Shown here: positions 1-43,282 of the stretch, in pieces
Layout: the number at the start of each line of letters is the position of its first letter
How positions within the stretch are numbered: position 1 is the first letter of the stretch
Origin: a virus
DNA length: 43,282 nt
Strand: one strand, 5' to 3'
Virus genome (UHGV): UHGV-0369400
Made by a program: the position numbers and the translations under genes
The notes under the pieces: model-generated
What the model saw: the letters and a program-made list of their open reading frames with translations, nothing else
Database searches by the model: none
What the model was told of the DNA's origin: nothing

Positions 1-1
1 G

Positions 2-595
2 GCAGACGGTAAACTGACAGCAAGCAGCGGATCATTTACAGGTGATGTGGTGGCGAACAGTTTCAAAACCAATGATGGAAGTATTACATTGGCAAATGGA
101 AAACTGAAGATTACCGGTGCAGAAATTGATGGAACTGCAAATACAAGTTCCATCGGTGCGAGTACGATTTACACAAACCATCTGGAAGTTGGAGGTAATG
201 CGGTATTTAATTCAGGAGCGGATTTTTCAGGAGCGATTAACTGCCAAAATATCGATGCTAATCGAATAAGCTGTGTAAGCGTTTATTCATCAATGGCTGG
301 GGAAACCTGGTCAGACAGAAGATTAAAGCATGACATCAGAGATGTTCATGAAAAGCTTGCTGTAGAAGTGATAAAAGGGCTGCGGCCGGTAGCCTATGCA
401 CTGAATGTAAACGATGCGGAAAGCCTGGGATTTATTGCACAGGAAGTAAAAAAAATGTGTGCAGATCTGGGCACGGAAATGCCATTGTATACTAAAAATG
501 GTAAATACTATTCCATCCCGTACATAAATTACATCCCGGTTATAGTAAAGGCATTGCAATTTATCCTGCGGAAAGTGGAGGTTGATCATGGCTAA
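2..595 (+). CDS. Tail fibre / tail-associated protein, C-terminal part (5'-truncated at window start). Carries a Peptidase_S74-like intramolecular chaperone auto-processing domain.
   Basis: The frame is open from nt 2 with no upstream stop. The motif WSDRRLKHDI...LRPVAY...GFIAQEV...SIPYINYIPVIVKALQ matches the autocleaving chaperone domain of phage tail fibres and endosialidases. It is in phase with the open frame that ends at 43282. Confidence 0.7.
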   Translation, partial: ADGKLTASSGSFTGDVVANSFKTNDGSITLANGKLKITGAEIDGTANTSSIGASTIYTNHLEVGGNAVFNSGADFSGAINCQNIDANRISCVSVYSSMAGETWSDRRLKHDIRDVHEKLAVEVIKGLRPVAYALNVNDAESLGFIAQEVKKMCADLGTEMPLYTKNGKYYSIPYINYIPVIVKALQFILRKVEVDHG

Positions 596-779
596 GGTAG
601 AGTACAAAAAAGAGGATATCCAGCTTTTAACAGCACTACTTAATATGGTGGCTGTAAAAGGATTTGACAATATAAAGCTTATGGCACAGGCTGCGGCTAT
701 CCTTGAAAGTGGAATCGTTAAAGAAATCCCGGAAAAACCACAGCAGTCCGGAAAGGAAGCAAAGAATGAAGCTGAGTGA
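588..779 (+). CDS. Hypothetical small protein (63 aa).
   Basis: ATG at 588 lies 7 nt after GGAGG. It overlaps the end of the upstream gene. Confidence 0.4.
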   Translation: MAKVEYKKEDIQLLTALLNMVAVKGFDNIKLMAQAAAILESGIVKEIPEKPQQSGKEAKNEAE

Positions 780-1536
780 GCTGTTTTATAGCATTATAGG
801 CTGGGTGAACTACCCGGACACATCCACACCAGTTGGCAAGACAAATCTGCGCCATATGGATAATGGTATCCTGCAATGTGCGCAATATATCCTTGGCCTA
901 TCTCAGGACAAACTGGAAGTATCGGATGCGGCCAAATTTATAACTGGATGGGAAGTTGACACATCCACTTGGATTGTAACTGTAACACATAAGGATGGCA
1001 CTGTAGAAACGGTAGATTTTCCTATTGAGATGATGCCAACAAAGCTTGATCTGGACGAAGATGGTAATCTCGTACTGGTCCAACAGGACGGAACCATAAA
1101 GAAGATCAGCTTCCAGCGTTTTGTTTATAACGTTTCCAGTACAGCGACTATTGCAATGAACCTGGATGGAACGACTATATCTGCAAATGTGGTAGACGGG
1201 TCAATAACAGCAGATAAGCTAGAGCCTACATTGCAGAAGACTTTACGGCAGTATATGCTTGATGCTCAGACAGCAGCGCAAGAGGCAGAGGCATATAATA
1301 AATCATCTATAAGCTATGCTGTGGGTGGTACTGGTTCCAGAACAGGGGAAGATACTGACAACAGCAAATTTTATAGCAAAAAGGCGAAAGAAGAAGCTGA
1401 AAAGGCTGGGACATATGCAAATCTGATCTTACCGGAGTTTTATCTGGATGCATCAACAGGGCATTTGATGTGCAAACAAGGAAAAACAGTAACAGTTAAA
1501 GTTGAAAATAACCATGTATTAGTGGAGGTGGCATAG
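766..1536 (+). CDS. Tail fibre-associated structural protein (256 aa from ATG 766).
   Basis: The ORF has an RBS (GGAAAGGAAG) before ATG 766. It sits between the tail fibre genes. The stop TAG overlaps the GTG start of the next gene. Confidence 0.5.
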   Translation: MKLSELFYSIIGWVNYPDTSTPVGKTNLRHMDNGILQCAQYILGLSQDKLEVSDAAKFITGWEVDTSTWIVTVTHKDGTVETVDFPIEMMPTKLDLDEDGNLVLVQQDGTIKKISFQRFVYNVSSTATIAMNLDGTTISANVVDGSITADKLEPTLQKTLRQYMLDAQTAAQEAEAYNKSSISYAVGGTGSRTGEDTDNSKFYSKKAKEEAEKAGTYANLILPEFYLDASTGHLMCKQGKTVTVKVENNHVLVEVA

Positions 1537-2246
1537 TGGCAAGCACAACAGATCTTGGTAAGTGGATGCTTACCAATGGTGGAGAATACAATCCGGAAAC
1601 AGCATATGAACAACTTACAATGGTAATGTATGAAAACAGTACGTATATTACCTTGAAGACTGTACAAGGCATCACACCTACAGATGATCATATTAATTAT
1701 CAGCTGATGGCTAAAGGCTTTAACCCTACAGCCCTGGAATCAGTGCAGGCAGAGGATACCAGCGGAGTGCTGGGAGAAGTGGGCGGTACAGTTTCTGCAC
1801 AGGATTTGATAAACTGGGTAGTAGATCAGGCTGCTACTAAGTTGCTTAAGATCAGCGATCTGGTAAGCGTACAGACCAATGATGCGACTAAAGGTGTTTC
1901 TGCGGCACTGGCCTATGCTATGGGGCAGAAACTTGATCAGCTAAATAGTAATTTACCTTCGCCTACAGGCTTACTCATACAACATGGATATGGGTACGAT
2001 TATAATTCAACAGATGATTTTTCAATATCAATAACTTTTGAAAAATCTTATACCCAATGGGTGCAAGTTTTTTGCAATATACCTGCAACGATGAGCGGCA
2101 CTTATTTTCATGTAGCAACTGCACATTCTATTACTTTTAATGGCTGTAAATTGTCTGGAAGAGCAATTAATATAGACGGCTCTACCATTAGCTCTATATC
2201 GAAAAAACCATCAGAAGGTATTCAATGGGTTGCTATTGGTGTCTAA
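1536..2246 (+). CDS. Tail fibre / receptor-binding protein with an exchangeable C-terminal ~97 aa (variant A currently expressed).
   Basis: GTG start with GGAGGTG 5 nt upstream. The ORF contains the in-frame inverted-repeat copy at 1937-1954 (codons QLNSN). A silent alternative C-terminus is encoded convergently just downstream. Confidence 0.6.
   Translation: MASTTDLGKWMLTNGGEYNPETAYEQLTMVMYENSTYITLKTVQGITPTDDHINYQLMAKGFNPTALESVQAEDTSGVLGEVGGTVSAQDLINWVVDQAATKLLKISDLVSVQTNDATKGVSAALAYAMGQKLDQLNSNLPSPTGLLIQHGYGYDYNSTDDFSISITFEKSYTQWVQVFCNIPATMSGTYFHVATAHSITFNGCKLSGRAINIDGSTISSISKKPSEGIQWVAIGV
1937..1954. repeat. Inverted repeat, left copy (TCAGCTAAATAGTAATTT), lying inside the tail fibre coding sequence.
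   Basis: It is the reverse complement of 2521-2538 with 17/18 identities. It is read as (D)QLNSN in the fibre frame. Confidence 0.8.
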
Positions 2247-2249
2247 TGA

Positions 2250-2520
2250 TCATTTTTTGTAACAAACACGTATAGTTATTGGAATTTGACCAGTTTTATT
2301 TATACCATAACCTATGATTGCCAACATTCCTCTTCCTGCCGCCTGTTGGTTTACAACAAGACGTAGCCATTTCTCCCAATGATCTTTTTGGCTAAATGCT
2401 GTTATGGAAACAATATCATTAAATGAAAAACCTACAGGTGGAGATGTGATTTCATACGAGCTTTCTGTCCATGTTTTTAGGGTTGATATGGTTATTATGC
2501 TATTATACTCTACAGTTAAA
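2250..2520 (-). other. Promoterless silent cassette encoding an alternative tail fibre C-terminus (variant B, ~95 aa) on the minus strand.
   Basis: The minus-strand frame from the IR (codons QLNSN, same phase as the plus gene) to the TGA at 2250 encodes a non-repetitive peptide: FLTVEYNSIITISTLKTWTESSYEITSPPVGFSFNDIVSITAFSQKDHWEKWLRLVVNQQAAGRGMLAIIGYGINKTGQIPITIRVCYKK. It shows weak similarity to the C-terminus of ORF 1536-2246 (DDFSISITFEKSYTQWVQVF). It has no start codon or RBS of its own. The stops of the two variants lie 3 nt apart across the palindrome TGATCA. Confidence 0.55.
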
Positions 2521-2538
2521 AAATTACTATTTAGTTGA
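2521..2538. repeat. Inverted repeat, right copy (AAATTACTATTTAGTTGA).
   Basis: Reverse complement of 1937-1954. It is read as QLNSN on the minus strand in the same codon phase. Confidence 0.8.
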
Positions 2539-2604
2539 GTAATAGAAACAGAAAAATCGCATATATTAAGTAAAAAAAACAAAAGAAAAAGAAAGGAAAA
2601 AAGA

Positions 2605-3015
2605 ATGAACGAAAAAATCAAGTTAAAAAATGAAAAAGAATTTGATTTAGTAGTAAACGGGCTTGATGCGTTTAGCGACAGCCTTAAGTTGACATTTTTG
2701 TCGGATGACAACCTTGAAGATCTGATCACTATTTTCTCCAACGCTTCCAACACGGATCAGATAAAAATCATCAATGGCACTGGGGAGACATTAGCCGTGT
2801 ATGATGGTTATACTGCTTTGGGAAATCCCAAGAGTGTAGATGACAATGCACAGGTGCAACCCGCAACTTATAATGATGATGGCAGCGTAAAAGCTGAAGC
2901 TGTAATGGGCAGGGCTGTAACACTGATTCTGTCCCAACCAGGAGTGACAGAACAGGTTAAACACAATAGAGCTGACATAGACTTTTTGGCTGTAATGACA
3001 GGAACCGATTTATAA
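2605..3015 (+). CDS. Hypothetical protein (136 aa) in the tail fibre region, possibly XkdW-like.
   Basis: ORF with an A/G-rich RBS. It sits between the fibre genes and the XkdX-like gene. Confidence 0.4.
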   Translation: MNEKIKLKNEKEFDLVVNGLDAFSDSLKLTFLSDDNLEDLITIFSNASNTDQIKIINGTGETLAVYDGYTALGNPKSVDDNAQVQPATYNDDGSVKAEAVMGRAVTLILSQPGVTEQVKHNRADIDFLAVMTGTDL

Positions 3016-3027
3016 GGAGGAGCGCAT

Positions 3028-3159
3028 ATGTTAAGTGTAAAGAATCTGGCTGAAAAATACTATCCAAAATATTGGGACAAAGATAGACTTAGAACTTTGG
3101 TACAGGCTGGAAAACTGACAGAAGAAGAGTATCAGGAGTTGACCGGAGAAAAATATTAA
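3028..3159 (+). CDS. xkdX: XkdX-family small phage protein (43 aa).
   Basis: AGGAGG RBS before ATG 3028. Sequence MLSVKNLAEKYYPKYWDKDRLRTLVQAGKLTEEEYQELTGEKY matches the XkdX family pattern. It lies just before the lysin, as in PBSX. Confidence 0.6.
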   Translation: MLSVKNLAEKYYPKYWDKDRLRTLVQAGKLTEEEYQELTGEKY

Positions 3160-3189
3160 GTTTCACCGGTGCAAAAGAAAGGCGAAATT

Positions 3190-3969
3190 ATGAGAGATAT
3201 TACTTTATGCCATCCACGTTTACAGAAGCTGGCAACAGAATTGATTTCCAAGTGTGCCGCCAAAGGCTTGCAGATCAAAATCGGGGAAACTCTCAGGACA
3301 AAAGCAGAGCAAGATGATTTATATGCTCAGGGGCGTACAAAACCGGGAAATATCGTGACCAATGCCCCAGGCAGCAGTTACAGCAGTTATCACCAGTGGG
3401 GTACAGCCTTCGACATTTATCGTGCAGATGGCCGCGGCGCCTATTATGATTCAGATGGATTTTTTAGCAAGGTTGGCGTGATCGGCACATCCATCGGCTT
3501 GGAATGGGGTGGAAACTGGAAGAGTATTGTAGATAAACCACATTTTCAACTTCCAGACTGGGGAAGTGGTACCAGTGGGATTAAAAAGCTCTATAAAACT
3601 CCGGAAGAGTTTATGAAAACCTGGTCAGCCGTGGAAAAGCCGAAGATCATAGAAGGCTGGCAGCAGGAAAATGGCGGTTGGCGCTTCTATTTAAAAGACG
3701 GATCTGGGAAGTATGTTTCCAATGACTGGTACAAAGACGGAGAACTCTGGTACTGGTTCGACGGTGCCGGCATGATGGTTCATGATATCTGGTATCAATA
3801 CAAAGGGTCTTGGTACTATCTCGGCTCCGACGGCGCCATGCTAAAGGGCTTACAGACAATCAATGGCAAGTGGTACTACCTGAATCAGGACGGTCGCATG
3901 GCAACTGAACCAGTAGTACTTACTCCTGATCAGGACGGCTCTCTCCACTATCCAGGATTAGTACTATAA
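3190..3969 (+). CDS. Endolysin: peptidase M15 (VanY / L-Ala-D-Glu peptidase type) N-terminal domain plus C-terminal cell-wall-binding repeats.
   Basis: The SxHQWGTAFD...DKPHF zinc-ligand pattern is typical of M15 peptidases. The C-terminal half carries repeated aromatic GW/YY motifs (WYWFDGAG, SWYYLGSDGAM, KWYYLNQDGRM) typical of CW_binding_1 repeats. ATG 3190 is preferred over GTG 3169. Confidence 0.75.
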   Translation: MRDITLCHPRLQKLATELISKCAAKGLQIKIGETLRTKAEQDDLYAQGRTKPGNIVTNAPGSSYSSYHQWGTAFDIYRADGRGAYYDSDGFFSKVGVIGTSIGLEWGGNWKSIVDKPHFQLPDWGSGTSGIKKLYKTPEEFMKTWSAVEKPKIIEGWQQENGGWRFYLKDGSGKYVSNDWYKDGELWYWFDGAGMMVHDIWYQYKGSWYYLGSDGAMLKGLQTINGKWYYLNQDGRMATEPVVLTPDQDGSLHYPGLVL

Positions 3970-4103
3970 TAGTCGTCACAATTTCCAAATGAGCCAGTTC
4001 TTCTGTACCAATATCTGTAAGGACTGCCTTGCATTCCTTATATAACATGGAATAACGCTGGGAAAGATAACGCATGGCTACACCTATCTATAGGTGCAGC
4101 AGT

Positions 4104-4127
4104 CGTGTTGCATTTCGTGTTGCATAG
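4104..4127. repeat. Direct repeat CGTGTTGCATTTCGTGTTGCATAG (two tandem CGTGTTGCAT decamers). Candidate integrase arm-type binding sites, left arm.
   Basis: Identical 24-mer repeated at 4309-4332. The two copies flank the tRNA-like core. Confidence 0.5.
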
Positions 4128-4184
4128 AAAGCAAAAATATATTATTTGTGATATATTTATAGAGCAAGTGATAAATATTTATAA

Positions 4185-4241
4185 CTCACAAACCCGCATA
4201 AATGCTAGATTTCAGTGTTTTCACGGGTTTGTGAGTTTTTA
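4185..4241 (+). terminator. Putative rho-independent terminator of the late / lysis operon.
   Basis: A 12-bp perfect stem (CTCACAAACCCG / CGGGTTTGTGAG) is followed by TTTTT. The loop is long (27 nt). Confidence 0.45.
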
Positions 4242-4246
4242 CTTTA

Positions 4247-4272
4247 ACGGGTTCGATTCCCGTTATCTGCTC
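4247..4272 (+). other. tRNA 3'-end-like fragment (T-arm ACGGG-TTCGATT-CCCGT plus a 7-nt acceptor-like tail). Candidate attP core.
   Basis: GGTTCGATTCC matches the universal tRNA T-loop. No complete tRNA can be folded here. Such fragments are typical of phages that integrate into the 3' end of a tRNA gene. Confidence 0.45.
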
Positions 4273-4300
4273 TTGAAAAATGGCTTATTTAAGCCATTTT

Positions 4301-5542
4301 TTATTGCGCGTGTTGCATTTCGTGTTGCATAGCTTCCAAAACAGCTTTTTTCCATCCCTCCGGATCTTCTTTTTTCAGCCGGTTCACAACTTCTTTTATG
4401 GATTCTTTTTCGCTTTTTTCGGTTCCCACGATGCTCTCAAAGTAGCTGTCAATTTTATCATCAACCTTTTGCCGCTCCGACGAAAATGTCTGCATGTAGA
4501 CCTTTTTCATGACAGCATCCGACTTCCAGCCACCGCGCTCCTGGGCGTATTTGTCTGGTATTTGCAGCAAGGCCATAACGGAGGCATTGAGGTGCCGCAG
4601 ATCGTGAAACGTGATAGGGTCCTTTATACCGTGGATTTTTTGCAAGCGTTTCCAGCGGTGGTGCAGTGAAACGTCAGTCATCGGCACCAGTACATCTCCA
4701 GGAACCTTGTCGATCAGACCTTTTATATAAGCCGGTATTTTGTGTTTGCGTTTTCTCGTGTTGTTCTTCGCTGTCTCTTTTCTTACAGCTTTTCCTTTTA
4801 CGGTAATGACAGTCTCTTTTATTGTTATGTAATCACCATTAATTGATTTGGATTTTGTAAGACCGCGGATCTCCGATGCTGTGAACGACAGCCACATTGC
4901 AAGCAGCACCGGCAGCTCCATTTCGGTGCCGCGTACTATATCCATTACTGTTTTTGCATCTGGCAGGTCAACCATTCTTTGCGTTGGCGTAGGTAATTGC
5001 AGATTGTCGGTGCGGATGTTTGTGTATTTGTGCAGCACAGAGGATACAAACCCCCATTCATTTTTCAGCCGCTTTGCTGTAAGGGTCTTACCCGGCTTTC
5101 CGTTGACAGGTCTCTGCGCTTCTTTGGCTATGGCGTTTTGCAGTAGATCTTCCGATATGTCACACAGGCGCATGTTAAAAAGATCCTGGAACCCGTTCCG
5201 CATGATACACTCATAGTCTTCTATGGTGGACGGAGACCTTTTCAATGTTCTGCACAGATCTATATATTTTTCTGCCGCCCCTCTAAGCGTCATATTCGCC
5301 TCTTGGTTGCGCCTTTCCGCTTCACGTGAATCTTTCTCTGCCATGTATTGTGCAGCTGCCAATTCGACCCGTTTGCGCCCTTTGATTGACGGGTCATCAT
5401 CTGTAAAGGACTGATATATTCTTTTTTGTTTTGGTTTTCCGTTTTGCATGACGGGTGTTCCGTCTGGATTTAAGACAGGCTCGTAGTGGTCAAACACTAG
5501 TACACGCCATGATCCTGAGGGTAATTTTTTTGCTTTTGCCAT
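4301..5542 (-). CDS. int: Tyrosine-type phage integrase (414 aa from the ATG at 5542).
   Basis: C-terminal catalytic region: HDLRH...GGWKSDAVMKKVYM gives the R..H..R..Y signature. RBS AAAGGAG precedes the ATG at 5542. The gene lies between attP and the repressor module. Confidence 0.85.
   Translation of the reverse strand: MAKAKKLPSGSWRVLVFDHYEPVLNPDGTPVMQNGKPKQKRIYQSFTDDDPSIKGRKRVELAAAQYMAEKDSREAERRNQEANMTLRGAAEKYIDLCRTLKRSPSTIEDYECIMRNGFQDLFNMRLCDISEDLLQNAIAKEAQRPVNGKPGKTLTAKRLKNEWGFVSSVLHKYTNIRTDNLQLPTPTQRMVDLPDAKTVMDIVRGTEMELPVLLAMWLSFTASEIRGLTKSKSINGDYITIKETVITVKGKAVRKETAKNNTRKRKHKIPAYIKGLIDKVPGDVLVPMTDVSLHHRWKRLQKIHGIKDPITFHDLRHLNASVMALLQIPDKYAQERGGWKSDAVMKKVYMQTFSSERQKVDDKIDSYFESIVGTEKSEKESIKEVVNRLKKEDPEGWKKAVLEAMQHEMQHAQ
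4309..4332. repeat. Direct repeat CGTGTTGCATTTCGTGTTGCATAG, second copy (right arm). It overlaps the stop of int.
   Basis: Identical to 4104-4127. Confidence 0.5.
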
Positions 5543-5621
5543 AGTCGCACACTCCTTTTTGGGTATAAAAAATACAGCCACCAGATTTTTACATATTTTA
5601 TCTTGCGTGACTGCCTGGAAA

Positions 5622-5660
5622 TGTGATATTATACGGGTGTAGGTTTGCGATAATATCACA
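5622..5660. promoter_or_regulatory. 11-bp perfect inverted repeat (TGTGATATTAT ... ATAATATCACA) upstream of int. Candidate operator.
   Basis: Perfect dyad with a 17-bp spacer in the int 5' region. Confidence 0.3.
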
Positions 5661-5699
5661 CTCCTAAAACGTCTGGTGTTGGTAGCGCCGGGCGTTTTT

Positions 5700-6149
5700 T
5701 TATTTGTTGTTGGATACTTTGTTTATGATCGCATTTTGCATTTCTTCCGGATTTTGCATTTTAGGGAAACGGTACACTCCGGTTACAGCACTGATTTGGA
5801 TCGTTCCGTACTTCAAAATCCTTCCCAGCACGCTGTGCGTTAAATTTACAGTGTTAACTTGGTTTAGCGGCATAGTTAAGGACTTTGTCTTTACGATTCC
5901 GGTTCTTCCAAAGACTCTTTTATCAGTCAAGATCAAAATCATTGCTTTAAGCCTTATAATCGGGACAAGCGATAACAGAAAAATGACAAAAAATGTCAAA
6001 TTGGAACTTACACTGCTGCTTGTATTTGTTAAGTCTGTCGCAAACAAAAGAAAAAAGAAAATCGCTACAATGGAAGGCACAACAAACGCGATCCAGTGCG
6101 GCTTGCATTGATATATAGTTTTTTCGTCAGGATTCAATTTCAGCTTCAT
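5700..6149 (-). CDS. Membrane protein with a bacterial PH (bPH_2 / DUF304-like) domain. Typical prophage lysogeny-module gene, possibly superinfection exclusion.
   Basis: Two N-terminal TM helices followed by a PH-like domain (ILTDKRVFGRTGIVKT...). It is linked operonically with the ImmA-like and repressor genes. Confidence 0.5.
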   Translation of the reverse strand: MKLKLNPDEKTIYQCKPHWIAFVVPSIVAIFFFLLFATDLTNTSSSVSSNLTFFVIFLLSLVPIIRLKAMILILTDKRVFGRTGIVKTKSLTMPLNQVNTVNLTHSVLGRILKYGTIQISAVTGVYRFPKMQNPEEMQNAIINKVSNNK

Positions 6150-6583
6150 AATACTCCCCCTACTTTTTTGAATTTTAAGAAATTTTCTGCGTATCCGGTT
6201 AATGCGGATAGCTGCGCTAAAGTAAAACCTGGATGATCCAGCACAACACTGTCCGGTACAAGCAGCTCAACAGCAAAAGTGTTAGCTTCGATCTCTGCAC
6301 GGTTCCGGTGCAAGCTGTCCGGCATCCAGTTAAAAAAGAAGTAATCTTCCTGATGCATTACGGCGTGACCCAGCTCATGGGCCGCAACCATCTTTTGTGT
6401 AGACTTATCCAGATCGCTGTTTATATAAATGAAGCGTTCACCCGCTATGGTTAAACAGCATCCGTATATCTTACCCAAAGGGCCAACCTGTGTATATACT
6501 CCCAGATGATTGGCGAGATCAATGGGGTCATTTGTATGATACATATTTGATAGCTCTGCGGCTGTCCTTTTTGCATCTATCAT
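6146..6583 (-). CDS. immA: ImmA/IrrE-family zinc metallopeptidase (anti-repressor protease).
   Basis: HEXXH motif (AAHELGHAVMH). It lies immediately downstream of the XRE repressor with a 4-nt overlap. Confidence 0.75.
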   Translation of the reverse strand: MIDAKRTAAELSNMYHTNDPIDLANHLGVYTQVGPLGKIYGCCLTIAGERFIYINSDLDKSTQKMVAAHELGHAVMHQEDYFFFNWMPDSLHRNRAEIEANTFAVELLVPDSVVLDHPGFTLAQLSALTGYAENFLKFKKVGGVL

Positions 6584-6594
6584 ATTTACCTCTC

Positions 6595-6978
6595 CTATTT
6601 TTTACGTTGCTTTGCAATAAAAGCAACAGAAATCTTGATCTGGTCGAGCAATAAGTTTATGCTCTCCTGATCTACGGGCTGACCGTCAAAATATAACGGT
6701 GTCACTTCTCCGCTTTTTAACATTTTCTCAAGACGGTTAAACTCATCTTTTAGATCTATTGGTTTTTCTTCTGCAACGGCATCTTCCTCCTCCCCTGTTA
6801 TTAGATAGTCAACAGATACGCCCAAAAAATCGGCAATCTTTTTGAGCTTATCCTGTTTCGGTGTATATCTTCCGGCTTTCCAGTTACTAAGAGTCGATGT
6901 AGAAATTCCGGTTCCCTTACACACGCGGTAAGGTGTTACACCTTTTTCAGAGCATAACTTTTCAAATAAACTATACAT
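6595..6978 (-). CDS. XRE-family HTH repressor (cI-like, 127 aa).
   Basis: HTH_XRE signature (TGISTSTLSNWKAGRYTPKQDKLKKIADFLGVSVDYL) followed by a C-terminal extension. It is divergent from the cro-like gene. Confidence 0.8.
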   Translation of the reverse strand: MYSLFEKLCSEKGVTPYRVCKGTGISTSTLSNWKAGRYTPKQDKLKKIADFLGVSVDYLITGEEEDAVAEEKPIDLKDEFNRLEKMLKSGEVTPLYFDGQPVDQESINLLLDQIKISVAFIAKQRKK

Positions 6979-7008
6979 AGTTCACACCTCAAAAATAAGT
7001 TTGAAAAA

Positions 7009-7016
7009 TTAGCTAA
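7009..7016. promoter_or_regulatory. Palindrome TTAGCTAA, copy 1 (candidate operator half-site), immediately upstream of the PR -35.
   Basis: Self-complementary 8-mer present twice in the switch region. Confidence 0.35.
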
Positions 7017-7022
7017 AATCTG

Positions 7023-7051
7023 TTGACAAACTTTGCAATCAATGCTATACT
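7023..7051 (+). promoter_or_regulatory. Rightward sigma-70-type promoter (TTGACA, 17 bp, TATACT) reading toward cro.
   Basis: Near-perfect consensus with 17-bp spacing. Confidence 0.7.
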
Positions 7052-7068
7052 CTGGACATAGCTTCGAT

Positions 7069-7108
7069 TTCCAATATAACTTTGTTCGACGACTTTATTA
7101 TATTGGAA
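7069..7108. promoter_or_regulatory. 11-bp perfect inverted repeat (TTCCAATATAA, 18-bp spacer, TTATATTGGAA). Candidate operator overlapping the leftward -10.
   Basis: Perfect dyad lying between the two promoters. Confidence 0.45.
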
Positions 7109-7125
7109 ATCTTAGCTAATGTCAA
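7097..7125 (-). promoter_or_regulatory. Leftward sigma-70-type promoter on the minus strand (TTGACA, 17 bp, TATAAT) reading toward the repressor gene.
   Basis: The reverse complement of 7097-7125 is TTGACATTAGCTAAGATTTCCAATATAAT, a perfect consensus. Confidence 0.65.
7112..7119. promoter_or_regulatory. Palindrome TTAGCTAA, copy 2, within the spacer of the leftward promoter.
   Basis: Identical to the copy at 7009-7016. Confidence 0.35.
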
Positions 7126-7142
7126 TAGGTATTTGAGAAAGG

Positions 7143-7352
7143 ATGGTGAAAATGTACAGCAAATACGCAGAATTAAGAGATAAAGCAGGCATTACTGACT
7201 ATGAGGTCGCAAAAAAGACAGGCGTTTCCACATCGACTCTTAGCAACTGGAAAGCTGGCAGATATACGCCGAAAGCTGACAAAATCCAGAAGATCGCTAC
7301 ATATTTCGGTGTCGGAATTGAGACCCTGCTGGAAGGAGATAAGGGGAGGTGA
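7143..7352 (+). CDS. cro: Cro-like XRE-family HTH regulator (69 aa).
   Basis: HTH_XRE signature (TGVSTSTLSNWKAGRYTPKADKIQKIATYFGV). First gene of the rightward early operon. Confidence 0.75.
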   Translation: MVKMYSKYAELRDKAGITDYEVAKKTGVSTSTLSNWKAGRYTPKADKIQKIATYFGVGIETLLEGDKGR

Positions 7353-7618
7353 AGAAAGTGAATAAGCAACCAGTTATTACCATTGAAAGTGCTGGGAAGT
7401 CAACAAGGGTTAAATTCCTTGGAATTGATATCAGCAAAGCACTGACAAAAATATCATATTCCGCTGACGGTATTGATAGCTTTGTAGAAATGAAAATTGA
7501 TAATATGCGACTTTTAGATATCCTGTGCGATATCAACGAAGAAGATATTAAAAAAGCACAGTCAATCCTTGCACCATACAAAGAAAGCCGTGCTCATTTC
7601 AATGAGATTATTCATTAG
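7349..7618 (+). CDS. Hypothetical early protein (89 aa; alternative GTG start at 7358).
   Basis: ORF preceded by GGAGGTG. Confidence 0.45.
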   Translation: MKKVNKQPVITIESAGKSTRVKFLGIDISKALTKISYSADGIDSFVEMKIDNMRLLDILCDINEEDIKKAQSILAPYKESRAHFNEIIH

Positions 7619-7823
7619 ACTTAGAAATTAAGGATAGTAATTTGTCAGATAAAGAAACTGTTTGTAATATATCTTGACTAATCACTATATATCCCATTTT
7701 TTGGAGTTCTTTAAGGCATGCATTTTCAAGTGCAGTAAACGATGTTGTGTCAAACGAATTAACACCTGTTTCGTTAAAACTTGATACAAGTTTTTTTAAG
7801 ACGTTTTCTTGTGCGATATTCAT
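7608..7823 (-). CDS. Hypothetical protein (71 aa) encoded antisense within the early region.
   Basis: GAAAGGAA RBS before the ATG (revcomp of 7824-7840). Non-repetitive sequence. Confidence 0.4.
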   Translation of the reverse strand: MNIAQENVLKKLVSSFNETGVNSFDTTSFTALENACLKELQKMGYIVISQDILQTVSLSDKLLSLISKSNE

Positions 7824-7936
7824 TAAAACATTCCTTTCTACTATTTATCAGGATACGGCACATCCTGTTTAAGCAAGGATAGCATAATAAAAAGCAAAAA
7901 TCAACTATACAGAACAAAACATGAGGAGGTGATAAA

Positions 7937-8116
7937 TTGTCAAAAATGTATAACTGCGGAGAAATCGCAGAGAGATACAGCGTAAAGATAATTACGGTGT
8001 GGGAGTGGATCAGAAAGAAGAAACTCCCAGCGATCCGCATTGGTAAAGAATATCGGATTTCCGAGGATGATCTTAAAGCATTCGAGGATTCACGAAGAAC
8101 AACAGGAAGGTTGTGA
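7937..8116 (+). CDS. xis: Excisionase-family HTH DNA-binding protein (59 aa, TTG start).
   Basis: AGGAGG lies 8 nt before TTG 7937. Sequence ...MYNCGEIAERYSVKIITVWEWIRKKKLPAIRIGKEYRISEDDLKAFE matches the excisionase / MerR-like HTH pattern. Not in the ORF track because it is under 60 aa. Confidence 0.5.
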   Translation: MSKMYNCGEIAERYSVKIITVWEWIRKKKLPAIRIGKEYRISEDDLKAFEDSRRTTGRL

Positions 8117-8125
8117 GAAAGGCAA

Positions 8126-8362
8126 GTGAGAAAAATGAAAGCATCTAAATACGACGGGATGTCGTACGGGGAAATTTTAAGCGAAATTGCAAAGCCTACT
8201 TTTTCGCATGGGAAAGAGGCGCGGCAAGCGCATAAAGCGTTGAGAAAGTACCACGATGGACTTCCACTTTATGCAAGATATCCAGATTTACCCTACTTGA
8301 TGTGTGCATTTGCAGGTGGATTTTCTGCCGCGACTGTGGCCATTTGTTTTTTATCAATGTAA
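8126..8362 (+). CDS. Hypothetical protein (78 aa).
   Basis: ORF only. Confidence 0.3.
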   Translation: MRKMKASKYDGMSYGEILSEIAKPTFSHGKEARQAHKALRKYHDGLPLYARYPDLPYLMCAFAGGFSAATVAICFLSM

Positions 8363-8673
8363 ACATTGACTGTTTGACCGGATTTGTATAAGGCAAACAG
8401 ACTGATCAAAATAGCGACAAATGACAGCACGACAGGGATGTACCAACGTCTACGGTCTCTGATGTAAGTGTCATATTCAGCCTGGCCAGACGGTTGAATG
8501 CAAACAATTGTAGGCGGATGTATTACATCGATATCCTCTGCGCAATATTTTATAAGGCCGTATTTTCCTAAATAACTGATGTTTTCTTTGTCAGCTTCAG
8601 AAAATTCAGACAATGGTATATCGGTGTTATATAAACGTCTTAATAATTTAATTTGGTTGTTAGAAATATCCAT
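8293..8673 (-). CDS. Hypothetical membrane-anchored protein (126 aa from the ATG at 8673, C-terminal TM helix).
   Basis: AAAGGAG RBS before the ATG. A hydrophobic stretch (WYIPVVLSFVAILISLFALY) follows. Confidence 0.45.
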   Translation of the reverse strand: MDISNNQIKLLRRLYNTDIPLSEFSEADKENISYLGKYGLIKYCAEDIDVIHPPTIVCIQPSGQAEYDTYIRDRRRWYIPVVLSFVAILISLFALYKSGQTVNVYIDKKQMATVAAENPPANAHIK

Positions 8674-8718
8674 TTTTGAATGCTCCTTTGTATTAATTAT
8701 ATCACATAAGGAGTAAAT

Positions 8719-8752
8719 AACCATAGGTTTTTAAATTGCAAAACCATAGGTT
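8719..8752. repeat. Two direct copies of AACCATAGGTT (12/13 identical when extended), 23 bp apart.
   Basis: Seen at 8719-8729 and 8742-8752 in a divergent intergenic region. Confidence 0.6.
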
Positions 8753-8769
8753 ATGTAATCGAAAAACCT

Positions 8770-8814
8770 AATGTAAATGTAAATGTTAATGTAAATGAAA
8801 ATGTTAATGTAAAT
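8770..8814. repeat. Tandem hexamer array, AATGT(A/T) about 7.5 copies.
   Basis: Reads as AATGTA AATGTA AATGTT AATGTA AATGAA AATGTT AATGTA AAT. Confidence 0.7.
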
Positions 8815-8955
8815 AGCTGTATGCCCGGAGCTGGCAGGAGCCTCTCCGGCCCGTAAGTAGGCGCAACACGGTAGCAGTGCTACGCGTTAGATTGGATGCT
8901 TATGGGTTTTTACACTGGCTTTGAACACAAGAGCATTTACAAGATCGGGGGTAGT

Positions 8956-9192
8956 ATGGCGCTTAAAAAAAAGACATACGCCGAGGAGAAAGGGGAAAAC
9001 CTCCAGATACTCCTTGACGTAATCAAATCCCGCAAGCGCTACGACGATCAGCGCATGGCTAAAATGGCGGGGATGAAACTGTCGACTTACCGTCTGCGGA
9101 AACAAGATCCAGGATCTATGAGACTGCGGGAACTGTGGGCCATATTAAAGGCCGCAGGGATAGAGGACGGCGAAAAAAACAATGTGATTTAA
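8956..9192 (+). CDS. Small HTH-like DNA-binding protein (78 aa from ATG 8956).
   Basis: A G-rich RBS precedes the ATG. Basic helix-rich sequence (STYRLRKQDPGSMRLRELWAILKAAG). Confidence 0.4.
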   Translation: MALKKKTYAEEKGENLQILLDVIKSRKRYDDQRMAKMAGMKLSTYRLRKQDPGSMRLRELWAILKAAGIEDGEKNNVI

Positions 9193-9204
9193 CGGAGGAA
9201 AACA

Positions 9205-9903
9205 ATGTGTAGATTTAAGAGCGGAATTATCTTGAAAAACAAAATCGTAATTGCGCCAGAAGATAATGAAAGCCATTCCGATTTGCTGAAAATCCTCGGA
9301 ATTAAGGACGATTACATAGGCGCATCAAAAACCTTTGTTCGGGCTGAACTGGTACCGAAAAAAGATGATGAGTGGTGGATTGATCCGGAAGAAAAACCGG
9401 AGAAATGGGTGTTTGTCGTTGATCAAGATATAATTCCTGATTGGTTTGACAAAGAAACGCATGAGAAAGAGTTCCGCGAATCAGTATGCGACTGGTGGAG
9501 AAAGCATGTACTTGTTGACAAAAAGCTGGAAGAGCTGAAAACTGGTTTTTACCGGCTTAAACGCTGCGAAGTGAAAAAGTTGCTTAATGATGTACGCGTG
9601 ATGTTGGACAGCTCACAGGTCGGCGAGATGCGGGACAGCTCACAGGTCGGCGAGATGTGGGGCAGCTCACAGGTCGGCGAGATGCGGGGCAGCTCACAGG
9701 TCGGCGAGATGTGGGACAGCTCACAGGTCGGCGAGATGTGGGGCAGCTCACAGGTCGGCAAGATGTGGGACAGCTCACAGGTCGGCGAGATGTGGGACAG
9801 CTCAACCGCACGAGACTTTAAAAATTATCCGGTTATAAAAATCATGATTCCAGATGGTGGAAAATTTGAAATGGTTGTGCATAAAAACAAAGACGATGAA
9901 TAA
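9205..9903 (+). CDS. Hypothetical early protein (232 aa) with an internal nonapeptide tandem repeat, SSQVGEM(R/W)(D/G), in about 7 copies.
   Basis: GGAGG RBS. The repeat is encoded by near-identical 27-bp units. Confidence 0.55.
   Translation: MCRFKSGIILKNKIVIAPEDNESHSDLLKILGIKDDYIGASKTFVRAELVPKKDDEWWIDPEEKPEKWVFVVDQDIIPDWFDKETHEKEFRESVCDWWRKHVLVDKKLEELKTGFYRLKRCEVKKLLNDVRVMLDSSQVGEMRDSSQVGEMWGSSQVGEMRGSSQVGEMWDSSQVGEMWGSSQVGKMWDSSQVGEMWDSSTARDFKNYPVIKIMIPDGGKFEMVVHKNKDDE
9606..9806. repeat. 27-bp tandem repeat array (GGACAGCTCACAGGTCGGCGAGATGYG), about 7.4 copies.
   Basis: Units are nearly identical, differing only at 2-3 transition sites per unit. The array is GC-rich relative to its flanks. 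Confidence 0.85.
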
Positions 9904-9967
9904 AATGAAGAACCAAAAGAGGTTTGTATCTAACTTGCTGTGGACTATAGGGGTGGGGTGAAGCAAA

Positions 9968-10195
9968 ATGGCAAGACTTACGTTTGTCAGTGAGAATGAG
10001 GGCAAGATGCCTAGTTATGTGGCAGTAAGAAGCGAAAAAGAAGAGGCTCCAAGACAGGAAAAAAAGTTTTCTAAGGTGCTTGATTTGCTTGGTATGGCAT
10101 TTGACATTTTGACAACCGTGTTTGTTGTCGGATGCGCAACCTTTGGATTTGTGATCTTGCTGTTTGTTGTATTTATGCGAGTACATGCAATCTAA
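9968..10195 (+). CDS. Small membrane protein (75 aa, C-terminal TM helix).
   Basis: GGGGTGGGGTGAAG precedes the ATG. There is a hydrophobic C-terminus. Confidence 0.4.
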   Translation: MARLTFVSENEGKMPSYVAVRSEKEEAPRQEKKFSKVLDLLGMAFDILTTVFVVGCATFGFVILLFVVFMRVHAI

Positions 10196-10212
10196 CTCAA
10201 AAGGAGGAAAAC

Positions 10213-10404
10213 ATGAGTAGGAGGGTAAACGGCACAAACAGGGCCGCTGAATTATGCGGAGGTAGTAAATACACGGGATATGCCAAACCAAAGAAAAAGG
10301 CCGCAAGCTTGACGGAGCTGAACGACCATTTAACAAAAAAATTACAATTACAGTTTAGCAGGTGCGCAGGAGGAATGCAAGATGGAAGAGAAAAAAAAGA
10401 TTGA
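10213..10404 (+). CDS. Hypothetical small basic protein (63 aa).
   Basis: AAGGAGG lies 5 nt before ATG 10213. Confidence 0.35.
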   Translation: MSRRVNGTNRAAELCGGSKYTGYAKPKKKAASLTELNDHLTKKLQLQFSRCAGGMQDGREKKD

Positions 10405-10555
10405 AATCCCGTATGAGGAGTTTACAGAGCTGGTCTTATTAAAAGGACGAGTAAGTGCAACGCTGGCATATTTAAAAGCCAAATCGGGGACTATAGTAGA
10501 TGATGATGTGATGATTGCTTTGATTGATGGTGAAGAAAATGAACAGCCGGTGTGA
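10382..10555 (+). CDS. Hypothetical small acidic protein (57 aa).
   Basis: AGGAGG lies 7 nt before ATG 10382. It overlaps the previous gene in another frame. Confidence 0.3.
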   Translation: MEEKKKIEIPYEEFTELVLLKGRVSATLAYLKAKSGTIVDDDVMIALIDGEENEQPV

Positions 10556-10635
10556 TAGCTGCGAAGCAGACGAGTGCTGTAAATGCAGAGATAGGGCAAA
10601 ACAAAGAAAAAACAGGCAGAACGTAATGGAGGAAT

Positions 10636-11127
10636 GTGAACGTGAATTTATACCAGATCAACGCAGACATTATGAATGCATTTGAAAATGCTTTGGATCC
10701 AGAGACAGGAGAGATTGTTGATATGGCAGCATATGCCGCTATTGATAACTTACAGTGCGAGCTTAACGAAAAAATAGAAAACATCCTTTTATGGATTAAA
10801 AATTTGCAGTCGGATGCAGAGGCGCTGAAAAAAGAAAAAATGGCCTTTGCAGATCGACAATCAAGAGCGGAAGCGAAAGCCGAAAGCCTTAAAAAGTATG
10901 TCAGTGGGGTGCTGAATGGGCAGAAGTTCCAGACAGAGCGCGTATCAGCATCATGGAGAAAGTCAGAAGCTGTTGAGTTTTCTGGTGATGTCAGCGCCTT
11001 GCCGCAATCCTGCATTAAGATCGCTGATCCGGTAGTGGATAAGACAGCACTTAAGAAGCTCTTGAAAAGTGGCACAGAAGTCAAAGGGGCACGGCTGGTT
11101 GCAAGGCAGAATCTCCAGATTAAGTAG
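10636..11127 (+). CDS. Siphovirus Gp157-family protein.
   Basis: The size (163 aa), the coiled-coil middle section and its position just before the ERF gene are typical of Sipho_Gp157. Confidence 0.5.
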   Translation: MNVNLYQINADIMNAFENALDPETGEIVDMAAYAAIDNLQCELNEKIENILLWIKNLQSDAEALKKEKMAFADRQSRAEAKAESLKKYVSGVLNGQKFQTERVSASWRKSEAVEFSGDVSALPQSCIKIADPVVDKTALKKLLKSGTEVKGARLVARQNLQIK

Positions 11128-11135
11128 GTGAGAGT

Positions 11136-11765
11136 ATGGATGAGAAAAAGAAAAATATTTATGAGACGATAACTGCCGTCATGGCTGAAATCGGAGCGGT
11201 TGGAAAGGATAGCCGAAATGAACAGCAACGATTCATGTATCGCGGTATTGATGCTGTCATGAATGCGATCAATCCGGCGCTGATAAAACACAAATTATTT
11301 GTTGTGCCGGAGATCTTGGAACAGAGACGTGAAGAACGTCTCACGGCAAAGGGCGGAAATCTGATCTACTCCATCTGTACTGTGAAATATACTTTTTATG
11401 CAGAAGATGGATCTTCCGTATCTGCAACGGTGATTGGTGAAGGAATGGACAGCGGGGATAAAGCAACAAACAAGGCGATGTCAATCGCATTTAAATATGC
11501 TTGTTTCCAGGTTTTTTGTATCCCGACAGAAGAAATGAAAGACCCGGACGCAGAGACACCGCCACCGAGTAAGCCAGTGCTTGAAGCGGGACAAGTCAAT
11601 GCACTGTTTGGCGAACTTCAGCGGACTGGGGTAGGCCTTAAAGGAATATTGCAGACATACAATGTGACTGACGTGCATGATCTTAGACTTGAGGATTGGA
11701 AAAAAGCAATGGAAATACTTAATAAAAAGCCAGACAAGGCAGATGAGAGTCTTACGCGGAAGTGA
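11136..11765 (+). CDS. erf: ERF-family single-strand annealing protein (recombinase).
   Basis: Conserved ERF core: QRFMYRGIDAVMNAINPALIKHKLFVVP ... VKYTFYAEDGSSVSATVIGEGMDSGDKATNKAMSIAFKY. Confidence 0.8.
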   Translation: MDEKKKNIYETITAVMAEIGAVGKDSRNEQQRFMYRGIDAVMNAINPALIKHKLFVVPEILEQRREERLTAKGGNLIYSICTVKYTFYAEDGSSVSATVIGEGMDSGDKATNKAMSIAFKYACFQVFCIPTEEMKDPDAETPPPSKPVLEAGQVNALFGELQRTGVGLKGILQTYNVTDVHDLRLEDWKKAMEILNKKPDKADESLTRK

Positions 11766-11773
11766 GGTAGCTT

Positions 11774-12379
11774 ATGGAGTGTAAATGCACATTAACTGAT
11801 GTAACGCGAGACTGGGCAACGGGAAAACTCCATGTAACTTTCGAAGCTGAAGATGATATATCAGGCCAGATTGATGGCATGCGGGATAAAACCCTTAGGT
11901 TGACTGCAAAGCAGTGGCGAGACAAGCGCAGCCTTGACAGCAATTCTTATTACTGGGTATTGCTGTCTAAGCTGGCAGAGGCAGCACATATCTCAAAGAC
12001 AAGAGCGCATAACCTTATGCTTAGAGGATATGGACAGGTAGAGTTGTTTGACGGTTCTCGATACTATGCGCGGATACCTGACACAGAGGAAGCAGAAAAT
12101 GATGTGATTGAAAGAGAAACATTTCATTTAAAACCTACATCACAGGTTGTGGCTGGAAGTGATGGCGTAAGCTATAGAACCTATGTGCTACTTAAAGGAT
12201 CCAGCAATTACGACAGCGCAGAAATGACACACCTTCTGGATGGCCTGATAAGCGAATGTAAGGCGATCGGGGTAGAGACAGCCACACCAGAGGAGTTGGA
12301 ACGGATGAAACAGCTCTATGAGCAAAACAACCAACGTTTTGTTGAAACCACCAAAACGAGTTATGAGCTTAAAACATGA
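11774..12379 (+). CDS. Hypothetical protein (201 aa) in the recombination module.
   Basis: ORF with an RBS. No family recognised. Confidence 0.4.
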   Translation: MECKCTLTDVTRDWATGKLHVTFEAEDDISGQIDGMRDKTLRLTAKQWRDKRSLDSNSYYWVLLSKLAEAAHISKTRAHNLMLRGYGQVELFDGSRYYARIPDTEEAENDVIERETFHLKPTSQVVAGSDGVSYRTYVLLKGSSNYDSAEMTHLLDGLISECKAIGVETATPEELERMKQLYEQNNQRFVETTKTSYELKT

Positions 12380-12663
12380 AAAGACTGTATAGTACTTTAA
12401 CGGATGATCTGGAGCATTGCATCATCACCAGATCAAGCAACGTGGCTATCCATCACGTCTTTAACGGGGCAAATCGGAAGCTGTCGGAGAAGTATGGGTT
12501 TCTGGTTCCGCTCCGTCCGGATTGGCACAATATGACGCCGTACAGTGTCCACATGGATCAGAGGTTTGATGAGAGCCTGAAGCGCAAGGCTCAGAAGTAT
12601 TATGAGACTCACTACGGGAGCCGGGAAGATTTCCGGAGGGAGTTTGGAAAATCATATTTATGA
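12376..12663 (+). CDS. Hypothetical protein with an HNH / His-Me-finger-like motif (95 aa).
   Basis: The HHVFNGANRKL...WHN pattern resembles HNH. Call is weak. The region is GC-rich. Confidence 0.3.
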   Translation: MKRLYSTLTDDLEHCIITRSSNVAIHHVFNGANRKLSEKYGFLVPLRPDWHNMTPYSVHMDQRFDESLKRKAQKYYETHYGSREDFRREFGKSYL

Positions 12664-12690
12664 CATGCAGGCAAGCAGAAAGGAAAAGCT

Positions 12691-13065
12691 ATGGATTTTA
12701 GATTAACATCTGCTGCAACAGCAACTGTATATAATGCGATTGGTGTAGGTAAGGAAAACGCCACGAGCCGCAGGGAATTATGCCGGGTAACTGGATTACC
12801 AGACAGGGCGGTGCGGAAAGCGATTGAGATACTGCGGTATGATCGCCCAATTCTCACAGCAGACAACGGACTGGGATATTATATCCCACGTCCAGACGCA
12901 CAGGGACGGCGAGAAGCGGCCCGATGGATTGAGACACAGGATAGAAGATGCAGAAGCATAAAGACGGCAGAAAGAGGTGCTAAGCGTTTCGCGAGGAACA
13001 TGAAGCCACCTGATAAAGAGAAATATGAGCAGCTATCATTGTTTGGAGGTTGTTGTGATGGGTAA
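12691..13065 (+). CDS. Winged-helix DNA-binding protein (124 aa).
   Basis: HTH-like segment SRRELCRVTGLPDRAVRKAIEIL. Confidence 0.35.
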   Translation: MDFRLTSAATATVYNAIGVGKENATSRRELCRVTGLPDRAVRKAIEILRYDRPILTADNGLGYYIPRPDAQGRREAARWIETQDRRCRSIKTAERGAKRFARNMKPPDKEKYEQLSLFGGCCDG

Positions 13066-13393
13066 GACACAGAGAGAAAAGGGAAAACGCGGAGAGAGGG
13101 AGCTCGCCGGAGTGTTCCGGGAGTACGGATACGATGCCAGAAGAGGGCAACAGTATTGCGGCGCAGCCGGTAATGCTGATGTAATCGGGCTTCCAGGCAT
13201 CCACGTTGAGTGCAAGAGGGTTGAGAAACTCAAGCTTCTGGATGCGGTAGCACAGGCAGTGTATGATGCGCTTCCCGGACTCCTCCCGGCGGTATTCCAC
13301 AGGCGGGATCGCTGCGAATGGCTTGTGACCATGCGGCTTTCCGACTGGATAAAAATTTACCGGGAGTGGGAGGCTGGGAGAAATGAGAGATAG
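13058..13393 (+). CDS. Hjc/RecU-like PD-(D/E)XK Holliday-junction resolvase (111 aa from ATG 13058).
   Basis: GERELAGVFREYGY...ADVIGLPG..IHVECKRVEK matches the E...D...E.K nuclease core of archaeal Hjc-type resolvases. GGAGGT lies 7 nt before the ATG. Confidence 0.5.
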   Translation: MGKTQREKGKRGERELAGVFREYGYDARRGQQYCGAAGNADVIGLPGIHVECKRVEKLKLLDAVAQAVYDALPGLLPAVFHRRDRCEWLVTMRLSDWIKIYREWEAGRNER

Positions 13394-13982
13394 CTTGATT
13401 TTTTACAGCAGTTTTTCAAAAGCTATCAAGCGGCTGCCAGAAAACCAACAGCTTAAAGCTCTATGGGCAATCATTGATTATGGGCTGGAAGGAGAAGAAC
13501 CGGAAGACAATGGAGAGCTGTATATGTCCATATACGAGATGGCTAAGCCTCAAATCGATGCCAATATCAAGCGAAAGGCCAATGGAGCAAAAGGTGGGAG
13601 ACCGGCGGAAGATATTCCGGAAGAAGAAAACGGGCCTGTAGTTGGAGCATTTAAGCTTAATGATGGAACATTATATGAAGTAACAAAAACTGCACTTGAT
13701 AAGATGCAAAAGTTGTACCCGGGCGTTGAGTGTGAGCAAGAGCTTAACAAGATTATTGGGTGGTGTGATTCGAACCCTACACGCCGAAAAACACGAAAAG
13801 GTGCACCACGGTTTTTGAATAGCTGGTTTGCAAGGGAACAAGATAAGTCAGCAAAGTCTGGGAAAAGCCAGACTAAGAAACAGAATGCCTTTTTTAACTA
13901 CGATCAGCGAGACACTGATTATGACAGCATAATGCAAGATAAAGTAAAAGAGTGGATGGATAATGATAAGTCACAAGGATAA
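13383..13982 (+). CDS. Hypothetical protein, possibly replication-associated (199 aa).
   Basis: ORF only. Basic central region. Confidence 0.35.
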   Translation: MRDSLIFYSSFSKAIKRLPENQQLKALWAIIDYGLEGEEPEDNGELYMSIYEMAKPQIDANIKRKANGAKGGRPAEDIPEEENGPVVGAFKLNDGTLYEVTKTALDKMQKLYPGVECEQELNKIIGWCDSNPTRRKTRKGAPRFLNSWFAREQDKSAKSGKSQTKKQNAFFNYDQRDTDYDSIMQDKVKEWMDNDKSQG

Positions 13983-14178
13983 AGTTATATACCAGGAAAA
14001 AAGCAGAAAAAAGAAAATGGCTGAGCTGGCAGATTTGGAAAAATACCCATCTCCCATGAGCGAAAGCTTCAGGAGACCAGCATATGACGGCACGGCTTTA
14101 TGCCCAGATCCAAACAGACGGACGCATAAAGCTATAAAAAAGGTATCCACCCCGATCCCAAACGGGGATGATACATAG
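13963..14178 (+). CDS. Hypothetical small protein (71 aa).
   Basis: ORF only. Confidence 0.25.
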   Translation: MISHKDKVIYQEKSRKKKMAELADLEKYPSPMSESFRRPAYDGTALCPDPNRRTHKAIKKVSTPIPNGDDT

Positions 14179-14313
14179 ATAAAAAACTTGCGGTCGGTTT
14201 ATATGTCACGATATACTCTTTGACCATTAACCTGGGGCGGGAACCTATCATAGTCCTCCAAAAACCCGCCCCAAAAGGAGGGACCACAAGGAAACACCAA
14301 GAGGAGAAGAAAG

Positions 14314-14838
14314 ATGAAAACGGACAAATTTTACAAAGCCAGGATGGATGGTTTAGCATACGCCCTGGAGATCGTAGAAAAAGGCGGGGTAGAGGCATTG
14401 AAAAAAGAGCTGAAAGTCAGAAATGCTTACTTTATCCCTATGGAGATATCCAGCAAAAAAGCTGAAGAGCTTAGTGAAATGTTGGCGCACAGAATCCTGG
14501 CCACATTCGTGCCTACAGTGATGTTTTCACTTAATCAGGCGTTTGGATTTGGTCGTGATCGGTTGTTAAGATGGAAGGATGCGTTTATCAACCTTTGCGA
14601 TATGATGGACGCCGTGGACCCGTTTGGGTGCCAGTATGAAACCGTAAAGGATTATGCGGAAGAATTACAGCGAAAATACAATATTGAGTTTGATTGGGAC
14701 AGCATAGATGAAGTAATCGGTCTTAATCAGAACCATAAAAAACAGTTATGCGAAATTGATTATGTGATCAGCTTTCTTGAAGAGAAGGGGCAAGCAGAGG
14801 CCGCTGGACTGATCAGGGAGTATGGGAGGAAGAGATGA
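14314..14838 (+). CDS. Hypothetical protein (174 aa).
   Basis: ORF with a GGAGG-like RBS (AAGAGGAGAAGAAAG). Confidence 0.45.
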   Translation: MKTDKFYKARMDGLAYALEIVEKGGVEALKKELKVRNAYFIPMEISSKKAEELSEMLAHRILATFVPTVMFSLNQAFGFGRDRLLRWKDAFINLCDMMDAVDPFGCQYETVKDYAEELQRKYNIEFDWDSIDEVIGLNQNHKKQLCEIDYVISFLEEKGQAEAAGLIREYGRKR

Positions 14839-15098
14839 GCTATTGGAACGAAGAAAACAGTAAAAAGATAATATGCCCGTATTGTGGTGAAGAATATGAA
14901 CCGTCATATGAAGACACTTATATAGGTGATGAACCTGTTGATTGCTATACAGAAGAGACCAATACATATACCTGTGATGTGTGTGGAAAGAAATTTACTA
15001 TGTATGGCTACCAGGATGAATGGAGATACCAGACAGAAACTATTGACGGAGAGGCCACGGAAGAAGAAGTAGAAGAAAGAACTTGGGAAGTAAATTAA
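14835..15098 (+). CDS. Zinc-ribbon protein (87 aa; CPYCGEE ... CDVCGKK).
   Basis: Two CxxC pairs. Start overlaps the upstream stop (ATGA). Confidence 0.45.
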   Translation: MSYWNEENSKKIICPYCGEEYEPSYEDTYIGDEPVDCYTEETNTYTCDVCGKKFTMYGYQDEWRYQTETIDGEATEEEVEERTWEVN

Positions 15099-15133
15099 GA
15101 TTATTGTAATTAAGAACTAGGAGGAAAAATACG

Positions 15134-15622
15134 ATGCCAAATTGGTGTGAAGGAATGTTGAAGATTAGAGGCAAACAAGAGAAGGTACTTGACTTGTTAG
15201 CTGAAAACCTTCAGGTTTGGAAAACAATCATTATCAAAGAGCCTAAATTTGAGATGCGAGAAGGAATTGATAAAGAAGCTATCAAAATAGACAGAGAAGA
15301 CGGGTTGGTGTATGTTGCTAAAACTGCATACATAAAGGGTACACGTAGAAATTTTGTTGAACCAGATGATATTGTAGTATACAAGGATAAAAACGGAAAC
15401 ACCTGTATTGCCATTGAAATTAAAGGAGCTTGGGATATATCAAGTGAGCCATATATCAACTTATCGAAACAATACAATGTTGATATCAAAATTGAAGCAT
15501 TTGAAATGGGCATGGAGTTTAGTAGATATATTCTTATTGAAAAAGGCGAACTTAAAGAAGATAAGAAAATTAAGTATGATGATTATGTGTGGGACTGTGT
15601 GATGCCTAATCTTGGCGGATGA
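15134..15622 (+). CDS. Hypothetical protein (162 aa), AT-rich.
   Basis: AGGAGG RBS. Confidence 0.45.
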   Translation: MPNWCEGMLKIRGKQEKVLDLLAENLQVWKTIIIKEPKFEMREGIDKEAIKIDREDGLVYVAKTAYIKGTRRNFVEPDDIVVYKDKNGNTCIAIEIKGAWDISSEPYINLSKQYNVDIKIEAFEMGMEFSRYILIEKGELKEDKKIKYDDYVWDCVMPNLGG

Positions 15623-15807
15623 TGGCAAAGTTAAGATCAGGAGAAAGGTTAATGGATAGAACATTAAAGGCTGTATATATTTGGATAGTGCTGGCTTTGA
15701 TTTGGATGGGATTAGAGCTGTTACTGTACGGCGAAATCCAGCCGAGGACAGTAGATGATATTATGTGGTCTCTGTTTTTGCCATTTATTTATATGGCGGT
15801 AAATTAA
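15619..15807 (+). CDS. Small membrane protein (62 aa).
   Basis: Two hydrophobic helices. Start overlaps the upstream stop. Confidence 0.35.
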   Translation: MMAKLRSGERLMDRTLKAVYIWIVLALIWMGLELLLYGEIQPRTVDDIMWSLFLPFIYMAVN

Positions 15808-15822
15808 GATTTGGAGGAGAAG

Positions 15823-16254
15823 ATGGGAAGAGAATTAAGACGGGTTCCGATGGAATTTGATTATCCACAAAAAGAGGTGTGGTACGGTTTTTATTTGGGC
15901 ATCCAGACTTGCATGGGAGAGAAGCACTGCTCACAATGCAAAGAAATGGCAAAAATCAAAGGCATACCGATGGCAAGCTATGGCTGCCCAGATTTTGAGG
16001 AATATCTCAAAGAACCATTGGAAAAACTCAAAGAATTACTTGATCCGCCGACTGGCGAAGGGTATCAGCTGTGGGAAACAACATCAGAAGGAAGCCCGTG
16101 TTCTCCAGTCTTTGCATCCGTGGACGGTCTTTGCGAGTGGTGCGAAAAAAACGCAACCACATTCGGATCGTACACCGCAACAAAAGAAGAGTGGAAACAA
16201 ATGCTGACGGAAAATTTTGTCTATCACAAAAAGGGCGGAGTGGTATTTTTATAA
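15823..16254 (+). CDS. Cys-rich hypothetical protein (143 aa from ATG 15823).
   Basis: Preceded by the conserved TTAAGATTTGGAGGA junction motif. Confidence 0.45.
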   Translation: MGRELRRVPMEFDYPQKEVWYGFYLGIQTCMGEKHCSQCKEMAKIKGIPMASYGCPDFEEYLKEPLEKLKELLDPPTGEGYQLWETTSEGSPCSPVFASVDGLCEWCEKNATTFGSYTATKEEWKQMLTENFVYHKKGGVVFL

Positions 16255-16273
16255 TTAAGATTTGGAGGATGCT

Positions 16274-16561
16274 ATGAAAAAGTGGGAAGAGAAAAAAGAA
16301 CCATCCGGCGCAGTGGTTCACACGCTTGTGTTCGGGCATCATGGAGATGATCCCAAAGTCATAGTGGCGTTGTTCAGAGATTCAGATGGAGATTGGTTTA
16401 CAACATCGAATGTACTTGATACATACTGGGACCTGCTGACCGGTAAGGAAATGTGTGAGCATGATGCCAAAATGATGGTAGAGGAAATGGTGTACGATCA
16501 TTTTGCGGATGAAAAGAGGTATTACGAGGAAATTTGCGAAGAGCTTGATATGGAAAATTGA
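16274..16561 (+). CDS. Hypothetical protein (95 aa from ATG 16274).
   Basis: Preceded by the TTAAGATTTGGAGGA junction motif. Confidence 0.45.
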   Translation: MKKWEEKKEPSGAVVHTLVFGHHGDDPKVIVALFRDSDGDWFTTSNVLDTYWDLLTGKEMCEHDAKMMVEEMVYDHFADEKRYYEEICEELDMEN

Positions 16562-16651
16562 TGTTAAGTGCATTGACTGTGGAACTGCCATAAAAACTGA
16601 GTGGGATGTAGCAAAGAAATGTTACAGAACGGTAAAAGAGGGGGATCAGTA

Positions 16652-16876
16652 ATGATGCGATTAACAGAAAAAGATGAGCTGGGTAACTGGTGCCTGAAGG
16701 GTGTCAGGTGGGAGCAATTGCGTACAGGTCAGGTAATCACCAAAGAAGTAGGTGAAACCTCGTATATCTTGAACCGTGGAAAGAACGGAGGACATGCGGA
16801 TCAGGCTGGATTCATCACCATGTGTCTAGCTGTGCTTTGTATGAGAAGAAGGGAACACAATTGCCAAATGATGTAA
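16652..16876 (+). CDS. Hypothetical protein (74 aa).
   Basis: AAAGAGGGGG RBS before ATG 16652. Confidence 0.35.
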   Translation: MMRLTEKDELGNWCLKGVRWEQLRTGQVITKEVGETSYILNRGKNGGHADQAGFITMCLAVLCMRRREHNCQMM

Positions 16877-16906
16877 ACTGAAAGTTAAGATTTGGAGATG
16901 ATGTGA

Positions 16907-17095
16907 ATGGCAATGATTGCATACCAATGCAGCAGGTGCAAGTTACTACAAGATGCCGATGATTATGTATGGTGCGGCGCGGATATAGATCCAAGACCGA
17001 ACCACCGAGAAAAGGGAGATGCAAAGCGGTGTCGCAGTAATTTTGCGCCGCTTGAAAAATCAGAGATATGGCATGAAAAATTTGCTTGGGAGTAA
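16907..17095 (+). CDS. Cys-rich small protein (62 aa).
   Basis: Preceded by TAAACTGAAAGTTAAGATTTGGAG. Confidence 0.4.
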   Translation: MAMIAYQCSRCKLLQDADDYVWCGADIDPRPNHREKGDAKRCRSNFAPLEKSEIWHEKFAWE

Positions 17096-17126
17096 CGTAA
17101 TTTTAAGATTTAGGAGATGAATCACA

Positions 17127-17669
17127 GTGAAAGATATTGTTCGTTTTGACCTTGTAAAGATCAATAGGGGGCGAGAAAAACTTTGCCAATGCACTGCGCC
17201 GTGTTTTGAGGTCGATGAAGAAAATAGAATTGTATCATGCAAAATCTGTGGAGCGATTCTGGATCCGTTTGAAGCTCTTATAAAGCTTGCGGAGCGTCCG
17301 GAAAGGTTGGAGGAAACTCAAAGGAGAATGTTGGAAAAAATAAAAACCTATAGAGAAGAAACGGAAAAAGAGTACAGCAGGATGATAAAAAGCAGAGTAT
17401 TCCGAAAAATGCAGAGTAATTACAATGAAGGTCTTTTTCCTTACTGCCCAGAATGTAAAATGCAGTTTGATCCGGTGAAGATTGACCGATGGGGCAGATG
17501 GAGAACAATGACCGTTGAAGAAAAAATTGAGGCATGTCCACTGGTAAAGAAATTTGAGAATCCAGGGCGGGAAGGAGACGGATGCGCTGGTTTGCGGACG
17601 TGTGGCGGTGAAGGTGAACCAGTGCCAATATGCCAGGAGTGTGAATTGAACTATATTAACTTAAACTGA
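17127..17669 (+). CDS. Multi-CxxC zinc-ribbon protein (180 aa, GTG start).
   Basis: At least four CxxC pairs. Preceded by TTTAAGATTTAGGAG. Confidence 0.45.
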   Translation: MKDIVRFDLVKINRGREKLCQCTAPCFEVDEENRIVSCKICGAILDPFEALIKLAERPERLEETQRRMLEKIKTYREETEKEYSRMIKSRVFRKMQSNYNEGLFPYCPECKMQFDPVKIDRWGRWRTMTVEEKIEACPLVKKFENPGREGDGCAGLRTCGGEGEPVPICQECELNYINLN

Positions 17670-17696
17670 AAGTTAAGATTGAGGTGAAAGTAAATA

Positions 17697-17900
17697 ATGA
17701 AGAGTTTACAGCTATATGTGTGCGAACATTGCGGAACGAAGTACAAAGATAAGAATGAATGTAAAAAATGTGAGGATAGTCATAAGGTTGCGTTGGAAAT
17801 TCATGATATGAGGTTCTATGCTTGCAAAGATAGTGATAACTATCCTAATAAGGTAGAATTGAAAATGGTTGATGGCAAGATGGTTTGGTATCATCGGTAA
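17697..17900 (+). CDS. Zinc-ribbon small protein (67 aa; CEHCG ... CKKCE).
   Basis: Preceded by TTAAACTGAAAGTTAAGATTGAGGTG. Confidence 0.45.
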   Translation: MKSLQLYVCEHCGTKYKDKNECKKCEDSHKVALEIHDMRFYACKDSDNYPNKVELKMVDGKMVWYHR

Positions 17901-17949
17901 ACTGAAATAACCCAAAATTTAATAAGCATACGGAAAGGGAGGTAGTGAT

Positions 17950-18123
17950 ATGGCAAGACCGAAGAAGAAAGCAGAAGATAAAGCCGTCAGACAGAGCGTG
18001 AGCATGGATCCTGTGCAGCTCCGGCAAGTAGTGGCTTACTGCCAGAAGAATGAAAGAACCATAGCGTGGCTGATAAAAAAGGCTGTTGCAGCCTTCCTGG
18101 AGGCAGAGGATAAAGTTGCATAA
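17950..18123 (+). CDS. Ribbon-helix-helix (CopG/Arc-like) DNA-binding protein (57 aa).
   Basis: AAAGGGAGG RBS. Sequence MARPKKKAEDKAVRQSVSMDPVQLRQVVAYCQKNERTIAWLIKKAVAAFL fits the RHH pattern. Not in the ORF track because it is under 60 aa. Confidence 0.5.
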   Translation: MARPKKKAEDKAVRQSVSMDPVQLRQVVAYCQKNERTIAWLIKKAVAAFLEAEDKVA

Positions 18124-18173
18124 AATTAATAACGTTATGCAGTAAAACTGAAATTTAGCGGAGATACAGCCAT

Positions 18174-18494
18174 GTGGAAAAAAACAAACCCGGGCACGGA
18201 ATACGTAATAGCAGCCATGCGCCGGATAGCTGCGGAAAGGGGAAAAGAATGTCATGCTACTACGACAACGGGACAGGTTGGTGTAACGGGCAAAAGAAAG
18301 CTAGAGGTGGCTACTATAGGATCTGCTGGGGATGCTCGAAGCTTGTAACCAAGAAAAAAGAAGAAAAACCAGTAAAAGACAGAGCAAAGAGAAGTTTGTT
18401 AAAAGACTGGGACGAGATTGTAAAACGCCTCAAACGGAGTGGCTATAATTTGTCTACGATATATCTGACAGCAAAAAAAGAAGAAGGAGATTAG
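18174..18494 (+). CDS. Cys-rich hypothetical protein (106 aa; an internal start at 18250 is possible).
   Basis: Preceded by TAAAACTGAAATTTAGCGGAG. Confidence 0.4.
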   Translation: MEKNKPGHGIRNSSHAPDSCGKGKRMSCYYDNGTGWCNGQKKARGGYYRICWGCSKLVTKKKEEKPVKDRAKRSLLKDWDEIVKRLKRSGYNLSTIYLTAKKEEGD

Positions 18495-18809
18495 ATGAGG
18501 ACAAGAGAAGCTAAGTTATCTGACTACAACGTGCCAAAAGAGGACGAATCACAACTTGACCTATATTGCAGGAGTCTGGATCCTGAGATAAAAATCATAC
18601 TATTTGGCTGTGCGATATCAAAAGCGCCAGGGCTTGAAATCCAAACGTATGATAGCTTGGTGACTGGAGACGGATATTATACGCTGATCCGGCGCGGGAG
18701 AGATATTCCGGCAAAGGCAGATGATTTTTATGGGTATAGGCGGAAAGTAAAAGCAGAATTTTACCACAGACTTAAGCTTTTTGGCTTTTGGAAGTATAAA
18801 GGGAGCTAG
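18495..18809 (+). CDS. Hypothetical protein (104 aa).
   Basis: GGAG RBS. Start overlaps the upstream stop. Confidence 0.4.
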   Translation: MRTREAKLSDYNVPKEDESQLDLYCRSLDPEIKIILFGCAISKAPGLEIQTYDSLVTGDGYYTLIRRGRDIPAKADDFYGYRRKVKAEFYHRLKLFGFWKYKGS

Positions 18810-18870
18810 ACAATGACACAAGAAAATAAGTGGTGGACACCCGCCAAGATGATTCCACCACTTACCTAAT

Positions 18871-18911
18871 CTGCTTAGGTCAATTGTATCAGACCTTTGC
18901 AGATTCTGCAA
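18871..18911. promoter_or_regulatory. Imperfect palindrome CTGCTTAGGTC-N10-GACCTTTGCAG, followed by TTGCAG-ATT-CTGCAA. It lies in the native 5' region of the orphan recombinase gene.
   Basis: Dyad symmetry read directly. It could be a recombinase site or an operator. Confidence 0.3.
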
Positions 18912-18929
18912 GAGGGAGAATTACTATGG

Positions 18930-20583
18930 ATAGAGTAAACTTACTGTCAGTTGGAGAGTCGCAGAAGATTCCCTGCTATGAACTTGCCCAGATCGTTTTC
19001 TCATAGTCTACTTCTCCCACAGTGTTTTGTCAAATACCTCCCAGACGCTCCCGGATTGCAAGCTTTTTCCGGATGTCTATACTCGGGATGGTTGCCTGCA
19101 GCTTTTCGATGTATACCCTGTCATTGTCATGACTGTGGAGTAACAGACTCCTCATGTATCCCCTGTTTGGACGCACTGATATCTCCTCGGTTCCCGTTGC
19201 TTCTTCCTGCTTATGGCTCCGCCGGTACTTTACCAGTTCCAGGATCTTTTCTTCTCCGTAATCCTTCACATAGCATCTCAGCTGACACATCGCATCCGCT
19301 CCGGCTTCGCTCCAACCCATCGGACGGGAACTCATCCGGTCGGAATACATATGACTCACATGACCTTCTGCACTGCATCCATAGACATTCTTATCCTGCA
19401 TTCTTCTCACTGCGCTATCCCAGTTGTTCAGCAGGTATTCCTCACAGTCATTCACTGCTTTTTCGTTCGGCGCACATTTCCGGATAGCTTTTATAGTCTT
19501 TACAAACTTTTTCTTCTTGCCCTTATACAGGGCCTTCCACAGCCGTCCTTTGGCTTCCCCTGCCTCATCCAGCATCTGGTTGGCCGCCTTGTTGATATAT
19601 TTCATCATGTGGAACTTATCCAGTACCGGAACTCCCTTTTCAATATATTCCGCCCCTGCTTTGATCCATGCTCCTCCATCTCCACTGATATACACCGCAT
19701 TCAGATACCGGCTCTCGTAGTTCGTGTCGATGTATTCCTGCATCCGTTCAAACAGATGTCTGTTTGCTTCTCCTCCGCTGCAAAGACCTCCCAGGTAGAA
19801 GACATTCTTCAGTTCCTTCCGCCCGTCTTTCTTTTCCTGTCCTTCATACAGATACAACAGCTTCCCGATCATGCTGCCCTTCTTCTCTGTTCCGTTTTTC
19901 TCCTGCTTGTGAATGTGATCCTCGTCTGCCTCAACATAAAGGTATTCCACACACTTTTTCTTCTCCGGCTTCGGGAAGGGCAGTTCTGTCTGGATTCCGT
20001 GTACCTTATCCATGACGGCAGTCTTGCTGATCAACGAATCTTCTCCCAGTACCCTGGCAGCACTGGCATAGCTGGTCTTTACCGCTTCGGCCAGCACCTC
20101 AGCTTCCGCACGGCTGCTCAGTCTTTCATGGGCATCCAGTTCCATCCATTCATCCAGAAGATAATGGCAGGTTCCATCCTTACAGCTTCGGAACAGCGTG
20201 TGGGTAAAGCAAACCGGTCCCACTGTAGTCAGCAGCTGGCGTTCATCATGCCTCTGGATGGTATATTTTTCAGCTCTGGAAATATCCTCACACAGCATAC
20301 GATCCATGTCGCTGTAAAGGGCTGCCATGTGCTCTGCTGCAGCCTTTCTTGCAGCCTCCGCAAGCTGCTTCTCGTACAATTCCATGTCCTTCATCCCGGA
20401 TGAGAGAAAAAGTTCATCTGCTTCTTCCAAATCTTTGTACAGCTTTTCCATTGAATATGCTATAATGTTTTTCATGAGAGTGCCTCCATCGTCTGTATTT
20501 TAGATTCTCGTCAAATCCATTATAACAGAGATGTTGGTACTCTCTTTTTTTCTTTTATTCAACTGACAAAAACTTTACTCTAT
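18930..20583 (-). mobile_element. Insertion sequence (1654 bp) with about 26-bp imperfect terminal inverted repeats (ATAGAGTAAAC... / ...GTTTACTCTAT-like). It is flanked by an 11-bp direct repeat AATTACTATGG (18919-18929 and 20584-20594).
   Basis: Terminal IRs and the target-site duplication were read directly. It carries a single 481-aa transposase ORF. Confidence 0.75.
19030..20475 (-). CDS. DDE transposase (481 aa), tentatively ISLre2 / UPF0236 family.
   Basis: Long, non-repetitive ORF filling the IS. Family assignment is from size and sequence character only. Confidence 0.5.
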   Translation of the reverse strand: MKNIIAYSMEKLYKDLEEADELFLSSGMKDMELYEKQLAEAARKAAAEHMAALYSDMDRMLCEDISRAEKYTIQRHDERQLLTTVGPVCFTHTLFRSCKDGTCHYLLDEWMELDAHERLSSRAEAEVLAEAVKTSYASAARVLGEDSLISKTAVMDKVHGIQTELPFPKPEKKKCVEYLYVEADEDHIHKQEKNGTEKKGSMIGKLLYLYEGQEKKDGRKELKNVFYLGGLCSGGEANRHLFERMQEYIDTNYESRYLNAVYISGDGGAWIKAGAEYIEKGVPVLDKFHMMKYINKAANQMLDEAGEAKGRLWKALYKGKKKKFVKTIKAIRKCAPNEKAVNDCEEYLLNNWDSAVRRMQDKNVYGCSAEGHVSHMYSDRMSSRPMGWSEAGADAMCQLRCYVKDYGEEKILELVKYRRSHKQEEATGTEEISVRPNRGYMRSLLLHSHDNDRVYIEKLQATIPSIDIRKKLAIRERLGGI

Positions 20584-20590
20584 AATTACT

Positions 20591-21628
20591 ATGGGCCAGA
20601 ATATCAAAAGAGAAATCGTTGATAACATCGTTGTTGCAATGTCAATTTACATTTCTGAACCGGGCACACTTGCAATTTTGGACAGTGTAATATCGAGTGA
20701 GCTTACAAAGGTAACCATGCAGGAAATCACATCTCTTCCAGCGGAGTGGAAAACAGATGTAGAAAAAAGAAACCGCTATTTACTGGAACTTTTCAAGATC
20801 AAAAAGCGCGGGCTCAGCCCTGCGACAATCAGCGGATATATCCGATCTGTAAAAAGGTTATCTGACATGATAGGGAAGTCGTTGGACAGTGTAGATACAT
20901 TTGATGTGGAGTGGTATTTGGCACAGTACGAGAAACGCCCAGGAACAAAAAGTGAAAAGGTACAGGACAGAACATATAATAACGAGCGCCGATTCCTTTC
21001 GGCTTTTTACACATGGATGCGAAAATCAAAACTCATTGATGAAAATCCTGTGGAAGCAACGGAAGCGAAAAAGATTGCGCTAAAGCCAATTGATTACTTT
21101 AGCCGGTCGGAGATTATCCAGATGCGTGACGCTTGCCGTACAAAAAGAGAGCGTGCGATCATTGAGGTATTCCGCAGCACCGGAGCGCGGGTTGGAGAAA
21201 TCTCAGAGATCAGAATCGACCAGATCAATACAGAAACGGGAGATATACTCATCAAAGGGGAGAAGGGCGGTAGATACCGCACATTATACCTTGATGATGA
21301 TGCAAGGCACTATTACAATGAATATCTTGAAAGCAGAACGGACAGCAGCCCGTACATGTTTCCACAGACCAGGGCACCATACAATAAAATGAGCGTATGC
21401 GGTTTAAGAGTCATAATTAAAGATATTGGAAAGAGAGCGGATGTGAAAAGCGCGGTATATCCTCATAAAATGAGGAAAACGCTTGGAATGAATTTAAAAA
21501 ACAGAAAGGTTGATATCGGTATCATCCAAGAGATTCTAGGACATGCCAGCCCGGCGGTGACAAGCATGTATTATGCTCAATCAACGCCAAAAACGCTGAG
21601 AGATGTCCGGGAAATGGTACAGATTTAA
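20591..21628 (+). CDS. Orphan tyrosine recombinase (XerC/D-like, 345 aa). The IS insertion has separated it from its native RBS.
   Basis: Catalytic region ...RVGEISEIRIDQI...YRTLYL...HKMRKTLG...ILGHASPAVTSMYYAQ gives the R..H..R..Y signature. Its ATG lies inside the right copy of the IS target-site duplication. The original GAGGGAG RBS is now to the left of the IS, at 18912-18918. Confidence 0.75.
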   Translation: MGQNIKREIVDNIVVAMSIYISEPGTLAILDSVISSELTKVTMQEITSLPAEWKTDVEKRNRYLLELFKIKKRGLSPATISGYIRSVKRLSDMIGKSLDSVDTFDVEWYLAQYEKRPGTKSEKVQDRTYNNERRFLSAFYTWMRKSKLIDENPVEATEAKKIALKPIDYFSRSEIIQMRDACRTKRERAIIEVFRSTGARVGEISEIRIDQINTETGDILIKGEKGGRYRTLYLDDDARHYYNEYLESRTDSSPYMFPQTRAPYNKMSVCGLRVIIKDIGKRADVKSAVYPHKMRKTLGMNLKNRKVDIGIIQEILGHASPAVTSMYYAQSTPKTLRDVREMVQI

Positions 21629-21820
21629 GGAGCAATATGAAATTTGTAACTAAAAGAAAGGAATAACGAATGCCCGGTAAACCGGGTTGGTGCGCAGTGA
21701 ATGGCGGTGGCGTACCGAAAAATTCAACACCGTGGCTATAAGGCTTGCGTTGGAAACGGCGCTGGTCGCATAAGAGCAAACGAATGGTGATCCACGATAC
21801 AGCATTTGTAGCGTGGTGTT

Positions 21821-22561
21821 ATGACGAAGAAAAAGGTGTGCTGGATTAGCGCAGGAGTAAGCAGCTTTATGGCTGGATACTTAGCTGGAGATGTCGATAA
21901 GTGGATTTATATAGACATAAAGGACCAACACCCAGACAGCATACGATTTATACGGGATTGTGAGGCGGCAATCGGACAAGAGATACAGATTTTGCGGTCA
22001 CAAGAATATTGCTGTGTTGAGGACTGCGTGAGGGCTTTTGGCGGCTTCCGTGCCACGAATGGATTTGCACCTTGTACCAACTGGTTGAAAAAGCGAGTGC
22101 GGAAAGAGTGGGAATTGGAACATAAGGACTACGAACTGACTTATGTTTGGGGATTCGATCTGAAGGAACAGGAGCGTGCCGAACGGACCATAGAAGCGAA
22201 TCCGCAGGCGGTTCATAAGTTCCCATTGATTGATGGGGGGTTATCAAAGGAAGAGGTTCACGGTCTATTTGAAAGAACCTTTCCGTTCCGGCGCCCAGTC
22301 ATGTATGACCTTGGTTACCCTAATAATAATTGCCTCGGGTGTGTCAAAGGAGGAATGGGTTATTGGAACCGGATCCGCAAGGACTTTCCAGAGGTTTTTG
22401 AGAGTCGGGCCAGATTGGAGCGGAAGGTGGGCTATGCAATATTGAAAGACAGCAAAGGTCACCCGGTATACCTTGACGAGCTAGAACCTACACGCGGGAA
22501 TATGAATACAGAGATATTCCCAGACTGCGGAATCATGTGTTATTTAAGCATGAAGGGATAG
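21821..22561 (+). CDS. PAPS-reductase-like (adenine nucleotide alpha-hydrolase fold) protein, common upstream of phage terminases.
   Basis: N-terminal PP-loop-like VCWISAGVSS and C-terminal CLGC. Size 246 aa. Sits before the terminase. Confidence 0.35.
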   Translation: MTKKKVCWISAGVSSFMAGYLAGDVDKWIYIDIKDQHPDSIRFIRDCEAAIGQEIQILRSQEYCCVEDCVRAFGGFRATNGFAPCTNWLKKRVRKEWELEHKDYELTYVWGFDLKEQERAERTIEANPQAVHKFPLIDGGLSKEEVHGLFERTFPFRRPVMYDLGYPNNNCLGCVKGGMGYWNRIRKDFPEVFESRARLERKVGYAILKDSKGHPVYLDELEPTRGNMNTEIFPDCGIMCYLSMKG

Positions 22562-22565
22562 AAAG

Positions 22566-22760
22566 ATGGAAGAAAACACAATAACGATAGTGGAATGTCG
22601 GAAACTGCGGGGGCTTATCAGTGATGTCACAAACTGGTGCATTCTAACACGTGATGAGTATAATCAGATTTGTGACATTGTCATGGGAGCAATGCAAAGA
22701 TGCAGCGAATGCGAGAAAGACTATATCATAGCGGAACTGGAAGCACGTAACAAGCCATAG
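22566..22760 (+). CDS. Cys-rich small protein (64 aa) ending in TAG.
   Basis: GGGATAGAAAG RBS-like sequence. CSECEK motif. Confidence 0.4.
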   Translation: MEENTITIVECRKLRGLISDVTNWCILTRDEYNQICDIVMGAMQRCSECEKDYIIAELEARNKP

Positions 22761-22766
22761 AAGATT

Positions 22767-22940
22767 TTGTACCGGAAACAGAGCTATGGAACACCCTGGT
22801 TATGCCCGGCCTGCGAAGCCGATCAGAGCGAGGTACAGTTTGTCGACACTGGAGAGGTAACAACAGGTGGTAAGTATTCTTTCTGTTGGGCGTGCGGGCA
22901 GAAACTGGATTGGGATGTTGAAGAGCGTAGAAATTTGTAA
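22767..22940 (+). CDS. Zinc-ribbon peptide (57 aa, TTG start; CPAC ... CWAC), lying in frame directly after the TAG of the previous gene.
   Basis: The frame is open from the TAG at 22758-22760 through to the TAA at 22938-22940. There are two CxxC pairs. The start codon is uncertain. Confidence 0.3.
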   Translation: MYRKQSYGTPWLCPACEADQSEVQFVDTGEVTTGGKYSFCWACGQKLDWDVEERRNL

Positions 22941-22970
22941 GTAATTCTTGCAAGTTCAAATGATGTAAAT

Positions 22971-23010
22971 AGAGGTGACACCGCAAAACGAGGTGATTCA
23001 CCTCTATTTA
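22971..23010 (+). terminator. Putative rho-independent terminator between the early / accessory genes and the packaging module.
   Basis: AGAGGTGA ... TCACCTCT stem followed by ATTTATGTTT. Confidence 0.35.
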
Positions 23011-23043
23011 TGTTTAGGTAAAATGAAAATAGGGTGATAGTAT

Positions 23044-23301
23044 ATGAACCTTAACCAGATACAAAGAAAGCTGCAAAGAGCATTGCTCACAAAGCAGTTT
23101 GTAACAAAGATAGGCACAAGTCAGTTTTACAGCGCAGATCAGAACCGGATGATAACCATGTACAGTGTGAGCACACCTACATTGCAATATGTACGTGGAG
23201 AATGGAAGACAAGGGATTATGAGATTATCCGGACGGCATCACAGGTGGATATGGTTATGGCACTGAAAGAGATATGGGAAGCGCTAGAAAGTTGGCAGTA
23301 G
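23044..23301 (+). CDS. Hypothetical protein (85 aa) upstream of the terminase.
   Basis: ORF with a GGGTGATAG RBS-like sequence. Confidence 0.4.
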   Translation: MNLNQIQRKLQRALLTKQFVTKIGTSQFYSADQNRMITMYSVSTPTLQYVRGEWKTRDYEIIRTASQVDMVMALKEIWEALESWQ

Positions 23302-23319
23302 TGACAGGATGGTGAGTAA

Positions 23320-24945
23320 ATGAGGCTTACGCCAAAGCGGGAAGCGTTCGCAAAAAATTTCATAGAAAATGGCGGGAACGCAACTGATGCGGCGAGAAAA
23401 GCTGGATATAAGAAGCCTGAAGCGGAAGGATACAGACTGCTGAAAAATGCTGATGTATCAGCCTATATAGCCGAAAAGCAAGCCGAAGTGGATAAACTCA
23501 ACGGTACTGACACTATGTCTCTTGCTGACATCCAGAAGCGCCGCGCAATGATCGCACGGGGGGAAGCAAAGGATTCTTTTGGCTTTGCTCCGGCGTTTTC
23601 AGAGCAGCTAAAGGCTATGGCTGATCTGGAAAAAGCTATAGCTGTAAAGGAAGAAAAAGAAGCGCAGCAGAAGGCAGAAGAGGAAGCCAGAACGGCAAAG
23701 GAATACCACATTGATCTTGATGTGGTGGCGGATGTATTTCACCCGATGATTCGCGACATCCGGCGCGGTATGCATACGGAGTATGTGCTTCCAGGTGGGC
23801 GAGGATCTTCGAAATCGTCTTGTATATCATGCATTATCCCGGAGCTGATAAAAAAACATCCTGATATGCATGCGCTTGTGCTGCGAAAAGTCGGAAACAC
23901 CATAAAAGATTCTGTGTATGCGCAGCTACAATGGGCGATCTCAAAGCTTGGCATTGATGCAGAGTTTAAATTCAAACAATCTCCCTTTGAGATCACATAC
24001 AAGCCTACCGGTCAAAAAATCTATTTTCGAGGCGCAGATGACCCAATTAAGATCAAATCGATTAAACCGAAGTTTGGATATATCGGTATCGTATGGTTCG
24101 AGGAATTAGACCAGTTTGCCGGACCGGAAGAAGTTAGAAGTATCCAGCAGTCTGCTATACGTGGCGGCGACAAAGCATATAAGTTTAAATCATTTAACCC
24201 ACCGAGAAGCAAGATCAACTGGGCCAATAAGTATACTGTAGAGGCAGAGTTTAAAAACGCGAGCGCCGTTGTTATGCGAAGCACATACAAAGATGTCCCT
24301 GATGACTGGCTGGGAGAGGAATTTCTTAACGATGCAGAACATCTAAAAGAGGTCAATCCAAGCGCATATGAAAATGAGTATATGGGTGAAGCGAACGGAA
24401 ACGGCGGCAACGTCTTCGAATTTATCGAAGAGCGCACTATCACAGATGAAGAAATCAAAATCATGGATCGCATATATCAAGGTGTTGACTGGGGATGGTA
24501 CCCAGATAAATATGCTTTTGTAAGGATATATTACGATTCGGCGCGTGAAACCATATATTTCATAGACGAGATTTATGAAAACAAGAAAAAGAACAGCTGG
24601 ACAGCCGCCGAAATCAAACGGCGCAAATATGATGACTATGTTATAACATGCGATAGTGCAGAGCCAAAATCTGTTGAGGATTACAGAGATTCAGGGCTAC
24701 CAGCCAGAGCAGCACATAAAGGACCTGGCAGCATTGAGTACTCAATGAAGTGGTTACAAGGGAAAAAATTTGTCATGGATCCGAACAGAACGCCTAACGC
24801 TTGCAACGAATTTAAAGAGTATGAGTACGAGCGGGATAAGGACGGCAACGTCATAAGCGGATATCCAGACAAAAATAACCATCTCATTGATGCGACCCGT
24901 TACGCTACGGAATCGCTGTGGGAGAGACGGGGGAATAGTGCATAA
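23320..24945 (+). CDS. terL: Terminase: N-terminal small-subunit-like HTH domain (~120 aa) fused to a PBSX/XtmB-type large subunit (ATPase + nuclease).
   Basis: N-terminus MRLTPKREAFAKNFIENGGNATDAARKAGYKKPEAEGYRLLKN matches the small-subunit DNA-binding domain. A Walker A (LPGGRGSSKSS) and the large-subunit core follow. It is one uninterrupted 541-aa ORF. Confidence 0.75.
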   Translation: MRLTPKREAFAKNFIENGGNATDAARKAGYKKPEAEGYRLLKNADVSAYIAEKQAEVDKLNGTDTMSLADIQKRRAMIARGEAKDSFGFAPAFSEQLKAMADLEKAIAVKEEKEAQQKAEEEARTAKEYHIDLDVVADVFHPMIRDIRRGMHTEYVLPGGRGSSKSSCISCIIPELIKKHPDMHALVLRKVGNTIKDSVYAQLQWAISKLGIDAEFKFKQSPFEITYKPTGQKIYFRGADDPIKIKSIKPKFGYIGIVWFEELDQFAGPEEVRSIQQSAIRGGDKAYKFKSFNPPRSKINWANKYTVEAEFKNASAVVMRSTYKDVPDDWLGEEFLNDAEHLKEVNPSAYENEYMGEANGNGGNVFEFIEERTITDEEIKIMDRIYQGVDWGWYPDKYAFVRIYYDSARETIYFIDEIYENKKKNSWTAAEIKRRKYDDYVITCDSAEPKSVEDYRDSGLPARAAHKGPGSIEYSMKWLQGKKFVMDPNRTPNACNEFKEYEYERDKDGNVISGYPDKNNHLIDATRYATESLWERRGNSA

Positions 24946-26372
24946 TGGGTATATTATCAACGGTAAAAAGGTGGATTAATATGATATTTAAGCGTCAGGC
25001 AGAAAAGGCTTTTAATGTTCAATCGATTGTATCGCCAGACATGGAAAAGGCCATAAATCAATGCGCAGATGTCTACCACGGCAATCCGGAGTGGCTGGAT
25101 GATGAAGAAGGCATAAAAACAATTAATTTTGCAAAAGCCCTTTGTTCAGAGACGGCCCGCCTGGTAACCTTGGGTATCGGTATACATTTGGAAGGCAGTG
25201 CCCGGGCAGAGTGGTTGCAGCAGCAGATAGATTTGATTTATCCTAAGCTTCGTGACTGGGTGGAGTACGGATGCGCTTACGGCACTGTGTTTTTAAAGCC
25301 AAACGGCACAAGCCTAGACGTTTTTACTCCTGCGGATGTCTTACTGGTAGACTATGACAACCTGGGAGTACGGGAGATTATATTTAAAGATACTTATCAG
25401 TCTGGGAAAAAGTGGTACACCAGGTTAGAACATCATCGCTTTGTTGAGACAGAGATGGACGGTGCAATGTTGCGCCCGTACTATATCAGCAATCGGGCAT
25501 ATGTTTCAAAATCAACGGACAGTATAGGAGATCCGATACCGCTAACACAGACTAAATGGGCGGACATGGCAGCAGACACGCCGCCAATCCTTAAGGCGTC
25601 AGGAGAGCCACTTGATAAGCCTATGTTTGGCATCTTGCGCACACCGCAAGCCAATAACGTAGACATATCTTCTCCTATGGGACTTCCAATCTTCAGAGAA
25701 GCGCTGGAAGAGTTGAAAGATCTTGATATAGCATACAGCCGGAATGCGGGTGAGATTTTTGACAGTCAGAAAATCATACTGGCGGATGATCGATTACTGT
25801 ATGAAAGTGGAAAAAACATTAAGCACAGAGGCCCTGCAGATGTGAAGGGACTTCCGCACTATGTTAAAAATGTGTTTGGCAACGATCAAAAAGAGTTTTA
25901 TCAGGAGATCAACCCTCAGCTTAATACGGATACCAGAGTAAAAGGCATCAACAATCTGTTAAGTCAGATAGGATACAAGGCCGGATTTGCAAATGGGTAC
26001 TTTGTATTTAACCAGTCATCGGGCATCCAGACGGCTACAGGAGTGGAAGCAGATCAGCAGCGTACCGTACAATTCATTAAGGACGTGCGTGATCAGCTGG
26101 AGTCATGTCTGGATGATACACTATATGCGCTTAACGTGTATGCGGACCTGTATGGCCTGGCACCTGTCGGTACATATGATGTGACCTATGATTTTGGTGA
26201 TATCCTTTATGACCGCGAAGCAGATCGCAGCCGCTGGTGGCAGTACGTAATGCAAGGAAAGGTCCCGGCGTGGTTATATTTTACAAAATTCGAGGGCATG
26301 ACCGAGGAGGATGCAAAAGCGATGGTTGAAGAAGCCCGGCCAGATGAAAAAAGGCTGTTTGATGAAGAGTAG
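24945..26372 (+). CDS. Portal protein (475 aa).
   Basis: Position immediately after the terminase (ATGA overlap) and the size fit. The C-terminus is acidic. Confidence 0.7.
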   Translation: MGILSTVKRWINMIFKRQAEKAFNVQSIVSPDMEKAINQCADVYHGNPEWLDDEEGIKTINFAKALCSETARLVTLGIGIHLEGSARAEWLQQQIDLIYPKLRDWVEYGCAYGTVFLKPNGTSLDVFTPADVLLVDYDNLGVREIIFKDTYQSGKKWYTRLEHHRFVETEMDGAMLRPYYISNRAYVSKSTDSIGDPIPLTQTKWADMAADTPPILKASGEPLDKPMFGILRTPQANNVDISSPMGLPIFREALEELKDLDIAYSRNAGEIFDSQKIILADDRLLYESGKNIKHRGPADVKGLPHYVKNVFGNDQKEFYQEINPQLNTDTRVKGINNLLSQIGYKAGFANGYFVFNQSSGIQTATGVEADQQRTVQFIKDVRDQLESCLDDTLYALNVYADLYGLAPVGTYDVTYDFGDILYDREADRSRWWQYVMQGKVPAWLYFTKFEGMTEEDAKAMVEEARPDEKRLFDEE

Positions 26373-26382
26373 GTGAAAGACC

Positions 26383-27600
26383 ATGCTGACACCAGATTAT
26401 CTAAAAAGGGTAGCAGAGGGCAGTGAAGCTATAGCATCATCACTGCATAATTATATCATTGGACGACTCATAGAAGCAGTCATGATTCGTTTGGGGCGTG
26501 GAGAAGACTATTTATTTACTTCCTCAGACCGCTGGCGTATCCAGGTGCTACAAGACGCTGGTTATCTTTTACAGGATATCATGCAGGAGATTGCACAGCA
26601 CACACACTTACAGAAAAAAGAGATAGCCGAGGCGATGGAAGAGGCAGAGATAAAAGCGGTTAAGTATGACAACTCTGTGTATGCTTCGGCCGGGATTACA
26701 GAGGAAGCATTGGAACTATCTCCTGTAATTACGCGGATCTTGCAAAGAGATTACGAAGCGACTGTAGGTGAGTGGTCAAACATGACAAGGACAACCGCAG
26801 AAGCCGCGCAGAGCCTTTTTATAAGCGAGTGCGATAACGCTTATCATAAAGTTATGACCGGCGCTGTATCATACACACAGGCAGTAAGAGAAGCGGTTGA
26901 CATTATCGCTCAGAATGGCGTAACTGTGAAATACCCAACAGGCCATAGAGACACGATTGAGACGGCCACGGCGCGAGCGGTGCGCACCGGAATCGCCCAG
27001 GCGGCCGGTGATATATCTATGGAGCGCATGAAGGAACAGGAGTGGGATATAATCCTTGTATCGGCACATATTGGGGCACGAACGGGAGACGGCGGGCAGA
27101 ATCCAGGCAATCATCTGTGGTGGCAAGGACAGTTTTACAGCCGGACAGGGCAAGACAAACGATACCCTCCATTTTCTGTGACTGGATACGGGACAGGAGA
27201 AGGGTTAAGCGGCTGGAACTGCCGCCACAGTTTTGGCCCTGGTGACGGAGTAAACAACCCGTATAAGGATATAGAGACAGAGGACAATGTAAGGCTGGAA
27301 AAGTTAGAGCAGAGGCAGCGAGCATTAGAGCGAAGAATCAGAAAGACAAAGCAAATGGTTATGGGCTTGCAAACGGCTGTAGACACCTGCAATGATGATG
27401 CACTGAGGATAGAGCTACAAGAGGAGTTAGATCGAAAGTCGTATCTTTTACAGAGGCAGAACCGGGCGTACAATGATTTTTGCAAAGCCAATGACTTACG
27501 CATACTGGATGACCGCCTCAGAATTGCCAAATGGGGAAGAGAACAGGCGGCAAAGGCGCGAGGAGCGGCAAAAAGATATGCGTATTTGAAGAAAGGATAA
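26383..27600 (+). CDS. Minor head / head morphogenesis protein (Mu F-like / SPP1 gp7-like) with a C-terminal coiled coil.
   Basis: Position after the portal, 405 aa. The conserved GWNCRHS region is typical of the Phage_Mu_F domain. Confidence 0.6.
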   Translation: MLTPDYLKRVAEGSEAIASSLHNYIIGRLIEAVMIRLGRGEDYLFTSSDRWRIQVLQDAGYLLQDIMQEIAQHTHLQKKEIAEAMEEAEIKAVKYDNSVYASAGITEEALELSPVITRILQRDYEATVGEWSNMTRTTAEAAQSLFISECDNAYHKVMTGAVSYTQAVREAVDIIAQNGVTVKYPTGHRDTIETATARAVRTGIAQAAGDISMERMKEQEWDIILVSAHIGARTGDGGQNPGNHLWWQGQFYSRTGQDKRYPPFSVTGYGTGEGLSGWNCRHSFGPGDGVNNPYKDIETEDNVRLEKLEQRQRALERRIRKTKQMVMGLQTAVDTCNDDALRIELQEELDRKSYLLQRQNRAYNDFCKANDLRILDDRLRIAKWGREQAAKARGAAKRYAYLKKG

Positions 27601-27604
27601 TGCT

Positions 27605-28000
27605 ATGAAATATGATGTTGAGTGGGAGTATTACAATCCGAATCCAGCCGGTAAGCGCGTAGGTGACTGCGTTATCCGGGCCATCTGTAAGGCAACAGGG
27701 CAGGACTGGGAAACGGTTTTCTCCGGCATCATGGTAAAGGCTTGTATGCTGTCGGATATGCCAAGTGCTAATTACGTATGGGGTGCATATCTAAAAGAAA
27801 AGGGATATCGACGGCATATGATAGACGATCATACCCAAAACATCTATACAGTAGCTGATTTTTGCACGGAACATCAGCATGGGACGTACATACTTTGCAT
27901 TGATGGCCATGTTGTTTGTGTGCAGGACGGCCATATATACGATACCTGGGATAGTGGAGGAGAAATTCCTATATATTACTGGGAGAAAGATTATAACTAA
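27605..28000 (+). CDS. Hypothetical protein (131 aa) with a possible Cys-His-Asp papain-like triad.
   Basis: GDCVIRAICKATG ... CIDGHVVCVQDGHIYDTWD. The call is speculative. Confidence 0.3.
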   Translation: MKYDVEWEYYNPNPAGKRVGDCVIRAICKATGQDWETVFSGIMVKACMLSDMPSANYVWGAYLKEKGYRRHMIDDHTQNIYTVADFCTEHQHGTYILCIDGHVVCVQDGHIYDTWDSGGEIPIYYWEKDYN

Positions 28001-28010
28001 GGAGTATACG

Positions 28011-28352
28011 ATGGAAATGATTATACAGTACATAACAGCAAACTGGGTATCATGGCTGCTTGGCCTTATATCAGTAGTACTTTCAAGAGCATATCATAAA
28101 TTGGCTAAACAGCTTAAGACGGAACGTGCTAGGACAAACGCTATTAATGCGGGAGTTCTGGCGCTTCTCCATGATCGGCTTTATCAGGCTTGTACGTTTT
28201 ACTTAAAGCGTAAGTACTGCACATTGGAAGACAGAGACAATCTTGAGTATATGTTTCGGCCATACAAGACACTTGGAGGTAATGGAACAGGTGAGGACCT
28301 TTATAACAGGTGCTTGGCTCTGCCATATGAACCGATAGAAAGTGAGGGGTAA
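28011..28352 (+). CDS. Single-pass membrane protein (113 aa).
   Basis: AAGGAG RBS. N-terminal TM helix (WVSWLLGLISVVL). Confidence 0.4.
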   Translation: MEMIIQYITANWVSWLLGLISVVLSRAYHKLAKQLKTERARTNAINAGVLALLHDRLYQACTFYLKRKYCTLEDRDNLEYMFRPYKTLGGNGTGEDLYNRCLALPYEPIESEG

Positions 28353-28363
28353 TAAATCTTATC

Positions 28364-28570
28364 TTGAAAGTGTATGATTTTACAGTACCGGAGCTAAACC
28401 ACTTCCGGCAACTTGCGAATTTTACACCAGAGGAAAGAGCTTTATTTGAATACCGAGCCGCAGGCGTGCCAATGGAGATCTGCGCAGAAAACATGAATGT
28501 GAGCTTATCCACTGCAAAGCGGATTAGCCGCCGGGTAAACGCAAAAATAACGCGTGTGCTACTTTATTAA
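28364..28570 (+). CDS. Sigma-70 region-4-like HTH protein (68 aa). Candidate transcription regulator.
   Basis: FTPEERALFEYRAAGVPMEICAENMNVSLSTAKRISRRV resembles a sigma r4.2 HTH. Confidence 0.45.
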   Translation: MKVYDFTVPELNHFRQLANFTPEERALFEYRAAGVPMEICAENMNVSLSTAKRISRRVNAKITRVLLY

Positions 28571-28691
28571 GTCTTTGACGACCTGTCAGGGACTTATTTT
28601 TTTTGCAAAAATACAGGTATGGAAGACGAAATAGAAATACCTATAGTAACCGACTACCGTGACATTTTAAAGTTTTTGGAGGGAATTGAAC

Positions 28692-29177
28692 ATGGCAATA
28701 TATCCAAATGCCCCCATGTATCAGCCATATCAGGCATACCAGGACAGAATTGCACAAATGAACCAATATCAGCCCACGCCACAACCTTTGGCAACACCAG
28801 CGCCAGCAAATAATCAGGGTATTTTATGGGTACAGGGCGAGACAGGCGCTAAGTCCTATCTTGTAGCACCGGGATCAAGTGTGCTGCTGATGGACAGTGA
28901 AGCTGAGCGATTTTATATCAAATCTACGGACGTATCTGGCATGCCTCAGCCGCTTCGCATTTTTGAGTACCATGAGATCAACAGCAAAATGCCGCAGAAA
29001 CGGCAAGAAACTGTTACGGCTGACATTTATGTAACCAGAGAAGAGTACCAAGATCTTTTTAATAAATATAACGAAATTTTAAATAGGCTCAACTCATTTT
29101 CCACAAGTGTGGAGCCTGGTGGAGCCTCTTCCAAAACAGAAAACCGCAGAGCAAAAGGAGGTACAGCAAATGAGTAA
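28692..29177 (+). CDS. Low-complexity protein, P/Q/Y-rich N-terminus (161 aa).
   Basis: GGAGGG RBS. N-terminus reads PMYQPYQAYQDRIAQMNQYQPTPQPLATPAP. Confidence 0.4.
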   Translation: MAIYPNAPMYQPYQAYQDRIAQMNQYQPTPQPLATPAPANNQGILWVQGETGAKSYLVAPGSSVLLMDSEAERFYIKSTDVSGMPQPLRIFEYHEINSKMPQKRQETVTADIYVTREEYQDLFNKYNEILNRLNSFSTSVEPGGASSKTENRRAKGGTANE

Positions 29178-29385
29178 CCCGCTTTTTCAGATGCTTGGCA
29201 GGCCGCAGGGCAACGGCCCTATGCAAATGATGCAGCAATTTATGCAGTTTAAACAAAACTTTAAAGGGGACCCTAAAGCAGAAGTACAGAAGATGCTGCA
29301 ATCTGGACGGATATCACAGGCACAACTTAATCAGGTGCAGCAGATGGCGCAGCAGTTCCAGAGCATGCTGCGTGGAATGAAGTAG
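29171..29385 (+). CDS. Q/M-rich small protein (71 aa).
   Basis: AAAGGAGG RBS before ATG 29171. Confidence 0.4.
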
Positions 29386-29434
29386 TACATTATCCTGGCC
29401 AGGAATGTAAATAAAAATTAAAGGAGATATCAAA

Positions 29435-30208
29435 ATGGATGGAAATTATAGCTTAGCCGATATTGCGGCAGCTACTGGTAACAGTAGAAATAATGACGGC
29501 ATGTTTGGTGGAGATGGTAGCTGGTGGATTATTGTTTTATTCATTTTCGCATTCTGTGGATGGGGAAACAACGGCTGGGGCAATAATGGAAACTGCGGCG
29601 GATATGTAGCCACAGCAGCTACTCAGGCGGATATTCAGAGAGGATTCGATAATTCTGCCGTAATCAGCAAACTTGATGGAATCAATAACGGTCTCTGTGA
29701 TGGATTCTACGCAGTGAACAACGGTATGCTTACCGGTTTTAACGGAATCAACACCAATATCATGCAGACCGGCTTTGGAATCCAGCAGGCTATTAATGCC
29801 GATACTGTAGCCAATATGCAGAACACCAACGCGCTCCAGACACAGATTTCGAACTGCTGCTGTGAGACACGGGAAGCAATCCAGGGCGTGAACTACAACA
29901 TGGCACAGAACACCTGCGCATTACAGAACACCATGAACAGCAACACCAGAGACATTATTGACAGCCAGAATGCCGGAACCAGAGCTATTCTGGATTACCT
30001 GTGCAACGAGAAGATTTCCAGTCTCCAGGCTGAAAACAATGATCTCAGACGTGCTGCATCTCAGGATCGTCAGAGTGCATTACTTACTACCGCTATGGCA
30101 GCACAGACCCAGCAGCTTATTAATGCGATTAATCCGGCACCGATTCCGGCATACCAGGTGCCGAACCCGAACGTATATTACGGTTGCAATACGGGCTGTA
30201 ACTGCTGA
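29435..30208 (+). CDS. N/Q/C-rich membrane-anchored protein (257 aa) of unknown function.
   Basis: AAAGGAG RBS. N-terminal TM helix (WWIIVLFIFAFCGW), GWGNNGWGNNGNCGG repeat, CCC and a C-terminal CNTGCNC motif. Confidence 0.45.
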   Translation: MDGNYSLADIAAATGNSRNNDGMFGGDGSWWIIVLFIFAFCGWGNNGWGNNGNCGGYVATAATQADIQRGFDNSAVISKLDGINNGLCDGFYAVNNGMLTGFNGINTNIMQTGFGIQQAINADTVANMQNTNALQTQISNCCCETREAIQGVNYNMAQNTCALQNTMNSNTRDIIDSQNAGTRAILDYLCNEKISSLQAENNDLRRAASQDRQSALLTTAMAAQTQQLINAINPAPIPAYQVPNPNVYYGCNTGCNC

Positions 30209-30347
30209 CAACAACATCATATCTGTATCTTCCAACCCATATTCCTGACATCGGCAATATGGTTGGATGTTCGGCGCAATGCCGGTATTACGCAAATCGG
30301 CAGGCTTAGACCTGCCTTTTTGCGATATGAAAAAGGAGAAAACAATA

Positions 30348-30769
30348 TGGCTGAATATGTAGCTGTTGCCGCTCAGGAAGTGGCAGCGAACGGAAACGTG
30401 GTGTATACCAACACTGCTGTAAAAGGAACTGCATGCGTGCAGCACCGGGAAGGCAGCGGCATTGTTACCCTCAGAGGAATGACTAATCAGTGCAAGGCTC
30501 GCTATTTTGTGGACTTTTTTGCGAATATAGCAGTGCCGACCGGAGGAACCGCGGGAGAAATTTCTCTTGCTATAGCAATCGGCGGCGAGCCTGTCTTATC
30601 GTCCCAGATGATTTCCACACCGACCGCGGTAGAAGCGTTTAACAACGTATCTGCCGGAATCTTTATTGATGTGCCGCGCGGATGCTGCTTTAATGTTGCG
30701 GTAGAGAATACCAGTACCCAGGCTATCACCGTAGCAAATGCAAATCTTGTGGTAACACGGGTAGCATAA
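30348..30769 (+). CDS. Hypothetical beta-rich protein (140 aa) with a C-terminal CC motif.
   Basis: AAAGGAG RBS. Ala/Val/Thr-rich. Confidence 0.4.
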
Positions 30770-30778
30770 GGAGGTGGG

Positions 30779-31321
30779 ATGATGAGAGATATTAAAGATT
30801 TATGTGCACGTATTGAAGATGAGATATCTAACATTGCTGAAAAAGGCCTCACCTCCGGCAATCTGGACACGGCTTTTAAGCTGATTGATATGTATAAAGA
30901 CATTAAAAACACAGAGTATTGGGATAAAAAGGGCGAGTATTATATGACCGTTTTGGAACAGATGCGTGTAGGTGACTACAGCGAGCGCCGCGGACGTGAT
31001 AACATGGGGCGTTATAGCGCTTCTGATGGCCGAATGCCAGATTATGACCGCGGATCATCCTATATGCGCCGTGGTGAGCATTATGTGCGTGGACATTACA
31101 GCCGGATCGATGGACGGGATGCTTATGATGATTACATGACTCAAAAGCAAAGCTACCGATCCGGAAAATCAGAGGACTGTAAGCGTAAAATGCTGGCCGC
31201 ATTAGAGGAACACTTGGATGGGCTTACGGCAGAAATCGGTGATATGTCAAAGGACGCAGAATGCCGCGAAGAACGCGATCTTGTGAAGCGCTATGTGGAT
31301 AAGCTTAGAGATATGCTGTAG
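30779..31321 (+). CDS. R/Y/D/G-rich low-complexity protein (180 aa).
   Basis: GGAGGTGGG RBS. Repetitive RRGRDNMGRYSASDGRMPDYDRGSSYMRRGEHYVRGHYSRIDGRDAYDDY segment. Confidence 0.4.
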   Translation: MMRDIKDLCARIEDEISNIAEKGLTSGNLDTAFKLIDMYKDIKNTEYWDKKGEYYMTVLEQMRVGDYSERRGRDNMGRYSASDGRMPDYDRGSSYMRRGEHYVRGHYSRIDGRDAYDDYMTQKQSYRSGKSEDCKRKMLAALEEHLDGLTAEIGDMSKDAECREERDLVKRYVDKLRDML

Positions 31322-31648
31322 ATGTGTGGACAAGGCACTTATAGATAAATGGTAGAATGTAGATGTGAAGAGGATTGGTTACTTTTCATGGTTTTCTCAC
31401 ACACCTCCCGCGCACGTCCTTAATATAAACAGGCCATTCCTGGAGGTTGAAAAGCGGATGAAATTTCCGGCGTGCGCTTGCCAGATCAAAATTCAAGTGC
31501 TTTGACTGGCCTTGAATTTCCTCCTTTCACCTCGTAGCTGATAGGCTGTTAATGCGGCTTACGACCGCAGCGAGGATTCCGCTGCTATAAGCAGAGTTTT
31601 TCTTTTCCCCTTGTAAATGCCTGGTATGTAATCATGCCAGGCATTTTA

Positions 31649-31722
31649 GGACCGCTAGCTCAGCTGGTCAGAGCGCCCGGCTCATAACCGGGTGGTCCGG
31701 GGTTCAAGTCCCTGGCGGTCCA
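31649..31722 (+). tRNA. tRNA-Met (anticodon CAT; elongator type, or Ile2 if lysidinylated).
   Basis: Manual cloverleaf: GGACCGC acceptor, GCTC/GAGC D-stem, CCCGG-CTCATAA-CCGGG anticodon arm, CGGGG-TTCAAGT-CCCTG T-arm, 74 nt. There is no C1:A72 mismatch, so it is not an initiator. Confidence 0.7.
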
Positions 31723-31726
31723 TTTT

Positions 31727-31798
31727 GCTGGTATAGTTCAATGGAAGAACAATTGACTTGTAATCAATATGTTGTCGGTTCAAGTCCGGCTATCAGCT
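31727..31798 (+). tRNA. tRNA-Thr (anticodon TGT).
   Basis: Manual cloverleaf: GCTGGTA acceptor, GTTC/GAAC D-stem, ATTGA-CTTGTAA-TCAAT anticodon arm, GTCGG-TTCAAGT-CCGGC T-arm, 72 nt. Confidence 0.65.
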
Positions 31799-31870
31799 TT
31801 CGGCATTGCCAAGCGGTTAAGGCATGAGACTTTGACTCTCATAGCGCTGGTTCGAATCCGGCTGCCGGAG
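31799..31870 (+). tRNA. tRNA-Gln (anticodon TTG) with a U1:A72 pair.
   Basis: GCCAAGCGGTTAAGGC D-arm as in bacterial tRNA-Gln. TGAGA-CTTTGAC-TCTCA anticodon arm. GCTGG-TTCGAAT-CCGGC T-arm. It abuts tRNA-Thr with no spacer. Confidence 0.5.
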
Positions 31871-31946
31871 TTACCCCGCCCGTGGTCTATCGGGCTTAAT
31901 CCATTACCTGCGGCGGCAGGTCAATAAACACGGCCAGGAGGATACT

Positions 31947-32582
31947 ATGCAGAAACTCATTGAAACACTCAAATCATTTGGTATTGACATTCCAGAAGAT
32001 AAGCAGGCAGATGTAAAAAAGGCATTGTCTGAGCATTACAAGAATGCCGGAGAAGTTTCTAAAACACTGTCAAAGGTCGAAAGGGAGCGTGACAGTTGGA
32101 AGGAACGGGCAGAGACAGCAGAAGCTACACTCAAAAGCTTTGATGGCATTGATCCAGAGAACGTCAAGGCAGAGGTCGACACATGGAAGCAAAAAGCAGC
32201 AGATGCAGAGAAAAATTTTAACAATAAAATTTATGAAAGAGATTTTGCTGATGCTCTTAAATCTGCACTGGAAGATGTTAAATTCTCTTCCGAGGCTGCT
32301 AAAAAGGCTGTTATGGCAGACATCAAAGACGCCGGTCTTAAGCTTAAGGATGGAAAGATACTGGGGCTTAATGATCTGCTGGATCAGATGAAAAAAGACG
32401 ATGCGTCTGCATTTGTTGATGAAGATCAGCAGACCGCTATGCAGAACCAGGCGAGATTTACAACGGGGATAACCCGCAATAATCATCCGGGTGGAAAGAT
32501 GACCAAAAAAGAAATCATGGACATTAAAGATGCAAGCGAACGACAGGCTGCGATTGCAAGCAACATGTCACTGTTTGAGTGA
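31947..32582 (+). CDS. Scaffolding protein (211 aa, coiled coil).
   Basis: AGGAGG RBS. K/E/A-rich helical sequence immediately upstream of the major capsid gene. Confidence 0.6.
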   Translation: MQKLIETLKSFGIDIPEDKQADVKKALSEHYKNAGEVSKTLSKVERERDSWKERAETAEATLKSFDGIDPENVKAEVDTWKQKAADAEKNFNNKIYERDFADALKSALEDVKFSSEAAKKAVMADIKDAGLKLKDGKILGLNDLLDQMKKDDASAFVDEDQQTAMQNQARFTTGITRNNHPGGKMTKKEIMDIKDASERQAAIASNMSLFE

Positions 32583-32643
32583 TCGTTGTTAATCCAGTGA
32601 TTTGACTGGCGCCCAAATTACGGGCAGAAAGGGCTTAACTTTT

Positions 32644-33810
32644 ATGGCAAAAGCAAATCTTATAAAAACAGAAAACATTCAGGTACGCGCGAGAGAGGTA
32701 GATTTTGTAACCAGATTTGAACGCAACTGGGAGCACTTATCCGAAATTCTTGGTGTGCTGAGAATGATAAAAAAAGAGCCGGGATCAACTCTGAAATCCA
32801 AATATGCAACCGGAACTTTACAGAGCGGTAAGGTCGCAGAGGGAGAGGAAATTCCGTACTCCAAATTCGAGGTAAAAGAAAAAGAGTATGCTGAAATGGA
32901 TGTGGAGAAGTACGCAAAGGCTGTATCCATCGAGGCAATCAAGACTTATGGCTACGATGTGGCTGTGGAGATGACAGATGAAGAGTTCCTCTTCCAGCTC
33001 CAGACGGATGTAACCGGAAGATTTTACACCTATCTTAAGACCGGTACCCTTACCTCTACCGAGAACACTTTTCAGATGGCTCTTGCTATGGCAAAAGGCC
33101 GCGTTGAGGATAAATTCAAAAACATGCATCGTTCCATTCCGAACGGCATCGCAGGTTTTGTAAACATCCTTGACGTATATGAGTATCTTGGCGCTGCAAA
33201 CATCACCGTTCAAAATCAGTTCGGATTCCAGTATCTGAAAGATTTTATGGGATTCAATACCGTGTTCCTGCTGTCTGACAGCGAGATCCCGCGCGGCAAG
33301 GTGATCGCTACACCGGTAGACAACATTGTGCTTTACTATGTTGATCCAAGCGATTCCGACTTTGCACGTGCTGGGCTCTCCTATACAGTGTCCGGAGAAA
33401 CCAATCTGATTGGATTCCATACTCAGGGCAACTACAACACTGCTGTATCTGAGGCATTTGCAATCATGGGCATGGTGCTGTTTGCTGAGTATCTGGATGC
33501 TATATCTGTGATCACATTTGGATCATCTCAGACTCTTGGCGATCTGACTGTACAGTCTACAGCTGGATCATCCAGCGGCACAACAAAAATCACTGTTAAC
33601 CCAGACAAAGGAAACGCTGGAAACGTCTATAAATACAAGGTGGCAGCTTCTGAGACTACTGTAGAGTATGGTCAGAATGTGAAAAACTGGAGCGCGTGGG
33701 ACGGCAAGAGCGATATCACAGCGGCCAGCGGACAGGTTATCACTGTAGTTGAGTGCGACAGCACATATAAGGCGCTGAACGCAGGACATACGACTGTAAC
33801 CGCACAGTAA
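32644..33810 (+). CDS. Major capsid protein with a C-terminal Ig-like (Big_2-type) decoration domain (388 aa from ATG 32644).
   Basis: Position after the scaffold. The C-terminal approx 90 aa (TVQSTAGSSSGTTKITVNPDKGNAGNVYKYKV...TTVTAQ) looks Ig-like. Confidence 0.65.
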   Translation: MAKANLIKTENIQVRAREVDFVTRFERNWEHLSEILGVLRMIKKEPGSTLKSKYATGTLQSGKVAEGEEIPYSKFEVKEKEYAEMDVEKYAKAVSIEAIKTYGYDVAVEMTDEEFLFQLQTDVTGRFYTYLKTGTLTSTENTFQMALAMAKGRVEDKFKNMHRSIPNGIAGFVNILDVYEYLGAANITVQNQFGFQYLKDFMGFNTVFLLSDSEIPRGKVIATPVDNIVLYYVDPSDSDFARAGLSYTVSGETNLIGFHTQGNYNTAVSEAFAIMGMVLFAEYLDAISVITFGSSQTLGDLTVQSTAGSSSGTTKITVNPDKGNAGNVYKYKVAASETTVEYGQNVKNWSAWDGKSDITAASGQVITVVECDSTYKALNAGHTTVTAQ

Positions 33811-33825
33811 TGAGGAGGTTCCGGC

Positions 33826-34326
33826 ATGGCATATGTAGATTATGAGTTTTACCAAAAATCATTTTTCGGCAATGTCGTGCCGGAATCTGATTTTATGAGG
33901 ATGTCTGAGAGAGCAAGTGACTTTATTGACAGCTTGACATTTGACCGGTTGGCAGACGGATTACCGTCCGATGATCGGCAGCAGAAACGTATAAAAAAGG
34001 CGATCTGTGCTGTTGCAGAAGCACTGTATCAGATTGATATAGCTGAGAAAAATGCACTATTAGCCGCAATCGGCACATCAATTTCTATCCCTGGCGGAGG
34101 TACCGCTACTGGAATAGTTACATCTGTATCGTCTGGTAGTGAGTCTAAATCCTACGCCACTCCTCAGCAAATGGGGGCAAGTGCTAAAGAATGGAGCGCA
34201 GTATATGCCACCGCCGGAGATGCACAAAAAACGAACGACTTACTCTTAAAGATAGCTTTACCGCTTCTGATGGGAGTAAGGACGGATGAAGGGATACCGA
34301 TTTTATATTCAGGATTTCAAGGTTAA
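33826..34326 (+). CDS. Head-tail connector / adaptor protein (gp6-like).
   Basis: Position immediately after the capsid gene. Size 166 aa. Confidence 0.4.
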   Translation: MAYVDYEFYQKSFFGNVVPESDFMRMSERASDFIDSLTFDRLADGLPSDDRQQKRIKKAICAVAEALYQIDIAEKNALLAAIGTSISIPGGGTATGIVTSVSSGSESKSYATPQQMGASAKEWSAVYATAGDAQKTNDLLLKIALPLLMGVRTDEGIPILYSGFQG

Positions 34327-34660
34327 TATCTTAGGCTCTGAATGGAGCATGAAGTTCGGGAACGAGAAAGAATATCCGAATCTGACAAATGCAGATGGCT
34401 ATATTGATTTATCAACACGGGAAATTGTGGTTGATGATATGGAGGCATCGCAGGGACAGATTGGAGCAAAGGCAGACCTTGAAAGCTATCAGAAGCAGGT
34501 TGTTAGACACGAAATCATTCATGCATTTCTGCTCGAATCTGGACTTGATTCCAATTCAAACAGTGCTGCCAGTTGGGCTGTGAATGAAGAAATGGTCGAC
34601 TGGTTTGCTATTCAGTCACCGAAGATTTTTAAAGTGTTCAACGAATATGATTTGATGTAA
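34286..34660 (+). CDS. Small protein with an HExxH motif (VRHEIIHAFL), 124 aa.
   Basis: It overlaps the upstream gene by 41 nt. Start codon uncertain. Confidence 0.35.
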   Translation: MKGYRFYIQDFKVNILGSEWSMKFGNEKEYPNLTNADGYIDLSTREIVVDDMEASQGQIGAKADLESYQKQVVRHEIIHAFLLESGLDSNSNSAASWAVNEEMVDWFAIQSPKIFKVFNEYDLM

Positions 34661-34677
34661 TTGCGTGAGGTATATCA

Positions 34678-34974
34678 ATGAAATTTAGAAAGAAACCAGT
34701 TGTAATTGAAGCATTTCAGTATGATGGTGATTTGAAAGATAGGGACGGTAAGTATTATGTGCCGGACTGGGCAGTAAAAGCCTTTAAAGAAGGAACAATG
34801 TATTATATCATTCCAAGGGCGAAACCATCTGATACTCCAGAATTGTATATCAAAACTCTGGAAGGCAATCATCATGTATCTATTGGCGATTATGTTATCC
34901 AGGGTGTAAACGGAGAATTATATCCGTGCAAACCAGATATTTTTGAAAAAACTTATGAGGAGGTATCTGAATGA
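34678..34974 (+). CDS. Hypothetical head-tail joining region protein (98 aa).
   Basis: ORF preceded by GTGAGG. Confidence 0.4.
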   Translation: MKFRKKPVVIEAFQYDGDLKDRDGKYYVPDWAVKAFKEGTMYYIIPRAKPSDTPELYIKTLEGNHHVSIGDYVIQGVNGELYPCKPDIFEKTYEEVSE

Positions 34975-35240
34975 TGGACATTTCAACATTAGGCTCGTGT
35001 ATAGCAATCGTTATGATCTGCTACATCATAGGAATGGGCTGTAAAGCATCAAAAAGAATCTCGGATGAATGGATTCCGGTAATAATGGCGGTTATTGGTG
35101 GAATTCTTGGAGCGGTCGGAATGGGAGTTATCCCAGACTTCCCGGCATCGGACTACATTACAGCGGTTGCTGTGGGAATGTTCAATGGATTGGCAGCCAC
35201 AGGAGTGAACCAGGTATATAAGCAGAGCATAAATAAGTAA
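34971..35240 (+). CDS. Holin-like small membrane protein (89 aa, 2-3 TM helices).
   Basis: GAGGAGG RBS. TM1 LGSCIAIVMICYIIGMGC, TM2 WIPVIMAVIGGILGAVGMGVI, possible TM3 YITAVAVGMFNGLAATGV, charged C-terminus. Confidence 0.4.
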   Translation: MMDISTLGSCIAIVMICYIIGMGCKASKRISDEWIPVIMAVIGGILGAVGMGVIPDFPASDYITAVAVGMFNGLAATGVNQVYKQSINK

Positions 35241-35443
35241 TGGGTGGCTGCGGATCAGCAAGTGGTATGAGCGATAAGGGAAAGCCGTATGGAACAGAGT
35301 ACGAAACGTTATATCAGGCTGGAAATATTAAGTATGTCAGATATAGGGATGGTTCGACAACGGCTCCTATGGAAACTATGACGAAAACGGAACCAGAAGG
35401 CGGAACCGTGGCGGTATCTTCCGTGGGCTGCATGACAGTATAG
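35240..35443 (+). CDS. Hypothetical small protein (67 aa).
   Basis: ORF only. Confidence 0.25.
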   Translation: MGGCGSASGMSDKGKPYGTEYETLYQAGNIKYVRYRDGSTTAPMETMTKTEPEGGTVAVSSVGCMTV

Positions 35444-35612
35444 GTAAAAAACGCCTATTCTTATCCGGATGTAATGCAATGGTGGAACGATTGCACCCGG
35501 AAAGCATTATATTTTACGGCAGTGTGCCGGAGGAATGTAAAGGAAACATTGTAAGGGTAAAACATTTTTCAGACAAACTTAACGAGGCAAAGTGTAATGG
35601 GTGGTAAATATT

Positions 35613-36074
35613 ATGTATGACAAAACAGTGACGGTTTTTAACTACTACGAATCCTTGACAACCGGCAAGGTGTACTGGTATCCGCATGTCCTTCCTGGCG
35701 TTGATCTGATAACGGATCATGGCGCTATCTTAAAAAAATACGGTCCCGACAGCTCTGACAATGCTGTGCTGCATATATCTTACATTCCGGACGGCGACAA
35801 TGTGATGGTACGGCAAAGCGGTGACAGCTTTATGCTATGGTTAGCACCAAAAGAGTGGAGTAGACAGGTCAATGATGATCTGCCAGAGCGCCTAACATTT
35901 GGACCAGATGACTTTTTTTGGCTTGGAGAATGGACGGGCGGAACGGTAACGGATGATGATTACCTTGGCGGATTTTATCAGTATATGAACACCCAAAGGG
36001 ATAATGTTTATAAGGTCAGCAGTGTAGGTGGTCCGTATACCGTTATCCCTCATTTTGAAATTTTAGGTAAGTAA
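35613..36074 (+). CDS. Head-tail joining / minor structural protein (153 aa).
   Basis: RBS-like GGTGG lies 8 nt before ATG 35613. Position fits. Confidence 0.4.
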   Translation: MYDKTVTVFNYYESLTTGKVYWYPHVLPGVDLITDHGAILKKYGPDSSDNAVLHISYIPDGDNVMVRQSGDSFMLWLAPKEWSRQVNDDLPERLTFGPDDFFWLGEWTGGTVTDDDYLGGFYQYMNTQRDNVYKVSSVGGPYTVIPHFEILGK

Positions 36075-36566
36075 ATGAGCTCAAAGACACGACATTTTAA
36101 GGGTTTTTCCGTTGTTGATGGGGATGTACACGTAAAGATAGGATATGACCGTTTTGAAACGCAATACAAGCGGGCACAATACCAGCTTGACGGTGCTGTA
36201 ATGAATAGCATGGTACCCTTTATGCCAATGGTTACAGGCAGCTTTATAAACACAACCAGAGCCGCTAGTGCTGCGGAACAGGGAACAGGAAAAGTATTTG
36301 CTGCTTATGGACCACAAGGCAGATACCTGTACGAGGGTAAAGTCATGGTTGACGAAAAGACCGGATCACCTTGGGCGAGGCGTGGAGCGCGGAAGGTGCT
36401 TGTGAGTGAATACACTGGCAAGACAAATGCTCGAGAAAACATATCTTACACGCATCAGGCACATCCTAAAGCGCAAGATCACTGGTTTGATGCTGCAAAA
36501 GAAGCGGACGGAAAGACATGGATTAAAGACGTTAAACGCATAGCCGGAGGAGGAAAACATGGATAG
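36075..36566 (+). CDS. Minor capsid / head-tail joining protein (163 aa).
   Basis: Position upstream of the major tail gene. Start overlaps the upstream stop. Confidence 0.4.
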   Translation: MSSKTRHFKGFSVVDGDVHVKIGYDRFETQYKRAQYQLDGAVMNSMVPFMPMVTGSFINTTRAASAAEQGTGKVFAAYGPQGRYLYEGKVMVDEKTGSPWARRGARKVLVSEYTGKTNARENISYTHQAHPKAQDHWFDAAKEADGKTWIKDVKRIAGGGKHG

Positions 36567-37056
36567 TAAGCCAATCGGCATGGATGCCAGCGGGTATGAG
36601 ATTTTGACACGTGCCGTTAAATCGCTTTTAAATCAATATCCAGGTCTTAAGGATGGTGAAATCATTAAATTTGAAGAGCTTACTAAAGACTCTGGATTAG
36701 CCTTTTCGGCTGATAACGGCGCATTGGTGTACGCCGAAACTGAAGACGTATGCGGCGGCAGGCATCAAAAGTGCCAGTACCCGTTTTATGTTGTATACCG
36801 GACGGCCTCAAATAAAGAGAGGCTAAAGCTTAGCGCCCAAGAGTTCCTCGACACTCTTGGGAAGTGGCTGTGCCATGAACCGGTAGTAATAAATGGTGCT
36901 CAAACGCGTCTTACGACTTTCCCGGCATTGTCAGAAGGCCGGGTTATAAAACGAATCACTCGCGATAACTCATACGGACTGGAGCCAAATGAAAACGCAG
37001 TACAGGATTGGGTACTGCCGGTAACAGTTCAGTATACAAATGACATAGAATTTTAA
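36559..37056 (+). CDS. Minor capsid / tail terminator-like protein (165 aa).
   Basis: Position fits. GGAGG RBS. Confidence 0.4.
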   Translation: MDSKPIGMDASGYEILTRAVKSLLNQYPGLKDGEIIKFEELTKDSGLAFSADNGALVYAETEDVCGGRHQKCQYPFYVVYRTASNKERLKLSAQEFLDTLGKWLCHEPVVINGAQTRLTTFPALSEGRVIKRITRDNSYGLEPNENAVQDWVLPVTVQYTNDIEF

Positions 37057-37077
37057 CCATAGAAAGGAAATGATAGC

Positions 37078-37575
37078 ATGATTGGACGTAAGTACTTGGC
37101 GCATTACATTGACGCAGCCTTTAGCACATCAACTCCGACTTATGTAAGAATCGGAAAAAACCTGGAAGAGTACAATGAAGAGCTGAACCCTGATGTTGAG
37201 GTTACTAAAAACATCTTAGGCGAACAGTCAGTGCAGCACTCAGGCTATGAAGTACAGTCAGATGTAGATCCTTTTTACTACGAAGATTATGACGATACCC
37301 TTAGCAACAAGATCATGGATCTGGCCAATACAAGAGCCACAGGCGATAAGTGCAAGACCACTATGGTTGATGTGCTGTTAAAGCCAGGATTAACCGAGGA
37401 TGCTGCGCCTACTGCAGTATGGGCTTATAGAGAAGATGTTTACTTAATCCCGAACAGTGTAGGCGGCGATACATCCGGCATACAGACTCCATTTACTGTG
37501 TACAAAGCTGGAAACAGGGTTAAAGGTACATGGGATGTAAGCAAGAAAACATTCACACCATCAGATTTAGGTTAA
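37078..37575 (+). CDS. Major tail protein (165 aa).
   Basis: Position before the two chaperone genes and the tape measure. Size is typical of siphovirus major tail proteins. Confidence 0.55.
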   Translation: MIGRKYLAHYIDAAFSTSTPTYVRIGKNLEEYNEELNPDVEVTKNILGEQSVQHSGYEVQSDVDPFYYEDYDDTLSNKIMDLANTRATGDKCKTTMVDVLLKPGLTEDAAPTAVWAYREDVYLIPNSVGGDTSGIQTPFTVYKAGNRVKGTWDVSKKTFTPSDLG

Positions 37576-37586
37576 AGGAGATTTAA

Positions 37587-37994
37587 ATGGGAAAGCAGTT
37601 GGTACTGGATAACCGGGAGTGGATCGATATTGTTGACAGCAAAGGAAATGTGACAGGCGGATTTTATTGGAACCCTGCGGATCTGGATATAGTAAAACGC
37701 TATGAGAAAGTGGCAGCAGAATTTGAGAAAATACAGCTTCCAGAAGGGGAAGACATTGATAAGATGTATGCCATCTCAGATAAAGTAAAAGAGCAGTTTG
37801 ATTATCTGTTAAATACCAATGCATCAGAAGCTCTGTTTGCCGGAGCTAATCCATTTACCCCACGTCCAGACGGAACTCTTTTATGTGAATATGTGTTAAG
37901 CGTTGTTGCAGGATTCATTGAAAAAGAGCTGGATGTTAGAGTACGGAAGACTAGTGCAAAGGTAAAGAAGTACACGGACAAGTATAAGAAATGA
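37587..37994 (+). CDS. Tail assembly chaperone (gpG-like).
   Basis: AAAGGAG RBS. Position between the major tail and tape measure genes. Confidence 0.5.
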   Translation: MGKQLVLDNREWIDIVDSKGNVTGGFYWNPADLDIVKRYEKVAAEFEKIQLPEGEDIDKMYAISDKVKEQFDYLLNTNASEALFAGANPFTPRPDGTLLCEYVLSVVAGFIEKELDVRVRKTSAKVKKYTDKYKK

Positions 37995-38548
37995 TAGGTT
38001 ATAATCTTCCAAAAGTAATAAATATCGAAGGCATTGATTACAATATCCAGTCGGACTTTCGGGTCATACTGGATATTCTCATAGCCTGCGAGGATCCGGA
38101 TCTGAATGATTATGAAAAGCAGGATGCCATGTATCAGATCCTGTATGTGGATTCGGATACAATCCCTGTACACTGCTATGAAGAGGCATGCAAAAAGGCC
38201 GCTGATTTTATAGATGGTGGTCTGAATGATAAGCGAAGACCACAGAAAAAGGTCATTGACTGGCAGCATGATGCAGCTATCATTATGCCAGCTGTTAATA
38301 AAGTGGCTGGCAAAGAACTTCGTGCAGAGAAATACATGCACTGGTGGACATTCCTGGGATATTTCATGGAAGTGGAAGACGGTCTCTTTTCCCAGGTGTT
38401 ATCGATCAGGCAAAAGAAAGCAAGACATAAAAAGCTGGAAAAATGGGAGAAGGAATTTGAAAAGGAAAATCTGGACCTGGTTAAGCTGCCGGTAGTCCAG
38501 AGTGAAGAGCAGAAACAGGAGATTGCAAACCTTGAAAAGTGGCTGTAA
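37991..38548 (+). CDS. Tail assembly chaperone, Gp15-family-like (185 aa).
   Basis: ATGA overlap with the upstream gene. Lies immediately upstream of the tape measure. Acidic / basic C-terminus. Confidence 0.45.
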   Translation: MIGYNLPKVINIEGIDYNIQSDFRVILDILIACEDPDLNDYEKQDAMYQILYVDSDTIPVHCYEEACKKAADFIDGGLNDKRRPQKKVIDWQHDAAIIMPAVNKVAGKELRAEKYMHWWTFLGYFMEVEDGLFSQVLSIRQKKARHKKLEKWEKEFEKENLDLVKLPVVQSEEQKQEIANLEKWL

Positions 38549-38554
38549 GGAGGT

Positions 38555-41413
38555 ATGAGCGTGCAGGCAGACGGAACAATACTGATTGATACCACAATTT
38601 CGGAAGATGGCTTTAAAGCCGGATCTAAAGATATAGAACTTGCTGCCAAACGCATGGCAAAGACAGTCAGTGATATTGGAGATAAATCTAAGATAGCGCT
38701 TCAGAAACAGTTGGATTCCTTTTCAAAGTTAAATGCGCAGTATGCGGCACAGGAAAAACGGGTTGAAGCCCTGAAAAAGAAAATAGAAGAATTTAACTCC
38801 CAGAAGATCCCTACAGAAGAATATGCAGAGATCCAGAAGCAGATAGCAGAGACGGAAAAGAAACTCGCAGCATTAAATGAACGCCAGGAAAAATTTGTAA
38901 ACACTGGAGGCAAAACGAACAGCAAAGCTTATGCTGGCATGCAATACGAAATTGAACAGCTGAAAAAGACCCTTGAGTACGCAAAGGCCGAAAAAGAAGA
39001 TCTTGAAAAAAGTGGCGGTGCATTTACTTCTGGGGCGGATACACCTGCCGCTCAGAAGGCAGCAGCCCAGCTGGAAACAGAGCAACAGAAGCTTGCTGAT
39101 GTTAATAACCGGGTGAATACGTCCTTTATGGCTCTTAAACAGAAGATACAGGAATATGGCGGAAGCCTGGCAGCGGCAAAAGGAGAAACTTCAGATTGTG
39201 CAGGAACACTTGACAGAGTTAAACAGGGATTCCACTCTCTGGGCTTAGGTGTCAAAATGCTGTCTGGCGGGATACTGAAAACAGCAGCAAAAGGAATTAA
39301 AAACATAGCCTCCTTGGCGGCAAAGGCATCTGTAAGCCTTGGAAAACTGGTAGGTAAGCCGATCTTAAACGGGCTTGTAAAGATGACTACCGGTATGTTT
39401 GGAATCCATAAATCTGCGAATAAGACTACATTAAGCCTGAAAAATCTGGTTAAGTATGGCTTGGGTATCCGGACATTGTATGCACTGTTCGGCAAGATGA
39501 GAAGTGCTGTTGTTGAAGGTTTTAAGAACCTGGCGCAATATTCTGGATCAACCAATAAAGATATTTCCAGTCTGATGTCTTCCATGACACAGCTTAAGAA
39601 CAGTTTTGCAACAGCATTTGCGCCCATATTATCTGCAGTAGCTCCGGCGCTTAATTACTTGATCGGACTGCTTAATACCGCAGTAACGGCCATTGCTCAG
39701 TTTATGGCAGCACTGACCGGAAAAAGCACAGTAGTAAAAGCTACAAAGGTACAGCAGGATTATGCTAAGTCTCTAAAAAAGACTGGAAGTGCTGCCAAGG
39801 AAGCAGAGGGAGAACTGGCCGCATTTGACAAATTAAATGTTAAGAAAGCAGATTCTTCTTCCGGAAGTGGTGGAGACGGTGGCGTATCCCCATCCCAGAT
39901 GTTTGAGACTACACCTATTGAAAGTTCGATCAAGGGCATGGCTGATAAGATCCGCAGCCTGATCAAGGCCCAGGACTGGACCGGATTAGGCGCATATCTG
40001 GCTCAGGGGATCAATGCAGGTCTTCAGAAAGTCTATGATGCTATTAACTGGGATCATGTAGGACCAAAGATCACAGCTTTTGTAAATGCCTTTACACAGA
40101 CATTTAACAGCCTGGTCAAAAATATTGACTGGGACTTAATGGGAAGGACGGTAGGCGCTGGTTTAAATACCCTTGTGAATACATTAAATCTTCTGGTTGA
40201 TGGTATTGACTGGGTACAACTTGGAAGCAAGATTGCAGAGGGCTTTAACGGTTTTGTTGATGAAGTAAACTGGGAAAACCTGGGAAAGCTGTTTGTAGCA
40301 AAGTTTAATATTGTATTTCAAACATTATTAGGATTTGTAACAACCTTTGACTGGTCTAAAGCGGGAACTGCCTTGGGAAAAGGCATTAATGGAGCTATTG
40401 CAAATATTGACCTTAAAAGCTACGCACAAGCTATAAGCAGGCTTGCAAAAGGTATATGTGATGGTATCAGTGCGGCATTGATAGAAACAGACTGGCAAGA
40501 GGCCGGTGAAAAGATAGCCGAGGGACTTGCCACTATAGACTATGCAGGAATTGCTGCTAGCCTGTTTTATGGGTTAGGAGCGGCCCTTGCATCATTAGGC
40601 GAGTTCCTTTATGGTCTGTTCCATGACTCTATAGAGAGTATGAAGAGCTACTTTACAGAGTACGCAAAGCAGGCTGGTGGAGACTGGGGGGCAGGTATCC
40701 TTAATGGTATCATAGATGCAGTTAAGGACATAGGGAATTGGATCAAAGAACATGTATTCCAGCCGTTCCTAAATGGCTTTAAAGATGCATTTGGTATACA
40801 TAGCCCGTCAACTGTTATGGCAGAAATGGGCGGATATCTGATTGAAGGATTGAAAAAGGGTATCACAGATATGCTTCCCAGCTTGAATGAGGTCATAGAA
40901 AGCCTCAAACAGGCAGTAAACGGCCTCATAACATTTATCAATGGAACATTCTCCGGAGATTGGGGAAAAGCCTGGGAAGGTATTAAGGATATCTTTAAAG
41001 GTGTTTTCAATGGCATTGTATCCATTGCAGAGAATGCAGTGAATTATATTGTCAGAGCATTGAATAGGGTCAGTTTTGATGTGCCTGACTGGATCCCGGA
41101 GATTGGTGGAAAGACTTTTGGGTTCCAGCTTCAGGAAGTCAGACTTCCCCGCCTTGCTTCTGGTACAGTGGTTCCGCCTCGTGCTGGTGAATTTGCTGCA
41201 ATCTTGGGAGATAACAAGAAAGAAACAGAGGTTGTCTCTCCGCTGTCAACCATGAAACAGGCACTAAAAGAGGCACTTCAGGAAGCTGGTGGCCTGGGTG
41301 GTGGTGATATAGTAGGATACATTTATCTGGACGGCAAAGAAATGGGTGCATCTACGGTTAAATTTGTCCGTCAGGAAAAGAAAAGGACGGGAAAAAATCC
41401 TGTCTTAGTGTAG
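38555..41413 (+). CDS. Tail tape measure protein (952 aa; the start may instead be the GTG at 38561).
   Basis: Long ORF with an N-terminal coiled-coil region, a central hydrophobic / Gly-rich region and a C-terminal segment. Position fits. Confidence 0.85.
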   Translation: MSVQADGTILIDTTISEDGFKAGSKDIELAAKRMAKTVSDIGDKSKIALQKQLDSFSKLNAQYAAQEKRVEALKKKIEEFNSQKIPTEEYAEIQKQIAETEKKLAALNERQEKFVNTGGKTNSKAYAGMQYEIEQLKKTLEYAKAEKEDLEKSGGAFTSGADTPAAQKAAAQLETEQQKLADVNNRVNTSFMALKQKIQEYGGSLAAAKGETSDCAGTLDRVKQGFHSLGLGVKMLSGGILKTAAKGIKNIASLAAKASVSLGKLVGKPILNGLVKMTTGMFGIHKSANKTTLSLKNLVKYGLGIRTLYALFGKMRSAVVEGFKNLAQYSGSTNKDISSLMSSMTQLKNSFATAFAPILSAVAPALNYLIGLLNTAVTAIAQFMAALTGKSTVVKATKVQQDYAKSLKKTGSAAKEAEGELAAFDKLNVKKADSSSGSGGDGGVSPSQMFETTPIESSIKGMADKIRSLIKAQDWTGLGAYLAQGINAGLQKVYDAINWDHVGPKITAFVNAFTQTFNSLVKNIDWDLMGRTVGAGLNTLVNTLNLLVDGIDWVQLGSKIAEGFNGFVDEVNWENLGKLFVAKFNIVFQTLLGFVTTFDWSKAGTALGKGINGAIANIDLKSYAQAISRLAKGICDGISAALIETDWQEAGEKIAEGLATIDYAGIAASLFYGLGAALASLGEFLYGLFHDSIESMKSYFTEYAKQAGGDWGAGILNGIIDAVKDIGNWIKEHVFQPFLNGFKDAFGIHSPSTVMAEMGGYLIEGLKKGITDMLPSLNEVIESLKQAVNGLITFINGTFSGDWGKAWEGIKDIFKGVFNGIVSIAENAVNYIVRALNRVSFDVPDWIPEIGGKTFGFQLQEVRLPRLASGTVVPPRAGEFAAILGDNKKETEVVSPLSTMKQALKEALQEAGGLGGGDIVGYIYLDGKEMGASTVKFVRQEKKRTGKNPVLV

Positions 41414-41423
41414 GAGGTAAGGC

Positions 41424-41837
41424 ATGCAGAAAGACTATAGAGGTTATCTGGTAATGTTTGGGAACACACAGCTCCCAAACAGTTTCCTTACCCGGTACAG
41501 GTCAACACCGGACCAGCGAATAGAGAAAAAGGCTTGGCGAGATAATAATGAGTCCTTGCAGAGGGTGACCTCTCCTAATTTCAAAACGACTCTTAATCTG
41601 GAATTGAGACCATTATCCCAGAGGGAAAAGGATCTGTTTAATTCTATTAAGGCCAATGGCTTGCAGGATGCTACCCAAAAGAAGTACAGAGTGACCTACT
41701 GGAATTTAGATACATGTGTATATGGCACCGGTTCTTTTTATATCCCAGATACAGAGTTTGCTATTGACCACATAGCAGACAATGACACCGGTGAAATGTA
41801 CTATGAGAAAGTAACCATTGAAATGATCCAGTATTAA
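41424..41837 (+). CDS. Distal tail protein-like tail component (137 aa).
   Basis: Lies immediately after the tape measure. GGAGG RBS. Confidence 0.4.
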   Translation: MQKDYRGYLVMFGNTQLPNSFLTRYRSTPDQRIEKKAWRDNNESLQRVTSPNFKTTLNLELRPLSQREKDLFNSIKANGLQDATQKKYRVTYWNLDTCVYGTGSFYIPDTEFAIDHIADNDTGEMYYEKVTIEMIQY

Positions 41838-41849
41838 GGAGTGAAGCAG

Positions 41850-43282
41850 ATGATAGAGATCGATCAGGTTTATAAAGACCTGTTTAACGAATATGGTGGA
41901 AAAAGTCTTAAGCTGACTTTTTTTAAAGAAGAATATCATGCTCTATACCCGTCTGAAACACTGTATCCTTCAGAGGATTTATATCCTTCTGAAATGTCTG
42001 CGGACGCTGTGGATTTTTCCATAGAAGATGATCAGATAGTAACAGATTCCCTTGCCATTACAGAAAGCCTGTGTTCAGACGAAGATCTAAGCTTTGGATC
42101 GTGTGAGGCAGCCCAGTTTGAAATCACAGTAACGGGACTGACCCAGAGTATTTCAGGCCGCGAATTTATGGCTACAGAGTCATTTGGTGGCTATAACATG
42201 GTCCTGGGCTTGTTTAAAGTAGAGTCTACACCCAAGCAGGAAGACAAGAATACCAGAAAGATAATAGCCTATGACAGGATGCAGCGTTTTGATGTAGATG
42301 TGTCCGGTTGGTATAATGCATTGAGTTTTCCAATGACATTAAAAGCATTTCGTAAATCACTCTGTTCATTTGTAGGTGTGCGGGAAGAAAATGCAGTTCT
42401 TGTTAATGATGAAATGCAGGTAGAAAAGACCATAAATCCTACAGCTTTGAAAGGGCGGGAAGTACTGCAGCAGATCTGCCAGATCAATGGAGTATTTGGA
42501 AACATCAATAAGAACGGGGAACTGCGGTATATCGCACTTCCGGAAAAAGAGGATATATCCGCGCGGATCACAATCTATCAGAATGCCGAGAGTGAAGAGT
42601 ACACAGTTCCAGATATAGATACCGTACAGATCCGTCAGGAAGAAGGGGACATAGGCGGAACCAGCACAGGAGACGGTCAAAATGTTTATATCATTGAAGG
42701 AAACATGCTGGTATATGGCAAGACCACATCAGAGATGATAGGAATTGCCAATAACATTAAAAACGTCGTAAACGGTCTGGAATACCAGCCCGCAACCATA
42801 TCTACAAACGGTTCCCCGTGGATTGAAATAGGGGATAGGATCAGTCTGGAGACTACAGACGGGATAGTTAATACCCTTGTGATGAAAAGAACCTTTACGG
42901 GCATTCAGGGAGCTATGGACAGCTATGAAAGCACTGGAAGTCAGGAATTATCAAGACCTTTTAGCATTGAAAGTGAATTGATACAGATAAAAGGCTTATC
43001 TGCTATTCTTAAGCGATCTGTAGAAGAAATATCAAATGAACTTACCAATCTGGAAGAGGGAACCAATTCCAAGTTTATCCAGATGGCTAATCAGATTTCC
43101 CTGGAAGTTACGAGAGCTACCGGTCAGGAAGCAGAACTGAGATCAGCTATTAACGTAGTCAGTGATAAGATTGAACTGAAAGTCAGCCAGGGAGACGTAT
43201 CAAATCAGCTTTCGGTGGAAACCGGTGGGATCAGCATAAAAGGGAATCGTTTTAGCTGGAGTTCCACATATTCCTCTATGAC
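41850..43282 (+). CDS. Tail-associated protein (Tal / tail endopeptidase-like), 3'-truncated at the window end. Probably continuous with the ORF at 2-595.
   Basis: AAGGAG RBS before ATG 41850. No stop codon before the window end. The frame phase at 43282 matches the frame of the ORF that begins at nt 2. Confidence 0.6.
   Translation, partial: MIEIDQVYKDLFNEYGGKSLKLTFFKEEYHALYPSETLYPSEDLYPSEMSADAVDFSIEDDQIVTDSLAITESLCSDEDLSFGSCEAAQFEITVTGLTQSISGREFMATESFGGYNMVLGLFKVESTPKQEDKNTRKIIAYDRMQRFDVDVSGWYNALSFPMTLKAFRKSLCSFVGVREENAVLVNDEMQVEKTINPTALKGREVLQQICQINGVFGNINKNGELRYIALPEKEDISARITIYQNAESEEYTVPDIDTVQIRQEEGDIGGTSTGDGQNVYIIEGNMLVYGKTTSEMIGIANNIKNVVNGLEYQPATISTNGSPWIEIGDRISLETTDGIVNTLVMKRTFTGIQGAMDSYESTGSQELSRPFSIESELIQIKGLSAILKRSVEEISNELTNLEEGTNSKFIQMANQISLEVTRATGQEAELRSAINVVSDKIELKVSQGDVSNQLSVETGGISIKGNRFSWSSTYSSM

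Follow-up and report, generated by a model that had tools for sequence, protein, structure and literature searches.

Probable tail-fiber tip switching by an invertible segment

The 43,282-nt stretch of viral DNA analyzed here (UHGV virus genome UHGV-0369400; hereafter the window) contains, at positions 1943–2532, what is probably a site-specific recombination module: a shufflon-type tip switch of the tail fiber, operated by a tyrosine recombinase for which the gene product of 20591–21628 is the best candidate (Table 1). As judged from assembled contigs and database proteins, both orientations of this segment occur in nature, in different samples, and the reading frame is kept in each. The same comparisons show conserved sites in which a change on one arm is matched on the other, and boundaries of exchange that coincide with the site core.

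In the mechanism that we propose, the segment would hold two promoterless, convergent tip cassettes (A and B) for gene 1536–2246, and recombination between the inverted 12-bp cores would flip it. The constant 139-aa N-terminus, which ends in Asn-Ser-Asn, would then read into B rather than A, and this change of tip would alter the receptor-binding domain of the fiber and presumably its host or receptor range. The cores and a palindrome between the cassettes may also delimit units that are exchanged between phage genomes, such that many tips, held in common, would be available to each phage. The flipping enzyme would be a Xer-like tyrosine recombinase, with 20591–21628 as the best candidate, working at a distance.

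Table 1. Features of the putative tip-switching module and the recombinase genes considered. Positions refer to the window.
Feature	Positions	Strand	Remarks
Tail fiber (receptor-binding protein), constant N-terminal part	1536–1942	+	Residues 1–136; ends at the crossover core
Left crossover site S(L), core AAATAGTAATTT	1943–1954	+	Asn-Ser-Asn codons plus TT; full arm 1937–1954
Cassette A, expressed tip	1955–2246	+	97 aa, LPSPTG...IQWVAIGV; stop codon TAA at 2244–2246; H-type-lectin/gp53-like beta domain
Junction palindrome P, TAATGATCATTT	2244–2255	.	Family consensus AAATRATYATTT; between convergent cassettes A and B; unique in the window
Cassette B, silent tip	2250–2520	-	90 aa, FLTVEY...RVCYKK; no start codon or RBS of its own
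Right crossover site S(R), core AAATAGTAATTT	2521–2532	-	Full arm 2521–2538
Phage integrase	4301–5542	-	413 aa; PF00589; judged an unlikely invertase
Candidate invertase, Xer-like tyrosine recombinase	20591–21628	+	345 aa; no arm-binding domain; ~19 kb from the segment

Inverted repeat and crossover sites

The arms of the inverted repeat (TCAGCTAAATAGTAATTT on the left and AAATTACTATTTAGTTGA on the right) are complementary at 17 of 18 positions and are separated by 566 nt, in agreement with the preliminary description of this locus. No 18-nt inverted repeat with at most one mismatch and arms within 1.5 kb was found in 30 Markov shuffles. By the same definition, the 43-kb window has one other locus, which is accounted for by CI/Cro HTH paralogy. 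The preliminary description had also stated that the two arms share one codon phase, and this was found to be correct: the plus strand reads GAT CAG CTA AAT AGT AAT TTA and the minus-strand arm reads ACT CAA CTA AAT AGT AAT TTT, with the residues QLNSN shared. The 12-nt core AAATAGTAATTT has exactly two occurrences in the window, both at the cassette joints.

The same repeat, for which related phages had been suggested as a place to look, is present in frame in all of the relatives compared, and where it changes, both arms change alike. These relatives keep just ~12 nt of the 18-nt repeat, and the conserved site across 37 distinct segments is (A)AATAGTAATTT(A/T). The core of the left joint is kept in all relatives examined; at the right-hand sites the core is likewise kept, and the outer flanks vary. 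Five core variants were found, each matched on both arms (ATAGTAATTT, ATAGCAATTT, ATAGCAATAT, ATAGTGATTT, and ATAGTGATAT), and none of the segments compared pairs AGT with AGC. For example, contigs L199 and L202 have identical cassettes and flanks, and the A/G difference between them is present in both arms. Polymorphisms linked to the flanks confine the crossover to ATAGTAATTT. Because the core positions that vary are partly synonymous and are untranslated in the silent copy, the constraint acts on the DNA. Three of these positions co-vary and span 5 bp, which would fit the 6–8-bp overlap of a tyrosine recombinase better than the 2-bp crossover of a serine recombinase.

Both orientations in nature

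Inversion of the segment in silico produces an uninterrupted ORF of 229 aa with the frame kept. The predicted protein is present in the databases (P0001; 100% identity and 100% coverage), along with near-copies of the flipped chimeric fiber (P0002–P0004; 98–99%). Moreover, contigs L005, L006, L007, and L146–L148 contain the A/B segment flipped, with an identity of 99.3%. The earlier prediction that inverting 1955–2520 swaps the fiber C-terminus in frame is thus matched by an exact chimera and by flipped segments in contigs. In L146–L148 the fiber N-terminus is only ~30% identical to that of the window and the flanks are not alignable; the match runs from core to core (window 1943–2534). L005 and L006 diverge from the window beyond the right-hand end of the segment, whereas the short contig L007 does not extend far enough for a judgment. 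A second reciprocal pair has the tip DSGYFKIK expressed and ETLGTNKL silent in L116, L123, and L124, with the reverse in L119 and L153.

In the three assemblies of the exact lineage of the window (ERZ807461, ERZ807467, and ERZ807469), A is the expressed tip. No contig was found in which both window flanks are identical and only the segment is flipped, and among assembled contigs no single sample has both orientations. The relatives with a flipped segment or other tips argue for a genuine switch of host range, known in its general type, in a new group of phages, and switching may be ongoing in the phage of the window.

Fiber gene and tip cassettes

The tail-fiber ORF (1536–2246) is located in the tail module, after genes for the tape measure, a DUF6711 Dit-like protein, and a Peptidase_S74 tail protein, and has weak PHROG tail-fiber matches. 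Dozens of database proteins share its 139-aa N-terminus at 99–100% identity and are wholly different after QLNSN, and fiber proteins of the window type in public data comprise 540 protein clusters. Cassette A aligns with cassettes that match PF09458 (H_lectin), and its own match to Gp53-like_C is below threshold (E = 0.008). AF2 modeling gave pLDDT values of 58–81 for the C-terminal beta domain of A, with weak fold matches to the LKA1 tailspike and R2 pyocin fiber tips (E about 0.03); the N-terminus is poor in the model of the full-length A fiber (mean pLDDT 51). In L005, L006, and L146, this cassette occupies the silent position.

Cassette B is expressed in frame on the window-type N-terminus in P0001–P0005 and, at 98–100% identity, on two other unrelated fiber N-termini (P0122 and P0123), always after NSN. 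Its AF2 model is all-beta (pLDDT 62); a fold search with this model gave no meaningful match, nor did a domain database search. The minus-strand ORF called mechanically (2250–2753) extends antisense across the RBS and start of gene 2605–3015. The sequences upstream of the silent cassettes are entirely different among relatives, and B is therefore not an independent gene; consistent with the earlier remark that B has no start of its own, in none of the relatives is the minus-strand piece a separate gene with a start codon. The stop codon of B is the complement of 2250–2252, inside TAATGATCATTT, and lies 3 nt from that of A across TGATCA, as previously noted. Of the lengths given in the preliminary description for the variable parts, that of A (97 aa) stands, whereas B has 90 aa rather than ~95. 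The faint similarity reported there between A and B was not supported by BLASTP (E = 0.043, on a different stretch from the one reported) or by the profile–profile comparison that had been suggested as a check (probability 0.4%), and homology between the two cassettes was rejected.

The TGATCA motif belongs to a conserved 12-nt palindromic element (AAATGATCATTT) that marks cassette boundaries. With at most one mismatch, this palindrome was found in 25 of the 37 distinct segments, compared with 83 of 2022 background windows of 300 nt. Among loci with one common cassette and different partners, the homology breakpoint is at the palindrome in five of six comparisons, such that the partners are reassorted between convergent cassettes at this element. 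Approximately 30 to 45 unrelated tips of 80–110 aa are joined to constant regions exactly after Asn-Ser-Asn. On these comparisons, the cassettes are members of a large pool common to several phage lineages, and the palindrome may have a role in their recombination.

A more speculative possibility, which we regard with some doubt, is that the S cores and P (AAATGATCATTT) are two kinds of site and that each tip is mobile as an S-tip-P unit, with a distant Xer-like enzyme flipping these units or exchanging them, one at a time or as pairs, between co-resident genomes. The palindrome has its outer AAAT/ATTT in common with the core. If true, S-tip-P units would represent natural recombinase-mediated cassette exchange between phages with quite different fibers, and the phages of gut Clostridia would have at least 45 receptor-binding tips in an integron-like pool spanning the community.

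Candidate recombinase

Pfam searches of the scanned window proteins and of the gene calls of near-identical relatives, which together span the genome, found no serine recombinase or reverse transcriptase. Consistent with the preliminary description, no invertase gene adjoins the segment, and the only gene for an armless Xer-like tyrosine recombinase distinct from the integrase is the one at 20591–21628. Its product contains PF00589 and a SAM-like N domain, is XerA/XerD-like at scores under the family cut-offs, and has a XerC-like protein as its closest solved structure. It is 29–33% identical over the full length to the recombinases beside cassette arrays in L151, L153, L161, and L169, with 123–154 bits to these proteins vs. 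at most 93 bits to any solved Xer structure. The family is present in nine of nine genomes with both regions visible, across three fiber N-terminus lineages. We infer the class and identity of the enzyme from these comparisons: it is most likely a Xer-like tyrosine recombinase, and the candidate named earlier is still the best one. An ISLre2 element is located directly upstream of the 20591 gene in the window and might affect its expression.

Xer-like tyrosine recombinases adjoin equivalent arrays in three other fiber lineages. In L153 and L154 the recombinase adjoins an array with the same core and cassettes as the window; L151 has four sites, with the recombinase gene between the two pairs; and L169 and L170 have an array-associated recombinase with a different core, located in L169 ~0.8 kb downstream of the array. 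In 80 relatives, the candidate recombinase gene is never adjacent to a fiber locus. Two apparently complete contigs with such fibers (115982 and 3300029558_000016) are absent among the best 80 of 123 recombinase matches, possibly because their own matches rank lower. A homolog with 51% identity is present in Clostridium phage phiCs5676-1, in which a convergent ORF and an IS200-like insertion come after the RBP gene; no convincing site pair was found in this phage.

The integrase (Table 1) was also considered as the invertase. The homology with the prophage in L109 ends at 4274, after a tRNA-like T-arm (GGGTTCGATTCCCGTTATCTGCT) unlike the core. Integration of the phage into a Mn-catalase gene was rejected.

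Comparison with known inversion systems

The fiber switches Mu G/Gin, P1 C/Cin, e14 P/Pin, and p15B Min have an adjacent serine recombinase, ~26-bp sites of dyad symmetry, and a 2-bp crossover, as well as a Fis-bound enhancer and a fiber-assembly gene that is co-inverted. The analogy drawn earlier to Mu G, P1 C, and shufflons was right as to the working principle: an invertible segment with inverted repeats in the fiber gene joins a constant N-terminus to alternative C-termini, with alternative host ranges. In contrast to these switches, no PF00239-type protein is present among the scanned window proteins or in near-identical relatives, the conserved site measures 12 bp and includes three positions that co-vary over 5 bp, and the segment consists of two tip fragments without a fiber-assembly gene. 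In the R64/IncI shufflon, the tyrosine recombinase Rci acts on sfx sites to select among pilV tips. There and probably here, inversion by a tyrosine recombinase picks one of several C-terminal adhesin tips, and in both only part of the site is conserved; multi-site versions exist among the relatives of the window (L016, L120, and L151, with four sites). However, the R64 adhesin belongs to a pilus rather than a phage fiber, and the window has two, shorter sites, a recombinase that is not adjacent, and cassettes that are exchanged between genomes.

The closest precedent is the Rin shufflon (Mavrich et al., 2018, PMC6109161; PMC8778435), a tyrosine-recombinase system in prophages of Bifidobacterium and Eggerthella. 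Both have a constant RBP N-terminus (Rc) and promoterless, mutually dissimilar C-terminal cassettes (Rv) of about 95–100 aa that are joined by inversion; for the window, both fusion products are in the databases. Both also have very short asymmetric repeats at the constant/variable joint (8–11 bp in Rin and ~12 bp in the window), which here are rare elsewhere, with the core found twice in the window and conserved in 37 segments. By domain organization, the basis of this comparison, each has an armless Xer-like tyrosine recombinase separate from the integrase, and in L151 and L153 the gene is beside or inside the array as in Rin. The window itself differs in this respect, with its recombinase ~19 kb away rather than beside the array. 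The hosts are Actinobacteria for Rin, compared with the Clostridia/Lachnospiraceae-like flank here, and both the fibers and the sites (TTCCCTAACCC or TTCCGTAT in Rin vs. AAATAGTAATTT) are unrelated. Furthermore, the window cassettes form a convergent pair about a conserved palindrome, and the joint and cassette pool are common to several different constant regions.

The tRNA-Met bifidophages have a second inversion of ~500 bp at an 8-bp sequence, without a flanking recombinase (PMC6109161). It resembles our case in that the inverted stretch, which differs in orientation between relatives, contains a small convergent ORF and the 3′ end of a gene for a tail protein, but it is based on two genomes, with no candidate enzyme or cassette pool described (PMC6109161). 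A diversity-generating retroelement was rejected, as there is no RT in the annotations and A and B are unrelated sequences. An integron-like cassette system was rejected as well: the element at the cassette ends is a 12-nt palindrome rather than an attC-like imperfect hairpin, and the 20591 protein scores 53.7 bits against integron integrase cut-offs of 265. The resemblance to integrons is functional only.

Alternative explanations

Trans-acting invertases are known, and it is conceivable, albeit less probable than action by the phage's own enzyme, that the recombinase is supplied by a co-resident prophage (e.g., of the L153 type) or by the host, and that the 20591 gene does something else. 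The dedicated recombinase next to the core AAATAGTAATTT and window cassettes in L153 and L154 is only 29% identical to that of the window. In L151 and L169, a different core goes with a different sub-type of recombinase; by this reasoning, the cognate enzyme for the window core would be of the L153 type. In addition, many phages have a member of the 20591 family at a fixed position before the packaging genes, including phiCs5676-1, which lacks a site pair, and a phage inversion without a recombinase has been noted in bifidophages (PMC6109161). However, L153-type recombinases are rare (three IMG/VR contigs, compared with hundreds of window-type fibers in the 540 protein clusters) and were rejected as a general helper on this ground; dependence on a rare helper also fits poorly with both sites being strictly conserved in nearly every genome.

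It is unlikely that no dedicated site-specific recombination is involved, with the joint reflecting a structural need at the end of a coiled-coil neck and the cassettes shuffled by general or illegitimate recombination. The arrangement in the window would then be static, with occasional inversion through ERF/Gp157 or short homologies. The phage does encode an ERF-type annealing protein and a Sipho_Gp157, and mosaic exchange at short homologies is documented in temperate phages (PMC3945230). No within-sample heterogeneity was seen in the assembled contigs, and L005 may be explained by ordinary homologous recombination within the shared 587-bp segment. Nevertheless, a protein-level constraint fails to explain the conserved synonymous positions or the conserved untranslated outer copy, nor does it explain the matched two-arm changes in five core variants, the conserved palindrome, or the recombinase genes embedded in equivalent arrays. 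In addition, 12 bp is far below the usual length of homologous-recombination substrates. A chance match or an assembly artifact, with the minus-strand ORF as an unrelated gene or noise, is highly improbable. Although the repeat is short and AT-rich and cassette B has no database domain match, the shuffles contained no comparable repeat, B is translated in frame on three different N-termini, and >35 independent segments, which come from a range of studies and assemblers, have kept the repeat. The 18-nt repeat is also shorter than the assembler k-mers (k119 and k141 contigs) and would thus be unable to cause mis-orientation. This reading is already refuted by the flipped protein, the inverted contigs, and the multi-segment conservation.

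Distribution and biological implications

A blastn search of window positions 1000–3200 against INPHARED phages gave no match, and tblastn of the fiber gave one distant match only; on these searches, the phage family of the window is absent among deposited phages. Genome contigs scanned with the fiber N-terminus gave one MAG locus among the matches listed, which was irrelevant. The host belongs to the Clostridia, and probably to the Lachnospiraceae; the host-flank gene YgeW in prophage contig L109 is only ~90% identical to Lacrimispora, Blautia, and Clostridia proteins.

Host range is the chief gap in our understanding of uncultured gut phages. The patterns described here suggest that an abundant temperate phage family of gut Clostridia changes its fiber tip by flipping a 0.6-kb segment, and that tips are common to several lineages through one 12-bp joint. 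The simple sequence signature (constant region-AATAGTAATTT-tip) offers a means of finding receptor-binding domains and phase-variable fibers in metagenomes, and tip switching offers a reason for broken or conflicting assemblies at the fiber locus. As a compact natural system with short sites and a small recombinase, the module is a possible tool for swapping phage tips, a use to be tested. Such a switch would extend the tyrosine-recombinase fiber shufflons from Actinobacteria to Firmicutes phages, and also to an enzyme located away from its target.

Inversion of the fibre tip segment

The segment at 1955-2520 is flanked by inverted crossover cores, holds two fibre tip cassettes, namely the expressed A and the silent, minus-strand B, and occurs in both orientations among related database contigs (L-numbers). 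The position of the 18-nt inverted repeat reported in the preliminary description was confirmed; 17/18 nt are complementary and the arms are 566 nt apart. Both arms encode Gln-Leu-Asn-Ser-Asn in the same phase, and in-silico inversion of the segment gives an open reading frame of 229 aa. Thirty shuffled versions of the window contained no inverted repeat of comparable quality. The real window has one other such repeat, which exists because the CI-like and Cro-like genes encode a near-identical HTH stretch (STSTLSNWKAGRYTPK). An inversion in the cro region has been reported for Roseburia phage Shimadzu (bioRxiv 10.1101/575076).

When the hypothetical flipped fibre protein was searched against database proteins, it matched fibre protein P0001 at 100% identity and 100% coverage and P0002-P0004 at 98-99%; the window's own A-form fibre is represented by P0061. 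At the DNA level, L005, L006, and L007 carry window 791-1954 in direct and window 1943-2538 in reversed orientation (99.3% identity). The clearest case of inversion is L146-L148, in which window 1943-2534 is inverted at 99.3% identity. The fibre N-terminus of these contigs is only ~30% identical to that of the window and their flanks are not alignable; therefore, the homology starts and stops at the 12-nt cores. A second reciprocal pair involves two other cassettes, named by their first residues: L116, L123, and L124 have DSGYFKIK expressed and ETLGTNKL silent, and the reverse state is found in L119 and, with yet another fibre, in L153. An assembly artefact is excluded because the contigs were produced in different studies by different assemblers, whose k-mers greatly exceed 18. 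None of the contigs compared has both window flanks with only the segment reversed, and A is expressed in all three assemblies of the exact window lineage.

Crossover site and junction palindrome

The site comparison covered about 70 loci, which gave 37 distinct segments. The 18-nt repeat of the window is not conserved at its full length; its outer parts vary, and ~12 nt are maintained, with (A)AATAGTAATTT(A/T) as the sole conserved part. The variants include GATCAGCTA, GAGCAAACA, and GCGACGCTA in the constant-side flank and CTCAACTAA, TTCCGCTAT, TTCCTTCAA, and TTGTGTATA on the outer right side. Five core variants were found (ATAGTAATTT, ATAGCAATTT, ATAGCAATAT, ATAGTGATTT, and ATAGTGATAT), each change being present on both arms, and AGT was paired with AGC in none of the segments compared. 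L199 and L202, which share cassettes and flanks, show an A/G difference in both arms. Because some varying core positions are synonymous and the codons of the silent copy are untranslated, what is constrained is the DNA sequence, and one arm has to agree with the other. The base directly 5' of ATAG (A, G, or T) travels with the flank, whatever cassette is attached, and the base after AATTT travels with the cassette; thus, the crossover lies within ATAGTAATTT. Three co-varying positions over 5 bp would fit the 6-8-bp overlap of a tyrosine recombinase better than a 2-bp serine crossover.

The TGATCA noticed earlier between the cassettes is the centre of a 12-nt palindrome. Copies with ≤1 mismatch occur in 25/37 segments, compared with 83/2022 background 300-nt windows. 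For loci with one common cassette and different partners, homology breaks at the palindrome in 5/6 comparisons. The cassettes of L001 are B/C and those of L178 are C/X (C and X being other cassettes), despite near-identical flanks (mostly 99%; 96-99% over aligned stretches). An outer AAAT...ATTT is common to the palindrome and the crossover core. The palindrome may be a second recombination site for single-cassette exchange; alternatively, it may serve as an accessory binding site in the middle of the loop.

Pool of tip cassettes

Dozens of proteins have the 139-aa fibre N-terminus at 99-100% identity and diverge totally right past QLNSN. About 30 C-termini were found among the 49 sequences read, and the loci hold 45 cassette types in 99 occurrences. 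Cassette B is found at 98-100% identity on two further constant regions (P0122 and P0123), always past Asn-Ser-Asn, and the fibre types of L150 and L153-L156 have cassettes in common with the window type. A and B themselves are unrelated in sequence, so the faint similarity proposed previously was not upheld. Some tips match the H-type lectin family, and A aligns with that group. A also scores just under the threshold for the gp53-like fibre C-terminus, and its modelled beta domain has a weak likeness to the R2 pyocin fibre tip and the LKA1 tailspike tip. From the tip position and fold class, we infer that the switch affects host range.

Several relatives carry further rearrangements. Four sites and four cassettes are found in some (L016, 6735-7347; L120, 6649 and 8543), with the second site set lying beyond the lysis genes in L016 and flanking the integrase in L120. 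Between L006 and L016, the whole lysis module appears to have flipped by way of these sites, since the right flank of the L006 segment (1646-1915) matches, in reverse complement, the stretch immediately preceding the third L016 site. In L019 and L106-L113 (10409-11300), a third cassette, NIKADAY, follows the expressed NSLIKIAE in tandem but out of frame; the joint is a core-like sequence (AATAATCAATTTAAAT), and a 274-nt spacer is left. In L107, the entire silent cassette is missing, owing to a deletion that ends inside the right-hand site. Additionally, P0006 (241 aa) has the window-type N-terminus joined right past QLNSN to a C-terminal fragment of a UvrD-like helicase (PF13361), and may have arisen by recombination at a secondary site within some unrelated gene.

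Candidate invertase

Genome-covering Pfam annotation of the proteins of the window and its near-identical relatives identified two tyrosine recombinases, an ISLre2 transposase, and ERF/Gp157, but no serine recombinase or reverse transcriptase. Of the two tyrosine recombinases, the integrase is an improbable invertase, as prophage homology ends past a tRNA-like T-arm bearing no relation to the core. In L152, L153, and L154, a 331-aa Xer-like recombinase lies beside an array that shares its core and cassettes with the window, starting about 80 nt past the silent-cassette ORF, or about 100 nt outside the right-hand core. In L151 (4436-6712), a recombinase lies between two site pairs (core TTGTATAGTGATTT); in L169 and L170, one follows an array with a different core, which in L169 (4072-4666) is TTTAAACGGCAGTTTA, read as Leu-Asn-Gly-Ser-Leu. 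The adjacent recombinases of L151/L169-type shufflons share 32-36% identity among themselves. A tyrosine recombinase of this broad family is probably responsible for the inversion. A recombinase of the L161/L162 type also lies beside a fibre match, on contigs reaching 91-114 kb; L161 yielded no repeat pair.

The Xer-like product of the gene at 20591 may itself be the invertase, an assignment that we make tentatively. It has full-length homology to the array-adjacent recombinases, including the N-terminal extension (29-33% identity), and scores 123-154 bits against them compared with ≤93 bits against any solved Xer. Its family (64-100% identical) is present in 9/9 genomes in which the fibre and recombinase regions are both visible, covering three fibre N-terminus lineages. 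Cores differing at a co-varying position are found with recombinases of 98% identity, as expected if this position lies in the overlap region. On the other hand, this family never adjoins a fibre in 80 relatives, occurs in phiCs5676-1, where the site pair is absent, and has no entry for two complete-looking relatives among the matches listed (best 80 of 123). These patterns all count against the assignment. The L153-type enzyme would be the obvious cognate of the window core but is rare (3 contigs). We consider an invertase supplied in trans rather unlikely.

An ISLre2-family element occupies the short intergenic gap directly upstream of the candidate gene in the window and in L143 (ERZ807467), and is absent upstream of the Xer-like gene in the otherwise collinear L142. 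This insertion could alter expression of the candidate invertase.

Genome setting

The window holds the complete genome (~43 kb) of a temperate phage in circularly permuted form; the prophage copy L109 spans its end/start junction without a break. The host could be placed in the Clostridia, probably in the Lachnospiraceae. Homology between L109 and the window stops right past the T-arm (13062 in L109), which is presumably the attachment core. In L109, a tmRNA gene lies ~1.1 kb beyond the T-arm on the opposite strand (14212-14549).

Coordinates of features in the window
Feature	Position	Strand	Remarks
Fibre gene	1536-2246		Within tail module; 5': tape measure, DUF6711 Dit-like protein, 675-aa Peptidase_S74 tail protein, 256-aa protein; 3': XkdW-like protein, XkdX, M15/choline-binding endolysin
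Crossover cores	1943-1954, 2521-2532		Inverted
Cassette B	2250-2520	-	Silent
Junction palindrome			TAATGATCATTT; family consensus AAATRATYATTT; between two convergent cassettes
Mn-catalase-like fragment ORF	3920-4075	-	51 aa; overlaps endolysin gene end; in all relatives
tRNA-like T-arm	about 4240-4274		ACGGGTTCGATTCCCGT
Integrase	4301-5542	-	
CI-like repressor	6595-6978	-	Divergent pair with Cro-like gene
Cro-like gene	7143-7352	+	
Second inverted repeat	6874-6905, 7224-7255		
Early-region ORF	9205-9903		232 aa; 27-nt unit at 9596-9804 (7.7 tandem copies, 93% matches) encodes SSQVGEMW/R repeats
ISLre2-family transposase	19030-20475	-	481 aa; NF033529, 244 bits
Candidate invertase	20591-21628	+	345-aa Xer-like protein

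Relation to known systems

The analogy drawn earlier with Mu G, P1 C, and shufflons applies to the way of working. However, the window system is not a member of the serine-invertase switches (Mu G and P1 C): it has no serine recombinase, its site is different, and the assembly gene that those switches carry in the segment is absent here. The closest system is the Rin shufflon: the window has a constant N-terminus with alternative promoterless cassettes that inversion would bring into frame, and short asymmetric repeats at each joint, whereas its recombinase is not adjacent; the recombinases are comparable in domain organisation. The Rin layout, with the recombinase by the array, is known from Bifidobacterium and Eggerthella prophages (PMC6109161, PMC8778435), and is also the layout of L151-L154, L169, and L170. 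No description of this fibre-switch family was found in the literature searched, and no deposited phage carrying it was found by searches with the window DNA and the fibre protein. The new features are the host group, a 12-bp joint inside the Asn-Ser-Asn codons that is common to several fibre families, a unit of two convergent cassettes around a conserved central palindrome, a recombinase distant from the array, and a pool of cassettes across the population.

What the first reader, a model, noticed from the sequence alone, without database searches (positions are those of the whole stretch)
6979..7142. Immunity switch with face-to-face, overlapping perfect-consensus promoters and nested palindromes
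In the 164-bp region between the cI-like gene (minus strand) and the cro-like gene (plus strand) the rightward promoter is TTGACA-17-TATACT at 7023-7051. A leftward promoter on the opposite strand is TTGACA-17-TATAAT at 7125-7097. Each promoter lies next to the gene it does not express. The two transcripts therefore start about 30 bp apart and run through each other, a convergent arrangement as in coliphage 186 / P2 rather than lambda. This implies transcriptional interference as part of the switch. An 11-bp perfect inverted repeat (7069-7108) overlaps the leftward -10. The 8-bp palindrome TTAGCTAA occurs twice, once beside each promoter, and is a plausible operator half-site for the two XRE proteins.
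Basis: seen in the sequence. Interest (0 to 1): 0.6.

Follow-up and report, generated by a model that had tools for sequence, protein, structure and literature searches.

The report
Face-to-face promoter switch of gut phage
This is the lysis/lysogeny control region of a temperate phage of gut Lachnospiraceae, in which the lytic and lysogenic promoters point at each other instead of away from each other; the layout is shared by the whole phage family, resembles coliphages P2/186, and has already been predicted once in related prophages.

Summary
The only two near-perfect sigma-70 promoters in the 43-kb window lie between the repressor and cro genes and face each other. PR is TTGACA-17-TGcTATACT at 7023-7051 (+). 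PL is TTGACA-17-TATAAT at 7125-7097 (-). The predicted starts are about 32 nt apart.

The layout is conserved. Of 45 distinct repressor-homologue loci with promoters called on both strands, 44 are face-to-face, with a typical overlap of 55-85 nt.

The "nested palindromes" are copies of a 20-bp pseudo-palindromic operator, TAnnTTnG-N4-CnAAnnTA:
- OA, 6996-7015
- OB, 7028-7047, inside the PR spacer
- OD, 7059-7078
- OE, 7099-7118, inside the PL spacer

TTAGCTAA is only the outer end of two of these operators. The half-site covaries with the repressor's recognition helix.

The window is an atypical variant. A 33-bp deletion between operator repeats removed the best operator (OC), which every relative examined keeps, and halved the promoter spacing. 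The OD/OE inverted repeat also folds as a hairpin in the cro leader, with strand-specific wobble evidence.

The repressor is followed by an ImmA-type metallopeptidase. So this combines P2/186 promoter topology, a lambda-like CI/Cro paralogue pair and an ImmR/ImmA-like gene order. Transcriptional interference is plausible but untested.

The parts
6595..6978 (-). Immunity repressor (cI/ImmR-like), 127 aa. N-terminal XRE helix-turn-helix plus a short C-terminal region.
   Evidence: Pfam HTH_3 at 2.9e-11, with no Peptidase_S24 hit. Present as the identical protein in many metagenome contigs.
6146..6583 (-). ImmA/IrrE-type metallopeptidase (HELGH motif), immediately downstream of the repressor on the same strand. 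Presumed anti-repressor protease.
   Evidence: Pfam Peptidase_M78 at 1.2e-14. The same gene order is seen in the relatives.
5700..6149 (-). Membrane protein with a bacterial PH domain, in the same leftward gene block. Variable cargo: other relatives carry a 221-aa ORF in its place.
   Evidence: Pfam bPH_2 at 2.2e-9. Variable neighbours are shown.
7152..7352 (+). Cro-like protein, 66 aa, a paralogue of the repressor's DNA-binding domain. An alternative upstream ATG at 7143 lacks proper Shine-Dalgarno spacing.
   Evidence: HTH_3 at 1.4e-14. It is 56% identical to the repressor over 64 aa, with an identical stretch STSTLSNWKAGRYTPK. Relatives are called as 66-71 aa.
7023..7051 (+). PR, the lytic (rightward) promoter: TTGACA, 17 bp, TATACT, with an extended -10 TG at 7043-7044. 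Predicted start about 7058.
   Evidence: Conserved as TTGAC[AT]-17-TAnnnT in relatives.
7097..7125 (-). PL, the lysogenic (leftward) promoter: TTGACA (7125-7120), 17 bp, TATAAT (7102-7097). Predicted start about 7090. It is the only credible promoter upstream of the repressor gene.
   Evidence: Conserved in relatives found by protein similarity alone. No terminator-like site lies between it and the repressor gene.
6996..7015 (+). Operator OA, TAAGTTTG-AAAA-ATTAGCTA, upstream of the PR -35. It contains the first TTAGCTAA.
   Evidence: Position-weight-matrix score 16.1. Present at the same place in relatives.
7028..7047 (+). Operator OB, AAACTTTG-CAAT-CAATGCTA, filling the PR spacer from the last base of the -35 to the second base of the -10. 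It carries a window-specific A>C change at 7036.
   Evidence: Matrix score 19.6 here against 22.7 in the closest relative. The point difference is shown in the alignment.
7059..7078 (-). Operator OD (on the minus strand TATATTGG-AAAT-CGAAGCTA). In this window it sits at PR +1 to +20. It forms the left arm of the inverted repeat.
   Evidence: Matrix score 22.7; inverted repeat.
7099..7118 (+). Operator OE, TATATTGG-AAAT-CTTAGCTA, filling the PL spacer and overlapping the PL -10. It forms the right arm of the inverted repeat and contains the second TTAGCTAA.
   Evidence: Matrix score 20.0. Present in all relatives collected with the DNA anchor pattern, which itself contains OE.
7059..7118 (+). 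Hairpin at the 5' end of the predicted PR (cro) transcript, made by OD and OE: a 14-bp perfect core inside 21-nt arms, with an 18-nt loop that contains the predicted PL start.
   Evidence: Minimum free energy -24.9 kcal/mol, z = -3.07. 89.5% of cells are paired across 21 relatives, three pairs show double changes, and wobbles favour the + strand. The plus strand is more structured than its complement in 38 of 45 family members.
7058..7064 (.). ATAGCTT, the junction of a 33-bp deletion relative to all relatives. The deletion removed operator OC (TAGCTTTGAAAGCAAAGCTA) and 13 bp of spacer.
   Evidence: Alignment A2. All 10 contigs with the identical repressor have a 206-bp spacer. The junction was not found in IMG/VR or JGI metagenomes, whereas the long form gave 6 hits.
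7077..7084 (+). Isolated half-site TAACTTTG in the hairpin loop. In some relatives it is the left half of a sixth, weaker operator.
   Evidence: It changes to TAACTTAG in lineages whose operators use TTAG.

Best explanation
This is the immunity (lysis/lysogeny) switch of a temperate Lachnospiraceae phage.

Shown from the sequence and its relatives:
- Two near-consensus sigma-A promoters face each other. PR, next to the repressor gene, reads rightward into cro and the early genes. PL, next to cro, reads leftward through PR into the block repressor - ImmA-like peptidase - membrane protein.
- The first ~32 nt of the two predicted transcripts are complementary in this window. In the normal form of this phage the overlap is about 65 nt.
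- The region is tiled with a 20-bp pseudo-palindromic site, TAnnTTnG-N4-CnAAnnTA. One copy fills each promoter's spacer (OB in PR, OE in PL). OA lies upstream of PR. OD lies at PR +1 to +20, which is PL +12 to +31.

Inferred:
- The repressor and Cro share an identical recognition helix, so both probably bind these sites with different preferences.
- Repressor bound at OA, OB and OD (and at OC in relatives) shuts PR. As in coliphage 186, this also relieves interference on PL.
- Cro, by analogy with Cro, Apl and Cox, shuts PL at OE and OD.
- After the ImmA-like protease inactivates the repressor, PR fires, and RNA polymerases crossing PL reinforce the switch by transcriptional interference.
- The OD/OE inverted pair additionally forms a stem-loop in the cro leader RNA, which may act as an mRNA stabiliser or a processing site.

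In this window a recombination between operator repeats deleted OC and placed OD exactly in OC's position. The promoter spacing was halved, so the two polymerase footprints (about 7003-7078 and 7070-7145) now overlap.
For: Promoters:
- They are the only two matches of 11/12 or better in the window.
- Orientation and near-consensus hexamers are kept in 33 distinct spacer variants from IMG/VR, Lachnospiraceae and Roseburia genomes, and ENA/Logan contigs.
- In a test that did not depend on any DNA anchor, 45 distinct upstream regions of repressor homologues had promoters of at least 10/12 on both strands. Of these, 44 are face-to-face.
- The PR -10 hexamer varies (TATACT, TAATAT, TATTAT, TATAGT) but always keeps TAnnnT.
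- The cultured Ruminococcus gnavus phage phiRgPS_6 has the same layout.

Operators:
- The four best matrix hits in the 43 kb all lie in the spacer.
- The seed palindrome, which is absent from this window, still matches four spacer sites with at most 6 mismatches.
- Spacings of 32, 31, 33 and 40 bp are conserved in relatives.
- The half-site reads TTTG/CAAA where the repressor helix is ...NWKAGRY. It reads TTAG/CTAA where the helix is ...SWKQGKY or NWK[TN]GKY.

Proteins: repressor and Cro are 56% identical over 64 aa with an identical helix region. A Peptidase_M78 gene follows the repressor.

Hairpin.

Precedent: in P2-like phages the promoters are face-to-face, 40-60 bp apart, with the repressor operators over the lytic promoter (PMC7498355).
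Against: - No transcription start site, binding assay or reporter measurement exists for this phage or any relative found. Promoter function, operator occupancy and interference are all inferred.
- The 33-variant set was collected with a DNA pattern that includes PL and OE. PL conservation within that set is therefore partly by construction; one search is the independent test.
- The loci are phylogenetically related, so a count such as 44 of 45 overstates the number of independent observations.
- Which protein prefers which operator cannot be read from the sequence.
- Both promoters are near consensus, so the direction and size of any interference is unknown.
- Part of the strand asymmetry that supports an RNA hairpin could reflect composition.
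Confidence: 0.72

Rival explanations
1. PL does not make the repressor mRNA. It makes a short antisense or regulatory RNA against the cro leader, comparable to antisense control in other mobile elements. The repressor would then be expressed from a weak, repressor-activated promoter close to its own gene (lambda PRM-like, back-to-back with PR) that consensus scans cannot see.
For: Any PL transcript is by geometry antisense to the first ~32 nt of the PR transcript, or about 65 nt in relatives. Activated promoters often lack a good -35 and would fall below the 9/12 threshold used.
Against: No terminator-like site lies between 7090 and 6979 on the minus strand, so PL transcripts should run into the repressor gene. 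Only 17 bp separate the repressor start codon from OA, and PR occupies the rest, leaving no room for an independent core promoter. No leftward candidate of 9/12 or better exists there. PL is conserved at consensus strength across the family, which fits a main promoter.
Confidence: 0.1
2. The 21-nt inverted repeat is selected mainly as an RNA hairpin in the cro leader (an mRNA stabiliser, an RNase III site or a translational control element), and is not a pair of protein-binding sites.
For: - Hairpin z = -3.07.
- Compensatory double changes occur at three pairs.
- There are 26 G.U cells against 13 A.C cells, and most A.C cells come from four rows shifted by one base.
- Among near-identical contigs, the only polymorphisms in the left arm (CC, CT, TG at 7071-7073) are wobble-compatible on the + strand only.
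- The plus strand is more structured than its complement in 38 of 45 family members.
- In L009 a 1-nt shift breaks operator register but leaves a bulged stem.
Against: Both arms score as good copies of the same 20-bp motif found at OA, OB and OC. The right arm is also constrained by the PL -10 and spacer. TT mismatches are common in the middle of the stem. The left arm is missing or differently oriented in several relatives (L101, L103, L105, L108). The two roles are not mutually exclusive.
Confidence: 0.35
3. The arrangement in this window is not a working switch. It would be a repressor-insensitive (virulent-type) operator mutant, or an assembly artefact: the 33-bp loss of the best operator plus the A>C change in OB would disable repression of PR.
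For: The deletion junction is absent from IMG/VR and JGI metagenomes, while the long form is found repeatedly. The window differs from its closest relative in the spacer only by these two operator changes. The window is a circularly closed phage genome without host flanks, consistent with a replicating phage.
Against: The deletion is an in-register exchange between equivalent positions of OC and OD. A good operator (score 22.7) now sits exactly where OC was, and the OB-to-next-operator spacing of 31 bp is preserved. The repressor, peptidase and integrase genes are intact. Another lineage (L062) naturally has a predicted start spacing of 31 nt, and L108 also carries C at the equivalent operator position. 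The junction lies between 7-bp direct repeats, as expected for a real recombination event.
Confidence: 0.15

Closest known systems
P2-like coliphage switches (186 pR/pL with CI and Apl; P2 Pe/Pc with C and Cox)
   Same: [quoted passage not shown] The repressor sites lie over the lytic promoter, and further sites lie between the starts and over the lysogenic promoter. The expected consequence is transcriptional interference that is relieved when the repressor shuts the lytic promoter.
   Different: The hosts and proteins are unrelated. Here the lytic regulator is an XRE Cro that is a paralogue of the repressor and probably shares its operators; it is not a Cox/Apl excisionase with direct-repeat sites. 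Each promoter has an operator inside its spacer. Induction is presumably through an ImmA-type protease. Both promoters are near consensus, whereas 186 has a strong pR and a weaker pL. The host is Gram-positive and uses sigma-A.
ImmR/ImmA modules (Bacillus subtilis ICEBs1 and similar prophages), including the Clostridium clostridioforme LM41 prophages phi5 and phi12
   Same: The gene order is HTH repressor, then ImmA/IrrE metallopeptidase, then (cargo) and integrase on one strand, with a second HTH gene diverging. For LM41 phi5 and phi12, convergent promoters were predicted in this kind of spacer and 186-like interference was suggested (PMC11318856). That is essentially the same idea in the same bacterial family.
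   Different: ICEBs1 PimmR and Pxis are described as divergent. The repressor here shows no detectable similarity to the solved ImmR DNA-binding domain at E <= 1e-3. The LM41 note rests on a promoter predictor for two prophages. It gives no operators, no conservation analysis and no experiments.
Lambdoid CI/Cro switches (lambda, 434, P22)
   Same: A repressor and a small Cro with the same fold and recognition surface act on a shared set of pseudo-palindromic operators between two divergently oriented genes.
   Different: Lambdoid promoters are back-to-back (PMC7498355). The repressor here has no LexA-like S24 autocleavage domain. The operators are 20 bp, spaced about three helical turns apart, and number five in the normal form.
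pLS20 Pc/Pr (Bacillus conjugative plasmid)
   Same: It is a Gram-positive mobile-element switch in which the promoters of divergent genes interfere physically.
   Different: In pLS20 the two core promoters coincide (the -35 of one is the -10 of the other) and the transcripts diverge (PMC4207663). Here the cores are separate and the transcripts cross.

Membership tests
P2/186-type face-to-face lysis-lysogeny switch | Lytic and lysogenic promoters convergent, with crossing transcripts and starts tens of bp apart | tested here: met
   Tested at sequence level only. PR is 7023-7051 (+) and PL is 7125-7097 (-); predicted starts are about 32 nt apart here and 31-176 nt (mostly 55-85) in 44 of 45 relatives. 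Start sites are not mapped.
P2/186-type face-to-face lysis-lysogeny switch | Primary repressor operators lie over the lytic promoter | tested here: met
   OA, OB and OD (plus OC in relatives) span PR from about -62 to +20. Binding itself was not tested.
P2/186-type face-to-face lysis-lysogeny switch | The lytic-side regulator is a Cox/Apl-type excisionase that binds direct repeats | tested here: not met
   The first rightward gene is an XRE HTH_3 protein 56% identical to the repressor's DNA-binding domain. The sites are pseudo-palindromes, not 10-11-bp direct repeats.
P2/186-type face-to-face lysis-lysogeny switch | Repressor homologous to 186 CI or P2 C | tested here: inconclusive
   Pfam Phage_CI_repr (PF07022) scores 28.6 bits, above its cut-off of 22, but below the generic HTH_3 score of 43.7 bits. 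This is helix-turn-helix-level similarity only.
P2/186-type face-to-face lysis-lysogeny switch | Measured transcriptional interference between the two promoters | not testable with these tools
   Needs reporter fusions with cis promoter knock-outs.
ImmR/ImmA regulatory module (ICEBs1 type) | HTH repressor gene followed on the same strand by an ImmA/IrrE (Peptidase_M78, HExxH) gene, with the integrase further on | tested here: met
   6595-6978 is HTH_3; 6146-6583 is Peptidase_M78 with HELGH; the integrase is at 4301-5542.
ImmR/ImmA regulatory module (ICEBs1 type) | Repressor related in sequence to ICEBs1 ImmR | tested here: not met
   A search of the PDB, which holds the ImmR DNA-binding domain (PMC8960796), returned only DBP48 and ComR at E <= 1e-3. 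The best NCBIfam hit was RstR, below its cut-off.
ImmR/ImmA regulatory module (ICEBs1 type) | Divergent (non-crossing) PimmR and Pxis promoters | tested here: not met
   The promoters here are face-to-face. ICEBs1 is described as divergent in PMC11318856.
ImmR/ImmA regulatory module (ICEBs1 type) | The protease cleaves the repressor on induction | not testable with these tools
   A biochemical assay is needed.
Lambdoid CI/Cro switch | Back-to-back PRM and PR promoters | tested here: not met
   No leftward promoter candidate lies between the repressor gene and PR. PL lies beyond PR.
Lambdoid CI/Cro switch | Repressor with a LexA-like S24 autocleavage C-terminal domain | tested here: not met
   There is no Peptidase_S24 hit. 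The protein is 127 aa with only about 60 aa after the helix-turn-helix domain.
Lambdoid CI/Cro switch | Repressor and Cro compete for the same operators | tested here: inconclusive
   The two proteins share an identical 16-residue recognition region, and there is a single operator family. Binding was not tested.

The most novel reading that the evidence does not exclude
Lachnospiraceae ImmA-type phages may have evolved a P2/186-like convergent-promoter switch independently. In it, two consensus-strength promoters, a shared CI/Cro operator set and a selected leader-RNA hairpin together would give a largely polymerase-driven, mutually exclusive bistable core. This window would be a natural 33-bp operator-deletion variant in which the two polymerase footprints overlap, turning interference by collision into direct competition for promoter occupancy.
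Probability: 0.25. Interest if true: 0.65.

Novelty: new variant of a known kind. Interest (0 to 1): 0.48.

Why it matters
Face-to-face lysis/lysogeny promoters have been dissected experimentally almost only in P2-like coliphages. A conserved, sequence-defined version built from unrelated parts would show that the design evolved more than once. Those parts are a CI/Cro paralogue pair, an ImmA-type protease and Gram-positive sigma-A promoters. The operators, promoters and natural spacing variants (173-bp and 206-bp spacers, a PR-deleted relative, overlaps of 31-176 nt) provide a ready-made set of constructs for testing how transcriptional interference contributes to prophage stability and induction in abundant human-gut Firmicutes. 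The practical value is modest: better prediction of immunity groups and induction behaviour of gut prophages.

Tried and rejected
- DNA similarity search of 5700-7700 against 50,697 phage records found no match. Relatives had to be found by protein similarity and by a DNA pattern.
- No Rfam family matches in 6500-7700.
- I tested for a distal operator that could support looping. A palindrome at 6607-6626 (TTGCTTTGCAATAAAAGCAA) at the 3' end of the repressor gene looks operator-like. It is present only where the protein is identical and is absent from L002, L003 and all other relatives. I rejected it as a conserved element.
- A possible third promoter, TGGACA-16-TATAAC at 7053-7080 (+), was created by the deletion. 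I rejected it because it lacks the invariant final T of the -10 and has no counterpart in relatives (reading).
- I looked for a lambda PRM-like leftward promoter between 6979 and 7060 and found none at 9/12 or better.
- The window has no direct terminal repeat, but a 679-aa ORF runs across the end-to-start junction.
- The idea that OD is present only when cro is present is not clean. L101 keeps an OD-like site in the other orientation, and several cro-bearing loci have OD shifted by 1 nt.
- pLS20 was considered as an analogue and set aside, because its cores coincide and its transcripts diverge.

Full report
**What is in the sequence**

Between the leftward repressor gene (6595-6978) and the rightward cro-like gene there are two near-perfect sigma-70/sigma-A promoters.
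- PR is TTGACA (7023-7028), 17 bp, TATACT (7046-7051) on the + strand, with an extended -10 TG at 7043-7044.
- PL is TTGACA (7125-7120), 17 bp, TATAAT (7102-7097) on the - strand.

They are the only matches to TTGACA-N17-TATAAT with at most 1 mismatch in the 43,282-bp window, where 0.34 are expected for the whole window. No other candidate above 9/12 lies in 5600-8200. PR lies next to the repressor gene and PL next to cro, so the predicted transcripts start at about 7058 and about 7090 and cross over about 32-33 nt.

TTAGCTAA occurs twice, only here. The inverted repeat is longer than reported: a perfect 14-bp core inside 21-nt arms, 7059-7079 and 7098-7118. cro most probably starts at 7152 (66 aa, as called in relatives), which makes the spacer 173 bp.

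**Gene context**

- The repressor is a 127-aa XRE helix-turn-helix protein without a LexA-like domain.
- It is followed on the same strand by a Peptidase_M78 (ImmA/IrrE) gene with an HELGH motif, then a membrane protein with a bacterial PH domain, then a tyrosine integrase.
- Cro is 56% identical to the repressor's DNA-binding domain over 64 aa. The two share an identical 16-residue stretch, STSTLSNWKAGRYTPK, covering the recognition helix.
- The window is a circularly closed phage genome: a 679-aa ORF runs across its ends and there are no host flanks.
- Relatives sit in Lachnospiraceae and Roseburia genomes.
- The nearest cultured phages are Ruminococcus gnavus phiRgPS_6 and Anaerostipes phages.

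**Conservation of the face-to-face layout**

Relatives found by protein similarity in IMG/VR, by a DNA pattern in GTDB genomes and by exact-protein look-up gave 33 distinct spacer variants with the same layout. That set was anchored on a pattern that contains PL, so I repeated the test without any DNA anchor.

Among 61 distinct upstream regions of repressor homologues, 45 had promoter candidates of at least 10/12 on both strands. Of these, 44 were face-to-face, with predicted overlaps of 31-176 nt, mostly 55-85. The single exception, L006, is a deletion variant that has lost PR altogether.

The PR -10 hexamer varies between lineages (TATACT, TAATAT, TATTAT, TATAGT, TACTAT) but always keeps TAnnnT. 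That is the signature of selection for promoter function. phiRgPS_6 shows the same arrangement with different operators. These counts are not phylogenetically independent, but many lineages with different operators and spacings are represented.

**What the 'nested palindromes' are**

All close relatives carry, just downstream of the PR -10, a perfect palindrome TAGCTTTG-AAAG-CAAAGCTA that the window lacks. Using it as a seed, the spacer resolves into copies of a 20-bp pseudo-palindrome, TAnnTTnG-N4-CnAAnnTA:
- OA, 6996-7015
- OB, 7028-7047
- OD, 7059-7078, inverted
- OE, 7099-7118
- OC, present in relatives between OB and OD

The four best matrix hits in the whole window are these four sites. 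Everything else scores in the range of shuffled sequence.

OB runs from the last base of the PR -35 to the second base of the PR -10, and OE fills the PL spacer and overlaps the PL -10. Each promoter therefore has an operator in its core. Centre-to-centre spacings of 32, 31, 33 and 40 bp are conserved in relatives.

The half-site covaries with the repressor's recognition region. It reads TTTG/CAAA where the helix is ...NWKAGRY, including the separate L043 lineage. It reads TTAG/CTAA (TAAG in L092) where the helix is ...SWKQGKY or NWK[TN]GKY. This is the best available evidence that these sites are the operators.

TTAGCTAA is therefore not an operator. It is the outer end of the right half of OA and of OE, and the first copy is not conserved as a palindrome in relatives. 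The '11-bp dyad' is OD and OE in inverted orientation.

**The window is a deletion variant**

Aligned with contigs that encode the identical repressor, the window's spacer differs by a 33-bp gap and one A>C change at 7036 in OB. The gap removes OC plus 13 bp and lies between two ATAGCTT repeats.
- All 10 exact-protein contigs have the 206-bp form.
- The deletion junction is absent from IMG/VR and from JGI metagenomes, while the long-form junction has 6 hits.
- The exchange is in register, so OD now sits exactly where OC was and the 31-bp spacing from OB is kept.
- The deletion halves the distance between starts from about 65 nt to about 32 nt.

Taking an RNA polymerase footprint of -55 to +20 (general knowledge), the two footprints overlap in the window by about 9 bp (7070-7078). 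In the long form they do not overlap. Whether the variant is neutral, more compact or repressor-insensitive cannot be decided here. L062 shows that a spacing of about 31 nt exists naturally elsewhere.

**RNA level**

The predicted PR leader starts with a long hairpin made by OD and OE (minimum free energy -24.9 kcal/mol, z = -3.07). The PL leader is unremarkable (z = -0.46).

Across 21 relatives 89.5% of cells pair, and three pairs show changes on both sides. Non-Watson-Crick cells are mostly G.U on the + strand: 26 against 13 A.C, and most A.C cells come from four rows shifted by one base. Among near-identical contigs, the only left-arm polymorphisms are compatible with wobble pairing on the + strand only.

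Over 45 family members, the segment from the PR start to the PL -35 has a mean z of -4.5 on the + strand and -3.2 on its complement. The plus strand is the more structured in 38 of 45. Palindromic operators explain structure on both strands. The strand asymmetry suggests additional selection on the cro leader RNA. Its role (stabiliser, RNase III site or translational control) is unknown.

**Mechanism proposed (inferred)**

- Lysogen: PL makes the repressor, the peptidase and the cargo protein. The repressor occupies OA, OB and OD (and OC in relatives) and blocks PR. As in coliphage 186, this also removes interference on PL. The bound repressor lies in the path of PL transcription, which could give negative autoregulation.
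- Induction: the ImmA-like protease inactivates the repressor and PR fires. Polymerases crossing PL, together with Cro binding at OE and OD, shut PL down.
- The complementary 5' ends of the two transcripts could add an antisense component.

None of these steps has been measured.

**Comparison with what is known**

The topology matches P2-like phages, in which the promoters are face-to-face, 40-60 bp apart, with the repressor operators over the lytic promoter. In lambdoid phages the promoters are back-to-back and the repressor and Cro share operators (PMC7498355). Here P2-like topology is combined with a lambda-like CI/Cro paralogue pair and an ImmR/ImmA-like gene order.

It is not a member of the P2 family: the lytic regulator is not of the Cox/Apl type and the proteins are unrelated. 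It is also not a close relative of ICEBs1 ImmR.

A 2024 survey of Clostridium clostridioforme LM41 prophages already reported predictor-based convergent promoters in two ImmR/ImmA-like modules and suggested 186-like interference (PMC11318856). The idea is therefore not new for this bacterial family. What is added here is family-wide conservation, the operator model with specificity covariation, the leader hairpin and the natural deletion variants.

**Verdict**

This is a real and conserved feature. It is best classed as a new variant of a known kind, of moderate interest, with a clear experimental path.

Noticed in passing
window 7058-7064 and 7036: The window's switch differs from every relative with the identical repressor in two ways. 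A 33-bp in-register deletion removed the best operator (OC), and there is an A>C change in the spacer of operator OB. The deletion junction was not found in IMG/VR or JGI metagenomes.
   Followed up: yes
L006 (IMGVR_UViG_3300034415_000045), spacer upstream of the repressor: Compared with its near-twin L008, this contig has lost the whole PR promoter through recombination between operators OA and OC. PL and the repressor remain. It may be a prophage locked in lysogeny, or a defective one.
   Followed up: partly
L101, L103, L105, L108: In these Lachnospiraceae loci the same repressor, PR, PL and OE are present, but the first rightward gene is not a helix-turn-helix Cro. It is a different protein (MMEKKRLREMTWEDYG...), and L105 carries a large insertion between the promoters.
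   Followed up: no
window 9596-9804 (inside ORF 9205-9903): A 27-bp tandem repeat of 7.7 copies, 93% matching, encodes repeated SSQVGEM(W/R)(D/G) units in an early-region protein of unknown function.
   Followed up: partly
window 6607-6626: An operator-like palindrome, TTGCTTTGCAATAAAAGCAA, lies at the 3' end of the repressor gene, about 390 bp from OA. It is not conserved outside the clade with the identical protein, so it is probably a chance match.
   Followed up: yes
window 5666-5698: A strong terminator-like hairpin on the + strand (15 pairs followed by a T-run) lies between the integrase and the membrane-protein gene. It could stop rightward read-through from the lysis/attP side. On the minus strand it is weaker, so whether the integrase is part of the PL operon is unclear. 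The integrase probably starts at ATG 5542 (413 aa, as in relatives).
   Followed up: partly
window 1-600 and 41800-43282: A 679-aa open reading stretch (tail-fibre-like) runs across the end-to-start junction of the window. The sequence is therefore a circularly closed or permuted complete phage genome without host DNA and without a terminal repeat.
   Followed up: yes
window 5700-6149 versus L110, L111, L112: The slot between the peptidase gene and the integrase is variable cargo. Here it holds a bPH_2 membrane protein, and other contigs with the identical repressor hold an unrelated 221-aa ORF. These may be superinfection-exclusion or moron genes.
   Followed up: no

What the first reader, a model, noticed from the sequence alone, without database searches (positions are those of the whole stretch)
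15797..18175. Cassette of small zinc-ribbon genes separated by a recurring junction motif TAAACTGAAAGTTAAGATTTGGAGG
At least seven successive gene junctions carry variants of one 20-25-bp element, which combines the stop codon TAA, ACTGAAA(G/T)TTAAGATT and a GGAG-type RBS. They are at 15797, 16250, 16872, 17095, 17658, 17895 and 18140. They separate 60-180-aa ORFs, most with paired CxxC motifs, plus an RHH protein. The conserved junctions suggest that a small-gene unit has been duplicated or shuffled by recombination at these boundaries, as in modular anti-defence or moron arrays. Alternatively they are a shared translational or RNA-processing signal.
Basis: seen in the sequence. Interest (0 to 1): 0.55.

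Follow-up and report, generated by a model that had tools for sequence, protein, structure and literature searches.

The report
Shared junction linker shuffles phage genes
A temperate phage from the human gut carries a row of small accessory genes joined by one short "stop codon, TTAAGAT, ribosome-binding site" linker, and related phages carry near-identical genes in many different orders with the joints exactly at that linker, which makes it a clear natural case of the long-proposed boundary-sequence route to phage mosaicism.

Summary
In the window, TTAAGAT followed by a Shine-Dalgarno sequence and a start codon occurs at seven gene junctions (15095-17679). All copies are on the gene strand. 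A second sub-motif, (T)AAACTGAAA, holds the upstream stop codon at four junctions. The small proteins are not paralogues, so duplication of a gene unit is rejected. About 35 related loci (human-gut metagenome and virome contigs plus one isolate, Clostridium sp. OF03-18AA) carry the same linker. Inside their arrays, 93 of 110 distinct junctions have the exact core. Genes that are 93-100% identical in nucleotides sit beside different neighbours and in permuted order. Similarity breaks exactly at the core edges. The linker has no promoter, terminator, stable hairpin or Rfam match. My best reading is a portable stop/RBS junction that also serves as the exchange point for cassette shuffling. The shuffling is shown directly. 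The enzymology is inferred: short-homology recombination, perhaps by the phage's Erf/Gam/NinB/RusA set, or less likely by a neighbouring Xer-like recombinase. The closest analogues are T4-type PeSLs and Cluster K start-associated sequences, and it is a member of neither. I rate it a new variant of a known kind, of moderately high interest.

The parts
15091..15133 (+). Linker g1->g2: TAAATTAAGATT, then ATTG, then a degenerate second copy TAATTAAGAA, then CTAGGAGG and the spacer. The stop codon of g1 (TAA 15096-15098) lies inside the core 15095-15101.
15627..15651 (+). Linker g2->g3: AAAGTTAAGATCAGGAGAAAGGTTA (core 15631-15637).
15800..15822 (+). Linker g3->g4: TAAATTAAGATTTGGAGGAGAAG. The stop codon of g3 (TAA 15805-15807) lies inside the core 15804-15810.
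16251..16273 (+). Linker g4->g5: ATAATTAAGATTTGGAGGATGCT (core 16255-16261; stop TAA 16252-16254).
16553..16572 (+). Degenerate linker after g5: GAAAATTGATGTTAAGTGC. Relatives have GAAAACTGAAAGTTAAGAT at this point.
16874..16906 (+). Full linker g6->g7: TAAACTGAAAGTTAAGATTTGGAGATGATGTGA (core 16885-16891). It offers stops in two frames, TAA 16874 and TGA 16876.
17093..17126 (+). Linker g7->g8: TAACGTAATTTTAAGATTTAGGAGATGAATCACA (core 17103-17109). The start codon is GTG.
17662..17696 (+). Full linker g8->g9: TAAACTGAAAGTTAAGATTGAGGTGAAAGTAAATA (core 17673-17679). The stop codon of g8 (TGA 17667-17669) lies inside the AACTGAAAG part.
17898..17949 (+). Junction g9->g10 (RHH gene) with the TAAACTGAAA part only: TAAACTGAAAT, then 30 nt, then GGGAGG. 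It has no TTAAGAT.
18143..18171 (+). Junction g10->g11 with the AAACTGAAA part only: TAAAACTGAAATTTAGCGGAGATACAGCC. It belongs to the AACTGAAA+TTTAGnGGAG junction class seen in relatives.
14835..15098 (+). g1, 87 aa, two CxxC pairs. This is the first gene whose stop codon lies in a linker.
15134..15622 (+). g2, 162 aa, phrog_2715, function unknown.
15652..15807 (+). g3, 51 aa, hydrophobic, phrog_20526. Relatives have it in front of at least 6 different downstream genes.
15823..16254 (+). g4, 143 aa, CxxC pairs, no family match.
16274..16561 (+). g5, 95 aa (family F2). It occurs in 11 loci with 11 different upstream and 8 different downstream neighbours.
16562..16878 (+). Gene debris made of three pieces: the last 30 codons of a 182-aa gene, the first 38 codons of an F8-family gene (annotated ORF g6, 16652-16876), and the last 41 codons of F34 in another frame.
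16907..17095 (+). g7, 62 aa, Cys-rich.
17127..17669 (+). g8, 180 aa, several CxxC motifs, phrog_8538.
17697..17900 (+). g9, 67 aa zinc-ribbon protein (family F0). It occurs in 12 loci with 6 upstream and 5 downstream partners.
17950..18123 (+). g10, 57 aa, weak Arc/RHH matches (E 0.003-0.005). It is flanked on both sides by AAACTGAAAT.
18172..18494 (+). g11. The start is ambiguous: ATG 18172, GTG 18174 or ATG 18249. The conserved part is 18249-18494.
10636..13393 (+). Context: the phage recombination module. It comprises Gam-like (10636-11127), Erf SSAP (11136-11765), NinB/Orf (11774-12379) and RusA-like (13025-13393). It is a candidate machinery for short-homology exchange (inferred).
20591..21628 (+). 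Context: a second, Xer-like tyrosine recombinase. It borders the array here (behind an IS) and in 9 related loci. It is the candidate for the site-specific rival explanation.

Best explanation
The element is a portable gene-junction linker. It has three parts: an optional left part (T)AAACTGAAA(G), an almost invariant core TTAAGAT, and a Shine-Dalgarno sequence 2-3 nt downstream, with the start codon 12-17 nt after the core.

The linker supplies the stop codon of the upstream gene in either of two reading frames. It also supplies the ribosome-binding site of the downstream gene. Any gene placed between two linkers is therefore terminated and re-initiated correctly within one long operon.

Because every cassette carries the same short sequence at both ends, recombination within the linker swaps, deletes, inserts and re-orders whole genes cleanly. 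It can act between co-infecting phages, between phage and prophage, or between copies in one genome.

Shown: the anatomy, the restriction to the accessory-gene array, and the reassortment with joints in the linker. Inferred: the role in coupled translation, and that exchange runs by short-homology annealing or recombination (phage Erf-type SSAP or host functions) rather than by a dedicated site-specific enzyme.
For: Anatomy:
- The core lies at 7 junctions in the window, always on the gene strand.
- In relatives the core lies on the gene strand almost without exception.
- 93 of 110 distinct junctions inside arrays have the exact core, and several of the rest have a one-base variant.
- Core-to-start distance is 12-17 nt, and 93 of 97 starts are ATG. 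The upstream stop lies inside the linker in most cases: TAA within the core 23 times, TGA of AACTGAAAG 12 times, and TAA at -4 or -11 15 times.

Shuffling:
- There are 110 distinct flank combinations.
- F2 occurs in 11 loci with 11 different upstream and 8 different downstream neighbours. 136 distinct adjacencies occur among 166 motif junctions. Many pairs of families are found in both relative orders.
- Pairs that share the left flank diverge at +7 to +9 in 36 of 55 cases. Pairs that share the right flank diverge at -1 in 35 of 73 cases (example alignment).
- Shared genes are 93-100% identical in nucleotides.
- The AACTGAAA-only junction class is also a joint: one gene follows six different upstream genes. 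AACTGAAA occurs 101 times on the gene strand and 3 times on the other.

Persistence: alleles only 61-77% identical in coding sequence still carry the core.

Not something else:
- No paralogy.
- No promoter or terminator excess.
- No common RNA or DNA fold.
- No Rfam match.

Plausible machinery: Gam, Erf, NinB and RusA are encoded 2-4 kb upstream. Erf-type recombinases recombine short and diverged homology (PMC3945230).
Against: - The homology is very short. The median exact stretch shared by two unrelated junctions is 9 nt, and only 4% of pairs share 20 nt or more. The minimal efficient pairing segment is 23-27 bp for Red-beta and 31-34 bp for RecA (PMC3945230). Only a subset of linker pairs would be good substrates.
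- A 7-nt invariant core with variable arms could equally reflect a factor-binding site or an enzyme's crossover site.
- Related phages with the linker have different replication and recombination modules, so Erf is not universal.
- Translation coupling and any expression effect are untested.
- Most comparison sequences are metagenome assemblies and truncated loci. My gene calls in them are crude, and pair counts are not phylogenetically independent.
- Non-linker junctions are also fairly mosaic. The upstream family is the same in 37% of locus pairs without the core and in 14% with it.
Confidence: 0.62

Rival explanations
1. The linker is primarily a regulatory signal on the mRNA, or on DNA just upstream of the start codons. 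It would be an operator for a phage- or host-encoded translational repressor or activator, or a processing site for an endoribonuclease. This would place the whole accessory array under one control, as proposed for the start-associated sequences of Cluster K mycobacteriophages or as T4 RegA/RegB do at early-gene ribosome-binding sites (T4 comparison from my own knowledge). Clean shuffling would then be a by-product of every gene carrying the same signal.
For: - The core is more conserved than the SD and sits at a fixed distance from the start.
- It is restricted to one gene block, while 29 other genes of the phage use strong SDs without it.
- It persists in alleles 61-77% identical, where the SD and spacer have changed.
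- The UUU before GGAGG does not extend pairing with the usual Bacillota 16S 3' tail (inspection; 16S sequence from my own knowledge). The core is therefore not simply a longer SD.
- The SAS precedent is in PMC3203893.
Against: - No candidate binding protein is common to the loci (loci truncated).
- No RNA structure is shared.
- A regulatory role alone does not explain why the upstream stop codon and the last codons of unrelated genes are also part of the conserved sequence.
- It also does not explain why the gene order is permuted far more than usual.
- This rival is compatible with the main explanation rather than exclusive of it.
Confidence: 0.25
2. The array is an integron-like system. The Xer-like tyrosine recombinase encoded next to the array, or another dedicated enzyme, would catalyse site-specific exchange with TTAAGAT as the 7-bp crossover region.
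For: - A second tyrosine recombinase (20591-21628; best NCBIfam match 'XerA / integron integrase' type, E 5e-48) borders or sits within the array in 10 loci.
- Cassettes are promoterless, co-oriented and permuted.
- Similarity often ends exactly at the edges of a 7-nt core, the size of a tyrosine-recombinase overlap region.
- The homology is too short for efficient general recombination.
Against: - The recombinase scores below every curated cutoff: integron-integrase model 54 bits against 265, and XerA model 164 against 220.
- About half of the loci whose flanks are visible lack it yet have the linker.
- The sequences flanking the core are not inverted repeats, and they vary with the neighbouring gene.
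- Intergenic spaces are 15-49 nt with no attC-like hairpin.
- Exchange also occurs at AACTGAAA junctions that lack the core.
Confidence: 0.07
3. The junctions are remnants of tandem duplication of one small zinc-ribbon gene unit whose coding parts have diverged beyond recognition.
For: Several products have paired CxxC motifs and similar sizes.
Against: - No pairwise similarity exists beyond CxxC (best E 0.045).
- Members match unrelated PHROG families. Others are a membrane peptide, an RHH protein and, in relatives, a PAPS-reductase-domain protein and a resolvase.
- A neutral non-coding junction would not stay identical while the coding sequence diverges completely.
Confidence: 0.02
4. There is nothing special: the motif is a generic A/T-rich SD context, or the variable orders are metagenome mis-assemblies at a short repeat.
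For: - The right half of the element is an ordinary GGAGG SD.
- Most comparison loci are short-read assemblies.
Against: - The core is absent from the other SD-bearing genes and is enriched far above shuffles.
- The repeat (7-26 nt) is shorter than usual final assembly k-mers (my own knowledge).
- Identical arrangements recur in independent samples (multiplicities).
- An isolate genome (Clostridium sp. OF03-18AA, L120) shows the same linkers.
Confidence: 0.03

Closest known systems
PeSL (promoter-early stem-loop) cassettes of T4-type phages (Arbiol et al. 2010, PMC2839356; Comeau et al. 2014, PMC4122927)
   Same: - It is a repeated intergenic motif that runs from the upstream stop codon to the downstream SD and start.
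- It is concentrated among small non-essential ORFs.
- Insertions, deletions and replacements between related phages have their endpoints in the motif, so the motif mediates modular shuffling.
   Different: - PeSLs are about 50 bp or more and consist of a sigma-70 promoter plus a terminator stem-loop, so each cassette is its own transcription unit.
- The linker here is 14-26 nt and has no promoter and no stable hairpin.
- It sits inside one operon of a temperate siphovirus-type phage of a Bacillota host.
- Mini-circles are shown for PeSLs and are untested here.
Start-associated sequences (SAS/ESAS) of Cluster K mycobacteriophages (Pope et al. 2011, PMC3203893)
   Same: - It is an asymmetric short repeat that includes or abuts the SD, in one orientation only.
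- It lies just upstream of start codons of non-structural genes from many unrelated families.
- There is a strong ATG preference.
- The upstream stop codon is sometimes inside the repeat.
- The function is unknown, and a translation role is suspected.
   Different: - The sequence (GGGATAGGAGCCC) and the host phylum differ.
- SAS copies are scattered over half the genome at 11-19 genes. They are not at nearly every junction of one array.
- SAS genes keep their synteny. No role in gene shuffling or order permutation has been described.
- There is no ESAS-like inverted repeat here.
Conserved boundary (linker) sequences of the modular theory of phage evolution (Susskind-Botstein model; lambdoid examples, as summarised in PMC3029335)
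   Same: A short sequence is shared at the edges of otherwise unrelated modules, and homologous recombination can join them there. The mosaic joints coincide with it.
   Different: [quoted passage not shown] Here one defined linker marks about 85% of the junctions of an array and operates at the level of single small genes, including re-ordering.
Integron gene-cassette arrays
   Same: - The cassettes are promoterless, co-oriented single-gene units of unrelated function in variable order.
- A conserved short sequence marks every cassette boundary.
- A tyrosine recombinase gene lies beside the array in some members.
   Different: - There is no attC hairpin and no IntI-type integrase.
- The boundary sequence doubles as stop and RBS.
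- The recombinase is absent from about half of the relatives.
Stoperators of Cluster A mycobacteriophages (L5/Bxb1)
   Same: Short asymmetric repeats lie in tiny intergenic gaps and are oriented with transcription.
   Different: - Stoperators are repressor-binding sites spread over the whole genome, and they match the operator at the early promoter.
- This motif is confined to 3 kb and has no copy in the immunity region.

Membership tests
PeSL modular-shuffling cassettes (T4-type phages) | Repeated motif at the boundaries of small accessory ORFs; differences between related phages end in the motif | tested here: met
PeSL modular-shuffling cassettes (T4-type phages) | The motif contains a sigma-70-type early promoter | tested here: not met
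   promoter-like sites 30 against 27.3 expected, none tied to the linker. The linker has no -35/-10 pair.
PeSL modular-shuffling cassettes (T4-type phages) | The motif contains a stable stem-loop terminator or attenuator | tested here: not met
   no common fold, z-scores -2.9 to +1.1, at best a 4-bp AACT/AGTT stem; no terminator excess.
PeSL modular-shuffling cassettes (T4-type phages) | Excised mini-circles formed by exchange between neighbouring motifs | not testable with these tools
   Needs PCR or long reads on phage DNA.
Start-associated sequences (Cluster K mycobacteriophages) | Asymmetric repeat in one orientation, immediately upstream of start codons, containing the SD core | tested here: met
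   The geometry differs slightly: the invariant core is 12-17 nt from the start, with the SD between them.
Start-associated sequences (Cluster K mycobacteriophages) | Consensus 5'-GGGATAGGAGCCC in Cluster K genomes | tested here: not met
   The consensus here is (AAACTGAAAG)TTAAGATTTGGAGG. The host is a Clostridia member.
Start-associated sequences (Cluster K mycobacteriophages) | Associated with genes of many unrelated families in the non-structural part of the genome | tested here: met
Integron | IntI-type integrase adjacent to the array | tested here: not met
   the integron-integrase model TIGR02249 scores 53.7 bits against a cutoff of 265. The recombinase is absent from about half of the related loci.
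Integron | attC site (57-141 nt imperfect inverted repeat that folds as single-stranded DNA) after each cassette | tested here: not met
   Intergenic gaps are 15-49 nt. No hairpin on either strand.
Integron | Promoterless, co-oriented cassettes of unrelated genes in variable order | tested here: met
Stoperator system (Cluster A mycobacteriophages) | The same site also forms the operator at the early lytic promoter, and copies are spread genome-wide | tested here: not met
   All motif copies lie in 15091-18171. There is none in the immunity region at about 6.5-9 kb.
Boundary/linker sequences of the modular theory | A short conserved sequence at module edges that coincides with mosaic joints | tested here: met
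Boundary/linker sequences of the modular theory | Joints are produced by homologous recombination within the linker | not testable with these tools
   Only the lengths of shared sequence can be measured: median 9 nt, and the best partner per junction has a median of 20 nt.

The most novel reading that the evidence does not exclude
A family of human-gut temperate phages runs a dedicated 'plug-and-play' cassette system. A 7-nt invariant core embedded in a stop/RBS linker would be a selected exchange site that lets single accessory genes (possibly counter-defence genes) be excised, captured and re-ordered at high frequency. Exchange would use either very short homology through phage annealing proteins or an as yet unrecognised enzyme. 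This would be functionally an integron analogue without attC or IntI, and the first well-populated natural example of Susskind-Botstein linkers working gene by gene.
Probability: 0.3. Interest if true: 0.8.

Novelty: new variant of a known kind. Interest (0 to 1): 0.62.

Why it matters
How phage mosaicism arises is an old question. The boundary-sequence model was largely set aside because such sequences are not found at most joints (PMC3029335).

Here one defined 14-26-nt linker marks about 85% of the junctions of an accessory-gene array. Near-identical genes have been reassorted and even re-ordered at it, in phages from many independent human-gut samples. This gives a concrete, testable system:
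- The linker can be mutated.
- Crosses can be scored.
- Circles can be looked for.
- The dependence on Erf-type annealing proteins can be measured at homology lengths below the accepted minimum.

The linker is also practical. It is a sequence tag for mining variable accessory genes, which are candidate host-takeover or anti-defence genes, from uncultured Clostridia phages. It is also a natural design for order-independent polycistronic expression.

Tried and rejected
- Paralogy of the small proteins: all-vs-all BLASTP found none.
- Known RNA families: one chance-level miRNA hit outside the array.
- Shared RNA or ssDNA structure: none.
- Promoter or terminator content: not above shuffles.
- Cultured-phage relatives: megablast of 14300-18900 and tblastn of g5 against 50,697 phage records found no match.
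- Collection scans with 16- and 17-mers: most hits were chance-level single copies. In IMG/VR, 40 hits included roughly a dozen that proved to be relatives. In the genome collection, 86 hits included only L120 as a relative.
- Function of cassette proteins: Pfam, PHROGs, NCBIfam and PDB sequence searches gave only weak zinc-ribbon or RHH hits and unknown-function phrogs. The anti-defence idea could therefore not be tested.
- A gene family common to all linker-bearing phages, as a candidate binding partner or enzyme: none found, but the loci are truncated.
- Literature search for the motif strings: no paper contains them.
- Extended anti-SD pairing: considered by inspection and rejected, because UUU rather than AAA precedes GGAGG. 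The 16S 3' tail is taken from general knowledge and was not checked for this host.
- Control comparison of neighbour conservation at core and non-core junctions: the difference is in the expected direction (14% against 37%). It is weak evidence because gene calls are crude and the pairs are not independent.

Full report
**Setting**

The window is a temperate phage or prophage. It carries these features:
- a lysogeny integrase (4301-5659, minus strand);
- a long plus-strand operon with Gam-like, Erf, NinB/Orf and RusA-like recombination genes (10636-13393);
- a run of about 13 small genes (14835-18809);
- an ISLre2-family insertion sequence (19030-20475, minus strand);
- a second, Xer-like tyrosine recombinase (20591-21628);
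- a PAPS-reductase-like gene, then the terminase and structural genes.

An independent gene call on the same phage in an ENA human-gut assembly gives the same small genes and starts that I use.

**Checking the observation**

It is composite.
- Sub-motif B is TTAAGAT followed by TT/T, a GGAGG-type SD and a start codon. It occurs at 15095, 15631, 15804, 16255, 16885, 17103 and 17673.
- Sub-motif A is (T)AAACTGAAA(G/T). It occurs at 16874, 17662, 17898 and 18143.

So two more junctions upstream of the reported range belong to the series. The last two reported junctions carry A plus an SD, without TTAAGAT.

The statistics support a real feature.
- TTAAGATT occurs six times in 43 kb. All six are on the plus strand and inside 15095-17680. 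Shuffles give 2.6 for the whole window on both strands.
- By my gene calls, 6 of 7 genes inside the array have the core upstream, against 1 of 65 outside. Of those 65, 29 have a strong SD. The core is therefore not the general ribosome-binding context of this phage.
- The repeat finder recovers the linker as the only repeated DNA of the region, as 17-nt and 19-nt exact copies.

**What it is not**

- The proteins are not paralogues. The best all-vs-all hit has E = 0.045 and is a CxxC match. They fall into unrelated PHROGs or none.
- Paired CxxC motifs occur in about half of them, not in most. The RHH assignment of g10 rests on weak matches (E about 0.003-0.005).
- There is no Rfam match.
- There is no shared RNA or single-stranded-DNA fold beyond a 4-bp AACT/AGTT stem.
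- There is no excess of promoter-like or terminator-like sites.
- No copy of the motif lies in the immunity region.

**Relatives**

Exact-pattern scans of IMG/VR and of the metagenome collection, plus one protein-based scan, gave about 35 related loci. One more came from an isolate genome, Clostridium sp. OF03-18AA. One record title names a human-gut metagenome, and the assembly that carries this same phage is listed above as human gut. Most other pattern hits were chance-level single copies. No cultured phage in the INPHARED set is similar.

In the relatives the linker behaves as follows.
- It lies on the gene strand almost without exception.
- Inside the arrays, 93 of 110 distinct junctions have the exact TTAAGAT core. 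Several of the rest have a one-base variant.
- The start codon lies 12-17 nt after the core, and 93 of 97 starts are ATG.
- The stop codon of the upstream gene usually lies inside the linker: TAA within the core 23 times, TGA of AACTGAAAG 12 times, and TAA at -4 or -11 15 times.

The same nucleotides are therefore coding in one frame for some genes, coding in another frame for others, and non-coding for the rest. This points to conservation at the nucleotide level.

**Shuffling**

The 110 distinct junction contexts are combinatorial.
- The 3' end of one gene (…CCAAATGATGTAAACTGAAAG) precedes five different downstream genes. The g3 3' end precedes six.
- The g5 homologue (family F2) occurs in 11 loci with 11 different upstream and 8 different downstream neighbours.
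- Among 166 motif junctions there are 136 different adjacencies. Many family pairs occur in both relative orders, for example F0/F7, F16/F25, F18/F20 and F2/F31.
- The shared genes are 93-100% identical in nucleotides. One family has five identical copies in three upstream and three downstream contexts. The reassortment is therefore recent.

The breakpoints are sharp.
- Pairs that share the left flank diverge at +7 to +9 relative to the core start in 36 of 55 cases.
- Pairs that share the right flank diverge at -1 in 35 of 73 cases.
- In the alignment of the g8 region with its 77%-identical relative, identity begins exactly at the first T of TTAAGAT.
- SD and spacer variants travel with the downstream gene. 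Variants of the left part travel with the upstream gene.
- The junction class AACTGAAA+TTTAGnGGAG lacks the core but is also a joint. One 46-aa gene follows six different upstream genes. AACTGAAA occurs 101 times on the gene strand and 3 times on the other.
- Alleles that are only 61-77% identical in coding sequence still carry the core, in some cases with a completely different SD and spacer.

**Mechanism**

The best-supported reading is a portable junction linker.

It closes the upstream reading frame in two of three frames. It also provides the SD for the next gene at a fixed distance. Any gene bounded by two linkers would then be expressed in any position of the operon. This step is inferred from geometry.

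The shared linker is also the place where whole genes are exchanged, deleted and re-ordered. This step is shown by comparison.

The window itself contains a contrast case. Between g5 and g7 lie fragments of three genes joined away from linkers and out of frame. This is what non-linker deletions leave behind.

How the exchange is catalysed is open.
- The phage encodes an Erf-type annealing protein with Gam, NinB and RusA. Such recombinases work on short and diverged homology (PMC3945230).
- However, the exact sequence shared by two unrelated junctions has a median of 9 nt, and only 4% of pairs share 20 nt or more. Each junction does have some partner with a median of 20 nt.
- The accepted minimal pairing segments are 23-27 bp (Red-beta) and 31-34 bp (RecA) (PMC3945230). 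This is the main weakness of a simple homologous-recombination account.

**Rivals**

A regulatory role of the core remains plausible and is not exclusive. It could be a translational operator or an RNA-processing site, as suspected for start-associated sequences. The core is better conserved than the SD and persists across diverged alleles.

A site-specific, integron-like mechanism is suggested by the neighbouring Xer-like recombinase and by the 7-nt core. Several results argue against it.
- The recombinase is below all curated thresholds, including the integron-integrase model.
- It is missing from about half of the relatives whose flanks are visible.
- The arms around the core are neither symmetric nor constant.
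- There is no attC-like structure.

Duplication, a generic SD and assembly artefact are rejected for the reasons given above. The repeat is shorter than assembly k-mers. Identical arrangements recur in independent samples. An isolate genome shows the same linkers.

**Comparison with known systems**

- In evolutionary role, the nearest system is the PeSL of T4-type phages, where repeated intergenic cassettes mediate modular shuffling (PMC2839356, PMC4122927). PeSLs are promoter-plus-terminator units, and both features were tested here and not met.
- In form, the nearest is the start-associated sequence of Cluster K mycobacteriophages (PMC3203893). The sequence, host, density and behaviour differ, and no shuffling role is known for SAS.
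- Conceptually it fits the short conserved boundary sequences of the modular theory. These were considered rare because they cannot be found at most mosaic joints (PMC3029335).
- The motif strings occur in no paper of the searchable library.

**Verdict**

The shuffling interpretation is supported, the duplication interpretation is rejected, and the function of the cassette genes is unknown. I rate it a new variant of a known kind, linker-mediated modular shuffling, with moderately high interest (0.62).

Noticed in passing
window 16562-16878: Patchwork of gene remnants between g5 and g7. It holds the last 30 codons of a 182-aa gene that is intact in L025, the first 38 codons of an F8-family (about 150 aa) gene, and the last 41 codons of family F34 in a different frame (100% identical to the L139 copy). 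The annotated 74-aa ORF g6 is therefore an out-of-frame fusion that happens to stop at the TAA of the next linker.
   Followed up: yes
window 19030-20475 (-): An ISLre2-family (UPF0236) transposase gene is inserted between the last small gene (g12) and the Xer-like recombinase. The same insertion is present in two ENA contigs of this phage.
   Followed up: partly
window 20591-21628 (+): A second tyrosine recombinase (SAM-like N-domain plus catalytic domain, XerA/XerD-like, below all NCBIfam cutoffs), in addition to the lysogeny integrase at 4301-5659. Homologues border or sit inside the cassette array in 10 related loci and are absent from others. Its role is unknown.
   Followed up: partly
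window 15091-15124; L141 1151-1223; L152 557-629: Linker copies occur close together with no gene between them. In the window, TTAAGAT and TTAAGAA are 15 nt apart. In two relatives, two cores are 66 nt apart. These may be scars of cassette loss.
   Followed up: no
window 18172-18494: The g11 start is ambiguous. ATG 18172 (58-aa ORF, chosen by the ENA gene call) overlaps GTG 18174 (106-aa ORF) in another frame. The part conserved in relatives begins at ATG 18249 (81 aa). This may be two overlapping genes or a shifted frame.
   Followed up: partly
window 17898-17907 and 18143-18153: The RHH gene g10 is flanked on both sides by direct copies of AAACTGAAAT. The same arrangement travels with this gene in 9 loci.
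   Followed up: partly
L014 about 6137-6750, L003 (family F55); L128/L131/L134/L135/L137/L138 (family F9): Cassette positions in relatives can hold larger genes. One is a 204-aa serine recombinase (Resolvase N-terminal domain). Another is a 311-aa PAPS-reductase-domain protein. Both are bounded by the same linkers.
   Followed up: partly
window 23320-24945 (+): The 541-aa terminase matches both a small-subunit domain (Terminase_2, residues 3-118) and the large-subunit ATPase and nuclease domains. This suggests a fused small-large terminase.
   Followed up: no
window 10636-13393 (+): A compact lambda-like recombination set (Gam-like end protection, Erf SSAP, NinB/Orf mediator, RusA-like resolvase) lies directly upstream of the shuffled array.
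   Followed up: partly

Follow-up and report, generated by a model that had tools for sequence, protein, structure and literature searches.

In the temperate siphophage genome UHGV-0369400, a recent, promoter-guided insertion of an ISLre2-family insertion sequence (IS) beside a predicted antisense RNA gene appears to have left a dispensable recombinase translated poorly or not at all; we put the probability of this whole explanation at roughly 0.7. By landing beside the antisense promoter, the IS has cut the recombinase open reading frame (ORF) off from its Shine-Dalgarno (SD) sequence. The predicted RNA gene is conserved in 76 of the 80 related loci examined, and the family spans at least 123 IMG/VR contigs. 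The window, by which we mean the whole 43,282-nucleotide stretch that was analyzed, comprises the entire genome of a temperate siphophage in circularly permuted form; when it is closed into a circle, one ORF (41838->592) crosses the window ends.

An ISLre2 insertion at the recombinase start codon

The features at the insertion site are as follows.
18929..20584, minus strand: ISLre2-family insertion sequence, 1,656 bp, defined by inverted repeats (IRs), 15 other copies and empty sites
19030..20475, minus strand: transposase, 481 aa (Mutator-like p-MULT 3/UPF0236), from HMM matches
18929..18953: IR-right, distal to the transposase start, abutting the targeted promoter
20560..20584: IR-left, proximal to the transposase start, abutting the recombinase ORF
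18920..18928: left copy of the 9-bp target-site duplication ATTACTATG
20585..20593: right copy of ATTACTATG, the last three bases of which are the recombinase ATG
20591..21628, plus strand: Xer-like tyrosine recombinase, 345 aa, ORF intact and now without an SD
18912..18918, plus strand: native SD GAGGGAG of the recombinase, now parted from the ORF by the IS

The original prediction was that a genuine IS lies here within a target duplication containing the recombinase ATG, and the IRs, direct repeats and empty sites all agree with it. The terminal IRs are 24 nt long and 88% complementary (18930-18953 and 20560-20583), and the IS termini read, in transposase orientation, 5'-TATAGAGTAAAG...CTTTACTCTATC-3'. 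The predicted 481-aa transposase stands, but the length of 1,654 bp does not: a T before ATAGAG and a C after CTCTAT are constant in 15/15 other full-length copies, which include ones only 91 to 94% identical, so the element is 1,656 bp and spans 18929 to 20584. Target duplications of the other copies lie outside this terminal T and C and are 9 to 10 bp long (9 to 10 bp at 11 other IS sites, 9 bp here). The exact 11-nt direct repeat AATTACTATGG (18919-18929 and 20584-20594), which had been read as an 11-bp duplication, is present. Judged against the other copies, however, the true duplication is the 9-bp ATTACTATG, and the 11-nt repeat is this duplication plus one IS-terminal base per side that matches the flank by chance. 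The ATG at 20591 was correctly placed inside the right-hand repeat; the shortened duplication still ends exactly on it.

IS-free relatives carry the uninterrupted RBS-ATG junction that the original prediction led one to expect. A site with a single copy of the repeat (...GCAAGAGGGAGAATTACTATGGGCCAG...) is found in eight independent metagenome contigs (L002, L004 to L007, L009 to L011), where GAGGGAG lies 7 nt before the ATG and the recombinase is identical to the window's (345 aa). Two further assemblies (L003 and L008), 99.99% identical to the window, have the same IS with the same junctions. Sequence comparison with these empty sites proves the insertion beyond inference. The IS flanks are at least 99.9% identical to the IS-free contigs over the aligned segments, and on sequence grounds the insertion is very recent. 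We also considered that the junction might be an assembly chimera and not a real insertion in the phage. The IS is very abundant in gut metagenomes, with an identical transposase protein in 15,035 index blocks of public assemblies, and such repeats can mis-join contigs. Yet the target-site duplication is perfect and of family-typical length, the flanks are colinear on both sides in the same phage, and the junctions recur in the two further assemblies; the chance of a chimera is practically negligible.

The transposase was assigned by whole-protein HMM matches: it scores 243.9 bits with the NCBIfam model for ISLre2 family transposases, NF033529, which has a cut-off of 200, and it also matches Pfam PF06782 (UPF0236; E=7e-64). 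ISLre2 and TnGBS transposases direct insertion 15 to 17 bp upstream of the -35 box of sigmaA promoters; IR-right lies beside the promoter, about 16 bp away, and direct repeats (DRs) are 8 to 9 bp (Guerillot et al. 2014, PMC3942029). ISGka4, an ISLre2 element, has a 9-bp DR (PMC8024623). In the window, IR-right ends 17 nt from a minus-strand TTGCAG-N17-TACAAT.
18906..18911, minus strand: -35 box TTGCAG of a conserved antisense promoter, 17 nt from IR-right
18883..18888, minus strand: -10 box TACAAT of the same promoter, with a 17-nt spacer, in the "loop" of a sense hairpin, P2

The same geometry (TTG 17 to 18 nt from IR-right and TAnnnT at a spacing of 16 to 18 nt) is seen at 11 of 15 distinct IS sites, versus 0/15 on the IR-left side (binomial P of ~3e-13); a recognizable promoter is absent at the other 4/15. 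Thus, from this comparison and the literature, we conclude that the position of the IS at the recombinase start is not a coincidence but is set by the promoter-target specificity of the element: it sits "exactly at the start codon" because ISLre2/TnGBS elements seek promoters and the target here is a conserved antisense promoter.

The element resembles the TnGBS/ISLre2 group (PMC3942029) in its Mutator-like DDE transposase, which scores above the ISLre2 model cut-off, in its imperfect terminal IRs and 9-bp duplication, and in its oriented mode of insertion, which keeps the promoter intact and places the sigmaA-type -35 box 17 nt downstream from IR-right. It departs from that group in having inserted into a phage genome, in that some of its copies give 10-bp duplications rather than 8 to 9 bp, and in that the targeted promoter is antisense and lies within the leader of a gene that runs the other way. 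As a result, an otherwise "harmless" promoter-upstream insertion separates that gene's SD from its ORF. ISLre2/TnGBS-type insertions can therefore disrupt genes where the targeted promoter is antisense. The role of promoter targeting in dictating the insertion point had been missed in the original prediction.

Only one IS copy is present in the genome, and for this reason we rejected a role as part of an IS-mediated composite element. Neither the GenBank phage collection nor the plasmid collection gave a megablast match to the IS.

A predicted antisense RNA gene in the recombinase leader

In this uncultured phage, the IS in effect marked a promoter in vivo, and following that mark led to a candidate antisense RNA gene.
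18820..18876, minus strand: predicted antisense small RNA, ~56 nt, 5' end inferred from the -10 box
18868..18905, plus strand: sense hairpin P2, AATCTGC-TT-AGGTC ... GACCT-TT-GCAGATT, enclosing the antisense -10 box and spacer

The -35 TTG occurs in every one of 61 distinct leaders from the recombinase family; in these leaders, the -10 box is TATAAT (38), TACAAT (13) or TATACT (10), and the spacer is 17 nt in 55. The predicted RNA has a ~12-nt 5' tail, a long hairpin and a U-rich tail, an architecture that is the same in 50 distinct relatives. Its hairpin consists of an outer stem (18827-18837/18854-18864), a G.U-rich inner stem and an apical loop, UGGC, and the fold has a free energy of -24.8 kcal/mol (z=-4.2). 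In most leaders, the hairpin starts 13 to 25 nt past the -10 box (range, 10 to 30), and at least 5 T's in the 9 nt after the hairpin make up a U tract in 55/61. Hairpin P1 has double changes at 8/8 pairs, and its score was reached by 0/500 shuffles; the alignments behind the pair counts of both P1 and P2 had been trimmed or fitted with the help of the proposed structure. MAFFT with RNAalifold misaligned the 3' arms of the raw 118-nt leaders and so recovered only 5 pairs; the final pair analysis used diagonal pair tabulation, anchored sub-alignments and a covariance model. This model matches the 76 loci always 60 to 120 nt upstream of the recombinase.

We infer that the promoter, hairpin and U tract constitute a gene for a ~56-nt antisense RNA, which precedes nearly all recombinase genes of the family. 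This predicted gene is previously undescribed and absent from Rfam: Rfam 15 gave chance matches only (a miRNA model, E=0.05) on both strands of 18600-18960, and nothing was matched at the leader in 12 diverse loci. A 17-codon mini-ORF at 18814-18867 was taken as spurious, since relatives do not conserve it as a reading frame.

The palindrome noted earlier at 18871-18902 is present and extends to 18868-18905; its arms, AATCTGCTTAGG and CCTTTGCAGATT, are those of P2. The earlier reading had missed that they form the arm pair of a conserved RNA hairpin around an antisense -10 box. A plain two-hairpin sense 5' untranslated region (UTR) with "conserved loops" was also entertained for P1 and P2 and then revised, because the P2 loop is the -10 box and the P1 loop is the inner helix of the minus-strand structure.

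Could the leader nevertheless be only a sense structured 5' UTR, cis-regulatory or protein binding, with no antisense RNA and an IS at the ATG by chance? P2 shows compensatory changes among relatives, and its transition mismatches on the plus strand are 26 G.U versus 1 A.C, with both mismatch types penalized equally. The plus-strand leader folds with z=-4.7, and in relatives the SD always follows immediately after the two hairpins. Against this, the P2 "loop" is exactly a TAnnnT -10 box with a TTG 17 nt away in all 61 leaders. The G.U pairs of P1 number 9 on the minus strand versus 3 on the plus strand, and its inner helix of U.G/C.G pairs and the U tract can form on the minus strand only. In the window, the covariance model has a single match, on the minus strand (56.9 bits versus 11 bits on the plus strand). 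Finally, this IS family targets promoters, as the element does at 11/15 of its sites. We regard the sense-only reading as quite unlikely.

A different view of the same inverted repeats is that they are the recombinase's own DNA substrate, a lox/dif-like core or an attC-like folded single-stranded site, from which the IS has parted the enzyme gene. Recombination sites often adjoin recombinase genes, the two arms vary in step from one relative to the next, and the protein is weakly similar to integron integrases and XerA. Tyrosine-recombinase core sites, however, have a fixed 6- to 8-bp overlap, with which the P2 arm spacing of 5 to 24 nt (mostly 8 to 20 nt) across relatives conflicts. The transition mismatches are strand biased, as in RNA, the conserved center is explained as a -10 box, and no second copy of the element was found in the genome or the 80 loci. 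That these repeats are the enzyme's DNA substrate is thus very unlikely, and we retain the antisense RNA gene as the preferred reading.

Cis-encoded antisense RNAs are known to restrain recombinases, transposases and phage regulators, as with IS10 RNA-OUT/RNA-IN, R1 CopA/CopT, lambda paQ and oop, and P22 sar. Like these, the predicted RNA would be short, untranslated and highly structured, with a sigma70-type promoter of its own on the strand opposite its target gene's 5' leader and a long stem-loop that has a small YUNR-like loop (UUGG/CUUG) and doubles as an intrinsic terminator. The predicted RNA is complementary to the recombinase leader and, by analogy, may limit recombinase expression; direct occlusion of the SD is not obvious, since the RNA is predicted to end ~36 nt before it, and the sense leader has an alternative fold in which the P1 3' arm pairs with the SD region. 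It differs from the known examples in that neither sequence nor Rfam links it to them, its apical sequence is conserved family-wide, and what it would target is the tyrosine recombinase of a phage of Firmicutes. A literature search returned nothing relevant on an antisense-controlled phage tyrosine recombinase, and no convincing trans target of the hairpin loop or the RNA 5' tail turned up in the window.

The small RNA might also be a functional partner of the recombinase, for example, bound by the enzyme and helping to choose or gate its DNA target in a ribonucleoprotein tyrosine-recombinase module. We consider this exceedingly improbable. What keeps it in view is that the apical sequence is conserved beyond what a purely cis-antisense role requires, as cis-complementarity needs no conservation, that the RNA gene is retained where the recombinase gene is deleted, and that our search found no DNA site for the enzyme.

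Probable effect of the insertion on recombinase expression

As originally predicted, the native RBS lies to the left of the IS, as confirmed by its junction with the ORF in the empty sites, and the intact recombinase ORF follows IS-end sequence that has no SD. The structured leader and antisense promoter are also on the left, and no GGAGG-like motif occurs within 30 nt upstream of the ATG at 20591. The stranded SD and left ATG open a chimeric ORF that runs into the IS.
18926..19006, plus strand: chimeric 26-codon ORF MDRVNLLSVGESQKIPCYELAQIVFS

The stranded SD would now drive this junk ORF, and from sequence, the full-length recombinase is probably translated poorly or not at all in the IS-bearing lineage. 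The phage may tolerate such silencing because the gene is dispensable and repeatedly lost in relatives. Deletions, truncations or frameshifts affect the gene in ~8 of 57 relatives (L113, L116, L126, L128, L132, L154, L162, L167), and from these alleles we conclude that the recombinase gene is conserved but dispensable.

The IS end carries weak outward promoter-like hexamers (CTGACA-18-TACTAT, 9/12), and an in-frame ATG lies at recombinase codon 43 with a weak AAGG upstream; some expression of the full or an N-truncated recombinase is thus possible. The IS might even deregulate the recombinase, if read-through or IS-end transcripts lacking the antisense-controlled leader gave protein from ATG 20591 or from the internal start. 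No plus-strand terminator-like site is present inside the IS, and the ORF is intact and identical to that of the IS-free phages. But ATG 20591 has no SD-like sequence nearby, a transcript from the outward hexamers would begin downstream of this ATG, and a protein started at M43 would miss conserved parts, since the first 70 residues include family-invariant positions. Moreover, the insertion is so recent that the intact ORF is uninformative about selection. Deregulation is therefore unlikely.

The recombinase family and its phage context

The recombinase matches PF00589 at 103.9 bits (cut-off, 27.1) and has a SAM-like N-domain; R200, K225, H292, R295, H318 and Y327/328 are invariant in 63 relatives. 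It resembles XerA (4a8e, 5hxy) and XerD (1a0p) in its SAM-like core-binding and catalytic domains with a complete R-K-H-R-H-Y set, and its best HMM and PDB matches are to XerA/XerC/XerD, with XerA (4a8e) as the closest solved structure. Unlike these proteins, it falls below every curated Xer equivalog cut-off (XerA, 164.1 versus 220; XerD, 113.2 versus 329.6; XerC, 106.3 versus 335) and carries a conserved N-terminal extension of ~70 aa. A non-exhaustive genome search found no convincing dif-like site (28 bp, 11-6-11) and no lox-like site; the only nearby palindrome is variably spaced and RNA-like.

The integration module lies elsewhere in the genome.
4301-5659, minus strand: integrase, 452 aa, in the lysogeny module beside an attP-like region
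4248-4264: tRNA T-arm-like core of the attP-like region, next to the 452-aa integrase

Duplicated arm-type repeats CGTGTTGCATTTCGTGTTGCATAG lie beside this integrase in the attP-like region, and the phage encodes an ERF recombinase as well. The view that the Xer-like protein is not the integration enzyme thus held. The suggestion that it inverts a tail fiber cassette, as a tyrosine-type DNA invertase of the FimB/FimE or shufflon Rci kind would, did not: throughout the window, all tail ORFs point in the same direction, no inverted repeats flank them and no inverted tail fiber paralogues were found, and the protein scores 36.5 and 28.5 with invertase HMMs that have cut-offs of ~221. No inverted repeats suited to an inverton were found in the whole window or within 4 kb on either side of the recombinase gene. 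In the surrounding region, PADLOC gave no defense-system match for the recombinase or its neighbors, except a weak SspD-like match of a PP-loop protein; Rfam gave no match for the GC-rich spacer at 21600-21900; and megablast of 16500-23300 against the GenBank phage collection gave no match.

The recombinase had been called an orphan, but its family has members in at least 123 phage contigs of IMG/VR as well as in cultured Clostridium phage phiCs5676-1, with a conserved leader and a position near terminase. In every fetched locus that includes a terminase homologue (~25/80 loci), the gene lies 1 to 4 kb upstream of it. In phage P1, cre is encoded close to the packaging genes. Like cre, and as an analogy in function, the recombinase is a second recombinase, not the integrase, close to packaging genes. 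Our working guess is a role in genome maintenance, e.g., resolution or cyclization near the packaging genes, rather than integration or tail fiber inversion. Together, these observations define a widespread "second recombinase" module made up of a predicted RNA gene, a structured leader and a Xer-like enzyme; the catalytic residues are intact in most members, the enzyme is often lost, and phage annotation labels it simply "integrase."

In phiCs5676-1 (OR574845; [Clostridium] scindens DSM 5676), the "integrase" CS5676_0062 is 51% identical to the recombinase over 99% of its length. As in the window, this gene is placed after the replication genes, a separate integrase sits in the lysogeny module, giving two integrase-family genes, and the same antisense promoter (there TTGCCC-17-TATACT) and hairpin precede it, with the predicted short minus-strand RNA at about 36,021-36,080; unlike the window, phiCs5676-1 lacks the IS. 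The phiCs5676-1 paper makes no mention of the CS5676_0062 recombinase gene. Since this phage is a plaque-forming relative on C. scindens, our proposals are directly testable. Its leader is annotated as a 43-aa hypothetical protein, CS5676_0061, which overlaps the predicted RNA.

An ISLre2-family insertion at the recombinase start codon

The inverted repeats, 481-codon ORF, 11-nt repeat, GAGGGAG motif, and recombinase ATG described in the original prediction are all present, at the following positions.

Features of the insertion site and recombinase leader
18868-18905, plus strand: hairpin P2, an extension of the palindrome described in the original prediction
18912-18918: GAGGGAG, the native Shine-Dalgarno (SD) sequence
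18919-18929 and 20584-20594: exact 11-nt repeat AATTACTATGG
18930-18953 and 20560-20583: imperfect 24-nt inverted repeats at the insertion sequence (IS) ends
19030-20475, minus strand: transposase ORF of 481 codons, NF033529 and Pfam UPF0236
20591 (ATG): recombinase ORF of 345 codons, SAM-like N-terminal domain and Phage_integrase catalytic domain

The IS ORF encodes an ISLre2-family transposase (243.9 bits against NCBIfam NF033529, curated cut-off 200; Pfam UPF0236 was also matched), and the identical transposase is very frequent in gut metagenomes (15,035 blocks of the collection index). To place the IS boundaries, we compared 10 other genomic copies and 5 full-length reference-genome copies, which span Waltera, Maccoyibacter, Faecalibacterium, and Lachnospiraceae MAGs and include copies only 91-94% identical. 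In transposase orientation, all 15 have a constant T 5' of ATAGAG and a constant C 3' of CTCTAT, and their target-site duplications (TSDs), 9 or 10 bp long, lie outside these terminal bases. Thus, the IS is 1656 bp long (18929-20584) and its TSD here is the 9-bp ATTACTATG, the last bases of which are exactly the recombinase ATG; the repeat extends to 11 nt because both terminal IS bases match the flanks by chance. A real insertion with a duplication holding the ATG had been correctly recognized, and only the lengths, 1654 bp and 11 bp, required correction. Duplications of 9 bp (PMC8024623) and of 8-9 bp (PMC3942029) have been reported for ISLre2 elements. Two compared genomes from different families but one strain collection, Faecalibacterium tardum CLA-AA-H175 (L103) and Maccoyibacter intestinihominis CLA-AA-H185 (L107), have 100% identical IS, flanks, and TSD (AACGGTAGCA), so either the two share a mobile element or there was cross-contamination.

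A search of public assemblies for the exact recombinase protein returned ten loci. Eight (L002, L004-L007, L009-L011) lack the IS and read ...GCAAGAGGGAGAATTACTATGGGCCAG..., with one repeat copy and 7 nt between SD and ATG; these contigs supply the uninterrupted SD-ATG junction that the original prediction had proposed seeking in related phages. In the other two (L003, L008), which match the window at 99.99% identity, the IS is present with identical junctions. Aligned flanking segments of the IS-free contigs share ≥99.9% identity with the window, although their upstream early-gene content forms a mosaic from one contig to another. Together, the empty and filled sites and the near-identical flanks indicate one genuine and very recent insertion event.

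Promoter targeting and a predicted antisense RNA gene

Transposases of TnGBS and ISLre2 target sigmaA promoters, inserting 15-17 bp upstream of the -35 box, and predicted promoters peak 16 bp from IR-right, the transposase-distal IS end (Guerillot et al., PMC3942029). Leftward from IR-right (18929), the minus strand reads 17 nt, TTGCAG (18911-18906), a 17-nt spacer, and TACAAT (18888-18883). Among 15 distinct sites of the same IS, 11 have TTG 17-18 nt from IR-right together with TAnnnT at 16-18-nt spacing, while none of the 15 IR-left flanks shows this geometry (binomial P ∼3e-13, for TTG alone). The window insertion is a textbook-clean case of promoter targeting, in which the IS would have recognized an antisense promoter in the recombinase leader with its IR-right end facing that promoter. 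Because 14 nt separate the -35 box and the recombinase ATG, which are on opposite strands, the insertion falls exactly on the start codon as a geometric by-product of promoter targeting.

The targeted promoter appears to be part of a conserved, previously undescribed antisense RNA gene. IMG/VR contains at least 123 recombinase relatives (48-97% identity); among deposited phages, Clostridium phage phiCs5676-1 comes closest by recombinase (51% identity). Across 61 distinct upstream regions of the family, a minus-strand TTGnnn is present in all, 55 have a 17-nt spacer and 6 an 18-nt one, and the -10 box is TATAAT (38), TACAAT (13), or TATACT (10). A hairpin, P1, starts 13-25 nt past the -10 box in most leaders (range, 10-30) and is followed by a T-rich run in 55/61. 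All 8 pairs of the P1 outer stem have changed on both sides, with 94% of cells paired; none of 500 shuffles reached the observed score, and slid controls were far lower. On the minus strand, an apparent conserved loop of 16-20 nt instead folds into an inner helix built from U.G and C.G pairs (CAUCU/GGGUG, AACU/GGUU, GUCU/GGAC, and others), capped by UGGC- or UUGG-type loops; plus-strand pairing at these positions would give A.C mismatches. The leader also holds the palindrome of the original prediction, which extends to P2 and covaries, with double changes at 7/9 pairs in the short-loop class and 5/8 in the long-loop class. When G.U and A.C were penalized equally, the two hairpins gave opposite strand answers: the minus strand was favored for P1 (9 versus 3) and the plus strand for P2 (26 versus 1). 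The conserved P2 "loop" is the antisense -10 box on the other strand.

A covariance model for the hairpin and its tail on the minus strand has a single match in the window (18820-18865, minus strand; 56.9 bits, E = 1.6e-12), where the plus strand scores 11 bits. In 76/80 related loci it also matches exactly once, in every case on the strand opposite the recombinase gene and 60-120 nt 5' of the recombinase start. Searches of both window strands (E up to 10) and of 12 diverse loci against Rfam 15 found no family for the hairpin. From these comparisons, we read the leader as including a gene for a ∼56-nt antisense RNA (∼18876 to 18820, minus strand) and a sense hairpin, P2, with complementarity between its 5' arm and the small RNA's 5' tail. 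The predicted RNA has the architecture of classical cis-antisense regulators: it is short, it has a long terminator stem-loop with a YUNR-like apex, and it faces the recombinase 5' leader. Its predicted end falls ∼36 nt short of the SD, and alternative folds of the sense leader involve the SD. By analogy, we infer that the predicted RNA may restrain recombinase expression. A 17-codon mini-ORF (18814-18867) overlaps the antisense hairpin, and in phiCs5676-1 the annotation places a 43-aa "hypothetical protein," CS5676_0061, across this element (OR574845, 36014-36145); neither is conserved as an ORF, and both are probably annotation artifacts over the RNA gene.

Displacement of an accessory phage gene from its SD by an IS is real but ordinary taken alone. 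The value lies in the explanation, a promoter-targeted ISLre2 insertion pointing at what appears to be a widely conserved antisense RNA gene, predicted to front a "second recombinase" that is widespread among gut Firmicutes phages. Every claim about the small RNA comes from comparative sequence analysis; phiCs5676-1 on [Clostridium] scindens provides a system for direct experimental testing.

Probable silencing, loss, and proposed role of the recombinase

By landing upstream of the antisense promoter, the IS has separated the recombinase SD from its ORF. The junctions bear out the earlier description of an SD left of the IS and an intact ORF lacking one. The stranded SD and left ATG open a 26-codon ORF into the IS (18926-19006). 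The sequence in front of the right-hand ATG, AACTGACAAAAACTTTACTCTATAATTACT, lacks any SD-like run of purines. Later in-frame ATGs, at codons 17 and 43, are served by a weak SD at best, and starting there would drop family-invariant N-terminal residues. The sole outward promoter-like hexamers, CTGACA-18-TACTAT, would start a transcript 3' of the ATG; no plus-strand terminator-like site was found inside the IS. Given the missing SD, poor later starts, and misplaced hexamers, the recombinase is most likely translationally silenced. The insertion spares both the predicted RNA gene and its promoter, as this IS family usually does.

Among ∼57 family loci retrieved via a hairpin 16-mer, eight (L113, L116, L126, L128, L132, L154, L162, L167) have a deleted, truncated, or frameshifted recombinase. 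All eight retain the hairpin. The recombinase is thus dispensable, and the IS allele would be a further loss-of-function allele of an often-lost gene. L128 is a clean deletion joining P2 to the next gene, in L162 ATGGGCCAG is fused to a C5-methyltransferase C terminus, and L113 and L132 have internal deletions beginning ≤13 nt from the ATG. Left deletion endpoints cluster by the start codon, for which ascertainment is part of the cause.

R200, K225, H292, R295, H318, and Y327/328 are kept in all 63 aligned relatives. The best matches are XerA, XerD, and XerC, every score being under the curated cut-off, and the nearest solved structure is XerA (4a8e). As originally proposed, this is not the integration enzyme: a separate 452-aa integrase lies in the lysogeny module beside an attP-like region (4104-4341), where two copies of CGTGTTGCATTTCGTGTTGCATAG (4104-4127 and 4309-4332) flank a tRNA T-arm-like core, ACGGGTTCGATTCCCGT (4248-4264), which suggests integration into a tRNA gene. 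phiCs5676-1 also carries both an integrase and a second recombinase. The suggested role as a tail fiber invertase finds no support: tail genes all run in one direction, with no inverted repeats and no inverted paralogues. Nor does "orphan" describe the gene, which is located 1-4 kb upstream of terminase in ∼25/80 loci, those in which the terminase query matched. Our guess, by analogy with Cre of phage P1, is a role in resolution or cyclization near the packaging genes. A homologue of the 104-aa ORF at 18495-18809, which has no family match, often adjoins the recombinase, upstream in close relatives and immediately downstream in four loci (L038-L041), and may be its functional partner.

Other features of the phage genome

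The window is circularly permuted, and a single tail ORF extends from 41838 over its two ends to 592. A RAGATH-21 RNA (79 bits, over the gathering score) followed by three tRNA genes occupies 31409-31870, amid the structural gene block. Seven tandem 27-nt units (9569-9831) within ORF 9205-9903 could be a repeat protein or replication-region iterons, and a 95-nt inverted repeat, 75% complementary with arms 305 nt apart (6818-6912 and 7218-7312), lies in the lysogeny-switch region. The 541-aa terminase ORF (23320-24945) combines a small-subunit Terminase_2 domain (residues 3-118) with large-subunit Terminase_3 and 3C domains. A GC-rich, visibly self-complementary noncoding stretch of ∼240 nt (21629-21868), with no Rfam match at E up to 1, separates the recombinase from a PP-loop ATPase (PAPS-reductase/SspD-like) gene. 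In the 284-nt gap directly before the terminase-proximal genes, a perfect 13-bp hairpin, TAAATAGAGGTGA...TCACCTCTATTTA (∼22966-23010; L002 contig, 8376-8420), may act as a terminator or as a regulatory site where the early and late regions meet.
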